This document shows positions 1 to 64,000 of a DNA stretch of 64,000 bases, piece after piece (positions within the stretch are counted from its first letter, which is position 1; each line of letters opens with the position of its first letter). Source of the stretch: Escherichia phage LPEK22; sequence record OK283619.1; one strand, 5' to 3'. The position numbers and the translations under genes were made by a program. The notes beneath the pieces are model-generated. The model made no database searches. It saw nothing but the letters and a program-made list of their open reading frames with translations, and was not told the DNA's origin.

Positions 1-3000
1 CCTTCCCCTACGCGTATTGGGGATTCCGTTACTATTTGTGATGCTTATGGGAAATTTGCCACTTACCCATTGACCGTGTCTCCTTCTGGAAATAATTTGT
101 ATGGCTCCACTGAAGACATGGCTATAACAACTGATAACGTATCAGCAACGTTCACTTGGTCTGGACCTGAACAAGGTTGGGTTATCACATCCGGCGTCGG
201 TCTTGGCCAAGGCCGTGTCTACAGTCGTGAAATCTTTACACAAATTTTGGCGTCTGAAACAAGTGCTGTCACTCTCAATACTCCACCAACAATCGTGGAC
301 GTGTATGCTGACGGAAAACGTCTTGCGGAATCCAAATATTCACTAGATGGGAATGTAATCACTTTCAGTCCTTCTTTGCCAGCCAACACAGAACTTCAGG
401 TGATTGAATATACTCCGATTCAATTGGGTAATGGCGGTGGTTCTGGTTCTTCTACGATTACCTGGGTCTATAATGGGGGTTCAGCGATTGGCGGTGAAAC
501 CGAAATCACGTTAGACATCGTTGTTGATGATGTTCCGGCCATTGATATAAACGGAAGTCGCCAGTATAAAAATCTGGGGTTCACATTCGATCCATTAACC
601 AGTAAAATCACTCTTGCGCAAGAACTGGATGCAGAGGATGAAGTTGTTGTAATTATCAATGGAACGCCAAACATCTATAATCAAATTGATTATACTTTGC
701 GGGAAGTGGCTCGTGTAACCAATGTTAAAGATACAGAGGTCGTTTATTTTAGTGTTGGTGCTGTGTTAAGCGGGTATAAAGTTATCTACGATAAAATAAC
801 ACAGAGATCATATTTTATTCCAGAGTTACCGACTGGAACCACGGCAGTCAGCCTTAGTTCTTCGGCTGTGCTTGTACATTCTGCTGGTAGTGTTGATCTG
901 GGCGCATTAGCTGTATCTCGTGAAGAATATGTTACCTTGGCTGGGACATTTGATTCTGGTGCTGTCATCAATACTAAAAATGAATTACTCACCCATACTG
1001 ATGGAAAGTATCGTTGGGATGGTACACTTCCTAAAACTGTAGCTGCTGGCTCAACACCTGCAACAACTGGAGGCGTTGGTTCGGGAGCGTGGTTGAGTGT
1101 TGGTGATGCCACTGCCCGCCAGTGGGTAGCTAATAATTATATCAATAGTAAATTCGAGAAGTTTGGGTCTTTCTTGCAAGGTTCAGTTTTAACCACCAAC
1201 GAGCAAGCTCTTGTTGATTCAAGTGGTCTTTTCTGGGTTAAATATGGTGCTATACAAAGTGGTGGTTATACAGTAGCGCCGGGAACTGTTCCAGACTATC
1301 CCGATTTTTACTGTGTTGGATATTTAACAGATTATGATTGGCAGTCTGTTACAAACTGGGGTGCTGATAACAACTATTCTATCGCAGATAAGATCGGTGT
1401 AGACGCGGTCGATGCTATAAACCTCGCAGGTTATCATGCGGAGAAACGTGCGGAACTATTCGGATCCCAGCAAGTTGTCATGGTTCCTGCTGGCACTTAT
1501 CTGTTGGATAAAACGACTCTTGTGGAAGGCACGGCGCATGGTCTGACTATTTATCGTAATCAGGAAGTTATGATTTTTCTTCGCAACAACGTTACTTTCA
1601 TCGGCGATGGCGACGCAACGTTACTGTATGTTGCCGATGGTGTTGTTGAGCGCAATAAGGAAAACGGGGGCACTAAAGGCTTTGTAGTTTTCGGTGATGG
1701 TATTCGTGAAATTCAGAACGCATATGTCCACGATATGCTAATTGATGAAAATGGTGACAATAACCTTGTCCCGCCATTGAACTGGTCTGGAGCACAAGCT
1801 CATTGTCCAGCAGTAGCTTGTTACGAAGGTAGTAATGGTGTGACTGTTTCTGGAGTTAACGTCAAGAATGCTCCTGGTGCAAACGTAATGGTATTCCAGG
1901 AAGCTCAGGCAGCGTTCAACAGCTACAATACGCGTGTAGAGAATTGCAACTTCTATCGCGTTGCTGACGCTGTGACTGGAAACAGTAACCTAATAGACCA
2001 CTCATCAATAAGAATTCATTCCGATGGCTACGTTATAAATAACGTTAAATGTATCCAGCCAACCATGTCAGACATGTGTACGGTATTTGAGTGTCATGGT
2101 AATGGGATCGTTGATGGATGCATCACCAAAAAAGCTCGCTACCCATTCCTGAAGGCTAACGACGGTGCTACATCGACATCTATAGTCACCTTCACAAATA
2201 ACGTCTGTGAGGACGCAGGTAGTGCTTTGGTTCTGGATACCGTACCTAACGTTACAACTGTTGCCAGATTTATTGGTAATACTGTAACGCTACGATCAGA
2301 AAAGCAAGTTATCGGGTATCCTAATACTGCGGCATTCACAACACAGCAGCCGTCTGTTTTGTCATCTGACCCAACCACTATTAATGCAATTATTTACTCT
2401 GCAAATAATAACATATTGCAAAAAAACAGAGCCGCAGATTGGACAACTGAACAAAAAGCTGCAAACGTTGCTTATGACCTGGACTATTTCAAAGAAGTTG
2501 TTAGTGAAAATAACACTTTCTCAGGTTTTTGGGGGTGTGTTCGCTTGGGTAAACAAAAAACAGGTGCTACTTTCAACAGCAATGACTCTTTTGTCTCTTG
2601 CGGGACCAACGGTTCACCTCAATTATCAGACAACACAGCCATAAGGTTTACCAATAAATTTGCCAACGATTATCTTGTTCACCTTGATGAAATGCATATT
2701 AAATGGAATATGACAAAATGTCAGTTTGGTGGTGTCCTGGGTTTATTGCAACAAGCAGCAGGAGTGACTGTTGGTGTTGTGCAATTCACTGCTGATATTA
2801 AAACAGATAGATGGATGCATCCAGCGCTTGGGATAGCTCCACTATCCGTACAGGATTACTACTTCAACATTGATGTATACAGTGATGTGAATACCAGTGA
2901 ACCTTTATACGGATACGCTGGTATTCATGGGCAAATTAATGTTGACTCGCCAACTCAACCATATGTTAAACAATTTTACAAATACAAACCAAACACCCAG

Positions 3001-3168
3001 AATGGATGGTGGTTTAAAGGCATTTTAGCAACTGACACAACTTCTGTTCCTGACAGGCCTTTTGGTAATGCGTCTGGTGACAGATATGATGTTATTGCTG
3101 GGGCATCAAATATTTTCGGGTATCGACATAATGGTACAACATGGGATGCAATGAAATTTACATCATAG
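1..3168 (+). CDS. Tailspike protein, 5'-partial (reading frame open to window start; track start at 70 is a TTG). Long N-terminal extension, then the shared anchor module, then a C-terminal domain.
   Basis: Frame has no stop from nt 1. Residues about 236-370 (VKDTEVVYFSVG...YRWDGTLPK...GAWLSVGDA) are about 70 percent identical to the N-termini of the ORFs at 3272 and 8300. Beta-helix or depolymerase fold of the C-terminal part is assumed, not shown. Confidence 0.75.
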   Translation, partial: PSPTRIGDSVTICDAYGKFATYPLTVSPSGNNLYGSTEDMAITTDNVSATFTWSGPEQGWVITSGVGLGQGRVYSREIFTQILASETSAVTLNTPPTIVDVYADGKRLAESKYSLDGNVITFSPSLPANTELQVIEYTPIQLGNGGGSGSSTITWVYNGGSAIGGETEITLDIVVDDVPAIDINGSRQYKNLGFTFDPLTSKITLAQELDAEDEVVVIINGTPNIYNQIDYTLREVARVTNVKDTEVVYFSVGAVLSGYKVIYDKITQRSYFIPELPTGTTAVSLSSSAVLVHSAGSVDLGALAVSREEYVTLAGTFDSGAVINTKNELLTHTDGKYRWDGTLPKTVAAGSTPATTGGVGSGAWLSVGDATARQWVANNYINSKFEKFGSFLQGSVLTTNEQALVDSSGLFWVKYGAIQSGGYTVAPGTVPDYPDFYCVGYLTDYDWQSVTNWGADNNYSIADKIGVDAVDAINLAGYHAEKRAELFGSQQVVMVPAGTYLLDKTTLVEGTAHGLTIYRNQEVMIFLRNNVTFIGDGDATLLYVADGVVERNKENGGTKGFVVFGDGIREIQNAYVHDMLIDENGDNNLVPPLNWSGAQAHCPAVACYEGSNGVTVSGVNVKNAPGANVMVFQEAQAAFNSYNTRVENCNFYRVADAVTGNSNLIDHSSIRIHSDGYVINNVKCIQPTMSDMCTVFECHGNGIVDGCITKKARYPFLKANDGATSTSIVTFTNNVCEDAGSALVLDTVPNVTTVARFIGNTVTLRSEKQVIGYPNTAAFTTQQPSVLSSDPTTINAIIYSANNNILQKNRAADWTTEQKAANVAYDLDYFKEVVSENNTFSGFWGCVRLGKQKTGATFNSNDSFVSCGTNGSPQLSDNTAIRFTNKFANDYLVHLDEMHIKWNMTKCQFGGVLGLLQQAAGVTVGVVQFTADIKTDRWMHPALGIAPLSVQDYYFNIDVYSDVNTSEPLYGYAGIHGQINVDSPTQPYVKQFYKYKPNTQNGWWFKGILATDTTSVPDRPFGNASGDRYDVIAGASNIFGYRHNGTTWDAMKFTS

Positions 3169-3170
3169 TA

Positions 3171-3198
3171 AAAACCCCGCTTCGGCGGGGTTCTTATT
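3171..3198 (+). terminator. Rho-independent terminator after the first tailspike gene
   Basis: ccccgcttcggcgggg hairpin plus ttcttatt. Confidence 0.75.
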
Positions 3199-3231
3199 AT
3201 ATCCATGTTTATAAAATTTTGTTAATTCAGA

Positions 3232-3238
3232 CTAAATA
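3232..3238 (+). promoter_or_regulatory. Late-promoter-like motif CTAAATA(cc) upstream of a tailspike gene
   Basis: T4 late promoters are TATAAATA. The variant [C/T]TAAATAcc recurs upstream of many late genes in this window. Confidence 0.45.
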
Positions 3239-3271
3239 CCCCATATTGGTCATCCTTTATGGGGTATTATC

Positions 3272-5368
3272 ATGATTTCTCAATTCAATCAACCACGCGG
3301 CTCCACTTCCATAGAAGTTAACAAACAATCTATCGCTCGAAATTTCGGTGTCAAAGAAGACGAAGTCATTTATTTCACTGTCGGTATTGATCTCAGCGGA
3401 TTTAAAGTAATTTATGATGAGTCTACCCAACGGGCTTATTCTCTTCCTTCAGGTATTGTTTCAGGAACGACTGCGATAAGTCTGAACGAACAAGCCATCC
3501 TTACTCATTCTTCTGGCTCTGTTGATCTCGGGGAATTAGCAGTAAGCCGCGAAGAATATGTGACTTTACCTGGTTCTTTTAATTTCGGCCATACTATTAA
3601 TGTGAAAAATGAACTTCTTGTTCACGATGATGAAAAATATCGATGGGATGGTGCATTACCTAAAGTTGTTCCTGCTGGTTCAACTCCAGCATCAACTGGT
3701 GGCGTTGGTTTAGGTGCTTGGGTTAGTGTTGGTGATGCTGCATTTAGGCAGGAAGCTAATAAGAAATTCAAATATTCAGTAAAGTTATCTGATTATTCTA
3801 CATTACAGGATGCAGCGACAGCAGCCGTAGATGGATTGCTTATTGATGTTGACTACACTTTTACTGCAGATGAGAATGTAGATTTTAGCGGTAAAGTTTT
3901 AATCATTGAATGCAAAGGAAAATTCATTGGCGATGGTATGTTGGTTTGGAATGGTTTGGGTGCGGGCTCAGTAATTAAGAAACCGCACATGCATACTAAA
4001 ACTACGCCGTATACTGTTTACCGATTCGATGCAAACGGTAATTGGGTTACAGACCCAACACAAGTTCTGGCATCTGTTCAGCAGCGTTTGGATGTTGGAT
4101 ATAAGCCAAATATTAACGATTTAGATATTTGGGACGACCTTCCTGATAATGTAAAAAATCAGGTTGCTGGTGCTACTTTGCGAATAATGAGCGGCGATAA
4201 TATCATCGTAGAGAACCCAGAAGCTACATTTGGTGGTTATCTATTTACTTTATGTAATAGGATTCTTGTTAAGAATCCACGCAATTTTATTGCTTTGGAA
4301 TCGGGCATTACATTTGAGAACCATCATACAACTGCATGGGGTACTGGCAACTGGGTTGTTGGGGGTGAGATAAAATATGGCTCTGGTTCCGCTGTACTGT
4401 TCATTCGCAATGATGGTGGTACAGACCATGATGGTGGAGTAAGGGATTTAATCTCATACCGTGTTGGAGAATCAGGTATTAAAACCTATCAGAACGAAAT
4501 TGGAGGTCGTTCAGCCAGGAACTACCGTTTAGTGTTCGACAATATAACTACAATCCAGTGTTACTATGATGGTATTGATGTTAATGCTGACACAGGGTCG
4601 CCAACTGAACGTGTGGATGACTACTCACTCGCAGAGTATCCATGGTTCCACCTACCTACTCAACATATCATCCGTAATATTATTACTCGTGATTGTATGG
4701 GGATTGGTGCTTGGTGGGATGGTCAGAAAAATATTATTGATAATGTTGTTACTTATGAGGCCCATAAGGAAGGCGTCTTCGATAGGGGTACTAACAATGA
4801 TATTACTAACATTACTGTAGTAGGTGCGAATAAGGATTTAACTAACCTAAATCAGCTTACCTGTGAGGGAGGTAGTAGACTTCGTGGTATTAACATCCAT
4901 GCATATACTACACAAGGTTACGCTATATACGCTCCGTCTTCAGAAGTAAGTAATGTTTCCTGTGCTGGTTCCGGTACTAAGAAATTACTATGTACCTATA
5001 TAAGCGATATTCAGGGAGGTAATATCAATGTTCAGCATAGTGCCAACCAAATGACACTTGCAATGCAACCTGCTATGGGTGGTACTACAAACCCATCTTT
5101 GCTTATGACGGCAGATTGCCAGGTTGCTACACCAGGGGGTGAGGCAAGTATTGTCAAGCTTTCGGCAATTCAGGAGGGTGTACGTGTAGGTGAGTTTCAG
5201 CTTAACCGCTTAGGCTTTAAGCATATGAGTATACCTGCTGCCCCTTTACAATTACCAGAGAGCGCTCTGGAACATAATTCATCTATAGGATTCTTCTTCG
5301 GAAGTGACGGAGCATTGAGGTTGCTTGCTAAAAAACCAGATGGAAGTTATGTAACATACACACTTTAA
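3272..5368 (+). CDS. Tailspike protein (698 aa) with N-terminal shared anchor module
   Basis: ATG start. N-terminal 150 aa (VKEDEVIYFTVG...YRWDGALPKVVPAGSTPASTGGVGLGAWVSVGDA) matches the module in the other tailspikes. Preceded by terminator and late-promoter-like motif. Confidence 0.8.
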   Translation: MISQFNQPRGSTSIEVNKQSIARNFGVKEDEVIYFTVGIDLSGFKVIYDESTQRAYSLPSGIVSGTTAISLNEQAILTHSSGSVDLGELAVSREEYVTLPGSFNFGHTINVKNELLVHDDEKYRWDGALPKVVPAGSTPASTGGVGLGAWVSVGDAAFRQEANKKFKYSVKLSDYSTLQDAATAAVDGLLIDVDYTFTADENVDFSGKVLIIECKGKFIGDGMLVWNGLGAGSVIKKPHMHTKTTPYTVYRFDANGNWVTDPTQVLASVQQRLDVGYKPNINDLDIWDDLPDNVKNQVAGATLRIMSGDNIIVENPEATFGGYLFTLCNRILVKNPRNFIALESGITFENHHTTAWGTGNWVVGGEIKYGSGSAVLFIRNDGGTDHDGGVRDLISYRVGESGIKTYQNEIGGRSARNYRLVFDNITTIQCYYDGIDVNADTGSPTERVDDYSLAEYPWFHLPTQHIIRNIITRDCMGIGAWWDGQKNIIDNVVTYEAHKEGVFDRGTNNDITNITVVGANKDLTNLNQLTCEGGSRLRGINIHAYTTQGYAIYAPSSEVSNVSCAGSGTKKLLCTYISDIQGGNINVQHSANQMTLAMQPAMGGTTNPSLLMTADCQVATPGGEASIVKLSAIQEGVRVGEFQLNRLGFKHMSIPAAPLQLPESALEHNSSIGFFFGSDGALRLLAKKPDGSYVTYTL

Positions 5369-5380
5369 TTTATCTTGAGC

Positions 5381-5409
5381 AAAAACCCCGCTTTGGCGGG
5401 GTTCTTATT
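5381..5409 (+). terminator. Rho-independent terminator after the second tailspike gene
   Basis: ccccgctttggcgggg hairpin plus ttcttatt. Confidence 0.75.
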
Positions 5410-5441
5410 ATACCTTTGTTCATAAATTTTATTAGTTCAGA

Positions 5442-5448
5442 CTAAATA
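5442..5448 (+). promoter_or_regulatory. Late-promoter-like motif CTAAATA(cc)
   Basis: Same motif, upstream of the third tailspike gene. Confidence 0.45.
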
Positions 5449-5483
5449 CCCCATATTGGCAAATCCTTATGGGGTATTTTCAA

Positions 5484-8249
5484 ATGACCAGAAATGTAGA
5501 AGAATTATTCGGCGGCGTAATCACAGCTCCCCACCAGATTCCTTTCACGTATAAATCAAATGTCGGTGGAGAAACTTTCCTTTCTTTGCCGTTCCATCCC
5601 GTCACTGGTGTTATCACAATCAACGGTGGTATGCAAGTTCCGTTAGACAACTTTGAAATCGAAGGAAATACATTGAATCTCGGACGCGCATTGTCCAAAG
5701 GCGATGTTGTGTATTGCTTATTCGATAAAATTCTTTCGCCAGAAGATACAGCCAAAGGTATCCGCATATACAAATTTCAGGCCGTAGGAGGTGAAACCGA
5801 GTTCACTCCTGATTTCACATCTTATGGAGTCCAATCTCTTTATATCGGTGGCGAGTACAAAACCCCCGAAATTGAATATTCCTATGACAGTACGACAGGA
5901 AAAGTATCTTTGCAAACTGCACTGACTGCAGGCGTTTGGGTAGTCGCTGAAATGTCTGTTAAACAACCGAATATCAGTCCGGCGTTTGACCGAAGTATTC
6001 AAGAAATCGCCCGTTCTGCTAATGTAAAAGACTCTGAAGTCATCGTTAGTACGGACACCATATCTTTGTTGGATGGGAAGAAAGTTGTTTATGACATAGC
6101 GGCGCAAACCAGTTATGGTTTACCAACCATTCCTGATGGTTCTGTCATTTCTTCTGTATCTGCTGGGAAATTGAATTACAATCCAGGTGATGTGCAGGTT
6201 GATTTGTTGCCTTTAGAAGATTCATTTATTAATGTGATAAACACTCTGGGGCGAAATGATGGTGCCAAGTATATTGGAGAATGCCATTCTGTTGCTGATC
6301 TCAGGAATACTGAACCCACTATGGATGGACAACGCATTATTCTTAAGCAACACACTGCGGGTACTCTTCTTGGTGGAGGGGTATTCCGTGCGTTAATTGA
6401 TGGTACAGGAAAGACTGATAATAACGGTACTGTGATCAAAACTGTTGGCGGCGCAGCATGGTTACGTGTTAATGCTGATAGAGTTAACCCATTCATGTTT
6501 GGTGCTTTGGGTGGTTCTAATGATGATACTATTCCAGTACAATCTTGTGTGGATAGTGGTAAGGCCACACAATTAACTGGTGTACATTACGTTAGCAATA
6601 TCCAGTTAAAATATAATACGTCGTCTATTTATGGGTCTGGATTACATTACTCAAGGTTGCATCAGTTGCCTTCTGCTACTGGGAATTGTATTACCATAAA
6701 AGATACATGCTCCCTTATTGTATTAGACGCCTTTGGGGTATATGGCACAGGTGCACAACAAGGCACGTCATTTACTGCGGGCACAACAGGTATCTATGTA
6801 GAAACTCCTTCAGGTCTCTCAGCCGATTATCCGTTCCACACTACCGCAGACCCAAGACGGGACTTGTGTATTTCTAAGGTCCATATAGCAGGTTTTGATG
6901 AATATGGGTTAAATATTGATAGTGGTAACTTTAGTGTTACTACAGATTCTCTTTTAGTCAACCACATCAATCAGGTGGGTGTCCGTTGTGCTACTACTGA
7001 TTGGACTTGGACAAATATCCAGGTTAATACCTGCGGTAAACAATGTCTAGTTCTTGATGGTTGTGGTAATGGTCGTATTATTGGCGGTAAATTCATTTGG
7101 GCTAACTGGCAACCTTATGGTACAGTAGGACAGTTCCCAGGCATTACTATTAATAACAGCCAGAATATGGTTATTAATGGTATTGAGGTACAAGATTGTG
7201 GCGGGAATGGTATTGAGATTAGCGAGTCATATTCAATTTCCATGAACGGATTGAACACCAATCGTAACGGCATCAATGCTAACAACACTTTCTACAACAT
7301 CGTATTTAACAAAAGTGATGCAGTTATCAACGGATTCGTAGGACTCAATTATGCCGCGAATAGTGGTTCAGGTGCTAACTCTAGTGCAGGCAATTTTCAG
7401 TTCCTGTCTAATGATTGTAGTGTCACCATTAATGGTGTGGTTGAGACTGGTTATATGGGCATTAACTTTATTGGTGATAACAATATTATCAACCCCACCA
7501 ATTCCGACCTGAGCATTAACGGATTGGTTAATTATTCCAAGACTGGTTTGCAAACCATGAACGAGACCCCTACATTTGATGGTGTTAGCACTACACCTGT
7601 TTATGTAAGTGTCCCATCTTCTGTAGGGCAAGTAAATGGTCTGAGACTATCACAAGCCAACAAAGATAAATTACTGTATTCAAGAACAGCAGGTCCAGAA
7701 GGTATTACCATGGCTGCTGTTGTAGTACCCACCATATCTGGAGCTGAAGTATTTAACTTCATGGCCATTGGTTCAGGGTTTAGTGATACATCCAACAGTC
7801 TTCATCTTCAATTAGTTATAGACGCTTCTGGAAAACAAACAATTGCTTTGCTATTGGGGGGCGATGGTACAACCCAAATTTTATCTGGGGATTTACCTAA
7901 CGACCTTAAACTACAAAGTGGTGTACCATATCATATAGCTATTGGTGCTAAACCTGGATATTTCTGGTGGAGTATTCTTAATATTCAGACGGGTAAGAGA
8001 ATCAGACGGTCATTCCGAGGCGCTTATTTAGCCGTACCATTTAATTCTATATTCGGATTAACTTCTTCATTAACATTCTTCTCGGATAGCAATGCTGGTG
8101 GGGATGCTTGTTCTGGGGTGGGCGCTAAAGTGTATGTTGGTATGTTCTCTTCCGAGAACGATTATGTAGCTTCACGATACTACAATCTGATTAATCCGGT
8201 AGACCCTACTAAGTTAATTAGTTACCGTATATTGGATTCTTCTATTTAA
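5484..8249 (+). CDS. Tailspike protein (about 921 aa) with N-terminal extension and a diverged anchor module
   Basis: ATG at 5484 preferred over the in-frame ATG at 5469, which lies inside the upstream hairpin. Residues about 180-250 (ANVKDSEVIV...VVYDIAAQTSYGLP) are a diverged copy of the module. C-terminal domain fold not verified. Confidence 0.7.
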   Translation: MTRNVEELFGGVITAPHQIPFTYKSNVGGETFLSLPFHPVTGVITINGGMQVPLDNFEIEGNTLNLGRALSKGDVVYCLFDKILSPEDTAKGIRIYKFQAVGGETEFTPDFTSYGVQSLYIGGEYKTPEIEYSYDSTTGKVSLQTALTAGVWVVAEMSVKQPNISPAFDRSIQEIARSANVKDSEVIVSTDTISLLDGKKVVYDIAAQTSYGLPTIPDGSVISSVSAGKLNYNPGDVQVDLLPLEDSFINVINTLGRNDGAKYIGECHSVADLRNTEPTMDGQRIILKQHTAGTLLGGGVFRALIDGTGKTDNNGTVIKTVGGAAWLRVNADRVNPFMFGALGGSNDDTIPVQSCVDSGKATQLTGVHYVSNIQLKYNTSSIYGSGLHYSRLHQLPSATGNCITIKDTCSLIVLDAFGVYGTGAQQGTSFTAGTTGIYVETPSGLSADYPFHTTADPRRDLCISKVHIAGFDEYGLNIDSGNFSVTTDSLLVNHINQVGVRCATTDWTWTNIQVNTCGKQCLVLDGCGNGRIIGGKFIWANWQPYGTVGQFPGITINNSQNMVINGIEVQDCGGNGIEISESYSISMNGLNTNRNGINANNTFYNIVFNKSDAVINGFVGLNYAANSGSGANSSAGNFQFLSNDCSVTINGVVETGYMGINFIGDNNIINPTNSDLSINGLVNYSKTGLQTMNETPTFDGVSTTPVYVSVPSSVGQVNGLRLSQANKDKLLYSRTAGPEGITMAAVVVPTISGAEVFNFMAIGSGFSDTSNSLHLQLVIDASGKQTIALLLGGDGTTQILSGDLPNDLKLQSGVPYHIAIGAKPGYFWWSILNIQTGKRIRRSFRGAYLAVPFNSIFGLTSSLTFFSDSNAGGDACSGVGAKVYVGMFSSENDYVASRYYNLINPVDPTKLISYRILDSSI

Positions 8250-8299
8250 AAAATACACCCCTCTTAGGAGGGGCTTACTAGAAAAACAAAGAGGTATGT

Positions 8300-10612
8300 A
8301 TGAACGAGATGTTTAGTCAAGGTGGTAAGGGTTCAACTGGAATCCTAACCAACAAACAAGCAGTAGCTAGACACTTTGGGGTTAAGCAATCTGAGATTGT
8401 TTACTTTTCGGTTGGTGTAGATTTAGGGGGGTATAAAGTTATCTATGACAAGGAAACGCAAAGAGCTTATTCCTTACCTGCTGGTATTGCTTCTGGTACT
8501 ACTGCCGTCAGTCTTAATACTGCTGCTGTACTTGTACATTCAGCAGGTTCTGTAGACTTAGGTGCATTAGCTGTATCTCGTGAAGAATACGTAACCTTAC
8601 CTGGTTCGTTTGATTCTGGCTCTACGCTTAACGTTAAAAATGAATTACTCACTTATACAGATGGTAAGTATCGCTGGGATGGAGCATTACCTAAAGCTGT
8701 CCCTGCCGGTTCAACTCCTGCATCAACTGGTGGTATTGGTCTTGGCGCGTGGGTTAGTGTTGGTGATGCTTCTTTGAGAACACAACTGGCAAACGGCAAT
8801 GGCTCGTTGATTGGAATTCACCCGCAGGGAACGCTAAATAATGTATTAACTGTGCGCACACCTGAACAGTACAATGCGGTAGGCGACGGAATAGATGACG
8901 ATACTTCAAAATTAAAAGAAATGCTTTCAGACATAAACAACGTTCCTGAAACACTTCCTGATGCTGCGGCTGTAAACTCGTACATGGAGCAAGTAGCAGT
9001 AAAAATTAACCTGACCAAGTTATACCGATTCACAGAGACGCTATACATACCCCCAGGTGTTTCAATTGAAATGCCAGCACCAAACTTTTTTACTCGTGAG
9101 TGTAAGCAAGGATTGTTTTATGACCCAGTAGATAAGAATACAGCAGCAATCAGCTTAATGGTGTACCGTAAACAACCTGATGGTTCATACAAACTCAATA
9201 AAGATGTAGATTATTATCCTACTGGGTTAGATATTGATAATGGGTACGCTGTAACATGTGCCAGAAAAATTGATATTAGTAACCTTAACCTGATTACAGC
9301 ACCAGGTGTAAAGGTTGGTGTTAAATGGATAGGTGGGGCAGGTTGCACTACAAAAGGGTTATCTATTGGGGAGAATACAGGGAGCGATATTACAACAGCA
9401 AGACTGCCAAGAGTAGGATTGTTGCAGTCAGCATCATGGGGTTCTGTTCATGAAAATCTACGCATCCTGTATAAAACTCAGGGCGCAGTGTTCATTGACT
9501 CTAATGGCGGTGCTACTGTAAACAATGCTTACATTTCCCGCCTTGGTAATACCAATGGTGAGCTAGAACAAGCGGTGTATAAACCAGCAGGGTTTACTGA
9601 GGTAGGTGATGTTGCCATCACTCAGTTTGCAGGTTCAGAGGTTAAGTTTAATAGCCCAATCATCGAACAAGCATCATTCGACTTTGTTCACGCTGGCCGG
9701 GATACTGATTCCTACGGTTTATTTATGGTTGATAAACCCCACATTGAATCATCTGGTGGGAAGAAAAAACATAGTTTCTACCTGATCAATACCAGTTCAG
9801 ATGTTACGTTGTCAGGGGTAGGTCTTTCCGGACAAGACCCTGATCTAGATAGTATGTACTTCCTTAAAAACTGCCCAGAAACTGCCCGAAATGTTGTCAG
9901 AGGACAAATGCCAGTAGGTGGTTTAAAACTCGTTAGAGGTACTGGTAACTACCCTACATTGGTACTCGACTGTACAAATATGGGAAGTCAATTCCAATTT
10001 GGGGAAGTTGGTGACATTTTCTATATCAAAGATGTTGTTGGTGTAAAAGCAGACACTCTATACATAGATCCTGTAAATGGTAATAACTACAACTGGGGAT
10101 TTAACGGAACCAAACCTATAAGAGAGCTACTTAATATTTCAAAGTTATGCCAGCTATTCAAGTGCAAAAGAGTTTATCTTAACCCAGGTGAGATAGCCAT
10201 TACCTCTAACACGGAGTTGCCGATGGTTAATTTTGAAGGTACTGGTAGCTTGAAGGCAAATTCTGGTAGTAGCTTCCTTATCAAAACCGGTGGGACATTA
10301 TCATTAATTGGGCTTGCTGGTATATCTACAGATGGCGGCCATATGTTTAGAGTCTCCACCACGGAAAAAGTAAACATACATACTAACTGCCCAGTGGATT
10401 CTGGTGCGGCCTATGTTGTACTAAGTGAGATTCAGGGTAATATTGAATACAGGCAATTATTCTATTCTGTAAATTGTTCTAAGTATGTAGGTGCAACAGC
10501 TGGACAAACTATCGCTGGTGTCATGGTTAAGACAGCGTCAAGACCGACAGGAATAGATGCTGATCCAGTTGATGGTAATACTTCTCTAACCTATAAAATT
10601 ATAGGATCATAG
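8300..10612 (+). CDS. Tailspike protein (770 aa) with N-terminal shared anchor module
   Basis: ATG with RBS aaagaggt. N-terminal 150 aa about 75 percent identical to the ORF at 3272. Followed by a strong hairpin plus T-run terminator. Confidence 0.8.
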   Translation: MNEMFSQGGKGSTGILTNKQAVARHFGVKQSEIVYFSVGVDLGGYKVIYDKETQRAYSLPAGIASGTTAVSLNTAAVLVHSAGSVDLGALAVSREEYVTLPGSFDSGSTLNVKNELLTYTDGKYRWDGALPKAVPAGSTPASTGGIGLGAWVSVGDASLRTQLANGNGSLIGIHPQGTLNNVLTVRTPEQYNAVGDGIDDDTSKLKEMLSDINNVPETLPDAAAVNSYMEQVAVKINLTKLYRFTETLYIPPGVSIEMPAPNFFTRECKQGLFYDPVDKNTAAISLMVYRKQPDGSYKLNKDVDYYPTGLDIDNGYAVTCARKIDISNLNLITAPGVKVGVKWIGGAGCTTKGLSIGENTGSDITTARLPRVGLLQSASWGSVHENLRILYKTQGAVFIDSNGGATVNNAYISRLGNTNGELEQAVYKPAGFTEVGDVAITQFAGSEVKFNSPIIEQASFDFVHAGRDTDSYGLFMVDKPHIESSGGKKKHSFYLINTSSDVTLSGVGLSGQDPDLDSMYFLKNCPETARNVVRGQMPVGGLKLVRGTGNYPTLVLDCTNMGSQFQFGEVGDIFYIKDVVGVKADTLYIDPVNGNNYNWGFNGTKPIRELLNISKLCQLFKCKRVYLNPGEIAITSNTELPMVNFEGTGSLKANSGSSFLIKTGGTLSLIGLAGISTDGGHMFRVSTTEKVNIHTNCPVDSGAAYVVLSEIQGNIEYRQLFYSVNCSKYVGATAGQTIAGVMVKTASRPTGIDADPVDGNTSLTYKIIGS

Positions 10613-10613
10613 T

Positions 10614-10644
10614 AAAAACCCCGCTTCGGCGGGGGTTTTATTTC
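10614..10644 (+). terminator. Rho-independent terminator after the fourth tailspike gene
   Basis: ccccgcttcggcggggg hairpin plus ttttatttc. Confidence 0.8.
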
Positions 10645-10666
10645 TATCCTGTTTGTTGGCTGTATA

Positions 10667-10684
10667 CTAAATATCTCTATAAAT
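10667..10684 (+). promoter_or_regulatory. Late-promoter-like motifs (ctaaata and tataaatg) upstream of the 1612-aa gene
   Basis: tactaaatatctctataaatgg. Confidence 0.4.
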
Positions 10685-10705
10685 GGCACTCTATGGAGCA
10701 TCAAA

Positions 10706-13700
10706 ATGCAATCTACAAATTTAAACCGTCGCCCGTATTGGGATGACTGGAATCCTGGGAAACGTTTTTCACGGATTCTTTTTCGTCCGATGCCTATCAA
10801 GGTTCAGACTCGAGAACTGAACCAGATGCAGACTATTCTTCAGGATCAAATTGAAAAACTAGGCAACCATTTGTTCAAAGATGGTTCTATGGTTATCCCT
10901 GGCGGTCTGACGATTACCAATGCCGCAGTCTCTTTGAAATTCACTTTGGCTGGTGGTACTGAATTCACTGATCTGGAAGGTATTTCTGAACTCTACGTTT
11001 TGGGGAAGGACAATAATGCCAAAGCACGTGTGTTGTCTCTTGAACGTGATCTGTCTGCTCCTGATACGATGCTGGCTATCCTTGAGATGACTGAAGCGGG
11101 TAATGCTGACGGATTCCATGTTAACGATAATCTGTATTTCCAGACTTACGACGTGAATGATAATTTCATTCGTATTGGTTATGGTATCGCAGCTGCAGTA
11201 ACTGGTTCTATCGTCGCTCGTATGACGAAAGGCGTTTACTTCATTCGTGGGATGTTCCTAGACGTTGATGACGCAACTCTTATCGTTGATAAAACTTCTA
11301 ACATCACTTCCCACCGCATCGGATTTAAAGTCACCGAAACTATTGTCACCGAAACAGAAGATGAATCCCTTTATTCAAATGCTCAGGGAACGATTAACTC
11401 CAAAGCCCCAGGCGCTCATCGTCTTCGAATAGATCTGGTCTTATCTCGATTTGATTATGACGCCGTGGTTGAAGATTTTGTTGAACTGGCCAAAGTTCGT
11501 GATGGTAAAATCCAGTCTATGGTGACTCAGTCCACCTATAATATTCTGGAAGACACGTTGGCCCAACGGACGTATGAAACCAACGGCGATTACAACGTTT
11601 CAACGCACCAGATCGACATCCGCGAACACCTGAAAGTCAATAACAATGGCGGGGTATTCAATGCCGCTGATGGCGGTGACGAGAGCAAATTTGTTTCTGT
11701 GATGAAACCAGGCATCTCCTATGTTCGCGGTCGACGTATCGAAAATGTCGGGGAAGAACTGGTTATTGTCGACAAGGCGCGGGATACCGATGTCCTGAAT
11801 AACACCCCTGTTGCGGTGGCCACAGGCAATTATCTGGTCACTAAGAATTCTAAAGGTGTGCCAGTGATATCCCGCACCGTTCGATACAAATTACTGAATG
11901 CTTCAGGCGTTACCCAGGCTACAGCACTTTGTATATCAGCTGAACGTAATTCAACAGAATTTCGTCTGTATATGCGCGACCTGGTCGTTACTGGCGATGC
12001 ATCCACTATCACCAAAGTGTCTTACGAAGAAAGCGGTATCACCATGTTCTCTGCTGAACTGGAATCCAATCAGTTTAACCAGAGTTCTATGATAGATCTG
12101 ATCTTCTCTCTTCCGGTATTCGGTGTCAAGACTTTAGCACCAACTGGCTCCGTGGATATCAACTACACTGTTCTCAGAACGTATAAAGTGACGTTGGACA
12201 ACAGCGGCGCGGGTTCTATTTCTGCTCCATTGGGATATAGTTTTTCCCCAGAATTTTCGTTGTACTCTGCAGCGAAATCTGATGGTTCTGAAGCGCAGTT
12301 CGATATCTCTGGTTCTTTGTCTTTGACTGGTTCTCCGGTCGGTTCGGCGCTGCAGATTTCTCTGGGCAGTGGTAATGCTAACCAGTCAATCAATTTGCTG
12401 GCGCTGATGATTCGTACCACGGCCACAATCAAAACGAAGACCATCACTGAAACAACTGAAACAGTGACATTCACCTCGCAGACTAGCCGTCCTTTGGCGA
12501 ATCACGATGGTTGGAAATTGGTGTCGGTCAAAAACGATACTGGCGCAGACGTGACCTCCAGCTTCGTCCTAGATGGCGGACAGCGTGATGCAGGGTATTA
12601 CAAGTCTAACTTGTTATCCAGCGCTGGAGCAATCTCAGGGACGTATACAGTGGTGTATCAATACTTCGCCCACAGTTCCGGTGATTTCTTCTCTGCTGAT
12701 TCGTATACTTCGATGGATTATAAAGATATCCCGAATTATACATCTTCTACATCAGGCGCGGTGTACGGCCTGGCAGATAGTTTGGATTTCCGTCCGAAAA
12801 TCACCAACGGAACTTCTGACACAGATATGGTTCGTCCAAACACTGCAGTTATTCTGGACACAGAATATTATCTGCCGCGTATCGACGCGATTTATCTGGC
12901 AGACAACGGCGTGTTTGGTGTGGCTCGTGGCATCAGTTCTAATAATCTGGCTTCTCCAGCAATCCCAGCGAACGCCATGCGTTTGTATGAATTGTTGATC
13001 CCGCCGTATACACCGAATATTGATGATATCCAAATTCGAACTATTGATAATCGTCGTTATACAATGCGCGATATCGGTAAACTGGAAACCCGTATTTCCA
13101 ATGTTGAATACTATACCTCTCTGTCACAGCTGGAATCTTCAGCGATGACACAGCAAGTGTTCGACCCCATTACGGGTAATCCTCGTTTCAAAAATGGTAT
13201 CGCAGCTGATCCGTTCAAAGACTTCCGGTTGATTGATGACTTGTCTGAAGATTGGATGGGTTCTATCGATACCGAAAACGGACGTCTGCGCCCGTTTGTA
13301 CAACAAAACGTTGTTGACATGACTCCGGTTGGCTGGAACAAAGTGATGGATGGGATGGTGGTTTGTAATTACACGCCTGAAATCTCGGTGAACCAAGAAT
13401 ATGCGACGACGACGATCAACGTTAACCCGTATGCAGTATTCAATTGGGAAGGTTTCTTGAAGATTAACCCGACCACAGACTACTGGTTCGAAAACTATTA
13501 TGTTGCGCCGCGTATTATCAATGAAACGATCAACACCCGTGGTACTGTACAAGAAGGTTCAGTGTACGGAACATGGCGTACTGTTTCTGTTTCTGATCGT
13601 GTTTGGGAACCGCATGGTGCTGGTGGTGTGTGGTGGGGATATCGTTACCGCACGACTGTTTCTGCCCGTGATGTCACCACATATACATACACGGACAAAA

Positions 13701-15544
13701 CAACCACGACCATGACTGGTGAACAGATTGTGGAGACGCAAGTTATCCCATACATGCGCGAGATCGATATTTCTTTCGACGCATCTGGGCTGCGACCTTT
13801 CACTCGTATGTATGCGTTCTTCTCTGGTCGTGACGTCAATCTGTATTGCAAACCGAATGGTGGTAATTTCGGAGACCCAATCACCACTGATGCCAATGGT
13901 GCTGTTAAAGGTGTATTCCGCGTTCCACAGAACGATACAATCAAGTTCAACACAGGCGACAACGTGTTCCGCTTAACGGATAGCCCTGTTGACAGTAAAT
14001 CTGCGGATGATACACTGACCAATGCAGAAATTGTTCATAAATCTTTCGGTAAGAAACAAGGTATTCAAAAGACCTTTGTCAACACTCGTGTCCTGGGTTA
14101 CACTGCTAGTACTCGCACCGAAACTTCTACTTCTGAAGTGGTTGTTGATCAATGGCGTGATCCGATTGCCCAATCGTTTATGGTGGCGACTAAGATTGGC
14201 GGCGAGTATATCGAAGGCGTGGAAGTATTCTTCTCTACCAAGTCACGTGATGTTCCGATCACTCTGGAAATTCGCGAGATGGAGAATGGCTTACCTTCTC
14301 ATACAGTCATTACTCGTAAAACTTTGAACCCGTCTGAAGTGACGATCTCTACAGACTCTTCCGGCGGTACGAAGTTCACCTTTGATTATCCGGTGTATCT
14401 GCAAGCATCGACTGAGTTTGCTATCGTTTTGTTGGCGAATACTCAGGATTACAACGCGTATATCGCGGAAATGGGCAAGAAAAACCTTCTGTCCAACGAA
14501 TATATCGCCAAACAACCGTATACAGGGGTGTTCTTCACTTCTTCAAACGGTTCTACATGGTCTCCAAACCAAATGGCTGATATGAAATTCCGCATATATC
14601 GTTGTAACTTCGCTGCGGGACAGAACGTTGTAACATTTGATCCGAAGCTCGGGCCAAAACAACGTCCGTTGGGATTGAACACTCTGAACTGCGTAAGCGG
14701 GTCTTCTGTTGTGACTGTGTTTGCAACTGGTCATGGTTTGGTTGCTGGGAACAATGTTACTCTTTCTGAATTGACAGGCGGTTGTGGCTTTACTCCTGAA
14801 CAACTTAACAAAACGTTTACTGTGACAGATGCGAGCTATACTTCATTCAAGATTGACGTCGGTACGGCAGCAGACAGCAATGGACAAATCGGTGGAGATA
14901 ATGCTTCTTTCTTGGGCAATTATCTAGTTGATATGTTCTATGCCAGCGTTACCAATTCGGCTCTGGAAGGTTCAATTCTGAAATTGGAATACCGTTATCG
15001 CGATGCCACTTCAAATTCTATGTCTGATTGGGCTGAGTTTGAAACTGACACTGACGTGGCATTGCCGACTGAAGGTATCTATCGCCAGGTCGGGGATTTC
15101 CAAATCCGAGCCACCATGACGCGTAGTGAAAACAACGTGTACACTGCTCCAATGATTGATGGCGATGACCTGAGCGTAATCTTCAACTCATACGGTGTGG
15201 ATCCATTTGAAGATGTCTTCAAATACGTGACAAAGGACATCGGATTTGATAATCCGTGTTCTACTGTGAAGTTGTTCTTTGGTGCAATGCTCCCATCTCA
15301 GTCTTCGATGAAGGTGCAGGTGAAACTTCTACGAGCAGGGCAAGAGATGGATAGTGTGGCTTGGGAAGACGTCACCCCAACTTCGCCTCTGGTTAACGAC
15401 GGTTCCACATTCTTTGAATATGAGTATGACAAGACTGTGGCGAGCAATAACCCGTTTGTTGGCCTGAAAGTCCGAGCGCTTGTACGGGGGAACCGCGTTG
15501 CTCCTCCATCATTCAAAGACTTCCGTCTTATTGCTCTGGCATAA
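10706..15544 (+). CDS. Very large virion-associated structural protein (1612 aa), function unassigned
   Basis: Uninterrupted 4.8-kb ORF, ATG with GGAG RBS, late-promoter-like ctaaata and tataaatg upstream. T/S/N/G-rich fiber-like composition. Sits between the tailspikes and the neck genes. Confidence 0.6.
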   Translation: MQSTNLNRRPYWDDWNPGKRFSRILFRPMPIKVQTRELNQMQTILQDQIEKLGNHLFKDGSMVIPGGLTITNAAVSLKFTLAGGTEFTDLEGISELYVLGKDNNAKARVLSLERDLSAPDTMLAILEMTEAGNADGFHVNDNLYFQTYDVNDNFIRIGYGIAAAVTGSIVARMTKGVYFIRGMFLDVDDATLIVDKTSNITSHRIGFKVTETIVTETEDESLYSNAQGTINSKAPGAHRLRIDLVLSRFDYDAVVEDFVELAKVRDGKIQSMVTQSTYNILEDTLAQRTYETNGDYNVSTHQIDIREHLKVNNNGGVFNAADGGDESKFVSVMKPGISYVRGRRIENVGEELVIVDKARDTDVLNNTPVAVATGNYLVTKNSKGVPVISRTVRYKLLNASGVTQATALCISAERNSTEFRLYMRDLVVTGDASTITKVSYEESGITMFSAELESNQFNQSSMIDLIFSLPVFGVKTLAPTGSVDINYTVLRTYKVTLDNSGAGSISAPLGYSFSPEFSLYSAAKSDGSEAQFDISGSLSLTGSPVGSALQISLGSGNANQSINLLALMIRTTATIKTKTITETTETVTFTSQTSRPLANHDGWKLVSVKNDTGADVTSSFVLDGGQRDAGYYKSNLLSSAGAISGTYTVVYQYFAHSSGDFFSADSYTSMDYKDIPNYTSSTSGAVYGLADSLDFRPKITNGTSDTDMVRPNTAVILDTEYYLPRIDAIYLADNGVFGVARGISSNNLASPAIPANAMRLYELLIPPYTPNIDDIQIRTIDNRRYTMRDIGKLETRISNVEYYTSLSQLESSAMTQQVFDPITGNPRFKNGIAADPFKDFRLIDDLSEDWMGSIDTENGRLRPFVQQNVVDMTPVGWNKVMDGMVVCNYTPEISVNQEYATTTINVNPYAVFNWEGFLKINPTTDYWFENYYVAPRIINETINTRGTVQEGSVYGTWRTVSVSDRVWEPHGAGGVWWGYRYRTTVSARDVTTYTYTDKTTTTMTGEQIVETQVIPYMREIDISFDASGLRPFTRMYAFFSGRDVNLYCKPNGGNFGDPITTDANGAVKGVFRVPQNDTIKFNTGDNVFRLTDSPVDSKSADDTLTNAEIVHKSFGKKQGIQKTFVNTRVLGYTASTRTETSTSEVVVDQWRDPIAQSFMVATKIGGEYIEGVEVFFSTKSRDVPITLEIREMENGLPSHTVITRKTLNPSEVTISTDSSGGTKFTFDYPVYLQASTEFAIVLLANTQDYNAYIAEMGKKNLLSNEYIAKQPYTGVFFTSSNGSTWSPNQMADMKFRIYRCNFAAGQNVVTFDPKLGPKQRPLGLNTLNCVSGSSVVTVFATGHGLVAGNNVTLSELTGGCGFTPEQLNKTFTVTDASYTSFKIDVGTAADSNGQIGGDNASFLGNYLVDMFYASVTNSALEGSILKLEYRYRDATSNSMSDWAEFETDTDVALPTEGIYRQVGDFQIRATMTRSENNVYTAPMIDGDDLSVIFNSYGVDPFEDVFKYVTKDIGFDNPCSTVKLFFGAMLPSQSSMKVQVKLLRAGQEMDSVAWEDVTPTSPLVNDGSTFFEYEYDKTVASNNPFVGLKVRALVRGNRVAPPSFKDFRLIALA

Positions 15545-15596
15545 ATAATGTTGAAAGGTGGGCGTAAAGCCCACCAAACCAATAGAGGATAAAGAT

Positions 15597-15845
15597 ATGC
15601 GTGGAGTGAAAGTACAGGGGCACGCATCCATGTTGAGAAGCAGTTCTTGCCCTGGCGCGATTATTTGCACCGATCACGCCGCTGGCATGGCTGCATTGCA
15701 AGCCCGTCAACGCAATGAAACCCGTGAAGCCACCATTGTTGAACAATCAAACCAGATATCTAATCTGGAGGCGACAATCAAAATGATGGCCGAAAAGTTG
15801 GGGATCGAAATCCCCGAAGGAGGTCAGAATGGCGACGCAAGCTGA
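15597..15845 (+). CDS. Hypothetical protein (82 aa)
   Basis: ATG at 15597 with aggat RBS, downstream of a hairpin. Track start at 15558 is an alternative start codon. Confidence 0.35.
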   Translation: MRGVKVQGHASMLRSSSCPGAIICTDHAAGMAALQARQRNETREATIVEQSNQISNLEATIKMMAEKLGIEIPEGGQNGDAS

Positions 15846-16170
15846 AAGAACGGGGCTTGACATCCGTGGTATCTTAACCGCTGTCGTGGCTTCTGCATTG
15901 GTCTCGGCAGCATCGTTCCTTTGGTTCATGGGCGGGATGGAAACGCGCGTGAATGTATTGGAACGAGATTCCAACAAGATGGATCAAGTTCTTCAGAAAG
16001 TGAATGACATGAGTGAACGTATGGCGATCATGAATACTGACCTCGCATATGTCAAACAAAACATGGCTGAGTTAAAACTCAATAGCAGCAGTCTTTCAGA
16101 TGATGTTCGCACACTGCGGATTACTGTATCTGATTTGCAGCAAAAGGGGAATAACAATGGCCGTCAATAA
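15829..16170 (+). CDS. Hypothetical membrane-anchored coiled-coil protein (113 aa)
   Basis: ATG with strong RBS gaaggagg. One hydrophobic helix (ILTAVVASALVSAASFLWFM) followed by a heptad-like region. Confidence 0.45.
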   Translation: MATQAERTGLDIRGILTAVVASALVSAASFLWFMGGMETRVNVLERDSNKMDQVLQKVNDMSERMAIMNTDLAYVKQNMAELKLNSSSLSDDVRTLRITVSDLQQKGNNNGRQ

Positions 16171-16909
16171 GATTCGAGACAAAAAATCTTTTATGAATTA
16201 TGTCTTGCGTAAATTGGGTGCTCCTGTGATCCAAATTAACCTTGACAGTTCACAAGTCGAAGATGCAGTCGATGATGCTCTGCAGAAATTTTGGGAATAT
16301 CATCGTGATGGTAGCCAAGATGCGTTCTTCCTGTACCAAGTTAAACAAGAAGATATCGACAAGGGATATATAGAATTTCCCGATGATATTGACGATGTGA
16401 TTGAAGTTATCCCTGGACCTCCTATTGAGTCAATCGGAAACTGGGCAACTCCTCAATGGCAAATGGCTCAAGCAATGCTTGTCCCCAAAGCAGCGCTGGT
16501 TTCTATTCGTCTCATTGATTATGTTTCCATGCAACAACGCCTGTCGGATATCACAAGCGTCTTAAATGTTCGCCGTAATTTTGTGTACAAGAAGTTCCAG
16601 CGACGCCTTTACCCGCAGTTTGCTGCCATTGTTGATGAAACTCTGGCTTTTCGTTGTTATCAAAATATCGACCCCGAATCGGAAGAAAACGCTGAAGCAT
16701 GGAATGATATGTGGTTGAAAGCGTATGCGACTGCATTGGTCAAGCGCCGTTGGGCAGAGGTGCTTAAGAAGGCAAGAGGCATCCGTCTCCCTGGTGGTAT
16801 CGAACTGGATGGTGATAGTATGTTCAGTGAGGCCGAGACCGAGATAGAGCGGCTGGAGGAAGAATTGCGTACTGGTCAGCAATACCCCATTGATTTTATG
16901 ATGGGATAA
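16157..16909 (+). CDS. Neck protein, T4 gp13-like
   Basis: ATG at 16157 with RBS aagggga. N-terminus (VLRKLGAPVIQINLDSSQVEDAVDDALQKFWEYHRDG) and C-terminus (YATALVKRRW...LPGGIELDG) align with T4 gp13 as recalled. Confidence 0.8.
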   Translation: MAVNKIRDKKSFMNYVLRKLGAPVIQINLDSSQVEDAVDDALQKFWEYHRDGSQDAFFLYQVKQEDIDKGYIEFPDDIDDVIEVIPGPPIESIGNWATPQWQMAQAMLVPKAALVSIRLIDYVSMQQRLSDITSVLNVRRNFVYKKFQRRLYPQFAAIVDETLAFRCYQNIDPESEENAEAWNDMWLKAYATALVKRRWAEVLKKARGIRLPGGIELDGDSMFSEAETEIERLEEELRTGQQYPIDFMMG

Positions 16910-16913
16910 GAGA

Positions 16914-16939
16914 AGGCGGGTTATCCCGCCTTTCTTTTT
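16914..16939. terminator. Bidirectional rho-independent terminator between convergent genes
   Basis: aaggcgggttatcccgcc hairpin followed by tttcttttta. Confidence 0.7.
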
Positions 16940-17150
16940 ATAACTTGATGTCGCGTCCGGAAGGATCTGAATTTGCTAGAATATAACCATCAACCACGTT
17001 CTTTTCGTCCCACCATTCAATAAAATCATTTCCCTTTTCGCCTTTGATAAGACCCACAATGTTATATGAACCATCGGCGATTTTAGCATCTACACAGATA
17101 ATTCTCACACGCCTTCCGTCACGAGTTTCTTTAATATCTTCAACCTTCAT
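16938..17150 (-). CDS. Hypothetical protein (70 aa), antisense to the structural operon
   Basis: ATG on minus strand with good RBS (gagga, 9 nt upstream). Ends at the bidirectional terminator. Confidence 0.45.
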   Translation of the reverse strand: MKVEDIKETRDGRRVRIICVDAKIADGSYNIVGLIKGEKGNDFIEWWDEKNVVDGYILANSDPSGRDIKL

Positions 17151-17181
17151 TTATCAATTCCTCAAAAGAATTAATGATTGA

Positions 17182-17188
17182 CTAAATA
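17182..17188 (+). promoter_or_regulatory. Late-promoter-like motif upstream of the gp14-like gene
   Basis: gactaaatacc. Confidence 0.45.
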
Positions 17189-17211
17189 CCTTCAAAATTG
17201 AGGGTAAAGTC

Positions 17212-17853
17212 ATGGCTACTTCAAAATATTTCAACTATACAGCACATCAAGGTACTCAAAAATTAATTGATGACTTGGTGGTCGAGATGATACAATTGCG
17301 TGGGATTGACGTCAAGTATATCCCACGTTCTATTGTTGAAAAATACCCAATTTTAAACGAGGCCGAACACAAATTCGACCAAGCGTTTGACATCGAAGTG
17401 TATATGCAGGATTATCAAGGCTTCAACACACAGATGTGGGAAAAGTTCGGCGGTATCCAATTACAAGATGAAGTGACATTCACTATTGCTCGTCGTCGTT
17501 TTTCAGAAGTTATTGGTAATGGTCCAGGCCTTGAACAAATGCCTCAAGAAGGTGATTTGATATATCTGCCTATGGCTAACAAAATATTTAAAGTGAATAA
17601 CCCGAATAACGATGAAGAATTCATGCAATTTGGGAAATGGTACACATATTCCCTACCATGTACGTTGTTCCAATACGGTAACGAAGATTTCGATACAGGT
17701 GTATCTGAAATAGACGATATTGATAAACGATTGCAGGATCTGGAAGGAGACGGTGTGTACAAAGACGCCAGCCTGCAAACGGATAACCAATTTGCGGACG
17801 AAATAGAGAAAGATCTTTCGCCCAATAAAATGAAGATAGACTTCGGGGAATAA
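17212..17853 (+). CDS. Neck protein, T4 gp14-like
   Basis: LIDDLVVEMIQLRGIDVKYIPRS, LQDEVTFTIARRRF and PQEGDLIYLPMANKIFKVN align with T4 gp14 as recalled. gactaaatacc motif upstream. Confidence 0.8.
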   Translation: MATSKYFNYTAHQGTQKLIDDLVVEMIQLRGIDVKYIPRSIVEKYPILNEAEHKFDQAFDIEVYMQDYQGFNTQMWEKFGGIQLQDEVTFTIARRRFSEVIGNGPGLEQMPQEGDLIYLPMANKIFKVNNPNNDEEFMQFGKWYTYSLPCTLFQYGNEDFDTGVSEIDDIDKRLQDLEGDGVYKDASLQTDNQFADEIEKDLSPNKMKIDFGE

Positions 17854-17855
17854 TC

Positions 17856-18554
17856 ATGGCCAGACCATTTGAAAAATATTTCTATCATGAATCATTGTTG
17901 AAATACATACATGTGTTCAACGCTATCATGTCAGATTTAAAAGTCAAAACCGAACGTGGCTTGATGGAAATCCCGCTGCATATGGCCATTGGCCGCCGTA
18001 ATGACCTCAACAGGAACGTGCCAGCCAATATGCTGCCATTTGCAACAATGTCCTTTGGTCAGTTCGAAATCAATAAACAGGTGACGAAGTCATACCACAA
18101 CCAAATATCGACCGCTACGGCACGGTCCAAACAACGCATTCCGATCATTATAGATTTTGAATACAATATCAGAACTAAAAAATTGGTCGAAATGTTGCAA
18201 GTATTAGAACAAATTTATTCTGTGTTCACTCCTTCTGTTGACTGTCAGATAAAGGACAACGATACTTTATCTCAAGATCAGAACGTGAAGATAATGTTGG
18301 TAAATCACACGATTTCTGACAACTGGGAAGGGGACGCAACAGAATCACCACACATAGATTGTTCATTCAATTTTCAATTACATGGTCACATCTATGGAGA
18401 AGATTATTGGGTTGATGATGGTTCGGGCGGTGGGGATCCAAACGTCATCAAAGAGATAATTATTGAAATGTCTAATGATTTGAACATGCCATGGTCGGAA
18501 CTTCCTGAGTGGTTCCGAGTTGATAAAGACGGCATACATCATCCGGAGGATTGA
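17856..18554 (+). CDS. Tail sheath stabilizer / tail completion protein, T4 gp15-like
   Basis: N-terminus (FEKYFYHESLLKY...) and FEYNIRTKKLVEMLQVLEQIYSVFTP resemble T4 gp15 as recalled. Position between gp14 and terminase. Confidence 0.75.
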   Translation: MARPFEKYFYHESLLKYIHVFNAIMSDLKVKTERGLMEIPLHMAIGRRNDLNRNVPANMLPFATMSFGQFEINKQVTKSYHNQISTATARSKQRIPIIIDFEYNIRTKKLVEMLQVLEQIYSVFTPSVDCQIKDNDTLSQDQNVKIMLVNHTISDNWEGDATESPHIDCSFNFQLHGHIYGEDYWVDDGSGGGDPNVIKEIIIEMSNDLNMPWSELPEWFRVDKDGIHHPED

Positions 18555-18556
18555 TC

Positions 18557-19237
18557 ATGAGCAATATGTCAGAAAGGTTACTCGCCACGCTTGATGCAGT
18601 GACCGCCCGAGACGAAGTCGGGAAGGAGGCGATGGAGGCTGTCGCCCCTCGTCCAGGTATTGACTTCGATGAAAATACAGGTGAATGGTTTGGTGAACGT
18701 CCGGAAGGGTATCAGCCGATTCCTGAACCTCCTTCATTGGAGGATATTGCTTCCAAGGAATCCAAAGTACCTGAGTTTGCGGACACTGATGCTACAACGG
18801 ATTACAAACGGATACGCGACACAACATATGCCATGCAAGAAGCCACAATGTTCATGATGGGACAAGCCGCTAAATTGGCTGCATCCACAGAAGCTCCGCG
18901 AGCATTTTCTGTTTTCCGTGAATTGGGTGAACTCATGCGCGGTCTGAATAAAGACTTGATGGAAAACCAGAAAACCATCAAGGCAGTAACAGGTGATAAA
19001 GAACCACCTGTTGATGACACGACAGTGGATGTTACAACTTCACCAGACGGAACAACAACAGTATCGGTTGGGAAAAAGGCGCGATCTTCTCGCGATTTAT
19101 TGAAGACGATTGAAGATGCCCGCCGTCGCGCTGAAGAAAGATCACAAGCAAAGGCCGCACAACAACCAGAAGATGAAATCATTGATGGTGAAACAGTTGA
19201 TGTGAAGGAAGAAGACGATGGCGTATCAGAAGCGTGA
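18557..19237 (+). CDS. Terminase small subunit, T4 gp16-like
   Basis: ATG at 18557 after RBS ggagga (track start at 18551 is TTG). Position immediately upstream of, and overlapping, the large terminase. Weak similarity to T4 gp16. Confidence 0.65.
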   Translation: MSNMSERLLATLDAVTARDEVGKEAMEAVAPRPGIDFDENTGEWFGERPEGYQPIPEPPSLEDIASKESKVPEFADTDATTDYKRIRDTTYAMQEATMFMMGQAAKLAASTEAPRAFSVFRELGELMRGLNKDLMENQKTIKAVTGDKEPPVDDTTVDVTTSPDGTTTVSVGKKARSSRDLLKTIEDARRRAEERSQAKAAQQPEDEIIDGETVDVKEEDDGVSEA

Positions 19238-21428
19238 TATAGAATATGCCCCAATTAAAACGGGGTTCAAAATAGACGATGTGAAATTGCGTATGGACCA
19301 AACGTTCATGCGCAAACCTTCTGTGCGTGCTCCCCGAGTCGAGTTAATGCTGACAGATGAACAAGAAGACGAATTCGTTGAATGTTCAATGGACGCGCAT
19401 TACTTCGCCGCCAACTATTACAAGATAACCACGATCGATAAAGGCTTTATCCTTTTCGATATGCATGATTATCAGAAGCAGTTGTTCCATGACTTTCAGG
19501 ACTATCGATTCAATGCGGTCGTCCAGGCTCGTCAGTCCGGTAAATGCGTCCGTGGTGATACTCTTGTTTATGTCTATGATACAATCAGTCAACAAGAGTT
19601 GCATCTCACCATAGAAGAGCTTCACAAGCGCTTCGAAGGACCTAACCATGCTGTGCCACTGAATACCATTGGCAACCACAATAAGTTTGTAGACAGCCGT
19701 TTCGGGAAACGATATTTTGTTGAGTCCGACACTGGCTGGGTTCCGGTTATTGCCGCTCATAAAACGAAAGAATACGCTGAATACGTTGTCAGGACTGAAA
19801 CCGGACGCACAATTCATGTCGCAGATGAGCACATGTTCTTCAATGAATATGGGCGCGAAGTATTTGCTAAAGACATGGAGGCCGGAGATGCCATAATGAC
19901 CCAGGAGGGAATAGAATTCATCTCTGAGATCTGGGAGACTGGTGAGTACCACCACATGTATGACTTGCAAGTCAAGTCCAGCGATCAACGTTATTACACG
20001 AATGGGTTCCTCAGCCATAATACCACGGTCGTGGCTGCGTTTCTTCTTTGGTATGCGATGTTCCACTCAGACAAAGAAATCGCGGTACTGGCAAACAAAG
20101 AGAAACAAGCGATTGAAATTCTTGACCGTATCAGGAAGGCGTATCAGGACCTCCCATTCTTCCTTCAGCAGGGTTGTGAGAAGTTTGGTTCTACACTGAT
20201 AGAGTTTGAGAACGGCTCTAAGATATATGCTTATGCAACGTCTTCGGACTCTATTCGTGGTCGTTCTGTATCTCTCTTGTACGTGGACGAAGTAGCGTTC
20301 ATCGAAAATGACTTTGAATTTTGGGAATCAACATTCCCAGCGATCGCATCTGCTGATACTTCACGTTGTATCCTGACCAGTACTCCGAAAGGCCAGCGAG
20401 GGTTGTTCTACGATATCGTTACAAAAGCCGACCCACGCCATCCACAATACAACGATTTCCATCTTACCGAAGTCCCTTGGTACAAGGTTCCGGCGTACAC
20501 CAAAGACCCTGATTGGGAAACCAAACAACGCGCTCGTCTGGGGGATGCTCGTTTCGATCAAGAATTTGGCATTAAGTTCCGTGGTTCCGTGGGTTCATTG
20601 ATTCCGGCCAAATGCTTAGATAAAATGACGTCCAAGTTGTATCGGGAACCTAATGAATTCACCAAGATTTATAAGGAATACGACCCACAACGTCTCTACT
20701 TTGGGATTGCGGACACTGGGAAGGGGGTGGAAGGAGATTATTCCGTCTTAACAATTCTGGATATAACTGAATATCCGCATGTCATAGCAGCCAAGTACAG
20801 GAATAACACGATACCTCCTATGATGTATGCATACACGATAGCTGATATGTGCACCGAATACGGGGAATGCCCTGTCCTTGTTGAAACAAACAACGACGTC
20901 GGTGGACAGGTTATCACGATCTTGTATCAAGAAATTGAGTATCCAGAGATCATATTCACGTCGACGGATAACAAAGGGACAGGGAAACGGATTGGTGGTC
21001 GTAAACCAGAGCCAGGCATTAACACCAACAGGAAAGTGCGATCTATTGGTTGTGCTAACCTGAAAGCGCTTATTGAGAAAGAAATGTTGGTGATCGAAGA
21101 CCAAGACACGATAGATGAACTCAGCACATTCGTGTTCCGTGGTGCGCGTTATGAAGCAGATGATGGATGCCACGACGACTGCGTTATGCCGTTGGTATTA
21201 TATTCTTGGGCAGTTAAACAAGAATGGTTCAGTGATCTGACTTCTACCAGTATTTCTCAAGACATGAGAAATAGAATGTCTTCGACTGAGTCACAACAAG
21301 TATTCCCGTTTGGTGGTTTAGTCGTGGGAGACACTCCATCTGGAACTGAGCATCTCCCTGGGTTCGGTGGTGTTCAAGTCTTCGACGAACGTTCAGGGAT
21401 GACAATGGACGAGTGGTTTAAGAATTGA
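19218..21428 (+). CDS. Terminase large subunit, T4 gp17-like, interrupted by an in-frame mini-intein
   Basis: Exteins join as ARQSGK|TTVVAAFLLW, matching the T4 gp17 Walker A (SRQLGKTTVVAIFL). Downstream ATPase and nuclease regions are colinear with gp17. Confidence 0.9.
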   Translation: MAYQKRDIEYAPIKTGFKIDDVKLRMDQTFMRKPSVRAPRVELMLTDEQEDEFVECSMDAHYFAANYYKITTIDKGFILFDMHDYQKQLFHDFQDYRFNAVVQARQSGKCVRGDTLVYVYDTISQQELHLTIEELHKRFEGPNHAVPLNTIGNHNKFVDSRFGKRYFVESDTGWVPVIAAHKTKEYAEYVVRTETGRTIHVADEHMFFNEYGREVFAKDMEAGDAIMTQEGIEFISEIWETGEYHHMYDLQVKSSDQRYYTNGFLSHNTTVVAAFLLWYAMFHSDKEIAVLANKEKQAIEILDRIRKAYQDLPFFLQQGCEKFGSTLIEFENGSKIYAYATSSDSIRGRSVSLLYVDEVAFIENDFEFWESTFPAIASADTSRCILTSTPKGQRGLFYDIVTKADPRHPQYNDFHLTEVPWYKVPAYTKDPDWETKQRARLGDARFDQEFGIKFRGSVGSLIPAKCLDKMTSKLYREPNEFTKIYKEYDPQRLYFGIADTGKGVEGDYSVLTILDITEYPHVIAAKYRNNTIPPMMYAYTIADMCTEYGECPVLVETNNDVGGQVITILYQEIEYPEIIFTSTDNKGTGKRIGGRKPEPGINTNRKVRSIGCANLKALIEKEMLVIEDQDTIDELSTFVFRGARYEADDGCHDDCVMPLVLYSWAVKQEWFSDLTSTSISQDMRNRMSSTESQQVFPFGGLVVGDTPSGTEHLPGFGGVQVFDERSGMTMDEWFKN
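19545..20021 (+). mobile_element. Mini-intein (159 aa) inserted between the Lys and Thr of the terminase P-loop
   Basis: Begins with Cys (CVRGDTLVYVYD), ends with His-Asn (NGFLSHN), +1 residue is Thr. Contains a TxxH-type block B (GRTIHVADEH). No LAGLIDADG or HNH endonuclease domain evident. Confidence 0.85.
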
Positions 21429-21431
21429 TCA

Positions 21432-21438
21432 CTAAATA
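21432..21438 (+). promoter_or_regulatory. Late-promoter-like motif upstream of the sheath gene
   Basis: cactaaatatc. Confidence 0.45.
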
Positions 21439-21480
21439 TCTTTCAAATTGAGCGAAACTCTACCGAGAAGGAATAACATT

Positions 21481-23376
21481 ATGGCAACTCAAAGCTTCAG
21501 CGTTGCGCCGTCCGTTCAGTGGACTGAGCGTGATGCCACGCTTCAGACGTCCCCGTCCGTTGTTGTTCAGGGCGCGACCGTCGGCAAATTTCAATGGGGT
21601 GAAGTTGAACTTCCAGTGCTGGTGACTGGTGGTGAGACAGGTTTGGTGAAGAAATTCTTCAAACCCAACGACAGTACTGCGACAGATTTCCTTGTGATTG
21701 CAGACTTTTTGTCTTACAGCTCTATGGCATGGGTGACTCGTGTTGTTGGTCCTCTGGCCAAGAACTCTGTCACCAAAGGCCAGACAGCCATCACGATCAA
21801 AAACAAGCTGGATTTTGAAACAGCAAGTCCGTCAGCGTCTATCACTTGGGCTGGTCGTTATCCAGGTTCCCTGGGTAATGATATTGCTATCAATGTTTGT
21901 GACTCCGCTGGATTTCCGACCTGGGAATTCCGCAACAACTTTGCGTACGCACCTCAGTCTGGTGAATTCCATGTTGTGGTTGTAGACAAAGTTGGGCGCA
22001 TTACTGACTCTGAAGGCGCAGTCGGTCAGGTTGATCGTATATCTGTTTCTGGCACGGCAACTGCAGCTGGCACCATCAGTGTGGCAGGTGAAGATATTGC
22101 ATATCTGGATACTGATACTCCGGCCACTTTGGCGACCAAAATCGGCGCGGCGCTGACGGCGCTGACAGATGTTTATTCTTCTGTCGTTGTTAAGTCTAAC
22201 ACTGTCATCGTGACCCATAAAGCTATTGGTCCCCAGACAGTTACTGCTATTGTTCCAGATGATAAGGGGCTGACTGCAACCGCCGTGATTACCACTGTTG
22301 GCGCATCTGGTTCTATTATCGAAAAATACGAACTCATGCAGAACACACAGGGTTCCAAAAAGTCCGATGGCGCGAATGCGTACTTCAAAGATGTCATCAA
22401 TGATACATCAAATTGGGTGTACACCTTCGCTACCGCTCTGGCCGCAGGTGTTGTTGAATTAGAAGGCGGCGTAGACGATTATAACATCAACCGCGTGGCG
22501 GCTATCCAAGTCTTGAACAATGCCGAAGCATATGATGCGAAGCCAGTATTTGCATACTGTGAAGAGTTGATTGAGCAACAAGCATTGATCGACTTATCTA
22601 CTGAGCGAAAAGATACAGTATCTTTCGTATCCCCGCTCCGTGATACGGTTGTTGGCAACCGTGGTCGTGAAATGGATGATGTCGTTGCTTGGCGTGAAAG
22701 CCTTGTTCGCGACTCTTCTTATTTCTTCATGGATGATAACTGGGCATATGTGTACGACAAGTACAACGACAAAATGCGTTGGATTCCGGCTTGTGGTGGC
22801 ACCGCAGGTGTTTGGGCGCGAAGCATTGAAATCGCGGGTATCTACAAATCTCCGGCGTTCCACAACCGTGGTAAATACAACAACTATAATCGAATGGCGT
22901 GGTCTGCGTCTTCTGATGAACGTGCTGTGTTGTACCGCAATCAGATCAACAGCATCGTAACCTTCTCCAATGAAGGCATCGTCCTGTATGGTGACAAAAC
23001 TGGCCTGACCCGCCCGTCGGCGTTTGACCGTATCAACGTTCGTGGCCTGTTCATCATGGCTGAGCAGAACATCGCCGCAATCGCCAAATACTATCTTGGT
23101 GAGAACAATGACGCGTTTACACGTAGTCTGTTCAGCAATGCGGTTCGTCCATATATTCGCCAGCTGGCAAATATGGGCGCGATTTACGATGGTAAAGTCA
23201 AGTGTGATGAAGATAACAACACTGCTGATGTCATTGCGGCAAACCAAATGGTTGCTGGTATCTGGTTGAAGCCTGAGTACAGCATAAATTGGGTGTATCT
23301 TGACTTTGCTGCAGTTCGACCAGATATGGAGTTCAGCGAAATCGAATCCGGTGGCGGCATCGTTGCTGCTTCATAA
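21481..23376 (+). CDS. Tail sheath protein, T4 gp18-like
   Basis: YDKYNDKMRWIP and LYGDKTGLTRPSAFDRINVRGLF match T4 gp18 motifs as recalled. ATG at 21481 with RBS gaagga (track start at 21448 is TTG). Confidence 0.9.
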   Translation: MATQSFSVAPSVQWTERDATLQTSPSVVVQGATVGKFQWGEVELPVLVTGGETGLVKKFFKPNDSTATDFLVIADFLSYSSMAWVTRVVGPLAKNSVTKGQTAITIKNKLDFETASPSASITWAGRYPGSLGNDIAINVCDSAGFPTWEFRNNFAYAPQSGEFHVVVVDKVGRITDSEGAVGQVDRISVSGTATAAGTISVAGEDIAYLDTDTPATLATKIGAALTALTDVYSSVVVKSNTVIVTHKAIGPQTVTAIVPDDKGLTATAVITTVGASGSIIEKYELMQNTQGSKKSDGANAYFKDVINDTSNWVYTFATALAAGVVELEGGVDDYNINRVAAIQVLNNAEAYDAKPVFAYCEELIEQQALIDLSTERKDTVSFVSPLRDTVVGNRGREMDDVVAWRESLVRDSSYFFMDDNWAYVYDKYNDKMRWIPACGGTAGVWARSIEIAGIYKSPAFHNRGKYNNYNRMAWSASSDERAVLYRNQINSIVTFSNEGIVLYGDKTGLTRPSAFDRINVRGLFIMAEQNIAAIAKYYLGENNDAFTRSLFSNAVRPYIRQLANMGAIYDGKVKCDEDNNTADVIAANQMVAGIWLKPEYSINWVYLDFAAVRPDMEFSEIESGGGIVAAS

Positions 23377-23384
23377 AAATGACC

Positions 23385-23411
23385 AACCCCGCTTCGGCGG
23401 GGTTTTCCTTT
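23385..23411 (+). terminator. Rho-independent terminator after the sheath gene
   Basis: ccccgcttcggcgggg hairpin plus T-run. Confidence 0.8.
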
Positions 23412-23434
23412 GTCTTATTGATTTGAGTTATTGA

Positions 23435-23893
23435 ATGATATACGCATACAAAATTGAAACGATAACTAATGGAAAGGTCTACATCGGTGTGACCAATCAC
23501 CCACAACGAAGATATGATCAGCATTTTGCGAATGCTTTTCATCATGGAGTCCAAAGTGAATTGTATGATGCTATGCGTAAGTATGGAACATCTGGATTTA
23601 CTTTCGTTGTAATTGCTCAGACCGATGAAGTCCATAAATGGGAATTAGAGAAGCAACTCATCGCTCAATATAATTCTTATGAGATGGGTTACAACATGAA
23701 TAAAGGCGGTAATGATGGAAGTCATATGCTGGGTAAAACTGCAGCAAAATTGACATCCACAGGTGAACACATTGGTCTTGTTTCTCTCATAGATCCCCGT
23801 TGGGAATTGTGTGAAATCGAACCTGTTTCAAGTAATGTTCATCATGGTTTCGATCTTTCTTCCATGAAGATTAAAAGATTGACGACTAATTAG
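23435..23893 (+). CDS. Free-standing GIY-YIG homing-endonuclease-like protein (152 aa)
   Basis: N-terminal IYAYKIETITNGKVYIGVTNHPQRRYDQH carries the GIY...YIG...R...H core. Inserted between the sheath and tube genes, downstream of a terminator. Confidence 0.7.
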   Translation: MIYAYKIETITNGKVYIGVTNHPQRRYDQHFANAFHHGVQSELYDAMRKYGTSGFTFVVIAQTDEVHKWELEKQLIAQYNSYEMGYNMNKGGNDGSHMLGKTAAKLTSTGEHIGLVSLIDPRWELCEIEPVSSNVHHGFDLSSMKIKRLTTN

Positions 23894-23923
23894 AATTGTG
23901 TACTCTTATTTGGAGATATAAAA

Positions 23924-24457
23924 ATGGCGACAGTCAATGAGTTTCGCGCAGCCATGTCACGAGGGGGCGGCGTACAACGCCAACACCGCTGGCGTGTGAC
24001 TGTAAACTTTCCTTCTTTTGTTGCTGGTTCCGACACAATTCGTGACGTGTCCTTGCTGGCTGTAACCACCAACACCCCAACAGGTCAGCTGGGCGAAATT
24101 CTGGTGCCCTGGGGTGGTCGTGAACTTCCGTTCCCAGGGGATCGTCGTTTCGAAGCGCTTCCTGTGACGTTCATTAACGTGGTGAACAACGCTCCATACA
24201 ATGCTTTTGAAGTGTGGCAGCAATTCATCAACGGTAGTGAAAACAACCGCGCCAGCGCGAATCCAGATGATTATTTCCGTGATATCATCATGGAACTTCT
24301 GGACGCGAATGACAACGTGACTAAGACATGGACTTTACAGGGCGGCTGGCCTCAAAACCTCGGCCAACTGGAACTCGATATGTCGGCAATGGACTCTTAC
24401 ACACAGTTCACTGTCGACTTGCGTTATTTCCAAGCCGTTTCTGACAAGTCATTGTAA
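23924..24457 (+). CDS. Tail tube protein, T4 gp19-like
   Basis: C-terminal WTLQGGWPQNLGQLELDMSAMDSYTQFTVDLRYFQA parallels T4 gp19 (GLWPTNVGELQLDWDS...FEVTLALDYWE). RBS tggagat. Confidence 0.8.
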   Translation: MATVNEFRAAMSRGGGVQRQHRWRVTVNFPSFVAGSDTIRDVSLLAVTTNTPTGQLGEILVPWGGRELPFPGDRRFEALPVTFINVVNNAPYNAFEVWQQFINGSENNRASANPDDYFRDIIMELLDANDNVTKTWTLQGGWPQNLGQLELDMSAMDSYTQFTVDLRYFQAVSDKSL

Positions 24458-24524
24458 TGTCCTCGGTGCTGGGGGAATGTTATTCCCCCTCACTAATTAC
24501 AAGAAAACGTTGAGGACTTAGATC

Positions 24525-26207
24525 ATGGCTGGATACGGCATGGGGTTCTTCGGTTTGTTTGGTGGCGGCGGTTTAGTCAATGCCAAAGTCGACACCGATA
24601 AGTTAGCCCAAAAACAAGATGAATTGTTGCTCACCAAGGCGACAGTTGTTGCTCTGGACGATGCTCAAGACGGTTCTATAATCCTTCAGGGCGGTGCAAA
24701 CACCTACAACTATGTTGGCGTTGAGAGTGAACTTCTCAGCGTTAAAACAGTTGTGGAAGAATATCAGTCCATGGCTCAACAGCCTGAAATTCGCAAAGCT
24801 GTGGACATTATTGTCAATGATGTTGTCACCTGTGAGGAAGATGAAACTCCAGTGACAGTAAACCTTGACAAAGTTGAAGGGATATCTGATACTGTTAAAG
24901 AATCTATCACCGAATGCTTCAAAGAAGTTATGCACTTGATGGACTTTGACAATACAGCATATCAGAAGATCCGGAAATGGTATGTTGACGGTCGACAAGC
25001 ATATCATGTCATCGTTGATCCCACGAATAAAAAAGGCGGGATCAAGAAATTGGTTATGCTTGATTCTCGTTGCATTCGTCCTGTCTATATCGTTGAGAAG
25101 GCGATGCGTGAAGGCGGTATTGAAGCAATAGAATCTGTAACATTGAAGTATTATTACAACCCGAATTATAATCGAAACCAATTCACTGGCCAATCTGGTA
25201 CTTCTCAAAACTTCCAGCCTTCACAGCAAGAACTCGTATTCGATGACGAAAGCATTGTTTACATCGATAGTGGTGAAGAGCCATTGGCCAATGGTATTGT
25301 CCCAGGCCTTTTAAATCCTGCTATCCGTCCGTTGAACAACCTGGTTACGACTGAAGATGCGACTGTAATTTATGCCATCACTCGCGCCCCTGAGAAACGC
25401 GCATTCTATCTTGACGTCGGTACTCTCGGTAAGAAATCTGCTGAAGAATACATGACCATGATGATGGGTAAATTCAAAAACCGCAACGCATATGACCGCA
25501 CCACTGGTAAGATAACAGGTAATGCCCATCTTATGGGTATTGCAGAGGATTATTGGTTGCCGCGCCGCGAAGGTCAGAATGCTACAGAGATTGCGACTGT
25601 TGGGGGTGGGAATCAATTGGGCGAAATGGATCACGTGAACTATTTCCGTGAAAAACTCTATGATGCTCTAATGATCCCTAAGAGCCGCCTCCAAGAGGAA
25701 GGATCTATTAACATTGGGGGTTCTAACCTTGCGGAGATTACACAGGAAGAGCTGCGCTTCAGCAAGTTCTGTGCTGGGTTACGACGCCGTTACTCCCATT
25801 TCTTTATGGAATTCTTGCGCCGCCAGTTAATTTTGAAAGGCGTTACGGATGAAAAGGATTGGAATGAGAAGATCAAACCGTTTATAAAGTTTGAATTCAC
25901 ATCCGATAGTTACATTCGTGAACAACAAGAAAACGCTATCTTGAATGATCGTCTGGCTTCATTGAACACTGTTGAGCCATTTGTTGGTTCCATTTTCTCC
26001 ATAGACTACGTCATGAGAAATGTATTGCGTATGTCTGATGAAGAAGTTAAAGAACAACAAACGAAGATCGCGGAAGAGAAGAAGAAAGGTCTCTATCCGA
26101 AGGTTCAAGCAGATGAAACTGGCAATTATAGCGGTTCAGATGTTAGTCCGTTGAAGTTTAAACCTGAGACTATCCCATTCTCCGGTTCAACAGACGATAG
26201 TATTTAA
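24525..26207 (+). CDS. Portal protein, T4 gp20-like
   Basis: AITRAPEKRAFYLDVGTLGKKSAEEYM...YDRTTGKITGN...EDYWLPRREGQNATEI aligns with T4 gp20 as recalled. Confidence 0.9.
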   Translation: MAGYGMGFFGLFGGGGLVNAKVDTDKLAQKQDELLLTKATVVALDDAQDGSIILQGGANTYNYVGVESELLSVKTVVEEYQSMAQQPEIRKAVDIIVNDVVTCEEDETPVTVNLDKVEGISDTVKESITECFKEVMHLMDFDNTAYQKIRKWYVDGRQAYHVIVDPTNKKGGIKKLVMLDSRCIRPVYIVEKAMREGGIEAIESVTLKYYYNPNYNRNQFTGQSGTSQNFQPSQQELVFDDESIVYIDSGEEPLANGIVPGLLNPAIRPLNNLVTTEDATVIYAITRAPEKRAFYLDVGTLGKKSAEEYMTMMMGKFKNRNAYDRTTGKITGNAHLMGIAEDYWLPRREGQNATEIATVGGGNQLGEMDHVNYFREKLYDALMIPKSRLQEEGSINIGGSNLAEITQEELRFSKFCAGLRRRYSHFFMEFLRRQLILKGVTDEKDWNEKIKPFIKFEFTSDSYIREQQENAILNDRLASLNTVEPFVGSIFSIDYVMRNVLRMSDEEVKEQQTKIAEEKKKGLYPKVQADETGNYSGSDVSPLKFKPETIPFSGSTDDSI

Positions 26208-26214
26208 AGTTCAA

Positions 26215-26221
26215 CTAAATA
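26215..26221 (+). promoter_or_regulatory. Late-promoter-like motif upstream of the prohead core genes
   Basis: aactaaatata. Confidence 0.4.
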
Positions 26222-26248
26222 TAGAAAATTAATTCGGAGATCAAAATC

Positions 26249-26419
26249 ATGAGCGCAATTGATATCGTTCGTGCAGTAATTGACGGTGACACTGAAACTG
26301 CTGTTGCAGAATGCAACATGGAACTTGATGCACGTAGTCAAGAACTATTAAACCAAGGCACAGCATATGTTCTGGATTCTATCGCAGCTGATATGAATTC
26401 AAACAACAACGGCCAGTAA
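26249..26419 (+). CDS. Small acidic protein (56 aa), prohead core gp67-like by position
   Basis: ATG with RBS, between portal and protease as in T4 (20-67-68-21). Not in the ORF track because it is under 60 aa. Confidence 0.35.
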   Translation: MSAIDIVRAVIDGDTETAVAECNMELDARSQELLNQGTAYVLDSIAADMNSNNNGQ

Positions 26420-26427
26420 GGAGATGC

Positions 26428-26745
26428 ATGATGGAAATCACAGAGATCGCCACGTTCGCTGATTTCCTGGCCTCTCGTATGGACGAGCAGCGAGTCATCG
26501 ATAAAGTGAACGCTCGTGGTAAACGCCGCCGCCGCTTGAAATGTGCCCCTGGGTTCAAATTGTCGGCTGATGGTTCACGTTGTGAAGTCATGGATGCCAG
26601 CGAACGTCGTGTGCGCAAAATCGGCAACCGAAAAGCTCTTCGCTCCAAAAAGCGTATGGGTATGGGCTACCAACGAAAAATCGAGCGTCGTAAGAAAAAG
26701 GCTATGAAGTTCCGCAAAATGATGGGACTGAGTAAGAACAAGTAA
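26428..26745 (+). CDS. Highly basic small protein (105 aa), prohead core / internal protein (gp68-like by position)
   Basis: Very high Arg/Lys content (RGKRRRRLK...RKKKAMKFRK). RBS aaggag. Confidence 0.5.
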   Translation: MMEITEIATFADFLASRMDEQRVIDKVNARGKRRRRLKCAPGFKLSADGSRCEVMDASERRVRKIGNRKALRSKKRMGMGYQRKIERRKKKAMKFRKMMGLSKNK

Positions 26746-26752
26746 GGAGTTT

Positions 26753-27421
26753 ATGATGAAACTGTTGCGTGAGATCACAGCGATAGGGAAGGATCTTCAA
26801 ATCGGTGAGGATACGACCTCAACTGGTGGGAAGGCCATGTTCATCGAAGGTCCGTTTGTGATGTGTAACCAAGTAAACCGGAACGGGCGTAACTATGATC
26901 TACAGAAAGTGGGTATCCCTGCTGTCGAAGCATATGACAAAGAGTATATCCAAGATCGTCGCGCAATCGGTGAAGTCACACATCCTGACTATCCTTTCCC
27001 TAATCTGGTGGAAGCAGCGCTCAAAACCGAATCCCTTCGCTGGGAAGGCACCAATGCCATCGGTCGGGCGCGAATTTTAAATACACCAAAAGGCCAAATC
27101 ATACGTGCATTGGCTGAAGCAGACTTCAATCTGGCCGTGTCTACACGTGGTCTGGGTGAGACCAAGTCAGTAAACGGTTATGACGACGTTCAACCTGGCT
27201 TTATGCTCACCGCTGTTGATGCAGTCGACCGTCCTTCTGGACAAGTTTGTTATGTTAAGGCTGTGAGTGAATCTGTTGAATGGCAGCTTGATGAGGCTTC
27301 TGGTATTTGGATGCCTCGGGATGTTAAAGGAAACGTTGTTGATCAGTTGGTGAAAGCCAATATTCAAGTAGAAGACGACTTCCTGCGCCGCCTTGATGCA
27401 GCATTGAATCATCTGGGCTGA
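26753..27421 (+). CDS. Prohead core protease, T4 gp21-like
   Basis: AIGEVTHP, GRARIL and VSTRGLGE parallel T4 gp21 (ALGELNHP, GRARVI, VSSRGLGS). Confidence 0.85.
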   Translation: MMKLLREITAIGKDLQIGEDTTSTGGKAMFIEGPFVMCNQVNRNGRNYDLQKVGIPAVEAYDKEYIQDRRAIGEVTHPDYPFPNLVEAALKTESLRWEGTNAIGRARILNTPKGQIIRALAEADFNLAVSTRGLGETKSVNGYDDVQPGFMLTAVDAVDRPSGQVCYVKAVSESVEWQLDEASGIWMPRDVKGNVVDQLVKANIQVEDDFLRRLDAALNHLG

Positions 27422-27432
27422 AATTCAGCTCA

Positions 27433-27439
27433 CTAAATA
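27433..27439 (+). promoter_or_regulatory. Late-promoter-like motif upstream of the scaffold gene
   Basis: cactaaatact. Confidence 0.45.
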
Positions 27440-27467
27440 CTGAAAAATCGTTCAGAAGGAAACTATC

Positions 27468-28307
27468 ATGAAACCTGAATTGCAAAAACTGTTTGAAGGC
27501 GTTAATGGCCTCAGCACCGATTTCTTGGACAAAGTATCTGGTCTGCTGGAATCTAAAGTTGAAGCCGCCCGTCTGCAAGCTATTCAAGAAACTGAAGCGG
27601 CTGGTAACGTTGAGCGCCTGACTCTGGTAGAAGCCCACCAGAAAGAAGTCGCAGACCTTAAAGAAAATTTCACTCTTCAGTTGGCGGAAAAAGTTGATTC
27701 GTTCCTCAACGCGGTTGTTGAAGAATGGGCTAACAAAAATGCTCCGGCTATTGACGCTCAGATCAAAACCGAAGCTGCTGAACGCTTCCTCACTGGTTTC
27801 TCTAATGTTCTGAAAGAAGCAGGTGTTAGTTTCGCCACTGACCCAGACGGTCAGATTGCAGCTCTCACCAACCGCCTGGCTGAAGCAGAGCAACGCGCCA
27901 GCATTGCCAATACTGAATTGGCTCAGCTCAAAGAAAGTGAAACCAAACGCCAGCGCAATGATGTCATTGATCGTATTTGTGAAGGTATGGTTGACACCAA
28001 GAAAGACACTGTTGTCAACCTGCTGGAAGGTATTGAATTCCAGACCGAGTCTGAATTTGAATCCCGTGTGCGCACCTTCCGTAACCTGGTAGAAGGCAAA
28101 GATGACTTCTCTGATAAAGTCGGCAAAGACAATGAAAAAGGCAAGCCGGATGGCGACAAGTCTGAAAAAGACATCAAAGAAGGTAAAAAACCGAAGAAAG
28201 AAGGTGAAGCCGACGATGATGACGATGACGATGATGACAAAGACGAAGTTGGCAAAGAAGTCAACGAAGCCGTCCGTCGCCAGATCAGTGCTTTGCTGAA
28301 CGGCTAA
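27468..28307 (+). CDS. Prohead scaffolding protein, T4 gp22-like
   Basis: Alpha-helical, acidic, with a C-terminal poly-Asp tract. Position between protease and major capsid gene. Confidence 0.7.
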   Translation: MKPELQKLFEGVNGLSTDFLDKVSGLLESKVEAARLQAIQETEAAGNVERLTLVEAHQKEVADLKENFTLQLAEKVDSFLNAVVEEWANKNAPAIDAQIKTEAAERFLTGFSNVLKEAGVSFATDPDGQIAALTNRLAEAEQRASIANTELAQLKESETKRQRNDVIDRICEGMVDTKKDTVVNLLEGIEFQTESEFESRVRTFRNLVEGKDDFSDKVGKDNEKGKPDGDKSEKDIKEGKKPKKEGEADDDDDDDDDKDEVGKEVNEAVRRQISALLNG

Positions 28308-28398
28308 TTTTAGCAGCCACAGCCCTCGAAAGGGGGCTTGATTTTGAACTACTAAGTAATTTCAACTTAACTGAATATCAATGTAAGGAACGAGCATC

Positions 28399-29721
28399 AT
28401 GACTAAGAAACTTGTAACCGAAGAAATGCGCAAACAGTGGCTGCCAGTTCTCCAAAAAGAATCTGAAGCTATTCAACCTCTGTCTGCCGAAAACGTAACC
28501 ATCCGTCTGATGCAGAACCAGGCTGAATGGAACGCAAAAAACCTGGGCGAATCTGACGCACCTGGTTCTGTGAACAGCACTGTCGGTAAATGGCAGCCAG
28601 TTCTGATCGACATGGCAAAACGTCTGGCGCCGATCAACATCGCGATGGACTTCTTCGGTGTTCAGCCGCTGTCTGGTCCTGACGGTCAGATCTTTGCACT
28701 GCGCGCTCGCCAGGGTATTGGTGACAGTTCCAACACCGCACAGTCTCGTAAAGAACTGTTCATGCAGGAAGCCGATTCCGGCTATTCCGGTGATGGTACT
28801 GTACAGGCTGGCGACCCGTCAGGCTTTAGTCAGGCTGAGATCGAAGGTTCCGGCTCTGGCGTGACCACTATCGGTAAAGGTATGCCGTCAACCGACGCGG
28901 AACTGCTGGGTACTACCACCAATCCGTGGGCGCGTGTTGGTATCACCGTTCAGAAAGCGACCGTTACTGCCAAGTCTCGCGGCCTGTATGCTGATTACAG
29001 CCATGAACTGCGTCAGGATATGATGGCAATTCACGGCGAAGACGTGGATAATATCCTGTCTGACGTGATGGTAACTGAAATTCAGGCGGAAATGAACCGT
29101 GAATTCATCCGTACCATGAACTTCAGTGCTGTTCGCTTCAAAAAATTCGGCACCAACGGTGTTGTTGATATCGCGCAGGACATCTCTGGTCGTTGGGCGC
29201 TGGAAAAATGGAAGTTCCTGACTTTCATGCTGGAAGTTGAAGCGAACGGTATCGGTGTTGACACCCGTCGTGGTAAAGGCAACCGTGTTCTGTGTTCTCC
29301 GAACGTGGCATCCGCTCTGGCGATGTCTGGCATGCTGGACTATGCTCCAGTTCTGCAGGAAAACACTAAACTGGCTGTTGACCCGACTGGCCAGACCTTC
29401 GCTGGTGTTCTGTCCAACGGTATGCGCGTCTATGTTGACCCGTATGCTGTAGCAGAATATATCACTCTGGCATACAAAGGCGCAACTGCGCTGGATGCCG
29501 GTATCTTCTTCGCGCCGTATGTGCCGCTGGAAATGTACCGCACCCAGGGTGAAACCACCTTCGCTCCGCGTATGGCGTTCAAAACCCGTTACGGCATCTG
29601 TGCTAACCCGTTCGTACAGATTCCGGCTAACCAAGACCCGCAGGTTTACGTGACTGCTGACGGTATTGCTCAAGACAGCAACCCGTATTTCCGCAAAGGT
29701 CTGATCAAATCTCTGTTCTAA
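28399..29721 (+). CDS. Major capsid protein, T4 gp23-like
   Basis: DFFGVQPLSGPDGQIFALRARQG parallels T4 gp23 (FDICGVQPMNSPTGQVFALRAVYG). Strong codon bias. Followed by a terminator. Confidence 0.9.
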   Translation: MTKKLVTEEMRKQWLPVLQKESEAIQPLSAENVTIRLMQNQAEWNAKNLGESDAPGSVNSTVGKWQPVLIDMAKRLAPINIAMDFFGVQPLSGPDGQIFALRARQGIGDSSNTAQSRKELFMQEADSGYSGDGTVQAGDPSGFSQAEIEGSGSGVTTIGKGMPSTDAELLGTTTNPWARVGITVQKATVTAKSRGLYADYSHELRQDMMAIHGEDVDNILSDVMVTEIQAEMNREFIRTMNFSAVRFKKFGTNGVVDIAQDISGRWALEKWKFLTFMLEVEANGIGVDTRRGKGNRVLCSPNVASALAMSGMLDYAPVLQENTKLAVDPTGQTFAGVLSNGMRVYVDPYAVAEYITLAYKGATALDAGIFFAPYVPLEMYRTQGETTFAPRMAFKTRYGICANPFVQIPANQDPQVYVTADGIAQDSNPYFRKGLIKSLF

Positions 29722-29739
29722 TCGACAGGTTTTGATAAC

Positions 29740-29768
29740 AAACCCCGCTTCGGCGGGGTTTTTCTTTA
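29740..29768 (+). terminator. Rho-independent terminator after the major capsid gene
   Basis: aaccccgcttcggcggggtt hairpin plus tttctttat. Confidence 0.8.
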
Positions 29769-29815
29769 TAGGGATATGTAAGATAATAAAGCCTCATTTA
29801 TCAAAGGAGGTTAAA

Positions 29816-30052
29816 ATGTCTCATCAATTATCTGGCGGTGCAGTCGATACTCTATTCGTTCTTTTCTGGTTTGGACCTCGTGAAGCTGGGGAAATACCTG
29901 CTAAATCTGGAGAAGCCGAATTGGCCTCCCTGGGGTTTTGTAAACGAGTTGATGTTAAAAACGTACCAAAAGGTCGAGATACACATCTGTGTGTACTCAC
30001 CGAGGAAGGTTACAAATACGCATATCTGAAATATGTTTCTCAAAATGCGTGA
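29816..30052 (+). CDS. Hypothetical protein (78 aa)
   Basis: ATG after RBS aaaggagg (track start upstream is an alternative start). Confidence 0.45.
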   Translation: MSHQLSGGAVDTLFVLFWFGPREAGEIPAKSGEAELASLGFCKRVDVKNVPKGRDTHLCVLTEEGYKYAYLKYVSQNA

Positions 30053-30139
30053 TTGTTTATCGTAACGATTTAATACGCGAATAGTTCAATAACAATTCCT
30101 GTTGTACGATATAACTTTCTTACAACAGGAGTATCAGTC

Positions 30140-30454
30140 ATGACAACCCGAAATATTACCTCTGAACAATCCGTGTCACAAATCCTCATTAATTCCCGCA
30201 CCCAAAAAGAACGTCTTTTTGACATCCTCACTAATGTGATCAATATTCGTCGACAATTAGATGGTGAATTTCCCGAATCTGATTCTGAAGAAAAATCAAC
30301 ACACAATCCAGGTCTTGTTGGTGCTATCCTTAACATACAAGGAGAGCAGGACGATATCATCGATAGAATCAATGCCCACATGGACGTCATCCATACTAAA
30401 CTGGGAACGTTTTATCACCCAAATTGTGAAGACGAGTCTAAAGATAATTGTTAA
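30140..30454 (+). CDS. Hypothetical protein (104 aa)
   Basis: ATG. RBS aggag lies in the 3' arm of a hairpin (30098-30129). Confidence 0.45.
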   Translation: MTTRNITSEQSVSQILINSRTQKERLFDILTNVINIRRQLDGEFPESDSEEKSTHNPGLVGAILNIQGEQDDIIDRINAHMDVIHTKLGTFYHPNCEDESKDNC

Positions 30455-30515
30455 TGTTTTCAATAAATGGGTAATGAACCATCATTACCCAACTTTCACA
30501 ATAGGAATACAACTC

Positions 30516-30710
30516 ATGGCAAAAGAAACTCTTAACAATGAAAACTCCAACTTTGCAGAATGGCATACCGAATTAGAGCGCGTTGCCCGTTCTCAACATG
30601 GTTCTGCCGCTGATGCAGATGCTTGGCGTGAAGATTATGAATCTGGAAAAACTCCACGTCAGGCTTGGGAAGACGAATGGGGGTGGGATGATGCCGACTC
30701 TAATCCGTAA
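30516..30710 (+). CDS. Hypothetical small protein (64 aa)
   Basis: ATG at 30516. The longer track ORF from 30261 overlaps the ORF at 30140 out of frame and is probably not its true start. Confidence 0.3.
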   Translation: MAKETLNNENSNFAEWHTELERVARSQHGSAADADAWREDYESGKTPRQAWEDEWGWDDADSNP

Positions 30711-30921
30711 GATATATCTGGATAAGAACTATTTGGAATCTAAAATCGAAGTTTTCACGGCTCAAAAAATATTTGAAGACGGTGAAACGAGATATTATCT
30801 GAATCCAGACCTTTATCTCCCAGGAAGTAATTTGAATCGCGACATATCCCAAATAGACGGCACAATCATTCGTTGGGAAATAGCGACGCAAGAAGACAAC
30901 TGTCACAACATAACACTTTGA
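30685..30921 (+). CDS. Hypothetical small protein (78 aa)
   Basis: ATG at 30685 after a G-rich RBS. The upstream part of the track ORF overlaps the previous gene. Confidence 0.3.
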   Translation, partial: GMMPTLIRKIYLDKNYLESKIEVFTAQKIFEDGETRYYLNPDLYLPGSNLNRDISQIDGTIIRWEIATQEDNCHNITL

Positions 30922-30936
30922 AGAGAGAACTACATC

Positions 30937-31383
30937 ATGTCTAAACAAAATTATATCTTTATTAGTCCAGGACGTTCCCAGTTTTTTCGTAGCGACATCG
31001 ATACACCTATCGAAGGTTTTCGCATTTTCAAATGCTATAAATTGGCCAGCGGTGACATTGATTATCAAAGTCACGACAATGACCGCCAAGACTTGGTTGA
31101 TAACGGTTGGGAAGAAATAGATTCTCCTCAATATCTGACCGTCAACCTTTATTATATGAAGGAAAGCGGTAAATATTATTCGACTGGGGAGTTGAAAATC
31201 CGAGTTTCAGAAGCCCAATCCAATCCAGCAAAAAGTTGGTATGACACGCAAGAGTTAGTGCGTGATCTCCTGAAGAAAGGCGAACTGCCTGGCTTGGTTA
31301 AAGGTTCCCGTTTTGATACCTTCATGTCCTGTGAACAACACCCGTGCTATGTTCCGACTTTATTTAAAATCAGCAACATGTGA
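30937..31383 (+). CDS. Hypothetical protein (148 aa)
   Basis: ATG with upstream gagagaactacatcATG context shared with the ORF at 32106. Confidence 0.5.
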   Translation: MSKQNYIFISPGRSQFFRSDIDTPIEGFRIFKCYKLASGDIDYQSHDNDRQDLVDNGWEEIDSPQYLTVNLYYMKESGKYYSTGELKIRVSEAQSNPAKSWYDTQELVRDLLKKGELPGLVKGSRFDTFMSCEQHPCYVPTLFKISNM

Positions 31384-31394
31384 GAGATTAATAT

Positions 31395-31769
31395 ATGAGC
31401 AATTTACCACTGCTTCAAGTCGGCGATGTGTTCGTTCTCACAGAAGAAATGACCATTGAAACTCAGGTGCCTAAGCATTTCTTGTATTCTAATTGCAAGG
31501 GAGATTGGCAAACGGACTCTGGTTATATCACCCCTGAGGGATTCTTCGGTTACATGCAAGGGCATTATGTCGTTACCAAAACAGCTCTACAAGGAGGTAG
31601 CGCTGGTCACGACCCATACCCAGACGGTCATCATGTTTGGGCACAGCATACCGAAAATGAACGCATCAGGATCTGTTTTTATCAGACAGGCAGCTTCAGA
31701 AACATGCACCGTAACGTTCCAGTAGTCGGAAAAGCCAAGGCGCAAACATGGACTTGGGAGAAATTATGA
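31395..31769 (+). CDS. Hypothetical protein (124 aa)
   Basis: ATG with RBS gagag. ATGA overlap with the next ORF. Confidence 0.5.
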   Translation: MSNLPLLQVGDVFVLTEEMTIETQVPKHFLYSNCKGDWQTDSGYITPEGFFGYMQGHYVVTKTALQGGSAGHDPYPDGHHVWAQHTENERIRICFYQTGSFRNMHRNVPVVGKAKAQTWTWEKL

Positions 31770-32002
31770 GAATCAAAAAGATTGGAGCAAGCCCGTTGAC
31801 GGGCACTATCTTCCAAGGTACATTGAATACCAAAACCAGTATGTGGGTAGGTGAGAAGACCGACGTGACTAACGACTGTGTAGCGGCTACGGCTGAACAT
31901 ATGCGCCACATCAAGAAAGACTACTGCTTCCCTACTAAAGACGGCAAGTTCCTGGTGCTGAGCGCTGAGGTTCACGACACTCTTCCTGATCGCTTCAAAT
32001 AA
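31766..32002 (+). CDS. Hypothetical protein (78 aa)
   Basis: ATG at 31766 after gggagaaatt. Confidence 0.45.
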   Translation: MRIKKIGASPLTGTIFQGTLNTKTSMWVGEKTDVTNDCVAATAEHMRHIKKDYCFPTKDGKFLVLSAEVHDTLPDRFK

Positions 32003-32105
32003 ATTTAAAATTTATTCAATAAACGGGGTTTACTTCTTCAATAAACCCCGTATACTTCATTCCATAAGCAGCACAACACTGACTCTGAAATGAAGGAACT
32101 ACATC

Positions 32106-32570
32106 ATGACAACCGTAAAAATCTCCGTCTGGGCATTCAACAATTTCACCAAATTTGACGCGTTTGTTAAAAACGCTCTGGGCATCACCAACATAGAATC
32201 TTTCACTTCTTATGACCGCGAAGATCAGGTCAAAATGCTTCGTCCTGAAATCGACCTTGACGCAATGCTGAACGCCATCAAGAATCACGATGACAACCTG
32301 GCTGAATTCGAAAACCTCCGCACCTCTATCTTCAAAAAGAACGGTGGCATTCGTAAGCTGAGCAACAAAACCATCAAATATGTCACCGAAGGGTTCTTTG
32401 TGGTGTTCGACTTCATAGAAACCAAGCCGAACGAACTTCGTAAAGATTTAGACGGCAACGTTATCACCCTGAAAATATTTGGCGAAGCCAAAGCCGATAT
32501 GATGCGTGACGGCCTATGTGATGAGACATTCACATACGACGAATATTGCGATCAGTGCCAAGATCTGTAA
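32106..32570 (+). CDS. Hypothetical protein (154 aa)
   Basis: ATG with RBS aaggaa. Preceded by a hairpin at 32023-32051. Confidence 0.5.
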   Translation: MTTVKISVWAFNNFTKFDAFVKNALGITNIESFTSYDREDQVKMLRPEIDLDAMLNAIKNHDDNLAEFENLRTSIFKKNGGIRKLSNKTIKYVTEGFFVVFDFIETKPNELRKDLDGNVITLKIFGEAKADMMRDGLCDETFTYDEYCDQCQDL

Positions 32571-32638
32571 TTTGTTCTAAACCATTTGAACGGGTATGTT
32601 AAAATCATACCCAACCCCTACAAATAGAGGACTATAAC

Positions 32639-32956
32639 ATGGCTTGTAAAACACCAGAAATGAAATTAGTTGTTTCGTCAAAGGGACGTCGCAGCCGCAG
32701 TCGAAATCTCATCACCCGTTTAGATATTCTACGTCAAAAATATCAAGGTCACAGCGTGTTCACGCGCATCCGTAACGCATTAAAGGAAGGGCGAACCGAG
32801 TTGGAGCTATATCGTCCAAACGGTTCGACTCGTGCGTATCAGACCACCGACGGTTTGCTGGAACTGATCCGCCTCTCGGGAATGAGCATAGAACCTCGTT
32901 CATCAGGGACTCCCTTGTGCAGCCTGTATGTAATCGGCAATCTTGGGGCGCTGTGA
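32639..32956 (+). CDS. Hypothetical basic protein (105 aa)
   Basis: ATG with RBS agagga. Confidence 0.45.
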   Translation: MACKTPEMKLVVSSKGRRSRSRNLITRLDILRQKYQGHSVFTRIRNALKEGRTELELYRPNGSTRAYQTTDGLLELIRLSGMSIEPRSSGTPLCSLYVIGNLGAL

Positions 32957-32961
32957 GTTCT

Positions 32962-33384
32962 ATGAAGAAGTATATCGTTCTTATAACGGGTTCCCGTTCT
33001 ATAACTGAGCGGGATAAAATCTTCGCCAAACTGGATGAACTGTTAGATCCCCACGAGATCGAAACTTTTATAGAAGGTGAAGCGGTTGGTGTGGACTTGA
33101 TATCTCGTGATTGGTGTGAAATCAATTATGTCCATGTTACACCAATGGAGATCCCTAAGAATTATCACACGATATATGGGAAAGGCGCAGGAAACCAACG
33201 TAACAAAGATATGTTAGACAAAGCTATGACCCTGGCCAAACAAAAAGGTCTTGAGGTCTTTGGAATTGCATTATGGGATGGTTCGTCTACTGGGACGCAA
33301 GACATGATTACCCGCATGAAAAAAGCAGGTGTCAATGTCAATATCACTCTCATGGGCAAACCCAAAACCAAACGATTGTTATAA
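32962..33384 (+). CDS. SLOG / DprA-like Rossmann-fold protein (DUF2493-like), 140 aa, tentative
   Basis: MKKYIVLITGSRSITE...IETFIEGEAVGVD...GKGAGNQRNKDM resembles the SLOG (Smf/DprA/LOG) fold pattern. Recognition by eye only. Confidence 0.4.
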   Translation: MKKYIVLITGSRSITERDKIFAKLDELLDPHEIETFIEGEAVGVDLISRDWCEINYVHVTPMEIPKNYHTIYGKGAGNQRNKDMLDKAMTLAKQKGLEVFGIALWDGSSTGTQDMITRMKKAGVNVNITLMGKPKTKRLL

Positions 33385-33418
33385 ATATGTTTGCCTTCAC
33401 ACCCATATGGAGTTAGCT

Positions 33419-33589
33419 ATGCTGCAATTAATTTTGATTCTTTGCGTCGCTTTTACCATGTACTTTCTGGCGCGAATCAGTTATATCACACTAAATGATC
33501 TGAAAAATACACCACGCGAACCTAAATTTATATTTCTAAAGAAATACACCAAAAAGTTCTGCGAGAATTTTATCTATCATCTTCCGTGA
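33419..33589 (+). CDS. Small hydrophobic membrane protein (56 aa)
   Basis: One predicted TM helix (LQLILILCVAFTMYFLA). Start uncertain. Confidence 0.25.
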   Translation: MLQLILILCVAFTMYFLARISYITLNDLKNTPREPKFIFLKKYTKKFCENFIYHLP

Positions 33590-33590
33590 T

Positions 33591-33618
33591 TATAAATACC
33601 CCCAAAATTGGGGGTATT
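33591..33618 (+). promoter_or_regulatory. TATAAATA late-promoter-like box fused to a 9-bp-stem hairpin immediately upstream of the ATG at 33621
   Basis: tataaataccccc aaaatt gggggtattt. Arms aataccccc / gggggtatt. Confidence 0.45.
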
Positions 33619-33620
33619 TT

Positions 33621-34349
33621 ATGAACGCACAAATCTACGATGTCCTTTCCTCTGGTAATGCATTTAGCAACCCGCTTCCGTCCCTCTCCGGTCCCTCACA
33701 GGATTTAATCACCAGTGGTAGTACCAATATACCATTGATAACTGCCAACGCGACTCCGGAGATGCAGGCGGCTATGGTTGCTGGTGGACTAACACCAGAA
33801 AAACTCACAGCAGCCACCACCATGTATAGCGCCGCCAACACGGGGATAACGACACTGAACACATATGGCGACCAAAGTATCAATGACGCGTATTCTCGCA
33901 TCGGTACTTCCGTGTCATACAAATCAGGTCTGAAGGGTATATCACGAGAGCCAAACAATTGTGATTTGATCAACAAGGCTTTTGGTGTTGTTCAGGATTT
34001 AGGACGCCAATGGCTGAATGCTATGGAAGGTGCTCTACAGACCGTAACAAACAAGATATCGGAATTGTATGACATGATTATGGAAGGTGCCTCAGAAGGG
34101 ATGGCAAAACTACAGCAATTGGCTGCTGAAGTAACAGGACATATCAATGAGGCAATAACCGCAGTCAACGGGGTTATAAGTGATATTACAGATGGTATAG
34201 CCGCAGAACTTGCTCACATTGAAAGCATGATCAAAGAATGTCTAAACTTCTCTTTTGCGAATGTTCTTGGAGAATGGGCTAAAGATCTCTGTGCTGGAGG
34301 CGTTATTGATAAAATAGGGACTCCAGAATTAAAAGAGTCCCTGAAATAA
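33621..34349 (+). CDS. Hypothetical protein (242 aa)
   Basis: ATG immediately after the TATAAATA plus hairpin element at 33591-33618. Confidence 0.5.
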   Translation: MNAQIYDVLSSGNAFSNPLPSLSGPSQDLITSGSTNIPLITANATPEMQAAMVAGGLTPEKLTAATTMYSAANTGITTLNTYGDQSINDAYSRIGTSVSYKSGLKGISREPNNCDLINKAFGVVQDLGRQWLNAMEGALQTVTNKISELYDMIMEGASEGMAKLQQLAAEVTGHINEAITAVNGVISDITDGIAAELAHIESMIKECLNFSFANVLGEWAKDLCAGGVIDKIGTPELKESLK

Positions 34350-34970
34350 TTAATGTCTAGCGGGGAGAACTCCCACTGGTTCGATACCTTCCATCACCAG
34401 GGAGTTCACCCCAACATCACTCATTCGAATCCATACTTTACCGCCTGGTCTTATTTCATAGATGTTCATTTCATTACCCACAGCAGATCCATTAACGAAA
34501 ACACCCTGAGTGGCAATTCGGATCGGAGATTTGGTGTTATTAACTATCTGAAATGATATTGCAACGTCTCTGGTGATTTCTACGTCCCTTGCTTGAGTAT
34601 TCCTTCTGAGTTTGTCAAAGAAAGAAGGGTTGAAAGTCGCTATGATGCTATTATTCTGAGAGTAATAAATACTTGCGGATAGATATGGGATCTTTCCTTC
34701 GTCACCTTTCCTCAATAGGGGAATCGTGGTTTTCCAGTATGGTCTCAGTGACTGGTTGTTATCATCAAAACAACCAACAGCTTGAAGAGTCTGGAAGTTC
34801 TGAAAATCAGATACTACTTGATTCAGAATATTTTTATTGCATTTATCAATGTCGGCTGAGATGTTAACAGGTATGGTTCTGATTTCAGGATCCCAGAGGT
34901 CGGTTACAGAAATGACGGACGTGACAAAGATACGGCAACTTGTGAGTGCAAGCACCATTATCATCGTCAT
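34350..34970 (-). CDS. Hypothetical secreted or membrane protein (about 206 aa), antisense to the flanking genes
   Basis: Minus-strand ORF. ATG at 34970 gives a hydrophobic N-terminus (MTMIMVLALTSCRIF). The track start at 35048 is a TTG. Confidence 0.4.
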   Translation of the reverse strand: MTMIMVLALTSCRIFVTSVISVTDLWDPEIRTIPVNISADIDKCNKNILNQVVSDFQNFQTLQAVGCFDDNNQSLRPYWKTTIPLLRKGDEGKIPYLSASIYYSQNNSIIATFNPSFFDKLRRNTQARDVEITRDVAISFQIVNNTKSPIRIATQGVFVNGSAVGNEMNIYEIRPGGKVWIRMSDVGVNSLVMEGIEPVGVLPARH

Positions 34971-35033
34971 GATCCATTTTCTGAATCCGCGTATCAGGAA
35001 CACTAAAACGTTCTCCACAGCAAAGGTGCTAAC

Positions 35034-35531
35034 ATGACAGGTGTACAATTCAAAAACGAAAATCCTAATTTCGCGGCTTCCGATAAATGGCGCTTAACTA
35101 TCGGAGACCTGATATTGCTTACTCGTTCAATACATGACTTCAGTATTCCTGGAGTGTATTCTGAAGGTATCGAGGGACCATCCCCTGGCGATGTGCTCAA
35201 CTCCATACCTTCAGAACGTCTCACGTATGACCCCATCGTATTTACGTTCGTTATCGATGAGAGTTGGTACAACTGGGAACAGATTTACAATTGGATTGCG
35301 TCCAATGCTGGATCTGATTTAGCTGTTAGCCGTGACATCACCATCGACCTTCTTGATAACATGAATCGCCCTGTTGGTCTACAATTGTTGTTGGAAGAAG
35401 CCCGTCCCACAGCTTTGGACAACGTATTGGTGGATGTGGATGCTGCGGTTCCCCAACTGGTCACGACTGTCACGTTCAAATATTTGAAACTGACTCCGAC
35501 TCGCGTCACCCGCGAAATTGATAAACAATAA
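35034..35531 (+). CDS. Hypothetical protein (165 aa)
   Basis: ATG with RBS aaggtg. Confidence 0.5.
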   Translation: MTGVQFKNENPNFAASDKWRLTIGDLILLTRSIHDFSIPGVYSEGIEGPSPGDVLNSIPSERLTYDPIVFTFVIDESWYNWEQIYNWIASNAGSDLAVSRDITIDLLDNMNRPVGLQLLLEEARPTALDNVLVDVDAAVPQLVTTVTFKYLKLTPTRVTREIDKQ

Positions 35532-35569
35532 GTTATAATACAGAGAGTTGAAACAGCAGGGAATAAATC

Positions 35570-36025
35570 ATGAGCGAAACAAAACTTGAAACGATGAAAA
35601 CCGAAGATATAATGGCAGAATTGGAGCCTCTTATTTCGGTAAATCCTGAAGACATGAACTTAGACCAAATGTCATTGAAAATTGGTCGTTCGTGGATGAC
35701 TGTGCAACGCCATTATATTCGTGAAGGAAGATATCTGGAGTATCTAACTGGCAAATTCCGCCAAATAGATCTCTATTTACGCCGATTTTATGCAGGGGAA
35801 TTGCCGCCCAACGTTTATGTTGAACGCCCATTAAAAGTTCGACCCCTGAAATCTGATATAGATGTATGGGTAAAAGCAGATGATGATTATATCGAATTGT
35901 CTAGCATGCTTCAAGAGCAGAAAGCCAAAGTCAAGTTCATCGAAAGTTGCTTAGATCGTTTGAACAAACTCGGATATGAAGTGAAGAATGCTATTGATTG
36001 GCGAAAATATTTGGATGGGATGTAA
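35570..36025 (+). CDS. Hypothetical protein (151 aa)
   Basis: ATG with RBS caggga. TAATG overlap with the next gene. Confidence 0.5.
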   Translation: MSETKLETMKTEDIMAELEPLISVNPEDMNLDQMSLKIGRSWMTVQRHYIREGRYLEYLTGKFRQIDLYLRRFYAGELPPNVYVERPLKVRPLKSDIDVWVKADDDYIELSSMLQEQKAKVKFIESCLDRLNKLGYEVKNAIDWRKYLDGM

Positions 36026-36771
36026 TGGTTTCTCTACAGGCTTTGCGCAAACTTAATGACTTTGAAAATCGTCATCATACATTTCAGCAATATTCCTTGC
36101 CGTTTAAGGAACTGACTTGCGTAACTACCGAAAATGGTCGTCACTATGTTTCCCCCACTGGAGTCAAACTAACTTCAGTGACGACCATGTTAGGGCGTAC
36201 TGGTGACCACACATGGTTAGAAGCCTGGCGGGACAAGTTGGGGCATGAAGCTGCTGATATAGAAACACATCGTTGCGCAGACCGTGGGGAAAAACTTCAT
36301 TTGGCTTGTGAGTTGTATCTCAAAAACAGACCAATGAAGGAAGTTCTGGAAGCTGCAGGGGAATACGTGTTTATGTTCAAACAGGTTTTCCCCTACCTTA
36401 ACAAAATGAGCAAGATATATGCACAAGAGATTCCATTATATAGCGAAGTCCTGGGTCTTGCTGGTCGTGTTGACCTCATCGGGGTTTACGAAGGAATTCC
36501 AAGCATAATCGATTTCAAAACATCTAACACCCTAAAAACTCGAAGCATGATAGAAGATTATAGTATTCAATTGTGTCTATACTCAGTCATGTTTCAACAA
36601 ATGTTTAATGTCAAGATAGAGCGTTTAATCAATATTATATCCAACGAAAATGCCCTTGTTCCCACCATAATCGAATTCGATCGCAAAGACGTTATTTCTA
36701 AAATGTTTGACCGTGTCCGTCTGTATCACAAAATGAACAAAGAACAGAACGGAATCTGGGCGGATCGCTAA
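36025..36771 (+). CDS. PD-(D/E)XK family nuclease (RecB/Cas4-like exonuclease fold), tentative
   Basis: GRVDLIGVYEGIPSIIDFKTS fits the D...(D/E)xK catalytic core. ATG at 36025 overlaps the upstream stop. Confidence 0.55.
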   Translation: MVSLQALRKLNDFENRHHTFQQYSLPFKELTCVTTENGRHYVSPTGVKLTSVTTMLGRTGDHTWLEAWRDKLGHEAADIETHRCADRGEKLHLACELYLKNRPMKEVLEAAGEYVFMFKQVFPYLNKMSKIYAQEIPLYSEVLGLAGRVDLIGVYEGIPSIIDFKTSNTLKTRSMIEDYSIQLCLYSVMFQQMFNVKIERLINIISNENALVPTIIEFDRKDVISKMFDRVRLYHKMNKEQNGIWADR

Positions 36772-36774
36772 ATA
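36768..36774 (+). promoter_or_regulatory. Late-promoter-like motif upstream of uvsW
   Basis: gctaaatactc, about 27 nt before the uvsW ATG. Confidence 0.4.
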
Positions 36775-36800
36775 CTCCATAATATTGGGGGAAATTAGTG

Positions 36801-38300
36801 ATGTCTGAGATCCAAATAGTCAAAGTGAACGAAGTTAGAATGCGGATCCTTACCGAGGATTATATCCGTGAAGAACTCAACGATTACTTCAAATTTGAAG
36901 ATCCTAATTTCCAACCGAATCCGTTCAGTAAATGGGACGGCGTAGTGCGGCTGTTCACAAAGAGTTCTGGGCTTATCGACATCGGCCTGTTATTTGAGGT
37001 GTTCAAATTCTGTAAGATGAACGGTTACACCATCAAATTAGATCCGACCTTAAAATATATTCAAGATATTCCGGATGAAGAAATTCATGCGTTCATCGAT
37101 ACATTGAATGCGGTGTACCGAGACGAAAACAAACAATATCAAAAAGCGATTGTCCGCGATTATCAATTTGATTCTGTTGCCACAGCAATACGCCAAAGCA
37201 GATGTGTCCTCGAAGCTGCCACGAGTGCTGGCAAATCCTTTATTTTGTACATCATGGCGCGTTACTACAGGCAACGCAGAGATGCCCTCGAAAGTAATCT
37301 GAGGACGTTAATTGTTGTACCATCCATTCATTTGGTGACTCAGTTGTATGACAACTTCGAAGAATATAGCCACGGGACAGAATGGAAGCCATTGATGAAC
37401 GTCCAGACAATATACGAAGGGGCAACGAAAGAGATTTTCAAACCCATAGTTATTTCAACTTGGCAAGGTATCCAGAACCAACCCAAAGAGTGGTTCCATC
37501 AATTTGGAGATATCGTCGTCGACGAAGTACATACATCAAAATCAGATAAATTGTCTTACATCTTGAACAACTGTATTAACGCTGATCAACGTTTGGGAGT
37601 AACCGGAACCCTGGCGAATACAAAGGTCGCAGGGTTACAAGTCGTTGCTCACTTTGGCGCATATCATAAAATTATTACAGCGCGCGATTTAATCGATCTA
37701 GGATATGCGGTAGACATCAATGTTAATATGATTGAAGTCATACATCCTATGGCAGACTGTATTGAAATGCACGGTGCTGAGTATCAAAAGGAAATAGAAT
37801 TCCTCATTGCTAACGAACGCCGCAATGAATTGATAGCCCGAATGGCTCTATCTTTGAAAGGGAACGTCGCAGTCATGTTCGAACGTATCGATGCACACAT
37901 GATGTTGGTTTATGAAATGCTATCGGCAGTCAAGAAAAACGTATTCGTCATCAACGGGGAAGTCAAGACAGAAGTTCGTAAACAGATTCAGGCTGCTATG
38001 GAAGAAGGGGAAGATATAACACTGTTGGCATCATATGGTACTATGCAACAGGGCGTATCTATCAAAAAACTCCATCATCTGATATTGGCCCATCCCAGCA
38101 AATCTTATATCCGTGTTATACAGACATTGGGGCGTTTGATGCGCCAGCATTCCTCTAAGGATGTTGCGCGAATCTGGGACCTGGTAGACAACCTGCGTTA
38201 CAACGGTTCCTACAACCATGCTCTCAGGCATTCTCATGAGAGATATAAATTTTATCTTATGGAGCGCCACCCTGTTAAAATGAAAAAAGTGGCGCTCTAA
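36801..38300 (+). CDS. uvsW: UvsW-like DNA helicase
   Basis: KWDGVVRL, ATSAGKSF (Walker A), STWQGIQNQPKEWFHQFG, DEVH, ASYGTMQQGVSIKKLHHLILAH, QTLGRLMR and WDLVD align along the length with T4 UvsW as recalled. ATG at 36801 (track start is GTG). Confidence 0.9.
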   Translation: MSEIQIVKVNEVRMRILTEDYIREELNDYFKFEDPNFQPNPFSKWDGVVRLFTKSSGLIDIGLLFEVFKFCKMNGYTIKLDPTLKYIQDIPDEEIHAFIDTLNAVYRDENKQYQKAIVRDYQFDSVATAIRQSRCVLEAATSAGKSFILYIMARYYRQRRDALESNLRTLIVVPSIHLVTQLYDNFEEYSHGTEWKPLMNVQTIYEGATKEIFKPIVISTWQGIQNQPKEWFHQFGDIVVDEVHTSKSDKLSYILNNCINADQRLGVTGTLANTKVAGLQVVAHFGAYHKIITARDLIDLGYAVDINVNMIEVIHPMADCIEMHGAEYQKEIEFLIANERRNELIARMALSLKGNVAVMFERIDAHMMLVYEMLSAVKKNVFVINGEVKTEVRKQIQAAMEEGEDITLLASYGTMQQGVSIKKLHHLILAHPSKSYIRVIQTLGRLMRQHSSKDVARIWDLVDNLRYNGSYNHALRHSHERYKFYLMERHPVKMKKVAL

Positions 38301-38305
38301 CCATT

Positions 38306-38671
38306 TCAAAGATCTTGGTTCACATAGGCGGGGGTTGCCTCGCCTTCTTTGTTGGAACCAAATAAACAGTCGATCGTGCCAATACATTGTTGTAGCACTT
38401 TCGGCTCAAGAATCTGAGAAAACAATTCTTCATTAGATGCCAGCAGTGGAACAACTTTCACTTCCCGCGCCTGGCCTTGTTGAATAATGCCAACATACAG
38501 ACCTTTGTTATTTGGGAGTAATGGTATCACCAACATCGGTGACACAATAAACCCCGATGTACAGAAAAGACTTTGTAAATAAACGCCTTTTAATGACGGA
38601 CGTTGTTCTGCTATGGAAAGAATTACTTCTTGGTCTTCCCCTACTGCGTATAAACCAACAAATTGCTTCAT
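38306..38671 (-). CDS. Hypothetical protein (121 aa), minus strand, divergent from the clamp gene
   Basis: ATG on minus strand, convergent with uvsW. Function unknown. Confidence 0.45.
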   Translation of the reverse strand: MKQFVGLYAVGEDQEVILSIAEQRPSLKGVYLQSLFCTSGFIVSPMLVIPLLPNNKGLYVGIIQQGQAREVKVVPLLASNEELFSQILEPKVLQQCIGTIDCLFGSNKEGEATPAYVNQDL

Positions 38672-39010
38672 ATATTATTTCTCACGTGTTAGCAAACTTG
38701 ACTACATAATAATGTCATGTTCTGTTTAGACCAAATAAAATATTTTAATTGTTGAATAAAAATCGCTTTCTTGTTGAACAATCCGTGCGTAATATACGAG
38801 TTGTGAGCTTTGCGAGCAACGAGTATTATCACGAGCGAAGCGAGTAGACTGATAAAGAAAGGTTTTATTAAAACAGAATATTATAAATGCCGTCAGGCAT
38901 TTATTTATCGCGCGTAGGGCAATTTATCACTTGTTCTATAACTACAAACACGCGATACTAATTTGCGTCAAATATGACTTGAACCCCACTATATTTTGAG
39001 GATACAACTA
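38672..39010. promoter_or_regulatory. Long AT-rich divergent intergenic region (about 340 bp) with short direct repeats
   Basis: Largest non-coding gap in the window. Lies between the divergent minus ORF at 38306-38671 and the clamp gene. Contains TTGTTGAA twice and a cluster of ACGAG/GCGAG repeats at 38796-38844. Confidence 0.4.
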
Positions 39011-39679
39011 ATGCAAGAGATCACTCTCTCCGAACGCACTTTACAACTGCTGGCTAACTTTGAAACCATCTGCCCCTCTATCGTTCTGGCACCTGGTAAA
39101 AAGTTGCGCACTGTTAACGATTCCAGTACAGTTATCGCTATTGCCGACATTGACGAAGACTTCCCGTTCGAATTCCCGATTCTGGATCTGACCAAATTGC
39201 TGGCAATCCAGCGTCTGCCGAGTTTTAAAGGCGGTAAAATTGAAATGTCGGAAGACCACATTTTGCTGAAAGGTGAAAACTCCCAACTGCAATTCTGGCG
39301 TTCCGCTAAAGAACTGACTGTCGTTCCGGCAGACAGCATCGATCTCCCGTCTGTAGAATTTGAAGCAACAGTCACTCCTGAAAAAATGAAAGAGCTGACC
39401 CGCGCATGTTCTACTCTGGGCCACAAAACTGTACGCCTGGTTGCCAGCGGCGGTAAAACTCGTCTGGTGGGCACGACCACTACTATCGACAATTCCAACG
39501 ATTACACTGTTGAGTTGGGTGAAACAACTCTGGGTGATTTTGCTATGCCTGTTGATGTGGTCAACCTGAAAATGATCGAAGGCAACTACGTGATCCGCGC
39601 CTGTGCCGAAATGCAACTGGTTAACTTCCAATCCGCAGACGGCACCATCAACTATTACGTCGGCATGCAGCTGGATTAA
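39011..39679 (+). CDS. Sliding clamp, T4 gp45-like
   Basis: LQLLANFETICPSIVLAPG parallels T4 gp45 (LLKNFATINSGIMLKSG). ATG at 39011 with RBS gagga (track start is TTG). Lies upstream of the clamp loader. Confidence 0.8.
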   Translation: MQEITLSERTLQLLANFETICPSIVLAPGKKLRTVNDSSTVIAIADIDEDFPFEFPILDLTKLLAIQRLPSFKGGKIEMSEDHILLKGENSQLQFWRSAKELTVVPADSIDLPSVEFEATVTPEKMKELTRACSTLGHKTVRLVASGGKTRLVGTTTTIDNSNDYTVELGETTLGDFAMPVDVVNLKMIEGNYVIRACAEMQLVNFQSADGTINYYVGMQLD

Positions 39680-39708
39680 TCAATAACGATTCGGCGCTTT
39701 ATTATCGG

Positions 39709-39740
39709 TGGCGGGGGTTTCCCCGCCCTTTGAAACGTTT
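39709..39740 (+). terminator. Hairpin, possible attenuator or terminator between clamp and clamp loader
   Basis: gcgggggtttccccgc hairpin followed by an interrupted T-run. Confidence 0.45.
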
Positions 39741-39757
39741 TATCTAAAGAGGCTGCA

Positions 39758-40747
39758 ATGTCTAACATCACTATCGTCACAGATCAATACGCGTGGGAAA
39801 ACAAATATCGTCCTGACAATCTGGATGAGATCGTCCTCCCTTCAGACGTCCGTGCAAAAATCCATGGCTATGTTACATCAGGCAATGGAAACATCCCCTC
39901 AATGCTGTTCTATTCCCCTCAGCCTGGTACGGGCAAGACTACTTCTGCTCTGGCTGTGTGTAACGAAATCGGTTGTATCAAACCGTTGATGATCAATGCG
40001 TCACTGGATAACAGCATTGATGTCATCCGTGACCGTGTTATTCAATACGCAACTGGCGTCAGTGTTTTCGGTGGCCGCAAAGTCGTTATCCTCGATGAAG
40101 TTGAGCGACTTTCCATGGCGGCGCAGGAATCCCTGAAAGGCATCGTAGAGAAAGTCTCAAAAAACTGCTCCTTCATCCTGACGACTAATGCGAAACAGCG
40201 CGTTAACGAACCTCTGCGTTCCCGCTGTCGTGAAATTGATTTTATCTGGTCTGAAAAGGAAGCAGATGAAGTTAAACTTCAATTCATGCGTCGTTGCGCA
40301 ACTATCCTGACAGAGGAAGGCATTCCGTATGAAGCTGGTGTAATTGCTTCCATTGTGAAATCATATTTCCCAGATAATCGCAAAATTATGGGAACTCTTC
40401 AGGATAATGCCACCACGTTTGGTAAAATCGATGAACGCGCTCTGGCACAGGTTAAAGCAGGGGAATTCCAAGCGTTGGTGGATTTCCTAAAAACCAATGA
40501 TTGGGCTGGGATGAAGCAGTGGGTGACCGACAACCAAAACTACATCACTGAAGATTTTTATTCCCGTTTCTTCCATTTCTGCGTTCCCCAGAACAAGGAA
40601 AAGACTCCTTTGATTCAAAACGAGTCAATCCCTGATCTGGTATGCGTATGTGGTCAGTCTCAGATTGAACATCGTTCCGTCGGCGACGTCTGGTTACACG
40701 GCGTTTACTTCTTGACTAACGTCATGCTCAACATCAAATGGAAGTAA
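39758..40747 (+). CDS. Clamp loader large subunit (AAA+), T4 gp44-like
   Basis: Walker A PQPGTGKTT, Walker B ILDEVERL, RFC-box-like SRC. Confidence 0.9.
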   Translation: MSNITIVTDQYAWENKYRPDNLDEIVLPSDVRAKIHGYVTSGNGNIPSMLFYSPQPGTGKTTSALAVCNEIGCIKPLMINASLDNSIDVIRDRVIQYATGVSVFGGRKVVILDEVERLSMAAQESLKGIVEKVSKNCSFILTTNAKQRVNEPLRSRCREIDFIWSEKEADEVKLQFMRRCATILTEEGIPYEAGVIASIVKSYFPDNRKIMGTLQDNATTFGKIDERALAQVKAGEFQALVDFLKTNDWAGMKQWVTDNQNYITEDFYSRFFHFCVPQNKEKTPLIQNESIPDLVCVCGQSQIEHRSVGDVWLHGVYFLTNVMLNIKWK

Positions 40748-40751
40748 TATT

Positions 40752-41174
40752 ATGGCCGCTCCGTCACTGTTCGATTACCTCGGTGCGTTGAATAGCACCA
40801 AAGAGAATCTGTTGATGACCGAAGACCCCGAAATCAGAAAGGCTTTTGATCCTTTCATGACTCGGCGCGGCCTTGCTCAGAGTAAAGACACGCTTGTGGT
40901 TGCCGAACAAATGAACCGCTTCCATGCCATTACTCCTTGGATGCAATGGAACCTGGCGTTTCATAGCATTCCGGCAAAACGTCGCTATGACAAGTGGTCT
41001 AAGAAGGGAGCTATGGATCCTGATGTGAAATTGATTTCTGAGTATTATTACATCAGTCCTGAAAAGGCTTCAGAATATGTTCGATTCCTGCCGAAAGAAG
41101 TCCTGGCTGAAATCAAGGCGAAGGTCGAACGTTCCAACAGCAACGAAAAAGCCAAACCGCGCAAGGCTAAGTAA
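40752..41174 (+). CDS. Clamp loader small subunit, T4 gp62-like
   Basis: IPAKRRYDKWSK parallels T4 gp62 (VPRGKRYGKWAK). Position immediately after the gp44-like gene. Confidence 0.7.
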   Translation: MAAPSLFDYLGALNSTKENLLMTEDPEIRKAFDPFMTRRGLAQSKDTLVVAEQMNRFHAITPWMQWNLAFHSIPAKRRYDKWSKKGAMDPDVKLISEYYYISPEKASEYVRFLPKEVLAEIKAKVERSNSNEKAKPRKAK

Positions 41175-41203
41175 TTCAAATAATTGTTAAAGGGGTATGA
41201 GTC

Positions 41204-41668
41204 ATGGCGCGTAATACGCTGGACATCTTAAAACTTTCAGCTGTCAACGATGAGGCCAGCATTGTTGACTGTATGGTTGAAGTTCAATTGAACCAAGACA
41301 AACCAGGGATTTTCCTGGGTATCAAGGAAACGCTGAGTCGGATAGGGGTTAACACTCGTCAAGAGCCTAACACCTTGTATCAAACGTGCCATATTCTGCA
41401 TAAATTTGGCAGATATCACATCGTGCATTTCAAGCATCTTTTCATGCTAGATGGGCACTACAACGGCTTTACGCGTGAAGATGTCCTGCGTATGAATCGG
41501 ATTATACGGCTTCTGGAGCAATGGAATATGGTTAAGATCTTGCATCCGGAACAAATAACCGAAGTGGCTGACATGTCTCGGATCAAAGTTGTAAAACATG
41601 ACCAAGTTTCTGAGTGGAAACTGGTTCCAAAATACACCATTCGCCCAAGTCGGGCAAAAAGCGAATAA
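41204..41668 (+). CDS. regA: RegA-like translational repressor
   Basis: LYQTCHILHKFGRYHIVHFKHLFMLDG and EWKLVPKYTI match T4 RegA (LYQSCHILQKKGLYYIVHFKEM, EWKLVPKYTI) as recalled. Confidence 0.85.
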   Translation: MARNTLDILKLSAVNDEASIVDCMVEVQLNQDKPGIFLGIKETLSRIGVNTRQEPNTLYQTCHILHKFGRYHIVHFKHLFMLDGHYNGFTREDVLRMNRIIRLLEQWNMVKILHPEQITEVADMSRIKVVKHDQVSEWKLVPKYTIRPSRAKSE

Positions 41669-41684
41669 CTGGAGTCGCTATATT

Positions 41685-42548
41685 ATGACAACTACATTTA
41701 ATAAAAACGTGAGATTGAATTTGGCTTTTGGTAATGCGGCTGGAGATATTACAGCCCCTGACTTCGGTAAAATTCGCAATCAGGCCAAACTGGTTCTGGA
41801 AGAGACCCGCGAATTACTGGAAGCGGCTTATTTCGATCATGACATCAAACTTGAGCTGGTGGCAACTCCAAAAGAAGACACCGATGATGTTGATATGGAT
41901 AAAATCCTGAAAGCCATCATGGACGCTCAGGGTGATATCACAACTGTTAATGACGGCGTGGCCCATATCGCTGGTTTTAATGGTGATGAATGTTTACAAC
42001 GCGTGTTTGCCTCTAACATGAGCAAATTTATTCGCTCAGAAGATGAAGTCGGTCCGGCACTGGAATATTATTATTCACGCGGTTTCCCAGATGGCCAGTT
42101 ACGCGTTGAAGGTGAATTCCCTCAGGCATGCATCAAAGTGAATGAGACTGTGATGTGGAATGGCAAAGAATATCCGAAAGGAAAATTCCTGAAAAACATG
42201 GCTGTGTTCAAAGAGCCTGATTTCTCTGATATGCTGACGAATACCCCTTCCCGTCAGATCAATGACATCGTTGCCAGCATGGCAATTGAAGAAGGTCAGG
42301 TATTTGTTGATGATATGAACGGCGTGGCGTTGGTATCTCCAAAAACGTTGGAAGTAATTCTTTCTATGGCAGTTGAAAAATCTTCTCGACCCGTAGATGT
42401 TAACGGCCAAATTGAAAGTTATGTGCCAGCGTATATCATTAACGATACCAATATGCCTAAGCTGTGTGGGGTGTGGGGTGCTAATGTTCGTGTATACGCG
42501 TGCGCACCTGTTCAAAACACTGTGACACACCTCTCTCGCTTCGATTAA
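41685..42548 (+). CDS. Hypothetical protein (287 aa); N-terminal region is possibly a MazG/HisE-like nucleotide pyrophosphohydrolase
   Basis: ATG at 41685 with GGAG RBS (track start at 41598 overlaps regA). LVLEETRELLEAA resembles the EExxE metal-binding helix of MazG-type all-alpha NTP pyrophosphatases. Weak. Confidence 0.45.
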   Translation: MTTTFNKNVRLNLAFGNAAGDITAPDFGKIRNQAKLVLEETRELLEAAYFDHDIKLELVATPKEDTDDVDMDKILKAIMDAQGDITTVNDGVAHIAGFNGDECLQRVFASNMSKFIRSEDEVGPALEYYYSRGFPDGQLRVEGEFPQACIKVNETVMWNGKEYPKGKFLKNMAVFKEPDFSDMLTNTPSRQINDIVASMAIEEGQVFVDDMNGVALVSPKTLEVILSMAVEKSSRPVDVNGQIESYVPAYIINDTNMPKLCGVWGANVRVYACAPVQNTVTHLSRFD

Positions 42549-42572
42549 TATAATCCGTTATTCACTAAACAA

Positions 42573-42600
42573 CAGAGGCTATAATGGCCTCTGTTTTTGT
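42573..42600 (+). terminator. Rho-independent terminator
   Basis: cagaggc/gcctctg stem with tataatg loop, followed by tttttg. Confidence 0.7.
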
Positions 42601-42617
42601 ATTCTAGAGAGGATACC

Positions 42618-43823
42618 ATGAAAGATAAACCACATGACATCCCATATTGCGGTGTCCGTGAAACCAAAATCAAATCAGCCCATCCTATGTTAAGTTCATT
42701 CCACCGCCAGCTGGCATATGAATGGATGAGGGATCGTTATGCGATACATGTCAAGAAGGACGTGCAATGCCTTCCAGCGCCATGGACGGATAATCCGGTA
42801 TTACGCCAAGTCAAGTTTTGTAACGTGCGGAGAGAGCACGATAGGCAGTCTCGAAATTTGATCAATAATATCATCCTCGATCAGGATCTCACGCTATCTG
42901 ACAAAATGTTCAACTGTGTATTGTTCCGCATGTACAACATGTGGGAACCTATACAGGCTTTGGGTGGTCCATGGACGATCGAAGAATTCGGAAACATAAA
43001 TCTTGAATGGTGTCGAGATGTTCTTCAGGAATTCGAATCTAAAGGTGGCAAAGTTTTCACCAATGCGTTTAATACAGGCGGTCTGAAACAATGCCTGGCT
43101 TTCCCTGAACTAGTTGTCAACCACAAGGAGCAACGCTTTGGCGGCATGAAGGTAAAAGTCCATCGGGTTGGCGGTGTTATAGATGAAATGGATTACAAGG
43201 TTGCCAAGAAGCTGGCCGAAGATAATCCTGGTGAATACAAAATAGAAGGCTGGGAACCATACATGCCGATGCGAGTCATCCGCTCTTTGAAGGCATTCGT
43301 CAACAAACACCCTCATTACTTTGATCGCCTCAGGGAATTTAGCCGTCCCGACTCTGTTTACCAGGCGATGTATGACGACATTGAGGGGCTTGGACCATTC
43401 TTGGCATACCAGATTTGGGTTGATTTTACATACATCGATGAATATCCATTCAGTGAAAACCACTTCACTATCGCTGGTCCAGGTTGCCGTGCTGGTATCG
43501 ATCTGTTATTTTTGGACAAGGACGGCATGACGCATGAAGAATGCATATTCTGGGTTCGTGATCATCAAGATCAATTGTTCGCTCAGTACGGGTATAAACG
43601 TAATGAATTTTGGTCGGCAGAAGAACCGGAAGACCGTTGCATGAATGTTATGCAGTTGGAGAACATGTTCTGTGAACTTCAGAAATATACCCGCTGCGTT
43701 GAGGCGGTGATGCGCGGGGAGAAACCTCGAGGAAAGGTGGGGTATAATGGTGGTGAAGTTAATCAGCCATTACAGAAGACTCCCGTTCGTTCTATTAATC
43801 TGTTAGAGAAGATGAAAAAATGA
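42618..43823 (+). CDS. Hypothetical protein (401 aa), unassigned enzyme-sized ORF
   Basis: ATG at 42618 with RBS agagagga (track start is TTG). No P-loop, no thymidylate-synthase or ThyX motif seen. Confidence 0.55.
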   Translation: MKDKPHDIPYCGVRETKIKSAHPMLSSFHRQLAYEWMRDRYAIHVKKDVQCLPAPWTDNPVLRQVKFCNVRREHDRQSRNLINNIILDQDLTLSDKMFNCVLFRMYNMWEPIQALGGPWTIEEFGNINLEWCRDVLQEFESKGGKVFTNAFNTGGLKQCLAFPELVVNHKEQRFGGMKVKVHRVGGVIDEMDYKVAKKLAEDNPGEYKIEGWEPYMPMRVIRSLKAFVNKHPHYFDRLREFSRPDSVYQAMYDDIEGLGPFLAYQIWVDFTYIDEYPFSENHFTIAGPGCRAGIDLLFLDKDGMTHEECIFWVRDHQDQLFAQYGYKRNEFWSAEEPEDRCMNVMQLENMFCELQKYTRCVEAVMRGEKPRGKVGYNGGEVNQPLQKTPVRSINLLEKMKK

Positions 43824-44227
43824 AACCCGTAAAACATCATCGTTCATGGAAAGTATGCCCAGCGTGTTCAAGTCGGGCGACAAAATTGTTCAACATGAAT
43901 ACTGGGAAATATGAATGTCAAGTCTGTCGGCATCATTATGATGATCCAAAATGTCGATCTTTGGTCGACAAAATTTATAAATTTATCATTTTGTTGGGTA
44001 ATTGCGAGCAATATCAATATACCGTGTATGGTGATAGTTTAAGCCAGATCGATAAACATCTTTTGAAATTGATTTCGAAATACGATAAAGAAAGCAAGCG
44101 CCCTGTGCGCGTTGTGAGTACTCCAAAGGGTTATCCAAAGGGAACAAGATCAGTTACGGTTGTTGGTTACACCAGTTATGACGGGAAACGGTTCAGAAGT
44201 ATTCGAGTAAACATGATTCCCGTTTAA
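43820..44227 (+). CDS. Zinc-ribbon protein (135 aa)
   Basis: CPAC...CQVC pattern. ATGA overlap with the upstream gene. Confidence 0.5.
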   Translation: MKPVKHHRSWKVCPACSSRATKLFNMNTGKYECQVCRHHYDDPKCRSLVDKIYKFIILLGNCEQYQYTVYGDSLSQIDKHLLKLISKYDKESKRPVRVVSTPKGYPKGTRSVTVVGYTSYDGKRFRSIRVNMIPV

Positions 44228-44323
44228 ACTTTTCAATAAATCTTTTCAGCGTATATTGACCTCACTTTAACGACGCGCCCCGATAAGGGCGCTCACTTTG
44301 AACTGAAACAGGAAGACTATACC

Positions 44324-46342
44324 ATGGCAGAATTCAAACCCTTCGCAACGGCAGTTAATAACAACGTGCTGGCGATGTCCGCAACTGGTCTGTTCATGAC
44401 CAATATCGATAAAGATGCTCTTTGGGATCTGTATCTGGCATCTTTCCCTGCTGGTACTAACCCGCTGTACCGCGAACGTACTGAACACGATTGCACCTGC
44501 TGTAAACAATTCATCCGTAACATCGGCGGTGTTGTCACCATCGATTCAGAACTGAACGTAATTTCTATCTGGGACAACATTGATCTGGGTAATGAATATG
44601 ACGTGGTGGCTGCGGCTCTTTCCGCGTATGTCAAACAACACGCAATCGTCGATGTTTATTTTAACGATTCTGCCAAAGTCGGCCTGTCTCACAATCACGA
44701 ATCTGGTGAAGATGGCAAAATCCGTACTTACAATCATTTCCATACCCAATTACTTGGTAGCTATGTTCTGCGTCCGGACGCAATCGCTTCGAAAAAAGGT
44801 GAAATCCGCCAGGCTATTGAATTGTTTGAACGCGGTCTGCGTGAAATTACTCTGGAATCAGCTGAAATCGTTCTGGAACTGATTGACCAGAATTCTCTGT
44901 ATCGCGGCGCAGAACACAAAGCAGCAGTGAAGGGATTTGTTGAAACCAAAAAGGCATATGAACAAGTCCCCGAATCAGCCCGTTCTCTTTGGGCATGGCA
45001 TACTGGATACCGTTCAAACAATCATGTTCCACACGGCATCCGCAACACAGTTATCGGCACTCTGCTGACAGATATCAGCGAAGGCGTGGAACTGGAAAAG
45101 GCTGTTAAATCGTTTGAATCCAAAGTTGCTCCGGCGAACTACAAACGTCCGACAGCGCTGGTTTCAAAATCCATGATCGAAAACGCTCAGAAAGAAGTTA
45201 TTGCTCTGGGTTTGGAAGACTCACTGGCGCGTCGTTATGCGGTTTACGATGATCTGACAATCAACAACGTTCTGTTCGCAGATCTGGCCGCTCAGAAAGC
45301 GATGGATCCGTTTGCACAGCTGGCCGCCGAAGTGAAAACTCCGACCAAATCCCTGGAAAAAGTTGAAGAGATCAGCGTTGATGATTTCCTGAGCAATGTT
45401 CTGCCAAAAGCGCATTCAATGGAAGTGCTTGTAGAGAATTCTCATACTAGCAACCTGATGTCCCTGGTTGCTCCGGCGAACCCAGATGCGCCTAACCTGT
45501 TCAAGTGGAACAACGGTTTCTCCTGGTCTTACAACGGTGAAGTGACCGATTCCATTAAAGAACGTGTAAAGGCTGCTGGTGGTAAAGTTGACGGGTATCT
45601 GCGCGTTTCCTTGGCGTGGCACAACAACGACGACCTCGATCTGCATATGTTCAACAACATGGAGCACGTTTACTTCCGTGATCGCCGCTCTATGACAGGT
45701 GCCCATCTGGATATCGATATGAACGGTATGGATGGTATTGATCCAAACCGCGCTCCGGTGGAAAATATCATCTTTACAGATGAAAGCAAGCTGCGCGATG
45801 GTGAATACCGTTTCGAAATCCACAACTACAATCAACGTGAAAAAATCGACGAAGGGTTTGAAGTCGAAGTAGAATACAAAGGCGCAACGCATCGTTTCAG
45901 CCATCCTGGCCTGAAAGATCAGGGGCGTATCACTGCAGTCATCCTGACTGTTAAAGACAAACAAGTTGTTGGCATTAAGTCCGAACTGGCTAATGTTGAT
46001 AAGTCTAAAGAAGTTTGGGGTATCAAGACCGCGACCTTCCAGAAAGTACAGCTGGTTCTGAATTCACCAAACCATTGGGATGGGGAGCAAACTGGTAACA
46101 AGCATGTGTTCTTCATTCTTGAAGGCTGTGCTAATCCTGAAGGTACTCGTGGTTTCTACAACGAATATCTGAAGCCGGAACTGGATAAACATCGTAAGGT
46201 TTTTGAAATGTTGGGTAGTAAAATGAAAGTCCAGCCGAATGAAAACCAACTGTCCGGTCTGGGATTCTCGACGACGCAACGCAACCACGTGTTCGTCAAA
46301 GTGTCCGGCGCGTTTAACCGTACTGTAAAAGTCATTTTCTAA
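44324..46342 (+). CDS. Hypothetical protein (672 aa), unassigned
   Basis: Long clean ORF with ATG and upstream caggaagactataccATG context. No motif recognised by eye. Confidence 0.6.
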   Translation: MAEFKPFATAVNNNVLAMSATGLFMTNIDKDALWDLYLASFPAGTNPLYRERTEHDCTCCKQFIRNIGGVVTIDSELNVISIWDNIDLGNEYDVVAAALSAYVKQHAIVDVYFNDSAKVGLSHNHESGEDGKIRTYNHFHTQLLGSYVLRPDAIASKKGEIRQAIELFERGLREITLESAEIVLELIDQNSLYRGAEHKAAVKGFVETKKAYEQVPESARSLWAWHTGYRSNNHVPHGIRNTVIGTLLTDISEGVELEKAVKSFESKVAPANYKRPTALVSKSMIENAQKEVIALGLEDSLARRYAVYDDLTINNVLFADLAAQKAMDPFAQLAAEVKTPTKSLEKVEEISVDDFLSNVLPKAHSMEVLVENSHTSNLMSLVAPANPDAPNLFKWNNGFSWSYNGEVTDSIKERVKAAGGKVDGYLRVSLAWHNNDDLDLHMFNNMEHVYFRDRRSMTGAHLDIDMNGMDGIDPNRAPVENIIFTDESKLRDGEYRFEIHNYNQREKIDEGFEVEVEYKGATHRFSHPGLKDQGRITAVILTVKDKQVVGIKSELANVDKSKEVWGIKTATFQKVQLVLNSPNHWDGEQTGNKHVFFILEGCANPEGTRGFYNEYLKPELDKHRKVFEMLGSKMKVQPNENQLSGLGFSTTQRNHVFVKVSGAFNRTVKVIF

Positions 46343-46379
46343 TTGATTTGACCACAAATTCGTAATAAGGAACAATGAA

Positions 46380-46751
46380 ATGTTTGATCAAGCAACCCGT
46401 TTAAAACTGCGTTTCAACTCTAACAAAGGTCTGCTGTCTGTTGAGCAGGTTTGGGATCTGAACCTGAATGCCCTAAACGAACTGGCGAAAGACCTCAGCC
46501 GTCAGGTGAAGGAAGCCGCCAGCGATGAAGAAGATTTCATCGGCGTGAAAAGCGCAGTCGACTCTCAGTTACAACTGCGTTTCGATATCGTGAAAGCGAT
46601 CATCGGTGTCAAACTGAAAGAACGTGACGAAAGCGCAACCGCCGCCGAACGTAAAGCGAACAACCAGGTTATTCTGGAACTGATCCAGCGTAAGAAACAG
46701 CAGGAGCTTGAAGGTAAATCTGTTGAAGAACTGGAAGCGCTGTTGAAATAA
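46380..46751 (+). CDS. Hypothetical coiled-coil protein (123 aa)
   Basis: ATG with RBS taaggaa. Followed by a strong terminator. Confidence 0.5.
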   Translation: MFDQATRLKLRFNSNKGLLSVEQVWDLNLNALNELAKDLSRQVKEAASDEEDFIGVKSAVDSQLQLRFDIVKAIIGVKLKERDESATAAERKANNQVILELIQRKKQQELEGKSVEELEALLK

Positions 46752-46771
46752 TCTGTCGGCTCCGGCCTGAG

Positions 46772-46800
46772 CAACCCCGCCTTGTGCGGGGTTTCTTTTG
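46772..46800 (+). terminator. Rho-independent terminator
   Basis: ccccgccttgtgcgggg hairpin plus tttcttttg. Confidence 0.75.
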
Positions 46801-46810
46801 GAGAAATATT

Positions 46811-47047
46811 ATGAAACAAATTACTAAGACAGTACAAATCACCCAATATCAAACGGATGACGGCAGAGTGTTCGATACTCTTGGTCAGGCCGAACATTAT
46901 GAGAAGATGAAGTCCGGTATTCGCAAGGTATGCCCTTCTTGTGATGGCAAAGGTCGCGACTCTCCGTCTGGCGACGGGCGTGATATGACGACTTGTCATT
47001 ATTGTGGTGGTAAAGGCTGGGTAGAAAAGAAAGAGATATGGGGTTAA
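46811..47047 (+). CDS. Small zinc-ribbon protein (78 aa)
   Basis: ATG at 46811 (track start is GTG). CPSCDGKG...CHYCGGKG. Confidence 0.4.
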   Translation: MKQITKTVQITQYQTDDGRVFDTLGQAEHYEKMKSGIRKVCPSCDGKGRDSPSGDGRDMTTCHYCGGKGWVEKKEIWG

Positions 47048-47457
47048 TGAAACCTGTCATCTGTGATTACTGCGGCCTTCCTGCCAAATACGTCGGGGGT
47101 GATGTTGTATACCCCCACCGCCCTGAACTCCGCAATCTGAAGTTCTGGGTGTGCACTCCATGTGACGCCCGAGTCGGTTGCCATAAACATGGTGATGGAA
47201 AGACCCCTATGGGAAGGATGGCGAATGCCGCTCTCCGTGCTGCTAAGCAGGAAGCTCATAGGTCGTTTGACCCTATCTGGAAAAGTGGGCAGAGGAGCAG
47301 GAGTGATGCTTACAGCTGGCTGGCTCATAATCTGGGGATCAAGAAGCGCGATTGCCATATCGGCTTGTTCGATATCGACACGTGCCGTAAAGTAATATCT
47401 GTGTGTGACCAACTAGAGGTGTCAAACGATGTCAAAGGAAATACAAGAATCTTTTGA
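47047..47457 (+). CDS. Cys-rich hypothetical protein (about 136 aa)
   Basis: ATG overlapping the upstream stop (TAATG). CDYCG...CTPCD pattern. Confidence 0.4.
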   Translation: MKPVICDYCGLPAKYVGGDVVYPHRPELRNLKFWVCTPCDARVGCHKHGDGKTPMGRMANAALRAAKQEAHRSFDPIWKSGQRSRSDAYSWLAHNLGIKKRDCHIGLFDIDTCRKVISVCDQLEVSNDVKGNTRIF

Positions 47458-47680
47458 AAAGTTATCTCAGGTAATGACCGATTGCAACCGCCGAAATTAT
47501 TGCGATGAAGCGTATACGCAATTGAAAACCGTCGTCGAATCTGAGTTGAATAACCTTTCAACTTTTAAAGATATTCAGACCGAAGTGCTATATCTGTCGG
47601 ATGAAGATTTAAGGCGTTGTCCCCGCAAGATTTACCAATTACTGGATCGTTTGGTGAAAGTGGGGGTGGATAATGGGTAA
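47429..47680 (+). CDS. Hypothetical protein (83 aa)
   Basis: ATG with RBS gaggtg. Confidence 0.4.
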   Translation: MSKEIQESFEKLSQVMTDCNRRNYCDEAYTQLKTVVESELNNLSTFKDIQTEVLYLSDEDLRRCPRKIYQLLDRLVKVGVDNG

Positions 47681-48398
47681 TCGTGAAGGGATTAAACTCA
47701 CTCCAGAACTTCTAAAGTCCCACATCGCCGAAGTGATTTATGAAGACCGTGAAGTCGGTGGTCATCGTGTCATTACATGCCACTTCAAGATGGACAATGG
47801 CTTCGTCGTCTGGGGGAAGAATAGTTCAACTTCTATCGACCCAGCCAACTTTGATGAAGAGTTGGGTAAGAAACTGGCCTATGAAAAGACCTTCTCCCAG
47901 CTGTGGGAACTGGAAGCATATCGCGCGATGGTAGAAAAGCAGATCATCGATGTGTCCGTCAAAGATGCTAAGATCAACATTGATGAATATGTGTCAGAAA
48001 GGGAAGCGATACATGAGATGGGTGGTTCTGAATTCCTTAAGGGTAAAGGACAATCTGTCGTGTTTCGTCATCCCAAGGATCCAAGTCGGGGATTTCGAGT
48101 TGAATTTGTTCGCACCGATAACGAACGTTATAACGAACGACGTAATGGTGAAGCAAGATCTTTGGTGGAAGCGTATCTTCGCTCGTTCATGACTTCTGAA
48201 GAACTAAATTCTGAACTTGTTTTGCGTTTGGCGAAAACGTGTAATGCTGCTTCAGGGGATTATCCGTGGTGTGACCTGTCAGAAGACAAACGCCAAGCAG
48301 CTTGTGATCGTGTTAAGAAATTCTTGTTAGATCCGAAAGCCGAACCTGATGATTCCGTGGGGGCGCTGTATAGAGCCATCGTGGTGTCATACTTGTGA
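47673..48398 (+). CDS. Hypothetical protein (241 aa) with N-terminal phage Gp49/gp66-like domain, tentative
   Basis: LTPELLKSHIAEVIYEDREVGGHRVITCHFKMDNGFVVWG...LAYEKTFSQLWELEAY resembles the N4 gp49 / Sf6 gp66 family pattern as recalled. Confidence 0.45.
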   Translation: MGNREGIKLTPELLKSHIAEVIYEDREVGGHRVITCHFKMDNGFVVWGKNSSTSIDPANFDEELGKKLAYEKTFSQLWELEAYRAMVEKQIIDVSVKDAKINIDEYVSEREAIHEMGGSEFLKGKGQSVVFRHPKDPSRGFRVEFVRTDNERYNERRNGEARSLVEAYLRSFMTSEELNSELVLRLAKTCNAASGDYPWCDLSEDKRQAACDRVKKFLLDPKAEPDDSVGALYRAIVVSYL

Positions 48399-48497
48399 TT
48401 TTCAAAAGTCTTTCAAAATCAATAACGTCCGGCAAATTGCTGGGCGTTTCAATTAACAAGCCAAGGTATAATGGTCTAATTGTAAAGCGAGGAAATC

Positions 48498-48857
48498 ATG
48501 TCCGTAAAAATGAAAGGTGTTGAATTCAACGCCTACTATAACGATGACGAATATTGGGAAAAGGGTGCTTGGCACGATGATCATTGCGTCAAAGTTAATG
48601 GAGAATACCGTGAAGAACTCGATGAAAATATTCCAGACGATGCTGATGTCGTAATTGAGTCAGGCACAGTTTATATCCCTGTAGCTGGAGAAAGTGGTGC
48701 TGAAGAGAAAGATATCCAGTTGGTCACTCATTTCAAGAATTGGCGTAAGAAAAAGAACTTTTCTTTCATTGTTGTGATTGTAAAGAAAGATAAGGCGTCG
48801 GAAGTCCGTGAAGCCCTGAAGAATATTTCTGGTGTCATGGAAGTGAAAGGGAATTGA
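48498..48857 (+). CDS. Hypothetical protein (119 aa)
   Basis: ATG with RBS gaggaa. Confidence 0.45.
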   Translation: MSVKMKGVEFNAYYNDDEYWEKGAWHDDHCVKVNGEYREELDENIPDDADVVIESGTVYIPVAGESGAEEKDIQLVTHFKNWRKKKNFSFIVVIVKKDKASEVREALKNISGVMEVKGN

Positions 48858-48858
48858 T

Positions 48859-49029
48859 ATGACCAAACCATTTTTGCGTTCAGGAGTTGACTCTCTTGAC
48901 TCACAGTTTAAACCCAGCGAAGTTTTAATCCAACAGATTGAAACTAATCGCGAATTCATAGAACACATGCTGGCGAAGCCGGAAGGTGAAGCCGTCCATA
49001 CCACTAAAGAAGGTAATAACGATGATTGA
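48859..49029 (+). CDS. Possible small ORF (56 aa)
   Basis: ATG with RBS aaggga. Overlaps the start of the vWA gene. Under 60 aa, so absent from the track. Confidence 0.2.
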   Translation: MTKPFLRSGVDSLDSQFKPSEVLIQQIETNREFIEHMLAKPEGEAVHTTKEGNNDD

Positions 49030-51238
49030 ATCATTAACATTTAAGAATGCGGTTGCGACCGTCGCGCCGTCTAACCATGTAATCGTTGTGGATATCTCCG
49101 GTTCCATGTATCGTTCACTTCCAGAAGTCCGTAAGCATCTGAAGGAGAACCTGCCTTCCCTGGTGAAACCGGAAGATACTGTGAGCATCCTTTACTTTTC
49201 ATCTCGCGGTGATTTCGGAACGGTATTTGCCGGACGTCAGATTAACAGTGCAACTGACCTCAGTGAGATCAATAATCTAATTGACCGTTTCCTGAAGCCT
49301 TCTGGTTGTACTGGTTTTGTTGAGCCGCTGAAACTGGCTGCGGAAACTGCCATTAGCCTGAATAAACCTGGTTATGTTAACAACCTGGCATTCATGACCG
49401 ACGGGTATGACAACTGCTGGCGTTCTAATGAAATCCTGGATGCCGCTGAAGTACTGCCCAAAGCGTTTGATAACATTACCTTCATCGAATACGGTTGGTA
49501 TTGTAATCGCGAACTGCTGGGGCTAATGGCAGAACGTTCTGGTGCGACCCACGTATTCGCCGAAGGACAGAATGAATATCAGACCGAATTGGAAAACGTG
49601 CTGAAAACTTCTTCACCGAAAGTTGTAGTCGATGTTCCTCTGGTTTATACCCATGCCATTTATGTTGAAAATGGCGTGGCGACTGTTTTAGCTGTGCATC
49701 CTGATGAAGAGCACCCTATTGGCCACGTCAGCATCCCTGAAAGCGTTTCTCAGCTGTGGGTTGTAAACCCCAACATGATCGACCAGCTGGATAATCTGGC
49801 AGACATCCAAGCGGCATACGTGCTGGCATTTTACGGCGTGTATACCATGGACGCCGATCTGGTCTGGGCCGCGCTGAAGAAGACGGGTGACGTCCGCTTC
49901 ATCAAACAGTACAGCAACTGTTTCACCAAGCAGGACTATTCCAACATCAAAGTCGATCTGACTCAGGCTATCGTAGACGAATCTCTGCGAGGAGTTGATG
50001 GCATCGATTATAATATGGTTCCGGCTGAAGACGCCACCACCATTGTTGATGTTCTGACGTATCTGGCTGAAGCAGATGTCTCTATCGTCACCAAGCATCC
50101 ACTATTCTCTTACAAGAGCATTGGGCGCGGTACTGTACAGAAAGTTGATGACACCGAAGACAAGTTGGCCGAAGAGATTGCGAATGCGACTTCTAAAGAA
50201 GAGCGTAAAGCCCTGGCGCTCAAACTGGCCGAGCACGAAGATTGGACCCCCGAATTCAATCCGGTTGATGATAAAGGGATTGTCCCGATCAGCAATTTGG
50301 TCTACAATTCAGAACGTCCTAACATCAGTGTGCAGACAGTTCAACACGGAACGGTTGTTGTGCCTGAGTTTGTACAGAAGAAATATGAACTTCCTGAAGA
50401 GCTGGGGACCTGGCGTTATCGCAATTACACCATTGTCAAGGATGGTATCATCAACCTGAAAACAATGCCTATCACTGCAGATTCTCCGATTGTTCGGGCT
50501 AAGGTGGCACAGGATTTGACTGCCATGGGTGTTCATGTGTTTGGTGGACCGGAAGTCTTCATTGTAAATCTGGAAAGTGTCCCAATGGTTAACCGCGCCA
50601 TGACAAAGAATATCAGTGCTGCTGAATTCTTTGCAGACAATGTGCGCCGTGAAGCATTGAAGGCAAAACAGAAAGTTCTGAAATTCTACCGTGATGAACT
50701 GGTTGGTAAAGGCAACGCTACTGGTCTGGCTTCAAAATATGGCAAAGAAGCAGCTGATTTCCTGTCAGCAAACGGAATTCGCGACTATGGATTTTCACCG
50801 AAGACTTCTTCTGTAGAATCAACCGATGTCTATATGAGTCGTGAATTGAATGTGAAAATCAAAGGCGCATCTTCACTGCCGAGCATCGCGTCTGTTATCA
50901 AAAAACAGACGGACGGTAAAAAACTGAATGTCGCTGATCAGCTGATCGCTAATGCCCTGGCTGAATACAATGCATTTGTTAAATCGCCGATGATCACCAG
51001 CGTACCGGAAGAGACTCAGAAAAAGCTGATTGAAAGCTGGATCGGAGACGCAGCAAAAGCGGCCATTAACGAAGTCCGCGCCCTGAACAAAACGCTGTCC
51101 AAGGTAGTTTATGGGATTGTTGCAGGCCATGGTTGGTTTACCGACCTGGATTTGGAAGAATCCACTATGGATGTGGAAGTTGATGGGGTGAAATACACCG
51201 TCACTGCCGAACTGGCTGAAAAAGAAGTCAAAATCTAA
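49022..51238 (+). CDS. von Willebrand factor A (vWA) domain protein with MIDAS motif (738 aa)
   Basis: ATG at 49022 with RBS aaagaaggt (track start is GTG). N-terminal VVDISGSM...FMTDG fits the MIDAS pattern (DxSxS...T...D). Long C-terminal region unassigned. Confidence 0.7.
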   Translation: MIESLTFKNAVATVAPSNHVIVVDISGSMYRSLPEVRKHLKENLPSLVKPEDTVSILYFSSRGDFGTVFAGRQINSATDLSEINNLIDRFLKPSGCTGFVEPLKLAAETAISLNKPGYVNNLAFMTDGYDNCWRSNEILDAAEVLPKAFDNITFIEYGWYCNRELLGLMAERSGATHVFAEGQNEYQTELENVLKTSSPKVVVDVPLVYTHAIYVENGVATVLAVHPDEEHPIGHVSIPESVSQLWVVNPNMIDQLDNLADIQAAYVLAFYGVYTMDADLVWAALKKTGDVRFIKQYSNCFTKQDYSNIKVDLTQAIVDESLRGVDGIDYNMVPAEDATTIVDVLTYLAEADVSIVTKHPLFSYKSIGRGTVQKVDDTEDKLAEEIANATSKEERKALALKLAEHEDWTPEFNPVDDKGIVPISNLVYNSERPNISVQTVQHGTVVVPEFVQKKYELPEELGTWRYRNYTIVKDGIINLKTMPITADSPIVRAKVAQDLTAMGVHVFGGPEVFIVNLESVPMVNRAMTKNISAAEFFADNVRREALKAKQKVLKFYRDELVGKGNATGLASKYGKEAADFLSANGIRDYGFSPKTSSVESTDVYMSRELNVKIKGASSLPSIASVIKKQTDGKKLNVADQLIANALAEYNAFVKSPMITSVPEETQKKLIESWIGDAAKAAINEVRALNKTLSKVVYGIVAGHGWFTDLDLEESTMDVEVDGVKYTVTAELAEKEVKI

Positions 51239-51244
51239 ATTCAA

Positions 51245-51272
51245 CTGGCGGGGAAACCCGCCTTCATTTTGA
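51245..51272 (+). terminator. Rho-independent terminator
   Basis: ggcggggaaacccgcc hairpin plus ttcattttg. Confidence 0.7.
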
Positions 51273-51275
51273 GAT

Positions 51276-51593
51276 ATGCTTATGTCAAACAAACCAACTT
51301 ATGTTGAAGTAATGCGTGTTCTGGCTCAGTACGCTTGTGACAACCTGAACATGGAAACCTGGCGCAACGGGGATCACAAGGACAAGTTTGATAACATTGA
51401 TGATAATATCGATGCTTTAGCGCCGTTACGGGTTAAGAATGATCTCGGCGGTGACGATCTTGACATGATTGAGCTGGTCATGGAAATCGAAGAAGAGTAC
51501 GATGTAGAAATTAGTGACGAGTGGGTGGGTAAACATGGAGATGATCCTACCCTCGGAGAGTTAGCTGAACTCGTCGTTGTTCTCTGCAAATAA
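51276..51593 (+). CDS. Acyl-carrier-protein-like protein lacking the phosphopantetheine-site Ser (Ser to Asp)
   Basis: DLGGDDLDMIELVMEIEEEYDVEISDE aligns with the ACP helix II region ([20 protein letters not shown]..EIPDE). The position of the conserved Ser is Asp. Confidence 0.6.
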   Translation: MLMSNKPTYVEVMRVLAQYACDNLNMETWRNGDHKDKFDNIDDNIDALAPLRVKNDLGGDDLDMIELVMEIEEEYDVEISDEWVGKHGDDPTLGELAELVVVLCK

Positions 51594-51602
51594 TAATCCA
51601 TG

Positions 51603-51632
51603 AAATCCCCAATAATTATTGGGGATTTTTAC
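51603..51632 (+). terminator. Rho-independent terminator
   Basis: aaatcccca/tggggattt stem followed by a T-run. Confidence 0.75.
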
Positions 51633-51724
51633 TTTCAAAGGCTTTACTTGAATAAACATTTGCCGTATTATTCAATAACTGGCTAACGTGGGGTTGGTCA
51701 GAAATTGAATAGGTTGATTATAAC

Positions 51725-51964
51725 ATGTCAAACAAGAAAGTAGAAACGGCAGTAGAAATAGACCGCAATTGGGGCTTGCTCCGCGCTAAAGGATTCCGCC
51801 GTGTGTACATGACTAAGGAAGTCTATGCTTCGCGCCGAGATGTTATCATTAGCAAGAAAGGAAAAGTATGGGTTGCTGAAGAGGTTGATGCCGAAACGGG
51901 TGTCGTCGGTAAGGTTAAAGCCAAGGCGAATATTCTTTTCGCTCTTCTGAAGCATATCAATTAA
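51725..51964 (+). CDS. Hypothetical protein (79 aa)
   Basis: ATG start. Confidence 0.4.
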   Translation: MSNKKVETAVEIDRNWGLLRAKGFRRVYMTKEVYASRRDVIISKKGKVWVAEEVDAETGVVGKVKAKANILFALLKHIN

Positions 51965-52023
51965 TTCTATAAATTATGGCGGGGTATGATTACCCCGCCG
52001 ATTTGAAATGCAGGAACTATACC

Positions 52024-52479
52024 ATGACCCGTATCAATGTTATTCCCGTTGAATCTCTTTGCGACCAACACCTCCTTGCCGAGTACAAAGAACTTGCGCC
52101 AGTTGTCCTTAACGTGGTGAATGGAAAACGCCGTAATCTCAAGGGCGCTCCAAAGCAGTACAAACTCAACGAAGGTCATGTGCTGTTCTTCCGCGACAAA
52201 CTCATTTATCTGATCGAGCGCTACGATCAGCTTGTTGCCGAACTGATTTCTCGTGGGTATGTTGTCAACTATCCTTCGCTCCGCAATCAGGTGACGTCTG
52301 ACAATCGACAGGAACTCGCGATCTATTTGAACGATTACCAACCGACCCAGGCAGCAGTAGAAGAGAATGCCGAGCGCATTGTCGAACGTCTGAATGGCAT
52401 GGGCAAGATCACGTATAACAGAACACCAGTAGATCCATCCTACATGGTGAACGTTATGAAACAAACATTCCAATTTTGA
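52024..52479 (+). CDS. denV: Pyrimidine-dimer DNA glycosylase, T4 endonuclease V (DenV)-like
   Basis: N-terminus MTRINVIPVESLCDQHLLAEYKEL parallels T4 DenV ([24 protein letters not shown]). ATG at 52024 with RBS (track start upstream is an alternative start). Confidence 0.85.
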   Translation: MTRINVIPVESLCDQHLLAEYKELAPVVLNVVNGKRRNLKGAPKQYKLNEGHVLFFRDKLIYLIERYDQLVAELISRGYVVNYPSLRNQVTSDNRQELAIYLNDYQPTQAAVEENAERIVERLNGMGKITYNRTPVDPSYMVNVMKQTFQF

Positions 52480-52491
52480 AGAGACTATATC

Positions 52492-52770
52492 ATGACAGAT
52501 CAAAGAAGTATTGCTCGTTCGGAAATCAAAGATATTATACAGAGCAAAACCAACGAAACTCATGCTCAATCCAGAATGCTATCTCGATTTGTTGAAATTA
52601 AGTTTGACATTGAAGAGAATAACAATCGGAGAGCGCTGGAGGGAATGTTGGCGATTATCTTGGGCCATGTCACCAATTCAGCATACGACATGGATGATTT
52701 AACTCGTTTGTTGAACGCCCAGAATAACGTTGGGAATTCTGTTCGCGAATTGCTGTTTAAGTCCGAATGA
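52492..52770 (+). CDS. Hypothetical protein (92 aa)
   Basis: ATG start. Confidence 0.4.
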   Translation: MTDQRSIARSEIKDIIQSKTNETHAQSRMLSRFVEIKFDIEENNNRRALEGMLAIILGHVTNSAYDMDDLTRLLNAQNNVGNSVRELLFKSE

Positions 52771-52807
52771 ACTAACTAAGGGATAATCCTATATCCCGAG
52801 GTGTGTC

Positions 52808-53257
52808 ATGTTCCTTACATCCTTTATTGACTGGATGAATATCATAAATGGCCTGAGGATTCCTGTTGGGAACCTCGGGCTTTCTCGTTCTTCTATGCCG
52901 CAAATCGATGCCGACAAACAAGAAGATTTTCACAAATATCTTGAAGACAACGGCGTGTCCATAGATGCTGCGCAAGTGCCCATCAAAATGCTTCGTCTTA
53001 CCCAGAACGAAATCAATAAAATGAAGGTCTGGAAGATTATGAAGCAGATCAGAAATAAGAAGCCCATGGGTCGAGTTTGGGTGTCTTCTGACAATTACGT
53101 TGTTGACGGGTCTCACCGATTTGTCGCTGCGTTGAACATGGACGGCAAACAGCGCATGAAGGTCTACAAAGTTGATTTGCCAGCGATGGAATTTGTTAAA
53201 CTCGCTAAACAGTTTCAGGGTGTGCGATACAGAACGGTCAGCGATACCCGTTTCTGA
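52808..53257 (+). CDS. ParB/Srx-like nuclease-domain protein (149 aa), tentative
   Basis: VVDGSHRFVAA resembles the DGxHR core of the ParB N-terminal domain. RBS gaggtg. Confidence 0.45.
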   Translation: MFLTSFIDWMNIINGLRIPVGNLGLSRSSMPQIDADKQEDFHKYLEDNGVSIDAAQVPIKMLRLTQNEINKMKVWKIMKQIRNKKPMGRVWVSSDNYVVDGSHRFVAALNMDGKQRMKVYKVDLPAMEFVKLAKQFQGVRYRTVSDTRF

Positions 53258-53336
53258 ATACGATAGTTTATTGAAACCCTTTACTCAACATGGTGACAGC
53301 CCTATCATTTTATCCAATGAAATAAGGAGAATCACC

Positions 53337-54026
53337 ATGAAACGTTTAATCATCGGGGTTGTGCTGGCTGGTCTGGCACTTCCTGCCACCGCCAAGCTGA
53401 ACTCCACAGGTGAAAAACTGTGGTCTGATCTTTCCTACTGTGCTGGGTTCTCCCAAGCCGTCGCTATAGACAAAACTGGTTCCATAGAGAACTTTGCTGA
53501 ACTCTGGACCACAGGTAATGTCACAGATGCCGTTGTAAATGCTGGTATTGAGTTTAATCGATATAAGCAAGGCGCGTTCAACCTGAAAGGATATATGAAC
53601 GACAAAGAATTTAACCGAGGAGGCATGGAGGCTGGCGATCTTATTATGACTGGTCGTATGGGTACACAAGGACGAATGACCGTAAGACAGTGCCGTTCTC
53701 TTCCTTCTCCAGCATTACAAAAAGGTGTGCAGGTTGGCCGACGTCAGCTGGATCTCATCAATGATGGCAACCAATGCATCAAGGTGTTTGAATATAGTGC
53801 CGACCAAGAATCAGATCGACGTTTGAAAAAGGAATGGCGGACTCGCGCCCTTGGCCTGAGAGCATGGCTGGTGGAAAATGATCATTATTATGAAGACCGT
53901 GTTCAGAATGGTTTGAAAGATCTTTCCACTAATTTGTCTGTCAATCTTGATGATCCAAGGCTTTCCCGTGAACTCAAGCAAACAAGAATTGACTGTGATA
54001 ATATGATGAAGGAGAACGAAAGATGA
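53337..54026 (+). CDS. Secreted / periplasmic protein with signal peptide (229 aa)
   Basis: ATG at 53337 after RBS aaggaga. N-terminus MKRLIIGVVLAGLALPATA is signal-peptide-like. Confidence 0.5.
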   Translation: MKRLIIGVVLAGLALPATAKLNSTGEKLWSDLSYCAGFSQAVAIDKTGSIENFAELWTTGNVTDAVVNAGIEFNRYKQGAFNLKGYMNDKEFNRGGMEAGDLIMTGRMGTQGRMTVRQCRSLPSPALQKGVQVGRRQLDLINDGNQCIKVFEYSADQESDRRLKKEWRTRALGLRAWLVENDHYYEDRVQNGLKDLSTNLSVNLDDPRLSRELKQTRIDCDNMMKENER

Positions 54027-54343
54027 AAATCAAAATCTTATTGTTATTCCTGTGCACTTTCATGTCTTCCCAAGTATTGGCAGCTCCGGCCAGTAAGTTG
54101 AATATTTGTGCTGCTTGGTTGTCTACATATCAACAATTCCATCCGGATGATAAGGATACATCAATTCTTTTATCTGATTATGAAGGTGAATTGAAACGCC
54201 TTGATCTCTATAGTGTGGACCAGATAGAGAATGCGCTTGATTTATCTATGATGGAATCTGCCGCAGACAACAGCAAACAGACTATTAAAGATCTGACGAT
54301 GTGTCGTGAAATTGCAACTAATTTCGTTGGAAATCAAAGATAG
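54023..54343 (+). CDS. Small secreted protein with signal peptide (106 aa)
   Basis: MKIKILLLFLCTFMSSQVLAAP signal-peptide-like. RBS gaaggag. Confidence 0.45.
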   Translation: MKIKILLLFLCTFMSSQVLAAPASKLNICAAWLSTYQQFHPDDKDTSILLSDYEGELKRLDLYSVDQIENALDLSMMESAADNSKQTIKDLTMCREIATNFVGNQR

Positions 54344-54392
54344 TTTCAGGTTAAAATTTTATTCCCCATTGAACTGAAAGGTGTATTTCGTG

Positions 54393-55184
54393 ATGATCAT
54401 TACCAAAAAGATCGCTGAGGCGATCGTTGAAAAGAATAAAATGTTCGCACCTAACAAAGCAAAGGTTATTCTGATCCATGATGATGGTCGCGTGGTCTTC
54501 GCTGAAAAATTTGAGCAAGGGTGCGCTTTCTGGTTTGCAGACACGATGCGTGAAAGCAAGCTACAGGGCATCATTTACAAATTAACTCTGGTTGCCAAGC
54601 GCAACGACCAGGGTGACTGGGTTACGGTTTGTGATTTCAGCTCCAAGGTTGATACTCGACCAAAATCTCGCCAAGAGAGAATTCTGGAAGCTCAGGAAAA
54701 ACTTGTTGCTGCTCGTACTTCACCAGTCATTAAGCCAGCAGTCATCTCCCCTTCTATTGATCTGCCGCCTGTCAGCCAAAAGGCTGTTGAGCAATATGCA
54801 GAAAAACGAAAAGAAGAACCCGTGAAGTCTCCGGTTGAGAATAAAGAAGAATCTGAATTTATTTCAATCAGGCAGTTATGTCCGCAAGAAAGGCGATTTT
54901 CTTCACCAAATGATTTATTCGTGTCTTTCCGGTCTAATGGGAAGATTATATTGTGCAAAACCCTACGGGAACAATTGCAGTGGCCTAACATCAATATGAT
55001 GGTGAGTCGGAACTTCAAACGATTCGCAATCGGTGAAGGTAAAGATTATCCTGTTAATAAGAGCGGAACATATGCAAATCGTCATATGTGCGACAAATTG
55101 TCTTTCCCAAACGATTCTGGCACTATTCGTGTTCGTTTAGAATGGGATGAAAGTTTGAACATGTATGTCGGTGATATAAAATAA
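54393..55184 (+). CDS. Hypothetical protein (263 aa)
   Basis: ATG at 54393 (track start is GTG). Followed by a terminator at 55207-55238. Confidence 0.5.
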   Translation: MIITKKIAEAIVEKNKMFAPNKAKVILIHDDGRVVFAEKFEQGCAFWFADTMRESKLQGIIYKLTLVAKRNDQGDWVTVCDFSSKVDTRPKSRQERILEAQEKLVAARTSPVIKPAVISPSIDLPPVSQKAVEQYAEKRKEEPVKSPVENKEESEFISIRQLCPQERRFSSPNDLFVSFRSNGKIILCKTLREQLQWPNINMMVSRNFKRFAIGEGKDYPVNKSGTYANRHMCDKLSFPNDSGTIRVRLEWDESLNMYVGDIK

Positions 55185-55206
55185 TTCAATAACATTAGGG
55201 CGGTTA

Positions 55207-55238
55207 TTATTAAACCGCCTTTTATTTGAGAGATCTAT
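55207..55238 (+). terminator. Rho-independent terminator
   Basis: ggcggtt/aaccgcc stem plus ttttatttg. Confidence 0.7.
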
Positions 55239-55241
55239 ATT

Positions 55242-55910
55242 ATGAACAACAAGAGCCGTATTATCATCGGGGCTGACCAGGGTAATTTATATTTTGAAAG
55301 ATCTGATGTTGTCGCCCACGCTATCCTTCCCACTGGAATTTCCGTTTATTGTGTGGAACATCCTGACCCTGCAGTTAAACGTCTTTGCTATGTCTCCCGT
55401 GAAAATGGACTAATTGTATTGCCAGAAGGCGCGATTATGCGCGCTCGTTTTTGGCCGATCGATTTTAATTCCATGAGCAATAGGGAGATCGACGCCCGTT
55501 TCTTCGTACATAATATGAACCGGACTCTGAAAAATGAAACTCAGAGAGTTGTTCATTTCGACAATGAAACTCATGGAGTGACGTTAGAATTCAGAACTCG
55601 TGGTGAAGCTCTTCAGGTGAAGAAATCAAGCTGGAAAACTGAAGGGACGTTCACATATGATTATGCGTTAATCGACAAATTGTGTAATCAGTTTCGCATT
55701 AGCCTGACTGCCAACGACGATTTAGGTCAGTATGTTGTATGGACAGCCCGTTCACCACATATGAACGGTATCATGATGGAGAGTGAAACTCGTAATCGCG
55801 CTGTGCTCCAACTGCTGCTGTTAGACGCGTATTCTCGCAACCCGTTGGAATATCTGTCTCGGGAACAGATTGATAACGCGCTTTCTCATTGTAACCGTCT
55901 GGAGGTGTAA
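55242..55910 (+). CDS. Hypothetical protein (222 aa)
   Basis: ATG start. Confidence 0.5.
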   Translation: MNNKSRIIIGADQGNLYFERSDVVAHAILPTGISVYCVEHPDPAVKRLCYVSRENGLIVLPEGAIMRARFWPIDFNSMSNREIDARFFVHNMNRTLKNETQRVVHFDNETHGVTLEFRTRGEALQVKKSSWKTEGTFTYDYALIDKLCNQFRISLTANDDLGQYVVWTARSPHMNGIMMESETRNRAVLQLLLLDAYSRNPLEYLSREQIDNALSHCNRLEV

Positions 55911-55911
55911 T

Positions 55912-56199
55912 ATGTCCGGCGTATGGTGTGATGTATTGTTGGTAAGATTTTCAAACGGGATGGATAATCAGATCATTTCATTCTTTTATCCTGTTCCCTT
56001 TTCTTCTATGGGTCTGACTGTCAAGCGCGTTCTTGACATAGAAGAAAAACTCAACACGATGCCGTATATGGCGCGACCACACGTGCTGGGTTGTGAACTG
56101 TTAAACGAAATGATGATTGACGAGAATCTTGTTGAAACAATTATCACGCGTGAACAGATGAAAACCATACTGTCTCAGGGAGAACCCCATGTCGAATAA
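55912..56199 (+). CDS. Hypothetical protein (95 aa)
   Basis: ATG at 55912 after RBS ggaggtg. Confidence 0.4.
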   Translation: MSGVWCDVLLVRFSNGMDNQIISFFYPVPFSSMGLTVKRVLDIEEKLNTMPYMARPHVLGCELLNEMMIDENLVETIITREQMKTILSQGEPHVE

Positions 56200-56509
56200 A
56201 CCGTTTGAACTTAAATTTCGCGTTTGGCATATTCCCCAGGTTCCTGGGATCGCTTTTCATGTTGAGGTTCCAACATTTGAAGAAGCGCAGCGCCTGAAGA
56301 ATACTCTGGCTGATTACGACCTGTTTCAGTATAACAATAACATCAAGCCGGATTATTGTAATGCTTCCGGCGTTCAAATATACCAACATGATCTGACTGA
56401 AGAAGATCTAAATGATATGGGTCTGGATGATCGTTGGGTTGATATCGAAGATATTGACGAACTCAACGATTATTTTGATCATCTGCGTAGCACAGGGTGG
56501 GAAATATGA
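56189..56509 (+). CDS. Hypothetical acidic protein (106 aa)
   Basis: ATG start. ATGA overlap with the downstream gene. Confidence 0.45.
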   Translation: MSNKPFELKFRVWHIPQVPGIAFHVEVPTFEEAQRLKNTLADYDLFQYNNNIKPDYCNASGVQIYQHDLTEEDLNDMGLDDRWVDIEDIDELNDYFDHLRSTGWEI

Positions 56510-56715
56510 TCGGGTTAATCCGTTATCTGTTCATATTCGTAATTTCAACATTCATTTTATTTTTCTTTTTCAAATACTTGAAAGAGACTAAAATCTACCG
56601 AAGTAAACGTTGGCGTAAACGGGTGAGGGTAACTTTCCTGCTGCTGATTTCTTCGGTTACAATAACCGCACTCACATTGGGTGCATATATCTACATTTTT
56701 GAAGGGGTACATTGA
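56506..56715 (+). CDS. Small membrane protein with two predicted TM helices (69 aa)
   Basis: ATG at 56506. Hydrophobic stretches flank a basic loop (RSKRWRKRVR). Confidence 0.4.
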   Translation: MIGLIRYLFIFVISTFILFFFFKYLKETKIYRSKRWRKRVRVTFLLLISSVTITALTLGAYIYIFEGVH

Positions 56716-57506
56716 TGTTCAAGAAATTGGTGTTTGGTGCAATTATGGTTCTGGCTGCAAGTCTACTTTCTGGTTGTGGTGGCGTTATCGATGAAGGTAA
56801 TGTCGGCGTTCGCACCCAATGGGGTGAAGTAGACATGAACCCTGTAACAGCGGGGATCTACACCAGCTTTGTTTCAAGCGTGGATGTTTACACGACCAAA
56901 GAAGCCGTTGTGAGTCTGACGAAAATGACGCCAAAGGCCAAAGACAACCTGACCTTGGAAGATCTGGATGTGGACGTTTATTACACACCGAACGTCGCGA
57001 AGGTTCCTTGGTTCCATACCAAATTTGCAGGTCAGAGCGCTGAACTCGGTGACGGCACGATAGCGGTGGGATTCAACCTGGTTAAAACCGCCGCAGCATC
57101 CTCAACGATGGACGCCGTTTCCTCTTTGGATTCTATGACAATTCACACCCAACGGGCTGAGTTAGAAAAGATGATCAAGGAACGCACCCAGCAGCAATTG
57201 GAAACTGCTGCGCCTGGCATGTTCACAATCACACGTGTGTTGGTGAAAAAGGCGCTGACAGATCCTTCGATTGAGCAATCTATCCGTGATAATGTCATGG
57301 CCGACAAACGTTTGGATACAGCAAGAAAGAACGTTGAAATTCGAGACCAAGAAGCCAGGGCGAATCAGAAACTGACGACATCTCTGACACCTGAATATTT
57401 ACAACACGAATATAACATGGTGTTGCAATCTTGCGCCAACAGCGGGAAATGTACTCTGATTGTTGATGGTTCAGGCTCAAGTAAAATGCTAAACGTCGGC
57501 AAATAA
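56715..57506 (+). CDS. Lipoprotein, possibly SPFH/band-7-like (263 aa)
   Basis: Signal peptide plus lipobox (AASLLSGCGG). RBS gaagggg. The SPFH resemblance (NVGVRTQWGEV...) is by eye only. Confidence 0.5.
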   Translation: MFKKLVFGAIMVLAASLLSGCGGVIDEGNVGVRTQWGEVDMNPVTAGIYTSFVSSVDVYTTKEAVVSLTKMTPKAKDNLTLEDLDVDVYYTPNVAKVPWFHTKFAGQSAELGDGTIAVGFNLVKTAAASSTMDAVSSLDSMTIHTQRAELEKMIKERTQQQLETAAPGMFTITRVLVKKALTDPSIEQSIRDNVMADKRLDTARKNVEIRDQEARANQKLTTSLTPEYLQHEYNMVLQSCANSGKCTLIVDGSGSSKMLNVGK

Positions 57507-57589
57507 ACGCTTTATTCAATAGTATTTGTTAGGTAAGCTGTAGTCCTCTTGTAGTGAAACATCGTAAACAACTAACTGGAGTAATCCGA

Positions 57590-57868
57590 ATGAACCGTAC
57601 TGATTTTATCGCTCACATCGCTCAAACCCAGGGTATGACCAAAGGCGAAGCTGAGAAAATCGTTGCATCTTTTATCAATGGCGTGAAAACTGCAGTCGCG
57701 GCTGGCCAATCTGTCCAATTCGTAGGCTTCGGCGCGTTCGAAGTTAAACATCAGGAAGCGCGCACTGGCCGCAACCCGCTGAACGGACAACAGATCCAGA
57801 TCGAAGCGAAAAATGTAGTTAAATTCAAAGTCGGTGAAGGTCTGAAAGCTGCTGCCAACGGCCAGTAA
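57590..57868 (+). CDS. HU/IHF-family histone-like DNA-binding protein
   Basis: MNRTDFIAHIAQ...VQFVGFGAFEVKHQEARTGRNPLNGQQIQIEAKNV aligns along the length with bacterial HU (...[35 protein letters not shown]). ATG at 57590 with GGAG RBS. Confidence 0.85.
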   Translation: MNRTDFIAHIAQTQGMTKGEAEKIVASFINGVKTAVAAGQSVQFVGFGAFEVKHQEARTGRNPLNGQQIQIEAKNVVKFKVGEGLKAAANGQ

Positions 57869-57928
57869 TCACACCAGGCGTCGGCTCAGCGCATGTCTGC
57901 AGTGCAGCGGCGCAAGGCTAAAAGGAGA

Positions 57929-57956
57929 AGCCGAGGTTAATGCCTCGGCTTTTTCG
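57929..57956 (+). terminator. Rho-independent terminator after the HU-like gene
   Basis: agccgagg/cctcggct stem plus ttttt. Confidence 0.8.
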
Positions 57957-58003
57957 TTGTTGGGATTCGGGTAAACTATAACAGAATCCAAAGGAGGAAC
58001 AAC

Positions 58004-59725
58004 GTGACAGCATTTAATCAACACCGAAAGGCGATTGACGCCATAGGCCGTAAGGTTCCTGTGGAAGAAATACAACGCCTTACCAAAGATGAATTCCCAT
58101 ATGACAAAGCGAACCCAGGCCAGATGGAATGCATCGTCGAAGCCATAGATGCGCTTATCAACAAAAAGGTTAAACATGTCATCATTGAAGCTCCGACAGG
58201 TGTCGGTAAATCTTTGATTGGCACTACCATTCATAAAGTGATTCGCCATCTAGTTTTACAGGCTGATCCTTATGGGCAATTTCGCACTTCTATCAGCACC
58301 CCGACCAAAGGTCTGCAAGATCAGTATGCTGCTGAAAAGGCGGTGGCGATAGACATCCTAAAAGGCAAGAAGAACTATCGTTGCCACGTACATCCAGATG
58401 TGTATTACAATGCTGTCCAATGCCGTATAGCATGCCGTGACGGGCATTGTAGCAAACGCCGCTGTCCTTATGTACAGGCGCGTAATTTGTGGACGGATAT
58501 TTCATCATTGCGTTGTACTAATGCTGCCATGATGATCGAAATGTGTACAACCATCTGCATGAAGCCCGAAAACCGTTCCGATATGCTGATCCTTGACGAG
58601 TGCCATAAAATGCCCTCTACGCTCCTAGAGCACACGATCATGGAATACAATACAAAGGCCGTGGAGGGGCTGCGTTCTATCCCTGATGGCAAGGAGATCG
58701 TCTCTACCATTGGTGATATCGTAGAACGCACCAAGGACTATGTCCTGGGCAAGTTATATTCCTTGTCTGGTGAACTACATTCAATGTTTGAAGACCTCCA
58801 TCTCAAAGTAGAAAATTTGTTGGAAGTTCTTGAAGAATTGGTCGAAGATGATCGCTTGAGTGAAAGCCAAGTGATGAAACTCGCCGACATTATAGATGTC
58901 TTGCATAACTTGAGTGATTATTGCGGTATTATGTCTCAGACAAAGGCCAGCACCTTTATCGTACAGGAAAAGGGAGATGACTTTATTCGGTTTAAACCCG
59001 TTATGCCTTCTGATGTAAGTGAATTCGGGTTATTCCGAAAAGCTGATTATCACGTTCATATGTCAGCAACGATCTGTGGTATAGATTCGTATGCTCGTTC
59101 ATTGGGTATTCGACAGGGGGATTATCATTCCATTCAGATCGGCAACCCTATCCCGATTGAAAACAGAAAAGTCAACTATATGCCCATAGTGAAGATGACT
59201 AACAATATGGGTGACTATGAAATGAAAAGGTTGACGGAATATATTGATGAAATAATCGCGTTCCACCCAGGTCAGTCCGGTATTATCCATACAGTGAGTT
59301 ATGATCGCGCGTTGGCAATACAAAAATTCAGCAAATATCAGAATTTTATCCATGTTCCGCGCACCCGAAAGGCGTTGATGGATATTATGGAAAATGCTTT
59401 TAGAACAAAGTCCCCATGCGTCATTGCCAGTCCTGCCATGGAAGAAGGTTATGATTTCAAAGGGGATTACAGCCGTTTCCAAATACTGATCAAAGTCCCT
59501 TATGATTATCTGGGCGATCCACTGATAGCACATATCAATTCAGTGGATCCGTCGGCATATTTCCGCAATGCAGTACTGCGCATTGTTCAAATGTGTGGGC
59601 GTTCGGTCAGGGGTGTTGATGACTGGGCTGCGACATACATCATTGATTCATCTTTTGAATCTCTTATGATGCGCAACCCAGAATTCTTCCCAACCTGGTT
59701 CACCGATGCAGTGTTTGAGGTTTAA
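58004..59725 (+). CDS. DinG/Rad3 (XPD)-family Fe-S helicase, GTG start
   Basis: Walker A EAPTGVGKS, DEAH-type box ILDECH, four-Cys cluster between them (C..C....C....C). Strong RBS aaggagg 6 nt before the GTG. Confidence 0.8.
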   Translation: MTAFNQHRKAIDAIGRKVPVEEIQRLTKDEFPYDKANPGQMECIVEAIDALINKKVKHVIIEAPTGVGKSLIGTTIHKVIRHLVLQADPYGQFRTSISTPTKGLQDQYAAEKAVAIDILKGKKNYRCHVHPDVYYNAVQCRIACRDGHCSKRRCPYVQARNLWTDISSLRCTNAAMMIEMCTTICMKPENRSDMLILDECHKMPSTLLEHTIMEYNTKAVEGLRSIPDGKEIVSTIGDIVERTKDYVLGKLYSLSGELHSMFEDLHLKVENLLEVLEELVEDDRLSESQVMKLADIIDVLHNLSDYCGIMSQTKASTFIVQEKGDDFIRFKPVMPSDVSEFGLFRKADYHVHMSATICGIDSYARSLGIRQGDYHSIQIGNPIPIENRKVNYMPIVKMTNNMGDYEMKRLTEYIDEIIAFHPGQSGIIHTVSYDRALAIQKFSKYQNFIHVPRTRKALMDIMENAFRTKSPCVIASPAMEEGYDFKGDYSRFQILIKVPYDYLGDPLIAHINSVDPSAYFRNAVLRIVQMCGRSVRGVDDWAATYIIDSSFESLMMRNPEFFPTWFTDAVFEV

Positions 59726-60489
59726 TAACCCGCAATAAACGATAAATGGCACTTGATATTTGGTTCAAGTGTCGTTATCGTGATAATCATATTGTCCACA
59801 TCTTGGCTGAAAGATATATTTGCGATCGGTTTGGTTTGAACATGATTATACAGGCTATAAATCAGATCTTCACCACGATAACCGATTTTGCCATCAGTGT
59901 CCTGCCAATGACCGAGGGTAGACTCTCGAGCGTGTACTCGGAATTCGACCATATGAAACAATGCTTTTGGGATTGTCTTCAGTATGCTGGTCCCAACAAC
60001 CGGAATATCAATAGAAGAGTCGTTGGAGTTTCCTTCATAAACAGATTCCCAACCAAATATTGGATCACCTCCTGCCACAGGAGTTCTTTTCCAGTATTGG
60101 AATTCTGGGTTGCCCGAAGCGTTCTTTTGTAGGAGGATTACTTCACCGCCTTCAAAATTGGAAGTGTCTATATCGTCCCTTGCTAATAAATCTGCCGGAG
60201 AACCAATAAATTTCCAAGTTTCGCGATCTAAAATAGACTTATAATAATCGGTGAATACGTTGCTGTCGTTAGCTGCATTGATTGCGTCTTTAAGACCTTC
60301 ACCTGTGACCATCTCATTAAGTTTTAGCCACATGTTTTTGACAGCTGACGCAGCTGCGACTTGACCTTCAGTCCCACCCGCCGTGTAGTCATAAATGATG
60401 TCCAGCTTTTGTATGGAATCATTTATAGACAAGAGCAAACGCTCAATTTCTGGGGCGGTCAGACTGAAACGATATGCGCGTTCTGACAT
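59722..60489 (-). CDS. Hypothetical protein (255 aa), minus strand
   Basis: ATG on minus strand with RBS gaggaa. Its stop overlaps the helicase stop tail-to-tail (ttaa). Confidence 0.5.
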   Translation of the reverse strand: MSERAYRFSLTAPEIERLLLSINDSIQKLDIIYDYTAGGTEGQVAAASAVKNMWLKLNEMVTGEGLKDAINAANDSNVFTDYYKSILDRETWKFIGSPADLLARDDIDTSNFEGGEVILLQKNASGNPEFQYWKRTPVAGGDPIFGWESVYEGNSNDSSIDIPVVGTSILKTIPKALFHMVEFRVHARESTLGHWQDTDGKIGYRGEDLIYSLYNHVQTKPIANISFSQDVDNMIITITTLEPNIKCHLSFIAGY

Positions 60490-60531
60490 GATTCGTTCCT
60501 CATCGATAAAACCAGTTTGGGATACTTATAC

Positions 60532-61059
60532 ATGATTGAAATATACACTGACGGGGCATCATCCCCTCAGAAGACACGAGCCGCTGGTTGGGCATTTGCC
60601 ATCAGTCCAATCACTGGAGAGCAATGGAAAGTGTTTTATGGGTATTTACCCCCGCCGTCAACGAACAATATAGCTGAGTTACTCGGGGTTATAAACGCAA
60701 TGAAGATCCTATGGAAATTCTCTAATTGCGGTGAACGCTGCATTCCCCCAGCCCGCATCATATCCGACAGCCAATATGTTATCAATAGCGTTTTGGAGTG
60801 GCGTCGTAAATGGGAATATGAAGGAATGCCGCCTAAGAACACAGAACTTCTGCTCGAGTTGTTCGATTATTATGACAAAGTTTGTTCAATTTGTGAACTT
60901 GAATTAAAATGGGTGAAAGGTCATGCAGGAACGATGGGCAACGAAATTGCGGATCAGTGGAGCGTTAGAGCCAAAGAAGATAGTTCAATGGTTCTTGAAA
61001 ATAACCGTTTCTCGGTCAAGAAAGTCGTTGGTTCTTTCAATGAATTCATTGGTATTTGA
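60532..61059 (+). CDS. Ribonuclease HI (RNase H1-type)
   Basis: IYTDGAS...AGWAF...NNIAELLGVINAM...SDSQYVIN...WVKGHAG..GNE.AD carries the catalytic-residue pattern of RNase HI. ATG at 60532 (track start is TTG). Confidence 0.85.
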   Translation: MIEIYTDGASSPQKTRAAGWAFAISPITGEQWKVFYGYLPPPSTNNIAELLGVINAMKILWKFSNCGERCIPPARIISDSQYVINSVLEWRRKWEYEGMPPKNTELLLELFDYYDKVCSICELELKWVKGHAGTMGNEIADQWSVRAKEDSSMVLENNRFSVKKVVGSFNEFIGI

Positions 61060-61070
61060 GGATTATCACG

Positions 61071-61862
61071 ATGGGTATGAATTTTGTAGACAGGGGTGAT
61101 AACGTCACCAAATATTTCACAGACGAAGATAATGACCGTGTTGTTGGAATATTGAGAGATTGGATTCCGGCTCGCAAAAAGGCTTTGGCCGAAGGAACAC
61201 CCCTACCAAGAATCCCCAATTATGTGGCCATGAATGTTCAGATGATTATTAAGAACATGAGTATGCGCTACAACTATCGTGATTATCCATACCGCGAAGA
61301 CATGGTCAGTGAGGCCGTTGTCAACATCCTTCGTTACCTCCATACATTTGACGTCAGTCATATCGGCAAGAAAGGAAAAATCAATTTCTTCTCTTGGGTA
61401 ACGATGTGCGCCGATCGTTCATTCGCCAAGAAACTCACCAGTGAAGAAGAACACAATTATATCAAGTTGCGTTCATTTGAAGAAGCAGGTGGTTTCGCTG
61501 CATTATCAGATGACCCAGACTTCCAGCAACAGACATTCGTAGACAGCACTGGTATAACAATGGACTTCCGTGAGCGTATCGGAAATTTTGAAACTAAGAA
61601 AGAAGCACAGCGCGAAAAGGAACGCCAAAAGCAAATCGCCATCAAAGAAGAGGAAAAGAATAAGAAAATTCCTCGCGGTATACTTCAATGTCTCACAAAG
61701 AGTGAAAATACCATTACCGCCGACGCCGAAGATAATTCAGACTATGACTTCGGCTCTACTCAATTCAATCTGGAAGACGAAATATGTTCTATGGAACCAG
61801 ATTGGGAAGAAGCAAAGAAACGAGCATTAGAACGGGAGCAACAAAATAATGGCGATTGCTAA
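61071..61862 (+). CDS. Late-transcription sigma factor, T4 gp55-like, with C-terminal extension
   Basis: QMIIKNMSMRYNYRDYPYREDMVSEAVVNILRYLHTFD and INFFSWVTMCADRSFAKKLTSEEE parallel T4 gp55 as recalled. 263 aa against about 185 aa in T4; extra Lys/Glu-rich C-terminal region. Confidence 0.75.
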   Translation: MGMNFVDRGDNVTKYFTDEDNDRVVGILRDWIPARKKALAEGTPLPRIPNYVAMNVQMIIKNMSMRYNYRDYPYREDMVSEAVVNILRYLHTFDVSHIGKKGKINFFSWVTMCADRSFAKKLTSEEEHNYIKLRSFEEAGGFAALSDDPDFQQQTFVDSTGITMDFRERIGNFETKKEAQREKERQKQIAIKEEEKNKKIPRGILQCLTKSENTITADAEDNSDYDFGSTQFNLEDEICSMEPDWEEAKKRALEREQQNNGDC

Positions 61863-62964
61863 AATAGGCGATTTACATATCGGGAGCCGTAATGGTTCCC
61901 GTTACGTTCGAGAATTCATAAAGAATTATCTCATCAATTATTTTATTCCAGAATTGGTTGACGCCGATATTAAAGAAGTGTGGCAATTTGGTGATACGTT
62001 TGATGTTCGCAAATTCATGTATGGTCGCGATAAAGATTGGTTGAAAGATGAATTGACGCCAGCGCTGCGCAAAGCAGGTATTAAATGGAATGGCATCGTC
62101 GGCAACCATGATATCACGTTAGAAGAGTCCAATCGCATTAACTGGCCTTCTTATCTTAATGAATTGGCACCGGATGTTTATCATTATTACAGCGAACCAA
62201 CTGAAGTAATGATTGAAGGTGTCAAGACCCTCCTACTGCCGTGGATTAACAAAGAGAACTATGATGCGTCCATTAAAGCGATACAAGATACAGACGCCAA
62301 GTACTGTTTTGCGCATCTGGAGTTGGCAGGGTTCAAAATGTATCAGTCCTCTATATGTGATAAAGGTCAGATCGACGTGGCGCTCCTTTCGAAATTCGAG
62401 CGCGTGGATACCGGACATTTCCATACCCGTTCGATGGAAGGTAACATTCAGTATATTGGGACTCCTTATCACCTTACCTGGGAAGACCACAAAGACGGGA
62501 CGAACCGAGGATTCTATGTAGACGACATGAATGGCGGGGAATTGTTTATCCCCAACAACGAACAACAAACGTTGTTCCGGTTCGTGGAATACGACTACAC
62601 GCAAATGTCTTCTGACACCGAAGGTAATTGGATCGACCCCGATTGGTTAAACAATGTTTTGGGTATTGAAGGGCAAATCGTTAAGGTGATTGTACAGAAC
62701 CGTGACAATGCCAAGCATTATGAAAAGTTCTGTGACGCATTGAAGCGCTGTAAATGCATCGATTACAACTTCATCGATCGGACGATTACTGTTGCTTCCG
62801 AGAAGGTAGAAGTCACTGAAGAGATGGTGGCGACTGATGCTGTGGAAGTCCTGAAGAAAGATATCCGCGCCGCCAATAATATCCAGCGCCCTGAAAATGT
62901 TTGCAAATTAGCAGAACAATTCTATAATGCTGCCCAACAACGCCTGAACACATTGGATGCATAA
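61849..62964 (+). CDS. Recombination nuclease subunit, T4 gp47-like (Mre11/SbcD family)
   Basis: Phosphoesterase motifs GDLHIG, GDTFD, VGNHD, GHFH and YIGTP, colinear with T4 gp47. Confidence 0.9.
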   Translation: MAIAKIGDLHIGSRNGSRYVREFIKNYLINYFIPELVDADIKEVWQFGDTFDVRKFMYGRDKDWLKDELTPALRKAGIKWNGIVGNHDITLEESNRINWPSYLNELAPDVYHYYSEPTEVMIEGVKTLLLPWINKENYDASIKAIQDTDAKYCFAHLELAGFKMYQSSICDKGQIDVALLSKFERVDTGHFHTRSMEGNIQYIGTPYHLTWEDHKDGTNRGFYVDDMNGGELFIPNNEQQTLFRFVEYDYTQMSSDTEGNWIDPDWLNNVLGIEGQIVKVIVQNRDNAKHYEKFCDALKRCKCIDYNFIDRTITVASEKVEVTEEMVATDAVEVLKKDIRAANNIQRPENVCKLAEQFYNAAQQRLNTLDA

Positions 62965-62966
62965 TA

Positions 62967-64000
62967 ATGAACAATGTAGACCTATTATCAAAATTTGGTT
63001 CGCTGTTGAAAGAAGCGGACACTCCTGTTTCTGTTGAAGCACCATTTGAAATCCGTGGGGAAATTACCCACAAACTGACTTTCCATCGCGGTCGCGCTAA
63101 AAACTTTCGTTCTATCGGTAATGAATTCATGGAAATTGATTACCAACGCAACCCTGCAACCTTGGTTACATCCGATGACAATGGCGCTGGTAAATCCACC
63201 ATGCTTGTCTGGCTGCTGTTCTTCGTTCTGTATAATGACACATATAGCAAGAAAGAAAAGAAAGCCGGATTAGTCAATTCCCAAAACAAAAAGGAATGCG
63301 TGGGTGAAGTTGAGTTCTCCACTCGAGGAAGTGAATGGAAAGTCCGTCGTGGTATCAAACCTGATTTCGTAGAAGTCTATCAGATGGTAGACGGTGAGTG
63401 GAAGCAGGTCGTGAATGATGCGGCCAAAGCCGACATGAACAAATATATTGTGAACCTGATTGGCGTAGACCAGAAGATGTTTGAGAACTCCCTGGTTCTG
63501 GGCAAAGAGAAGTTCATCCCATTCACGGAAATGTACACTGCCGACCGTCGCGCTATGGTAGAGACAATCTGGGATTTGGGGTTCTTCAGTCTGATGAATG
63601 AAGATGTAAAAGCATCTATCAAGACAGTAACGAATGAACTCACGACGGTCACCAATGATTACGCCTTTCATGATGTAAATTTAAAAGGCCAGCAATCGCA
63701 GTTGGAACAGATCAATAATTCCAATGCGATGATCCAGCAACAATCTGCTGATATCCTTGTCCAAGAGAAGGAACGTCTGAATAGCCTGAATTCAGATATC
63801 AGCGCAGTGCAGGAACAACTGACAGAGTCCCGTGCTCAAGACTCTAAATTGGAATCAGAATTATCAGAAGTCCGTAATCGCCTGAATGCCGAAATGAAAG
63901 GGGATATCGATGCCATCAATGAAGAGTATGCGGCCAAAATCCAAGCAGTTCAGGATGAAGCCGATACCAAGGCTGAAGATTATGAACGCATAGAAGTATC
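62967..64000 (+). CDS. Recombination ATPase subunit, T4 gp46-like (Rad50/SbcC family), 3'-partial at window end
   Basis: Walker A DNGAGKSTML and NSQNKKE parallel T4 gp46, then coiled-coil. Frame open to nt 64000. Confidence 0.85.
   Translation, partial: MNNVDLLSKFGSLLKEADTPVSVEAPFEIRGEITHKLTFHRGRAKNFRSIGNEFMEIDYQRNPATLVTSDDNGAGKSTMLVWLLFFVLYNDTYSKKEKKAGLVNSQNKKECVGEVEFSTRGSEWKVRRGIKPDFVEVYQMVDGEWKQVVNDAAKADMNKYIVNLIGVDQKMFENSLVLGKEKFIPFTEMYTADRRAMVETIWDLGFFSLMNEDVKASIKTVTNELTTVTNDYAFHDVNLKGQQSQLEQINNSNAMIQQQSADILVQEKERLNSLNSDISAVQEQLTESRAQDSKLESELSEVRNRLNAEMKGDIDAINEEYAAKIQAVQDEADTKAEDYERIEV

Follow-up and report, generated by a model that had tools for sequence, protein, structure and literature searches.

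What can a protein do for a phage if it is built like an acyl carrier protein (ACP) but lacks the serine to which the prosthetic arm of every canonical ACP is attached? The question is raised by an open reading frame at positions 51276..51593 (+) of the window, i.e., the 64,000-nucleotide stretch of Escherichia phage LPEK22 (sequence record OK283619.1). The reading frame exists as claimed in an earlier note on this DNA, and its translation carries DLGGDDLDMIELVMEIEEEYDVEISDE at residues 56-82. Two start codons are available. We consider the ATG at 51282 to be the likelier start than the alternative ATG upstream at 51276, since orthologues open with MS(N/S)KPTY and GenBank records annotate that start. 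The resulting Ser-less ACP-like coding sequence (51282..51593, +) comprises 103 amino acids plus the stop codon. Its product is strongly acidic, with 26 Asp+Glu vs. 9 Lys+Arg, a net charge of about -17 and a pI of 4.09 (AcpP: 4.05).

The stretch 50800-52100 is 100% identical to the Salmonella phages kage and STP-4 (Kuttervirus, Ackermannviridae) and at least 99% identical to about 30 further records. In these near-identical records, the reading frame is annotated either as 'acyl carrier protein' or as 'hypothetical protein', and the gene order is 'vWA containing protein', ACP-like gene, small hypothetical gene, and pyrimidine-dimer glycosylase. Further upstream, at about 47600-48900 of the window, the gene content is out of line with phage kage despite the complete identity over 50800-52100. 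That is, a 241-aa reading frame of the gp49/66 family and a 119-aa reading frame are found where the 873-bp kage_53 is expected from the kage coordinates, which looks like local mosaicism.

How far does the resemblance to ACPs reach? In a BLASTP comparison with E. coli AcpP, residues 56-86 of the phage protein pair with AcpP residues 32-62 without gaps (19/31 identical, E 1e-10). This places DLGGD-D-LD of the phage protein over DLGAD-S-LD of AcpP, i.e., an Asp stands opposite the phosphopantetheine Ser. A phmmer search against PDB chains returns ACPs of B. subtilis and E. coli in the same register (E 5e-8 to 1e-5), such that both methods confirm the helix II alignment, with Asp in place of Ser, from which the earlier note had started. 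The GAT codon for the Asp that corresponds to Ser36 of AcpP, i.e., to the phosphopantetheine site, is thereby located at 51456..51458 (+) by gap-free alignments to the E. coli as well as the B. subtilis ACP. Close similarity to cellular ACPs is confined to the segment 51441..51521 (+), which encodes DLGGDDLDMIELVMEIEEEYDVEISDE, i.e., helix II and the start of helix III, in the following called recognition helix.

The profile searches gave divided results. The Pfam model PP-binding (PF00550) scores 30.7 bits for a cut-off of 20.8, while all NCBIfam ACP models remain far under their cut-offs (best 40.3 vs. 71) and match only residues ~50-83. With regard to the NCBIfam AcpP cut-offs of 66-106 bits, the protein reaches 37-40 bits. 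Over its full length it matches phrog_4154 'acyl carrier protein' of PHROGs (E 1.8e-56; its residues 3-105 span positions 1-108 of the 108-position profile), a family filed there under 'moron, auxiliary metabolic gene and host takeover'. The protein has the helical-bundle fold of carrier proteins, i.e., it is an ACP fold without the attachment Ser; the D-S-L motif that provides this Ser at the helix II N-terminus of canonical ACPs is absent. Going by ACP biochemistry, phosphopantetheinylation at the canonical site would thus be impossible. Since no canonical carrier function is possible, the label 'acyl carrier protein', which the gene bears in more than 100 GenBank phage records and by which it is counted as a metabolic gene, is functionally misleading.

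The gene neighbourhood shows the same lack of carrier biochemistry. Neither a phosphopantetheinyl transferase (PPTase) nor FAS, PKS, NRPS or Lpx genes are among the annotated genes 12 kb to either side in phage kage, and no PPTase or ACP-dependent enzyme was found among ten window reading frames scanned against Pfam. One could still imagine a carrier of another kind, in which a cargo is attached to the Asp/Glu carboxylate as an amide, ester or acyl-phosphate, comparable to the LysW amino-group carriers. LysW is a carboxylate-linked carrier protein, such that carriers of this kind exist in principle, and the phage family has an invariant carboxylate exactly at the attachment position. On the other hand, the annotated or scanned neighbours include neither an ATP-grasp ligase nor another candidate for a loading enzyme. 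Furthermore, Asp and Glu, which replace each other within the family, differ in side-chain length, and an enzyme that modifies a precise site would hardly tolerate such a variation. We also know of no precedent for carboxylate attachment in an ACP fold and consider this explanation barely credible.

We also compared the residue at the Ser position among relatives. It is Asp or Glu, and never Ser, in every Ackermannviridae relative inspected, i.e., in about 48 protein clusters (representatives P0001-P0026, P0053 and P0113-P0134), 18 loci from IMG/VR as well as two highly diverged versions from Serratia phage 3M and Erwinia phage Bue1. Of the searches behind this collection, a word-indexed one over 5.8 billion proteins led to 19 clusters, phmmer, run exhaustively on 1.84 billion representatives, to about 10 clusters of the ACP-like family, and a profile search to about 22 more. 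The earlier note had declared that orthologues retaining the Ser would speak against its proposal; among the clusters, the IMG/VR loci and the two diverged versions, none retains it. The motifs at this position include DLGGDDLD, DLGGDELD, HLGGDELD, DLQCDDLD and DFWADELD. The divergent 90-aa version of Serratia phage vB_SmaA_3M reads DDLWFDELD, i.e., it has Glu, and is encoded about 0.9 kb downstream of the vWA gene. For Erwinia phage vB_EamM-Bue1 (MG973030; locus L146, 6316-6615), we found a 99-aa ACP-like reading frame, HFAMDELDYIEFIM, with HFAMDELD and thus also Glu at the Ser site. It sits at the vWA stop codon within the 440-bp gap that follows the vWA gene and is uncalled at this locus.

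A tblastn search places the ACP-like gene in 270 phage records, all with matches that cover at least 80% of the query, from phages of Salmonella, Klebsiella, Escherichia, Dickeya, Shigella, Serratia and Enterobacter. This is the pattern expected of a core gene, which the ACP-like gene probably is for the Ackermannviridae. Pairwise dN/dS values of 0.03-0.16 reveal purifying selection, and the gene is thus functional. We also considered a decaying pseudogene and rejected it, given these values and the presence in 270 records.

To which part of the protein does the constraint apply? An alignment of 20 family members with E. coli AcpP has 13 invariant columns, namely D56, L57, G58, D60, L62, D63, E66, M69, E72, E73, I79, D81 and A97. 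All but one of these (12/13) fall within D56-D81, i.e., within helix II and the beginning of helix III, which form the docking surface. Here, the phage residues D60, D63, E66, E72, E73 and D81 are identical to D35, D38, E41, E47, E48 and D56 of AcpP and invariant in the family. In AcpP, these residues dock partner enzymes, as is established from the structures of complexes with AcpS, Fab and Lpx proteins. That is, all six acidic residues by which a decoy of the host ACP may be recognized are in place. Otherwise, family members share only 33-65% identity (33-47% in the most distant ones). Beside the docking surface, the family has two motifs of its own, namely the N-terminal KPTYVEVMR and the C-terminal W-x-G-x-x-GDDPT, which precedes the last helix.

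Our preferred reading, to which we assign a probability of roughly 0.4, is that of a non-carrier pseudo-ACP that would bind ACP-client proteins of the host through its conserved recognition helix. The protein retains the helical bundle and the acidic helix II by which cellular ACPs dock on their partner enzymes, while the 4'-phosphopantetheine Ser is permanently lost and replaced by an invariant Asp/Glu. Since no canonical prosthetic arm is possible, it would act purely by protein-protein contacts, and since its most constrained surface is the client-docking face of AcpP, competition with the host AcpP appears to be the most economical model. In infection, the pseudo-ACP would competitively occupy at least one AcpP-binding protein of the host. 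Its carboxylate may substitute for the phosphate of the holo-form and/or cap helix II, or it may ligate Mg2+ in the AcpS active site. Established AcpP biology suggests AcpS, PlsB, the Fab and Lpx enzymes, SpoT and MukB as candidates.

There is a precedent for the toxicity of a non-holo ACP, in that apo-ACP strongly inhibits glycerol-3-phosphate acyltransferase and causes growth arrest (reviewed in PMC3896788). For SpoT, on the other hand, no binding to apo-ACP is reported in the same review (PMC3896788), such that a Ser-less mimic would not suit every AcpP client. Given the invariant acidic residue, a mimic of the phosphate or of a helix cap is suggested rather than a plain 'apo' mimic. The interference with host lipid metabolism by an ACP decoy, which was proposed in the earlier note, is plausible, but the evidence carries no pointer that is specific to lipid metabolism.

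Several observations count against the decoy. The conservation of helix II could be partly structural. The dipole of a helix favours Asp or Glu at its N-terminal end, i.e., phosphate mimicry is not required for the replacement. The best sequence match in the PDB is the ACP of B. subtilis and not an enterobacterial AcpP, and there is thus no indication of a recent origin from the host protein or of an adaptation to it. Furthermore, AcpP mimicry leaves the motifs KPTYVEVMR and W-x-G-x-x-GDDPT unexplained. Finally, the position behind the vWA gene, with which the ACP-like gene probably shares one transcript, points to a partner from the phage itself.

Pairing with this neighbouring vWA protein is the main rival to the binding of host clients. 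The gene at 49022..51238 (+) encodes a protein of 738 aa (Pfam VWA, phrog_2426) in which an N-terminal vWA domain bears an intact MIDAS (D24-x-S26-x-S28, T97, D127). MIDAS sites characteristically take a carboxylate from their ligand, as known for vWA and integrin I-domains. According to this explanation, the Asp/Glu at the tip of helix II would complete the MIDAS metal coordination while the acidic helix packs on the vWA surface. Both halves of such a contact are available, i.e., an intact MIDAS in the neighbour and an exposed invariant carboxylate at the helix II tip. The MIDAS residues D24, S26, S28, T97 and D127 are invariant in 28 diverse vWA homologues, down to 34% identity. The AF2 model of the vWA protein has a pLDDT of 85.8, and its N-terminal ~400 aa resemble proteins that combine vWA and beta-sandwich domains (4fx5, the archaeal ArnB, ITIH1 and the Sec23/24 trunk). 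For the C-terminal half, the fold search returned no Ku-like or other informative match.

The genomic arrangement is in accordance with a partnership. In all sublineages examined, the ACP-like gene is found just downstream of the vWA gene, and both are directly adjacent in every main-family locus, even where the ACP-like proteins share only 33-47% identity. Linkage is kept also by the two highly diverged versions, i.e., at the above-mentioned distance of ~0.9 kb in Serratia phage 3M and at the vWA stop codon in Erwinia phage Bue1. Both proteins were also detected in a CsCl-purified virion preparation of phage Sajous1, with one spectrum each (PMC10892097).

Transcription probably also links the two genes, which are separated by a hairpin and no promoter-like site. 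This hairpin (51247..51262, +; -13.8 kcal/mol, z -2.95) is GC-rich with a weak U-tract and is likely a leaky terminator or a transcript-stabilising stem. A second, 12-bp hairpin with a U-run follows directly after the stop codon of the ACP-like gene (51602..51629, +; -15.3 kcal/mol, z -4.06), was not equalled by any of 200 shuffles, and is intrinsic-terminator-like. Both keep their position across lineages with differing stem sequences; for the upstream hairpin, this was seen in the loci L008, L010, L016, L106, L107 and L109. For Dickeya phage LIMEstone1, a 'terminator' feature is listed under the tblastn match beside its ACP gene. The earlier note had credited the gene with its own terminators on both sides. 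The hairpins themselves are real and positionally conserved, but the transcriptional independence implied by this wording is overstated. A scan of the ~20 nt between the upstream hairpin and the ACP-like start codon found no promoter-like site, and the ACP-like gene is thus read through the hairpin from the vWA gene. That is, both genes are probably co-transcribed and the ACP-like gene is no isolated unit. Likewise, no late promoter of the T4 type (TATAAATA) is present near the ACP-like gene, and sigma-70-like matches around it do not exceed chance level. Right after the downstream hairpin, at 51630-51671 of the window, we observed the motif TTTTTACTTT(T/C)A..GG..TTTACTT, which is kept at the same position in six further loci (L006, L008, L016, L017, L106 and L107). 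It overlaps with a sigma-70-like match (TTTACT-17-TATTAT, 51643-51671) and may serve as promoter for the gene that follows (51725-51964).

What speaks against the vWA protein as partner is the distribution of both families. The vWA family is far wider than the ACP-like family: full-length homologues with 34-56% identity are encoded outside of the Ackermannviridae by RB43-like T4-type phages, Yersinia phage JC221, Pectobacterium phage POP12, Shewanella phage Thanatos-1 and others (loci L130-L136, L140 and L147-L149). In the RB43-like loci, in Thanatos-1 and in several uncultured contigs, the 3-4 kb that flank the vWA gene are free of ACP-like reading frames. Since the MIDAS is invariant also in vWA homologues without a nearby ACP-like reading frame, it probably has another ligand. 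The two proteins do not co-occur and co-evolve wherever the vWA protein is found, and tight co-evolution is missing also where they are neighbours, i.e., the vWA proteins are 75-85% identical where the ACP-like proteins show 35-47%. Compared to the window, locus L011 even encodes a vWA protein of 99% identity next to an ACP-like protein of 65%, which implies a recombination breakpoint between both genes and an exchange of ACP-like alleles among the Ackermannviridae. Finally, the entire region is syntenic in the Ackermannviridae, such that adjacency alone is weak evidence. Taken together, we consider the vWA protein an unlikely partner of the ACP-like protein.

A small protein with such a charge and pI might also act against the host or its defence in a more generic way, i.e., as a mimic of nucleic acid or phosphate like Ocr or T7 gp5.9, for which the ACP fold would merely provide the scaffold. 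The acidic protein gp5.9 of phage T7 blocks RecBCD and MukBEF, i.e., host complexes that handle DNA (PMC7617805). In accordance with an anti-host role, the ACP-like protein evolves far faster than its vWA neighbour and recombines, as is often the case for host-interaction genes, and its PHROGs category includes host takeover. However, the conserved residues represent the exact docking signature of ACPs and not a generic acidic array, and fold searches show no structural resemblance to known DNA mimics. We thus rate a generic acidic mimic as quite improbable.

DNA hypermodification offers yet another context, in which the protein would be an accessory of this process or of nucleotide metabolism, e.g., a chaperone or adaptor for a modification enzyme. 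The window encodes a 5-hmdU DNA kinase (42597-43823, +; PF18723, E 1.7e-83) 7.5 kb upstream of the ACP-like gene. Post-replicative hypermodification of thymidine begins with this kinase. Downstream of its gene lies a conserved block that comprises a Zn-ribbon protein, a 672-aa protein of phrog_1735, a DUF3268 protein and a protein of the gp49/66 family; phrog_1735 homologues of the 672-aa protein carry DUF8224 matches. A more direct association is provided by a viral contig (L021 1-12102, IMGVR_UViG_3300032105_000035) that encodes a SNF2 helicase, a 5-hmdU DNA kinase, an FkbM methyltransferase and an ACP-like protein of the Asp type, followed by a radical-SAM/SPASM protein, a GT61 protein, a TET-associated glycosyltransferase (TAGT) and a thymidylate-synthase homologue. 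The cluster may represent an uncharacterised thymidine modification pathway. In two other loci, the ACP-like gene is found beside dCMP deaminase and ThyA (L020) or near ThyX (L151).

Nucleotide-metabolism neighbours are, however, commonplace in large phages, and other acidic ACP-like genes reside in unrelated contexts, e.g., within a glycosyltransferase/kinase cluster in L022, where sugar-related and kinase genes surround it, or in L023 and L024. A general tie between acidic ACP-like genes and the 5-hmdU kinase was considered and rejected, given that only L021 has both within 10 kb. The modification of phage ViI, 5-NeOmdU, was reproduced by extracts expressing gp67, gp160, gp226, gp243 and gp247 with no carrier protein mentioned (PMC8989533). 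Five other contigs with a 5-hmdU kinase outside of the Ackermannviridae lack an ACP-like reading frame within 10 kb. Because of these five contigs and of the carrier-free ViI pathway, the link to hypermodification is weak, and we regard a role as its accessory as very improbable.

Is the replacement of the Ser by an acidic residue found elsewhere? Vibrio phage ICP1 and Prochlorococcus phage P-HM1 encode ACP homologues that retain the Ser (CMDSLD and ELDSLD, respectively). When viral contigs are searched with AcpP, Ser is present in 77/77 motif matches among the best 80, a ranking that favours AcpP-like sequences and thus yields no frequency of Asp/Glu vs. Ser for viral ACPs. A pattern-directed scan of viral sequences, on the other hand, revealed six more distinct ACP-like proteins of phages that have Asp or Glu at this position (loci L019-L025), a count that says nothing on frequency since the pattern demanded the acidic residue. 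In a metagenome scan with the family profile, 78/80 loci were canonical bacterial ACPs with Ser and two were Glu variants; none of the 80 loci of this one scan provided a new context for the ACP-like family.

Among cellular contigs, we found Glu-type ACP-like domains behind a lipoprotein signal peptide (P0135, P0138, P0140 and P0141). Two such domains (L110 8001-8483 and L111 8001-8321) follow a lipoprotein-type signal peptide (…AAGCD) beside ArgJ on megabase-scale contigs of bacterial appearance and appear to be exported pseudo-ACPs. Given the exported location, no CoA-dependent loading of these domains is expected. The recurrence in unrelated viral contigs as well as in exported lipoproteins suggests that the acid-substituted ACP fold is a reusable binding module.

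A bolder variant of host-client binding assumes that the Asp/Glu is a phosphomimic that lends the phage protein the appearance of holo-ACP devoid of an acyl arm, by which it would jam a host machine that uses AcpP as a structural cofactor or sensor and not as a carrier. Possible targets would be the SMC complex MukBEF or SpoT, the switch of the stringent response. MukBEF condenses the chromosome, and its activity requires bound AcpP. While we consider this variant distinctly unlikely, it would, if true, represent a new class of phage takeover via the mimicry of a cofactor protein, and the acidic ACP-like proteins of other phages and the lipoproteins would join an unrecognised family of 'pseudo-ACP' binding modules.

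The gene as such is long known and annotated. New is that the Ser is lost throughout the family with a strict replacement by Asp or Glu. Regarding Ser-less or phage ACP-like proteins, the literature provided nothing relevant. We found neither a paper that comments on the missing Ser or its replacement nor a functional study, and the only mentions are annotation tables and one spectrum from a virion proteome. If the preferred pseudo-ACP indeed competes with AcpP, evolution would have provided a compact natural probe or inhibitor of the network of ACP interactions. In Salmonella, E. coli and Klebsiella, this network covers the synthesis of fatty acids, lipid A and phospholipids as well as SpoT and MukBEF. 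Such competition would also add a new example of host takeover by large virulent phages of use in biocontrol and therapy. The strict rule by which Ser is exchanged for Asp or Glu further raises the question of whether the acid-substituted ACP fold is a widespread non-carrier binding module.

Finally, we related the phage protein to known systems. Compared to bacterial AcpP (PF00550, TIGR00517), the Ser of the DSL motif is changed to Asp (Glu in relatives), the protein has 25 more residues and an extended segment between helices I and II, it adds the motifs KPTYVEVMR and W-G-x-x-GDDPT, and no PPTase or ACP-dependent enzyme is encoded nearby. With the apo-form of E. coli AcpP it shares an ACP surface without prosthetic arm, and the inhibition of acyltransferase and growth by apo-ACP (PMC3896788) is the very behaviour that the decoy model predicts. 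Apo-ACP, however, has a free Ser and is converted by AcpS to holo-ACP, while the phage protein is unconvertible and negatively charged at this position. It may thus resemble the phosphorylated (holo) state or a dead-end ligand of AcpS.

The Ser-keeping phage ACPs (ICP1, P-HM1, phrog_5934) are likewise small, phage-encoded proteins of the ACP fold that are related through helix II. In contrast to the Ackermannviridae proteins, which never keep the Ser, those of ICP1 and P-HM1 retain it within DSLD and could be true carriers. Subunits with an ACP fold are also known from organelles, i.e., NDUEG11 of Euglena complex I, mt-SAF32 of the trypanosome mito-ribosome assemblosome and ATPTT11 of the Tetrahymena ATP synthase; these are eukaryotic and, beyond the fold, show no detectable sequence relationship to the phage protein. 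T7 gp5.9 and Ocr are comparable in being small and strongly acidic, and they stoichiometrically occupy a basic site on a host machine (PMC7617805). Their folds differ, and while they mimic DNA, the ACP-like protein of the Ackermannviridae reproduces the docking face of a host cofactor protein.

Follow-up and report, generated by a model that had tools for sequence, protein, structure and literature searches.

The stretch of DNA analysed (64,000 nucleotides of Escherichia phage LPEK22, OK283619.1; "the window") is part of a Kuttervirus genome (Ackermannviridae, Vi01-like). It codes for a small basic protein that occurs as a stand-alone gene and has a predicted ParB/Srx fold. The boundaries of this gene were read from the sequence (plus strand, ATG at 52808, TGA at 53255-53257). 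In the 5' to 3' direction, the local gene order is VWA protein, acyl carrier protein (ACP) homologue, a 79-aa ORF, denV, a 92-aa ORF, the ParB-fold gene and an i-spanin/o-spanin pair (Table 1). The first-pass annotation had placed the gene just after denV, which is not quite correct, as the 92-aa ORF separates the two. Over 2.5 kb around the gene, the sequence shares 99% identity with Salmonella phages heyday and BSP101, and 275 phage records match this stretch. Two minus-strand ORFs (52772-53116 and 52930-53094) overlap the gene. They were set aside because conservation, low dN/dS and detected peptides all belong to the plus frame. Scans for sigma-70-like promoters and for terminators returned nothing informative for the ParB-fold gene.

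Table 1. Features of the ParB-fold gene and its surroundings (window coordinates).
Feature	Position	Strand	Remarks
MazG-like NTP pyrophosphohydrolase homologue	41598-42548		E 6e-11; ~10 kb upstream of the ParB-fold gene
VWA-domain protein	48986-51238		
Acyl-carrier-protein homologue	51276-51593		
denV	51976-52479		Pyr_excise, E 5e-13
92-aa ORF between denV and the ParB-fold gene	52492-52770		phrog_4458
Shine-Dalgarno-like GAGGTG	52797..52802	+	5 nt 5' of the ATG; direct reading
CDS, stand-alone ParB/Srx-fold protein (predicted fold)	52808..53257	+	149 aa, 17.3 kDa, pI 9.9
N-terminal amphipathic helix (predicted), aa 2-15, FLTSFIDWMNIINGL	52811..52852	+	secondary structure of the model
Family-specific motif R27-S-S-M30-P31-Q32 (RxxMPQ)	52886..52903	+	alignments
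ParB/Srx core (predicted), ~aa 60-135	52985..53212	+	
First putative active-site motif, L64-T-Q66-N-E68	52997..53011	+	alignments
Second putative active-site motif, D100-G-S-H-R104	53105..53119	+	alignments
i-spanin / o-spanin pair	53337-54026 / 54023-54343		

Some observations concern the neighbouring genes. The interval between denV and the ParB-fold gene is a variable spot, since Sajous1 and LIMEstone1 hold different small ORFs there. The 92-aa ORF has weak matches to BCCIP (E 0.04) and to PADLOC RmrT (E 0.008), which are probably due to chance. The start listed for denV (51976) is probably too far upstream because annotated genomes use a 456-nt gene, corresponding to a start at 52024, and because the Pyr_excise match begins only at residue 17 of the listed ORF. 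Between the VWA and ACP genes, a perfect GC-rich hairpin (51247-51262, GGCGGG GAAA CCCGCC) with T-runs on both strands resembles a bidirectional terminator; a terminator is annotated at the equivalent place in LIMEstone1. The VWA protein has 750 residues, and an orthologue has also been found in virions (LIMEstone1 ORF108, 6 peptides; Sajous1 gp185, 1 spectrum), so that a phage ACP (PP-binding, E 4e-7) is encoded beside a virion VWA protein.

The initial attention to this gene was based on the sequence VVDGSHRFVAA (residues 98-108, nt 53099-53131). The motif alone is not significant because a six-frame translation of the window contains DG.HR three times. It is conservation that shows gene and motif to be real, as had been assumed at first pass. 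Forty homologues were retrieved (E-values 5e-93 to 5e-24). In an alignment of 21 sequences, reaching down to 39% identity, all five residues of DGSHR (D100, G101, S102, H103, R104) are invariant, together with L64, Q66, N67, E68, N70, K71 and K73 and an N-terminal block consisting of P19, G21, L23, R27, M30, P31 and Q32. Compared to the orthologue from Dickeya phage LIMEstone1 (83% protein identity), dN/dS is 0.059, with synonymous sites near saturation. In addition, peptides have been identified by mass spectrometry (see below). The gene is a core, strongly constrained Kuttervirus gene.

When the alignment is extended to 49 diverse sequences of the wider family, R27, M30, P31, Q32, Q66, G101 and H103 remain invariant, and D95 and D100 are conserved in at least 90%. 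The consensus reads ...LGIxRxxMPQI...LxxTQxEIN...VSxDxYVLDGHHRW... At position 102, most sequences of the wider family have His but the window protein has Ser; Ser102 is thus peculiar to the Ackermannviridae-type branch. By eye, the SMPQID-helix-strand segment (aa 29-58) resembles the LTQNEI-helix-strand segment (aa 64-92; both within window 52886-53011). This hints at an internal duplication of one unit, from which the N-terminal module and the first part of the ParB core would derive.

When the single sequence is searched against Pfam and NCBIfam, no model matches, even at E<=10. This includes ParBc, the model by which the ParB assignment was to be checked, and ddrB-ParB. PHROGs yields phrog_2859 (E 3e-45; of the 740 profile positions, the alignment covers 316-467) and a weak match to a ParB-like phrog (E 0.0016). 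Searching the PDB by phmmer returned nothing relevant to the window protein, and the 21-sequence profile returned chance matches alone, mainly von Willebrand factor with the common 'DGSH'. With the 49-sequence profile, the best non-repeat PDB matches are free serine kinase (SerK, E 0.11) and 1VK1 from P. furiosus (E 0.2), none being significant (E 0.11-0.4). No PADLOC family of known anti-phage defence proteins matches the protein at E<=1.

The fold was assigned by structure prediction. From the alignment of 21 sequences, AlphaFold2 produced a confident model (mean pLDDT 81.9, pTM 0.76), and the only structures that match it belong to the ParB/Srx superfamily: pNOB8 ParB-N, sulfiredoxin, SbnI, SerK, PadC, KorB, Noc, ParB and Atu1540. 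About 81-94 of the 149 residues can be superimposed, roughly residues 60-135. In this core, the predicted order is strand, LTQNE, helix, strand, strand-DGSHR-helix, strand, helix. About 58 additional residues precede this core, and the RxxMPQ region lies outside the structural matches to classical ParB/Srx proteins. In BFVD, both stand-alone and embedded viral proteins resemble the model over the full length (TM 0.7-0.9); UniProt labels these proteins 'ParB/Sulfiredoxin domain-containing'. Judged by the model, the protein is clearly a member of the ParB/Srx superfamily, and this part of the first-pass annotation holds: the predicted structure does not lack the fold. Two further parts, a nuclease function and a tie to DNA modification or partition, find no counterpart in the protein, which has neither an HTH nor a dimerisation domain and in which no signature specific for nucleases or for CTP could be identified. 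The contexts in which the domain occurs suggest an effector module packaged into virions instead.

In sulfiredoxin, SerK/SbnI and ParB, the pocket residues of the ParB/Srx fold serve to bind the phosphates of nucleotides. In the model, DGSHR occupies the site of GERR in ParB, GCHR in sulfiredoxin and DGHHR in SerK, and the Gly-x-(H/R)-R phosphate-binding motif is found at the strand-helix junction. In ParB, the Box I glutamine is needed for CTP hydrolysis, and Q66 is reminiscent of this residue. We take Q66 and G101/R104 to occupy positions analogous to the Box I glutamine and the Box II GERR of ParB.

By sequence and structure, SerK, SbnI and other ParBc_2-type proteins are nearest. The alignment of the 49-sequence profile with SerK matches LkltQ to MKPHQ and DGhHRW to DGHHRW (E not significant). 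Six relatives have sub-threshold matches to Pfam ParBc_2 (PF08857, e.g. Atu1540), the best reaching 22.6 bits against a cut-off of 23.6. Nevertheless, membership in the ParBc_2/SerK-SbnI group fails. The window protein has no HMM match, and Q66 aligns with SerK position 30, a Glu that is mutated in the E30Q/E30A crystal entries. It lacks the C-terminal substrate domain of SerK/SbnI (~240 aa), there being only 149 residues. Compared to SerK, SbnI, 1VK1 and ParBc_2 proteins, it has an extra N-terminal module and a phage and virion context. It differs from sulfiredoxin in lacking the cysteine (position 102 is mostly His family-wide) and any peroxiredoxin context. Both the fold and the site of the glycine-arginine phosphate-binding motif are common to the window protein and the N-domains of canonical ParB, Noc and KorB (ParBc, PF02195). 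The window protein cannot be grouped with partition ParBs or CTP clamps, as residues 1-149 are taken up entirely by the N-terminal module and the ParB/Srx core.

In terms of function, the concept that comes nearest is that of the DdrB-like ParB domain in polyvalent proteins (PF18763, the N-terminus of phage P1 DdrB), which has a ParB/Srx fold, occurs alone or in polyvalent proteins, is packaged into virions and has been proposed to be an NTP-dependent early effector (PMC5512222). It also has an Asp that ends the strand before the glycine motif (D95 in the window protein). According to domain architectures and two mass spectrometry papers, the protein analysed here is likewise phage-borne, found alone or within polyvalent proteins, and present in virions. 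It is nevertheless not a DdrB-like ParB. P1 DdrB matches PF18763 at 2.1e-39, while the window protein has no Pfam match; the motifs are QPRDR and GNGR in DdrB but TQNE and DGSHR plus the RxxMPQ module here; and hhalign of the family profile against DdrB gives a probability of 0.1%.

To define the family, 1.84 billion cluster representatives (clusters at 50% identity) were searched with the profile. This resulted in 4870 matched clusters at E<=1e-3 and 2275 at E<=1e-10. Many members are stand-alone proteins of ~150 aa, and many others embed the domain, sometimes twice, in proteins of 300-2400 aa. All this is held together by a signature: a ~45-residue N-terminal module with an invariant RxxMPQ, followed by TQ and then DG[HS]HR. 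The combination of RxxMPQ with a SerK-like DGHHR core represents a distinct ParB/Srx clade, which the Pfam models used here do not detect and which the comparison with P1 DdrB (HMM, hhalign, motifs) separates from the DdrB-like ParBs. Of the 150 best representatives, 69 have further domains. Their fusion partners include P-loop kinases of the Zeta-toxin (9 proteins) and AAA_33 (5) types, cytidylyltransferase-like domains (4), PolyA_pol nucleotidyltransferase (2) and RelA/SpoT (2), and further HINT, GNAT, ADP-ribosyltransferases, Acb1 and Mu portal. ParBc is not among the 25 families most frequently matched in these 69 relatives. At least 12 of the 150 best representatives contain the domain twice. 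In one 831-aa metagenomic protein, ParB-fold domains at 293-426 and 684-824 flank a Zeta-toxin/AAA_33 kinase at 439-584.

The domain is also found in a very large protein. Pseudomonas phage vB_PaeM_USP_25 gp31 (4899 aa) contains it at ~residues 790-900 (tblastn E 1e-7; phrog_11358, positions 790-899), together with N6_Mtase, ResIII/Helicase_C (SF2 helicase), LPD23 and ART-PolyVal. Its gene sits between structural genes and holin/lysis genes (record 28132-42831) and is annotated just as 'hypothetical protein'. Gp31 is of the DarB-like giant protein type of Bcep22-like phages, and the homologue from phage JC1 is virion-associated (PMC9144972). DarB-like giants thus carry this very domain as one module within ~4900 aa, whereas the window protein is free and has its own N-terminal helix. 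This helix is found in stand-alone homologues, while in embedded copies, which begin at profile positions ~14-23, it lies mostly beyond the domain boundary. We speculate that it might act as a packaging signal. As the domain recurs with ART-PolyVal, LPD, methylase, helicase and kinase domains, it belongs to the polyvalent repertoire. ParB-fold domains of polyvalent proteins have been argued to be injected, early-acting effectors that sense or hydrolyse NTPs (Iyer et al. 2017, PMC5512222).

Stand-alone copies (417 records overall) are known from the Ackermannviridae of Salmonella, Klebsiella, Dickeya, Serratia, Erwinia and Vibrio and from PhiW-14, RSP15, ACP17 and Aeromonas T4-like phages. Their gene neighbours vary (clamp loader and helicase, RNA ligase and rII, tk, dCMP deaminase, phoH). 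Only one type of neighbour recurs: three distant phages have a gene for a MazG-like pyrophosphatase close by. Two of these are metagenomic phage contigs, in which the MazG-like NTP pyrophosphohydrolase (2465-3328 and 63-923) is encoded directly 5' of the ParB-fold gene; in the third, Vibrio phage 1.255.O, a gene for an NTP-pyrophosphohydrolase-like protein is located three genes upstream. The MazG-like protein may be a functional partner or this may just be conserved synteny; we treat it as a lead and not as evidence.

The protein has already been seen twice in virions. Gp192 of Salmonella phage Sajous1 has the same sequence as the window protein (100% identity) and was represented by 11 spectra from CsCl-purified virions, with 1 spectrum each for the neighbouring VWA and ACP products (PMC10892097). 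This is a modest count, yet well above that of the neighbouring gene products. LIMEstone1 ORF101, the 83% identical orthologue, has a calculated mass of 17.30 kDa and is labelled 'confirmed structural protein' in GenBank. The virion table for this phage lists a 17.31-kDa 'unknown structural protein' with 5 peptides and 35.6% coverage (PMC3296691). We assigned ORF101 to this entry, the ORF numbers in paper and GenBank differing by one. Carry-over into virion preparations is possible because both mass spectrometry sets contain obvious non-structural proteins (DNA ligase, PhoH, RegB, SSB). In two other Dickeya phage proteome papers (PMC4581121, PMC4372400), the orthologue could not be identified from the text. 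The fold label is also public already, through UniProt annotation and a 2024 paper; the supplement of PMC10892097 lists 1VK1 and pNOB8 ParB-N as structural matches for proteins (presumably orthologues) of two sister phages. In our literature search, we found no experiments on ParB-like proteins, either from Ackermannviridae or as ejected proteins. What has not been described before is the clade signature and its breadth.

The best reading of the window protein, to which we give about an even chance, is that of a packaged and probably injected NTP-binding effector. The small basic protein with the RxxMPQ module in front would represent the stand-alone form of the polyvalent-protein domain. It would be made during infection, be incorporated into the Kuttervirus particle at low copy number and, most likely, enter the next host cell along with the DNA. 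Its pocket (Q66, D95, D100, G101, H103, R104) is predicted to bind a nucleoside triphosphate. R27 and Q32 probably complete this pocket, although their placement near DGSHR is a guess. Early in infection, the protein may catalyse a phosphate-directed reaction whose target is a nucleotide or a nucleic acid; hydrolysis, phosphotransfer and NTP-gated nicking are candidates. SerK-type kinase chemistry is unlikely because the residue that matches the SerK base is Gln. Besides possible carry-over and the modest spectrum count, two observations speak against a packaged effector. In distant phages, the stand-alone gene adjoins genes for replication and nucleotide metabolism and not structural genes. 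The T4-type late promoter TATAAATA has three sites in the window, which is not above chance, and none of them is near the ParB-fold gene.

It has to be considered whether the protein acts on DNA itself. It could be a ParB-like DNase that nicks in a metal-dependent, largely sequence-nonspecific manner, degrading host or competitor DNA while sparing the hypermodified-thymidine DNA of the phage. Phages of the PhiW-14 group and of the Vi01 type carry hypermodified thymidines, and stand-alone homologues are indeed encoded in Delftia phage PhiW-14 and its relatives, but this link to modified DNA is phylogenetically confounded. A pI of 9.9 would fit nucleic-acid binding, and DNase or NTPase activity is reported for several proteins with the same fold (Osa, ParB-methylase, GmrS; PMC5512222). 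In the view of Iyer et al., however, the domain is more likely to sense or hydrolyse NTPs than to be a plain DNase, since it is never replaced by other DNases in polyvalent proteins (PMC5512222). Furthermore, the window protein has the fold but no nuclease-specific signature was found in it, and in sulfiredoxin, SerK/SbnI and ParB, the same pocket performs ATP or CTP chemistry and not DNA cleavage. We thus consider a DNase rather unlikely.

The protein could also be a cytoplasmic enzyme acting on nucleotides or small molecules, either a SerK/SbnI-like phosphotransferase or an NTPase that works with the MazG-like pyrophosphatase, its presence in virions being carry-over. The non-structural contaminants in both data sets would be consistent with this, as would a MazG-like gene nearby in three distant phages and a homologue in the window itself (41598-42548), and further neighbours such as tk, dCMP deaminase, phoH and clamp loader genes. 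The alignment of TQ and DGHHRW with SerK and 1VK1, the best PDB matches at the sequence level, and the sub-threshold ParBc_2 matches of the relatives point in the same direction. These PDB matches are, however, not significant, an invariant Gln replaces the catalytic Glu of SerK, and the substrate domain of SerK/SbnI is missing. In addition, the protein was detected in virions in two independent studies (5 peptides and 11 spectra, against 1 for the neighbours), and the domain recurs in virion-associated giant proteins. A purely cytoplasmic role is thus unlikely.

That the protein is an inert structural or decoration component, which merely keeps a ParB-like fold, would agree with the 'structural protein' annotation that followed from mass spectrometry. 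We consider this highly improbable. Family-wide, the best-conserved positions are the pocket residues and RxxMPQ and not surface or interface positions, and the domain is spread over very different phage morphotypes and non-structural multidomain enzymes. A ParB-type CTP-switch clamp or partition protein acting on phage DNA, as suggested by a fold common to the N-domains of ParB, Noc and KorB and by the Box I/Box II-like positions of Q66 and G101/R104, is close to refuted because the HTH and dimerisation domains are absent; moreover, ParBc finds no match, neither the 21- nor the 49-sequence alignment has a conserved equivalent of Box III (ENxxR), no ParA is annotated in ~8.5 kb around the orthologous gene in two annotated genomes, and the phage is a virulent myovirus without a plasmid stage.

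Returning to the packaged, injected effector, it is tempting to speculate further. The RxxMPQ + TQ + DG(H/S)HR clade might be a distinct, yet unnamed ParB/Srx family of injected counter-defence enzymes, delivered by the particle, which consume, modify or sense a nucleotide in the first minutes of infection. This nucleotide could be an NTP, an NAD-derived molecule or a cyclic-nucleotide immune signal. The speculation is prompted by the presence of Acb1, RelA/SpoT, Zeta-toxin-type kinases, nucleotidyltransferases and ADP-ribosyltransferases among the fusion partners, and we judge it quite unlikely to be correct in this form.

Vi01-like (Kuttervirus) phages are widely used candidates for biocontrol and therapy. 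The gene stands for a very large domain family, comprising thousands of clusters at 50% identity, for which Pfam and NCBIfam gave no match here. If the protein proves to be a mere contaminant of virion preparations, it would be one more ParB-fold accessory gene. If it is injected and enzymatically active, its 149 residues would provide a small, tractable model for the ParB-fold modules of giant polyvalent proteins. If the counter-defence reading is true, the family would represent a new class of injected counter-defence enzyme.

What the first reader, a model, noticed from the sequence alone, without database searches (positions are those of the whole stretch)
53337..57506. Cluster of exported and membrane proteins including a lipoprotein
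Within about 4 kb there are two signal-peptide proteins (53337, 54023), a two-TM small protein (56506), and a lipobox lipoprotein (56715, LLSGCGG) with a possible SPFH/band-7-like body, interleaved with soluble unknowns. A co-directional envelope-targeted gene set inside the replication region is a candidate superinfection-exclusion or envelope-remodelling module.
Basis: inference. Interest (0 to 1): 0.5.

Follow-up and report, generated by a model that had tools for sequence, protein, structure and literature searches.

The report
Phage SPFH lipoprotein with membrane partner
This stretch of a Salmonella Kuttervirus phage genome holds two separate pairs of envelope-targeted genes, and one pair (a tiny two-helix membrane protein plus a lipid-anchored SPFH "membrane-cage" protein) recurs in many unrelated phages, though its function has never been tested.

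Summary
The window is a Kuttervirus (Ackermannviridae), 99.6% identical to Salmonella phage BSP101. At the stated coordinates lie two Sec-signal proteins (g1, g2), a 69-aa two-TM protein (g7) and a lipobox lipoprotein (g8) whose body is a full-length SPFH/band-7 protomer (Pfam 1.3e-12; AlphaFold pLDDT 87; Foldseek to prohibitin, erlin, HflK/C, stomatin and QmcA at about 1e-12).

It is not one module.
- **g1-g2** is a core pair of this phage family. Both are exported, cysteine-bearing periplasmic proteins. Public records call them i-/o-spanins, but the window copy lacks the o-spanin lipobox, and both genes keep conserved signal-peptidase I sites.
- **g3-g6** are cytoplasmic. g6 is a P22 gp17 homologue, which counteracts exclusion rather than causing it.
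- **g7-g8** is an accessory cassette. In every lipobox-bearing phage locus examined, a 55-92 aa two-TM gene sits upstream of the SPFH lipoprotein. It is often unannotated. Bacterial cousins lack it.

Most likely g7-g8 builds an HflK/C-like, periplasm-facing ring on the inner membrane. The biological role (exclusion, membrane protection, FtsH modulation) is untested. Some Kuttervirus isolates have deleted the cassette, so it is dispensable in culture.

The parts
53337..54026 (+). g1: exported 229-aa periplasmic protein, an Ackermannviridae core gene. Publicly annotated 'i-spanin' or hypothetical.
   Evidence: Signal peptide with a conserved A-x-A|K site and 4 invariant Cys. 83-100% identical across Kuttervirus, Limestonevirus, Taipeivirus and other Ackermannviridae hits. 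Only 9 cluster representatives among 1.84 billion. PHROG 4260, unknown function. The AlphaFold model failed with pLDDT 38.
54023..54343 (+). g2: exported 106-aa periplasmic protein that overlaps g1 by ATGA. Publicly annotated 'Rz-like spanin', 'o-spanin' or 'lipoprotein'.
   Evidence: The window copy has no lipobox, and only 7 of 37 family representatives have one. Pairwise identity is 38% in the signal region and 79% in the mature part. Position -1 is Ala in 36 of 37. PHROG 3843.
54393..55184 (+). g3: soluble 263-aa protein of unknown function, last gene of the g1-g3 unit.
   Evidence: No hydrophobic segment. PHROG 3828, unknown function. No PDB relative. Present in Limestonevirus, Taipeivirus and phage Bue1.
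55197..55221 (+). Terminator-like hairpin followed by a T-run, separating g1-g3 from g4-g8.
   Evidence: 9-bp stem with 5 G-C pairs, followed by TTTTATTT. This is a consensus match only and is not tested.
55242..55910 (+). g4: soluble 222-aa protein of unknown function.
   Evidence: PHROG 5426. No PDB relative. Absent from Limestonevirus PP35.
55912..56199 (+). g5: DUF7425 protein, 95 aa, soluble.
   Evidence: Pfam PF24200, E 1.4e-51.
56189..56509 (+). g6: P22 gp17-like protein, 106 aa, acidic (pI 4.3), cytoplasmic.
   Evidence: Pfam PF17420, E 1e-49. PHROG 1510. No hydrophobic segment. PMC9409062 describes gp17 as counteracting a prophage's exclusion.
56506..56715 (+). g7: 69-aa two-TM hairpin protein, the partner of the SPFH lipoprotein. 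Its stop codon overlaps the g8 start (TGATG).
   Evidence: TM segments 1-27 and 40-65, with a basic loop KYLKETKIYRSKRWRKRVR. An equivalent 55-92 aa two-TM gene lies upstream of every lipobox-type phage SPFH gene examined. A profile built from 23 non-Kuttervirus partners ranks this frame first of 691 window frames, E 0.019.
56715..57506 (+). g8: SPFH/band-7 lipoprotein, 263 aa.
   Evidence: Pfam Band_7, E 1.3e-12. AlphaFold pLDDT 86.9. Foldseek matches prohibitin, erlin, HflK/C, stomatin and QmcA at E 5e-13 to 7e-9 over about 245 columns.
56766..56777 (+). g8 lipobox L-S-G-C (Cys21, Gly at +2).
   Evidence: Cys is conserved in 31 of 37 aligned relatives. In the model the first beta-strand starts at residue 21, so there is no tether.
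57432..57452 (+). g8 C-terminal Cys-x5-Cys pair (C240, C246).
   Evidence: Present in 26 of 37 aligned relatives, all of them lipobox-type sequences. Absent in 0 of 80 bacterial cousins. This fits a periplasmic disulfide (inference).

Best explanation
The stretch holds two unrelated envelope-directed gene pairs plus four cytoplasmic genes. All lie in the replication-gene region of a Kuttervirus genome.

Pair A (g1-g2) is a family-core pair whose reading frames overlap (ATGA). Both products are Sec-exported, signal-peptidase-I-cleaved, probably disulfide-bonded soluble periplasmic proteins. Their function is unknown, and they are probably not spanins.

Pair B (g7-g8) is an accessory cassette. 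g8 is exported, lipidated at Cys21, and is a complete SPFH protomer: SPFH domain, long 'wall' helix and C-terminal segment. g7 is a two-helix hairpin in the inner membrane, with a cytoplasmic loop and both ends in the periplasm.

The most likely mechanism is inferred, not shown. g8 oligomerises into a ring or cage like HflK/C, prohibitin or QmcA. It sits on the periplasmic face of the inner membrane and is held there by its lipid anchor and by g7. g7 would play the part that the NfeD membrane partner plays in bacterial SPFH-NfeD operons. The cage would fence off a patch of host inner membrane during infection.

What that patch does is not known. Candidates are membrane stabilisation, blocking of incoming phage DNA, or client sequestration.
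For: Shown:
- SPFH family membership by sequence and by full-length fold including the long helix 184-223.
- Lipobox conserved in the family.
- The two-TM gene lies upstream of all 26 distinct non-Kuttervirus lipobox loci from IMG/VR and metagenomes. In 25 the gap is -4 to +28 nt. In one (L033) a roughly 200-nt insert intervenes.
- A small hydrophobic gene also lies directly upstream of the SPFH gene in the 25-27%-identical proteins of Acinetobacter phage phiAB441 and cyanophage S-CREM1.
- Background control: only 51 of 1191 mechanical ORFs of 45-100 aa in those loci have two TM segments, and about 20 of the 51 are the partners themselves.
- 80 bacterial cousins (33-43% identity) lack the partner and lack the CX5C pair. 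The exception is one phage-like 113-kb contig.
- The only phage locus without a partner (L039) is TM-anchored and has no lipobox.
- The g7 stop overlaps the g8 start.

Inferred:
- Periplasmic location, from the signal peptide, the lipobox and the CX5C pair.
- Inner-membrane placement. A helical hairpin can only sit in the inner membrane, and it exposes only a few residues to the periplasm, so contact must be at that membrane. In addition, the SPFH fold begins directly at the lipidated Cys. Lipoproteins stripped of their disordered N-terminal linker are partly retained in the inner membrane (bioRxiv 10.1101/2021.01.05.425367).
- Ring assembly, by analogy with every solved full-length SPFH protein.
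Against: - Gly at +2 predicts Lol export to the outer membrane under the enterobacterial '+2 rule'. If that happens, g8 and g7 end up in different membranes.
- No direct evidence of a g7-g8 interaction or of oligomerisation. No multimer modelling was available.
- Sequence homology among the partners is weak (E 0.019). The family is defined mainly by architecture and position.
- Bacterial cousins with a possible [TS]SC lipobox have no partner, so the partner is not simply a substitute for a missing TM anchor.
- Sequence and profile searches of the PDB found nothing. The SPFH assignment rests on Pfam and on the fold.
- No functional data exist. Some Kuttervirus isolates have lost the cassette.
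Confidence: 0.55

Rival explanations
1. g7-g8 is a superinfection-exclusion system. A membrane complex made during infection would block DNA entry or cell-wall penetration by later phages, as T4 Imm/Sp or T5 Llp do.
For: - Envelope location.
- Position among replication genes, with no late-promoter motif TATAAATA nearby.
- Accessory, patchy distribution and a variable slot, which is typical of phage-phage conflict genes.
- g7 resembles T4 Imm in size (Imm is 83 aa; PMC9409062) and in being a small membrane protein.
Against: - g7 matches only PHROG families of unknown function (11680, and 23919 weakly), none of them an immunity or exclusion family. There are no PADLOC hits.
- The neighbouring 'superinfection exclusion' label belongs to g6, a cytoplasmic gp17 homologue with the opposite role.
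- No experiment exists.
- The same pair occurs in phages of very different hosts, including cyanobacteria, Acinetobacter and Burkholderia-like hosts. That argues for a generic membrane function rather than a receptor-specific block.
Confidence: 0.2
2. g1 and g2 are the phage's two-component spanin, as in public annotations and in Kongari et al. 2018. The cluster would then be part of the lysis machinery.
For: - Gene order and overlap resemble the 'separated' spanin architecture.
- The phage Marshall orthologues are listed as i-/o-spanin in PMC6139136.
- 7 of 37 g2 representatives carry a LIAGC-type lipobox.
- No other spanin candidate is annotated in the family.
Against: - The window's g2 has no lipobox.
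- Even the lipobox variants keep the downstream A-x-A|AP cleavage site.
- g1 keeps an A-x-A site after a hydrophobic stretch of only about 16 residues.
- g1 is 83-100% identical across genera. From general knowledge, spanins are usually far more divergent than that.
- The endolysin lies about 19 kb away.
Confidence: 0.12
3. g8 acts alone at the inner face of the outer membrane, following the +2 rule. It could stabilise or remodel the outer membrane, or be shed in vesicles. g7 would be an unrelated small membrane protein or a transient assembly factor.
For: - Gly at +2, and mostly non-Asp at +2 across the family.
- A prophage-encoded HflK/C-like protein of Pasteurella multocida (PM0222) is reported to be secreted in outer-membrane vesicles (PMC9872710).
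Against: - The strict g7-g8 linkage, kept while g8 identity to the window copy falls to about 35%, is hard to explain if the two never meet.
- There is no disordered tether after the lipidated Cys, a feature that favours inner-membrane retention.
Confidence: 0.15
4. g8 imitates host HflK/C and captures or displaces FtsH. This would change turnover of host or phage membrane proteins (HflK/C-FtsH controls lambda CII).
For: - Same periplasm-facing topology as HflK/C.
- HflK/C-FtsH structures are among the top fold matches.
- Phage-encoded HflC has been speculated on before (PMC10269572).
Against: - Only about 15% identity to HflK/C.
- Prohibitin, erlin and stomatin match equally well.
- NCBIfam HflC scores 12 bits against a cut-off of 134.
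- No sequence feature points to FtsH.
Confidence: 0.08
5. g7 is the missing Kuttervirus holin (small, two TM segments) and g8 regulates its triggering.
For: - No holin is annotated in the stretches of the BSP101 record that were inspected, and no TM protein lies beside the endolysin.
- g7 has the size and TM count of class II holins.
Against: - The basic loop and acidic or short C-terminus give an N-out/C-out topology with no charged cytoplasmic tail.
- No endolysin was annotated or flagged next to the pair in the loci whose gene content was inspected.
- Isolates with g7-g8 deleted (phages kage, STP55, GG32) are viable lytic phages.
Confidence: 0.05

Closest known systems
Bacterial SPFH-NfeD operons (e.g. 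E. coli QmcA-YbbJ, PDB 8z5g; YqiK-YqiJ; S. aureus FloA-NfeD)
   Same: - A small integral-membrane partner gene sits immediately upstream of, and is co-translated with, an SPFH gene.
- The SPFH protomer has the same fold and the same wall helix.
- The QmcA-YbbJ complex forms a cage of 26 heterodimers (PMC13086221).
   Different: - The partner is only 55-92 aa, a bare two-TM hairpin with no OB-fold NfeD domain and no Pfam hit.
- The SPFH protein is lipid-anchored rather than TM-anchored.
- It faces the periplasm, whereas QmcA protrudes into the cytoplasm.
- It is phage-encoded.
- It carries a CX5C pair that the bacterial cousins lack.
HflK/HflC (E. coli; PDB 7vhq, 7wi3, 9cz2)
   Same: Periplasm-facing SPFH assembly on the inner membrane, with a full-length fold match.
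   Different: - About 15% identity.
- A single gene rather than an HflK and HflC pair.
- A lipid anchor rather than an N-terminal TM helix.
- No evidence of FtsH association.
- NCBIfam HflC model not met.
Other virus-encoded SPFH/band-7 proteins (T4-like phages 44RR, Aeh1 and RB43; N4-like phage GIB1; cyanophages; giant viruses)
   Same: - The SPFH fold is widespread in phages and giant viruses (PMC1524935; PMC13239085).
- None of them has a known function.
   Different: The lipoprotein clade studied here is defined by three features together: the lipobox, the CX5C pair and the upstream two-TM partner.
Two-component spanins (lambda Rz/Rz1 and the 'separated' class)
   Same: g1-g2 share the gene order, the overlap and an envelope destination. 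The Marshall orthologues are listed as spanins.
   Different: - g1 has a cleavable signal peptide instead of a signal anchor.
- No coiled coil.
- The window's g2 has no lipobox.
- The pair is unusually conserved.
- It is far from the endolysin.
Phage superinfection-exclusion membrane proteins (T4 Imm and Sp, T5 Llp, P22 SieA)
   Same: Small membrane or lipoprotein products made by the infecting phage or prophage.
   Different: No sequence relationship. Llp is a 77-aa receptor-blocking lipoprotein, not an SPFH scaffold.

Membership tests
SPFH / Band 7 superfamily (g8) | Sequence match to the SPFH domain model above the curated threshold | tested here: met
   Pfam PF01145 scores 48.6 bits against a cut-off of 23.6, E 1.3e-12. 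All 48 closest homologues (P0001-P0048) carry PF01145.
SPFH / Band 7 superfamily (g8) | SPFH alpha/beta fold followed by a long coiled-coil 'wall' helix | tested here: met
   AlphaFold pLDDT 86.9, strands 21-92 and 170-182, helix 184-223. Foldseek matches 8rrh, 9vvj, 9cz2, 9oh9 and 8z5g at E 5e-13 to 7e-9 over 230-260 columns.
SPFH / Band 7 superfamily (g8) | N-terminal membrane attachment directly before the SPFH domain | tested here: met
   The attachment is a lipobox Cys21 rather than a TM helix. The first strand starts at residue 21.
SPFH / Band 7 superfamily (g8) | Assembly into a large homo- or hetero-oligomeric ring or cage | not testable with these tools
   Only monomer prediction was available. 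This needs native PAGE, cryo-EM or multimer modelling.
Bacterial lipoprotein (g8) | Signal peptide ending in a lipobox [LVI][ASTVI][GAS]C | tested here: met
   MFKKLVFGAIMVLAASLLSGC. Conserved in 31 of 37 aligned relatives.
Bacterial lipoprotein (g8) | Actual lipidation and signal-peptidase II cleavage | not testable with these tools
   Needs globomycin sensitivity or palmitate labelling.
SPFH-NfeD operon (g7-g8) | Membrane-partner gene adjacent to and co-oriented with the SPFH gene | tested here: met
   Seen in 26 of 26 non-Kuttervirus lipobox loci, plus Kuttervirus, phiAB441 and S-CREM1.
SPFH-NfeD operon (g7-g8) | The partner carries the NfeD OB-fold domain (PF01957) | tested here: not met
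   g7 is 69 aa and consists of two TM helices. It has no Pfam, NCBIfam or annotated PHROG match.
Two-component spanin (g1-g2) | o-spanin: outer-membrane lipoprotein with a lipobox | tested here: not met
   The window's g2 has no lipobox. 30 of 37 family representatives lack one. An A-x-A|AP site is conserved in all.
Two-component spanin (g1-g2) | i-spanin: uncleaved N-terminal TM anchor | tested here: inconclusive
   A hydrophobic stretch of about 16 residues is followed by a conserved A-x-A|K. This favours cleavage, but no predictor or experiment was available.
Two-component spanin (g1-g2) | i-spanin: predominantly coiled-coil helical periplasmic domain | tested here: not met
   Kongari et al.'s own tables give 0 coiled-coil segments and 35% helix for the Marshall orthologue. 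My AlphaFold model was too poor to add anything.
Two-component spanin (g1-g2) | Linkage to the lysis cassette | tested here: not met
   The endolysin is about 19 kb downstream in BSP101. T4-like phages also scatter their lysis genes, so this test is weak.
P22 gp17 family (g6) | Match to PF17420 | tested here: met
   167 bits against a cut-off of 25, and PHROG 1510.
Known anti-phage defence or exclusion proteins (all ten genes) | Match to a PADLOC model or to a PHROG immunity or exclusion family | tested here: not met
   No PADLOC hit at E <= 0.1 for any of the ten proteins. g7 matches only PHROG families 11680 and 23919, both of unknown function.
Class II holin (g7) | Small protein with two TM segments | tested here: met
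   69 aa with two TM segments.
Class II holin (g7) | Charged cytoplasmic C-terminal tail, linkage to an endolysin, essential for lysis | tested here: not met
   The C-terminus is a short FEGVH and the basic charge sits in the loop. No endolysin is adjacent in the loci whose gene content was inspected. The gene is deleted in viable isolates.

The most novel reading that the evidence does not exclude
A phage-specific module builds an SPFH cage on the periplasmic face of the host inner membrane. The module is a lipid-anchored SPFH protein with a CX5C pair plus a minimal two-helix membrane partner. Phages as different as Ackermannviridae, T4-like phages, roughly 110-kb phages of Burkholderia-like hosts and Acinetobacter phages would use it. 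Its purpose would be to insulate a membrane patch during infection, for instance against membrane-depolarising abortive-infection effectors or against genome entry by competing phages. That would be a new class of phage host-takeover structure and a minimal, tractable SPFH-partner system.
Probability: 0.15. Interest if true: 0.75.

Novelty: new variant of a known kind. Interest (0 to 1): 0.45.

Why it matters
[quoted passage not shown] Viral copies have been noted in genome papers since 2006 but never studied.

Three results here bear on that.
- One phage clade always pairs a lipid-anchored SPFH protein with a 55-92 aa membrane hairpin. This gives a minimal two-gene system, dispensable in culture, in a well-studied Salmonella and E. 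coli O157 phage genus. It could be used to ask what an SPFH cage does and how a partner is recruited.
- The partner gene is missing from several published annotations, including Erwinia phage Bue1.
- The 'spanin' and 'superinfection exclusion' labels that propagate through Kuttervirus records for g1, g2 and g6 are probably misleading. This matters because these phages are used for biocontrol and therapy.

Tried and rejected
- AlphaFold on g1 with a 21-sequence alignment failed (pLDDT 37.9). The family is too shallow at 75-100% identity, so no fold search was run on it.
- An exhaustive HMMER search with g1 found only 9 cluster representatives, none informative.
- PDB sequence or profile searches returned nothing usable for g8, its family profile, g3, g4, the g1 profile or g6.
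- PADLOC had no hits for any of the ten proteins. NCBIfam gave only sub-threshold noise for g1-g8.
- The T4-type late-promoter motif TATAAATA is not enriched in the window and is absent near the cluster. The sigma-70 scan gave only weak 9-of-12 matches. Expression timing is therefore inferred from gene neighbourhood alone.
- Literature searches for phage SPFH function, anti-defence roles and periplasmic cages found annotation mentions only.
- The contexts of bacterial cousins were checked for functional hints. They are stand-alone genes among housekeeping genes and told me nothing.
- I considered that g7 merely replaces a lost TM anchor. This is rejected as a general rule, because bacterial cousins with a possible lipobox have no partner.
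- I considered that the cluster is one operon-like module. This is rejected on the terminator-like site and on the different phyletic patterns of the two pairs.

Full report
**Identity of the window.** The 5-kb stretch around the finding is 99.6% identical to Salmonella phage BSP101, SFP10 and other Kuttervirus genomes (Ackermannviridae). 160 phage records cover at least 80% of it. The RefSeq annotation of BSP101 places the finding between an acyl carrier protein and the DenV glycosylase upstream, and HU, a DNA helicase, RNase H and the gp55-like late sigma factor downstream.

**The observation.**
- g1, 53337-54026, 229 aa, begins MKRLIIGVVLAGLALPATA|KL.
- g2, 54023-54343, 106 aa, begins MKIKILLLFLCTFMSSQVLA|AP.
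- g7, 56506-56715, 69 aa, has two hydrophobic segments separated by the basic loop KYLKETKIYRSKRWRKRVR.
- g8, 56715-57506, 263 aa, has the lipobox LSGC with Cys21 and Gly at +2.
- g3, g4, g5 and g6 have no hydrophobic segment.

No SignalP-type tool was available, so I used conservation as the test.
- In 21 g1 relatives, positions -3 and -1 are Ala in 20 and 21 sequences, while -2 varies among A, S, T, P and H.
- In 37 g2 relatives, -1 is Ala in 36 and -3 is always small or Val. The signal region is 38% identical pairwise, against 79% for the mature part.
- That pattern is what selection on a signal-peptidase I site produces.

**g8 is a true SPFH protein.**
- Pfam Band_7 scores 48.6 bits against a cut-off of 23.6.
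- Sequence and profile searches of the PDB found nothing, so the family is divergent.
- An AlphaFold model built on 37 diverse relatives reached pLDDT 86.9. It shows an alpha/beta domain from residue 21 to 182, a 40-residue helix (184-223) and a second helix.
- Foldseek aligned 230-260 columns to prohibitin, erlin, HflK/C, stomatin and QmcA at E 5e-13 to 7e-9, with about 15% identity.
- The match covers the whole protomer, including the wall helix that builds the cage in every solved SPFH assembly.
- The first strand begins at the lipidated cysteine itself, so there is no tether.

[quoted passage not shown] It appears for phage Sajous1 gp200, which was seen with 3 retrievals in a virion proteome (PMC10892097). 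SPFH genes have been listed in T4-like phages since 2006 (PMC1524935). No function has been reported.

**The new point: g7 and g8 are a conserved pair.**
- The g8 family has 58 cluster representatives. The closest ones, about 47, carry a lipobox.
- A scan of IMG/VR with the family alignment gave 33 loci. Metagenome look-ups added more.
- In every distinct non-Kuttervirus locus with a lipobox-type gene (26 of 26), a 55-71 aa ORF lies upstream on the same strand. It has two hydrophobic segments, a basic connecting loop and usually an acidic or His residue after the second segment (VDHIF, ERL, EGVH).
- In 25 of these loci the gap is -4 to +28 nt. In L033 a roughly 200-nt insert intervenes.
- The ORF is not annotated in Erwinia phage Bue1 and was not called in two metagenome contigs.
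- A small hydrophobic gene also lies directly upstream of the SPFH gene in two more distant phage proteins (25-27% identity). Acinetobacter phage phiAB441 has a 92-aa two-TM gene ahead of a lipobox-type SPFH gene. Cyanophage S-CREM1 has a 53-aa hydrophobic ORF ahead of a TM-anchored one.
- As a control, only 51 of 1191 mechanical ORFs of 45-100 aa in those loci have two such segments, and about 20 of the 51 are the partners themselves.
- The one phage locus with no partner (L039) has a TM-anchored SPFH protein and no lipobox.
- 80 bacterial relatives (33-43% identity; Steroidobacteraceae, Methyloversatilis, Rhizobacter and others) are mostly TM-anchored and sit among housekeeping genes. They lack the partner. 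The exception is one 113-kb phage-like contig.
- The phage lipoprotein clade also carries a C-terminal Cys-x5-Cys pair: 26 of 37 aligned sequences, against 0 of 80 bacterial cousins.
- Sequence similarity among partners is weak. A profile of 23 non-Kuttervirus partners ranks the g7 frame first of 691 window frames, but only at E 0.019.

**Most likely mechanism (inference).**
- A helical hairpin can only reside in the inner membrane. Its basic loop should face the cytoplasm, which leaves only a few residues of each end in the periplasm.
- g8 is exported and lipid-anchored, with its SPFH domain flush against a membrane.
- If the two proteins meet, as strict linkage and the TGATG stop-start overlap suggest, they must meet on the periplasmic face of the inner membrane. 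That is the HflK/C topology.
- Gly at +2 would normally send a lipoprotein to the outer membrane. However, removing the disordered N-terminal linker re-routes lipoproteins to the inner membrane (bioRxiv 10.1101/2021.01.05.425367), and g8 has no linker. Its location remains the main uncertainty.
- By analogy with all solved full-length SPFH proteins, g8 should form a ring or cage.
- g7 would be its integral-membrane partner, as NfeD is for QmcA (PDB 8z5g; PMC13086221). g7 has no OB-fold, so it is not an NfeD protein.

**g7-g8 is an accessory cassette.**
- Within Ackermannviridae, g8 is found in Kuttervirus and in Erwinia phages of the genus Nezavisimistyvirus. It is not found in the Dickeya, Klebsiella, Shigella, Serratia or Enterobacter phages that do carry g1.
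- Limestonevirus PP35 lacks g4, g6, g7 and g8. Taipeivirus May has g1-g6 and then a LysM-domain protein in place of g7-g8.
- Kuttervirus isolates kage, STP55 and GG32 match only the last 66 residues of g8. In kage, the one inspected, there is a LysM gene after g6 and an in-frame deletion that fuses g7 residues 1-17 to g8 residues 198-263.
- The cassette is therefore dispensable for lytic growth and sits in a variable slot. That is typical of host-interaction or conflict genes but does not say which kind.

**g1 and g2.**
- They are core genes. g1 is 83-100% identical across genera and has almost no relatives elsewhere.
- Many records call them i-spanin and o-spanin or 'Rz-like spanin'.
- The source appears to be the phage Marshall entry in Kongari et al. 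2018. [quoted passage not shown]
- Marshall's g2 has a LIAGC lipobox. Only 7 of 37 family representatives do, and the window copy does not. Even the lipobox variants keep the downstream A-x-A|AP site.
- The defining o-spanin feature is therefore not met here.
- I read the pair as soluble periplasmic proteins of unknown function, probably disulfide-bonded (4 invariant Cys in g1, 2 conserved in g2).
- I could not get a usable structure.

**g6 and the 'superinfection exclusion' label.** g6 matches Pfam PF17420 (P22 gp17) at 1e-49. It is acidic and has no hydrophobic segment. gp17 is described as the protein P22 needs to overcome exclusion by a Fels-2 prophage (PMC9409062). The label is therefore misleading as evidence for an exclusion module. 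No gene in the cluster matches PADLOC, and g7 matches only PHROG families of unknown function.

**Transcription units.** A terminator-like hairpin with a T-run lies at 55197-55221, between g3 and g4. g4 to g8 abut or overlap one another. I therefore read two units, g1-g3 and g4-g8. This rests on a consensus match only.

**Verdict.** The single-module and exclusion interpretation is only partly supported. The SPFH lipoprotein itself is already known from annotation. What is new is its obligatory two-TM partner, the phage-clade signature (lipobox, CX5C pair and partner together), and the weak basis of the spanin labels. Function remains open.

Noticed in passing
L003 (Erwinia phage vB_EamM-Bue1, NC_048702.1) 5804-5998; also L006 5831-6004 and L007 2544-2717: The two-TM partner gene directly upstream of the SPFH lipoprotein is not annotated in the RefSeq record of Bue1. 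It was also not called in two metagenome contigs. In those contigs the pair sits immediately after an rIIB gene.
   Followed up: yes
L129 (Salmonella phage kage, MT074476.1) 2145-2701; also STP55 and GG32: These Kuttervirus isolates match only the last 66 residues of g8. In kage, the one inspected, a LysM-domain gene follows g6, and an in-frame deletion fuses the first 17 residues of g7 to the last 66 residues of g8. The slot is variable and the cassette is dispensable. This probably explains the stray 'LysM' and 'endolysin' labels near g7 in several records.
   Followed up: partly
window 56189-56509 (g6): g6 is a P22 gp17 homologue that Kuttervirus records label 'superinfection exclusion'. 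The literature describes gp17 as overcoming a prophage's exclusion, so the label suggests the wrong direction of action.
   Followed up: partly
L124 (BSP101) 14195-15560, outside the window: The endolysin lies about 19 kb downstream of g8. None of the small ORFs in front of it has a transmembrane segment. No holin is annotated in the inspected stretches of this Kuttervirus record.
   Followed up: partly
window 48986-51238 and 51276-51593: A 750-aa protein annotated as a von Willebrand factor A domain protein in related phages, followed by a phage acyl carrier protein. Both lie just upstream of the cluster. Their role in a lytic phage is unclear.
   Followed up: no
window 52808-53257: A 149-aa basic protein just upstream of g1 gives a weak PHROG match to ParB-like nuclease proteins (E 0.0016). 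One record annotates it as 'structural protein'.
   Followed up: no
one search hit list: Records named 'Pseudomonas phage Pa-sanjiao' and an 'Enterococcus' phage match this Salmonella Kuttervirus stretch, Pa-sanjiao at 99.6% identity. The host labels in those records look doubtful.
   Followed up: no
L004 (Burkholderia gladioli assembly, 111-kb contig) and L042 (Massilia sp., 113-kb contig): Contigs of about 110 kb in bacterial assemblies carry the phage-type pair among phage-like genes. They are probably phage genomes, or plasmid-like prophages, deposited within bacterial assemblies.
   Followed up: no
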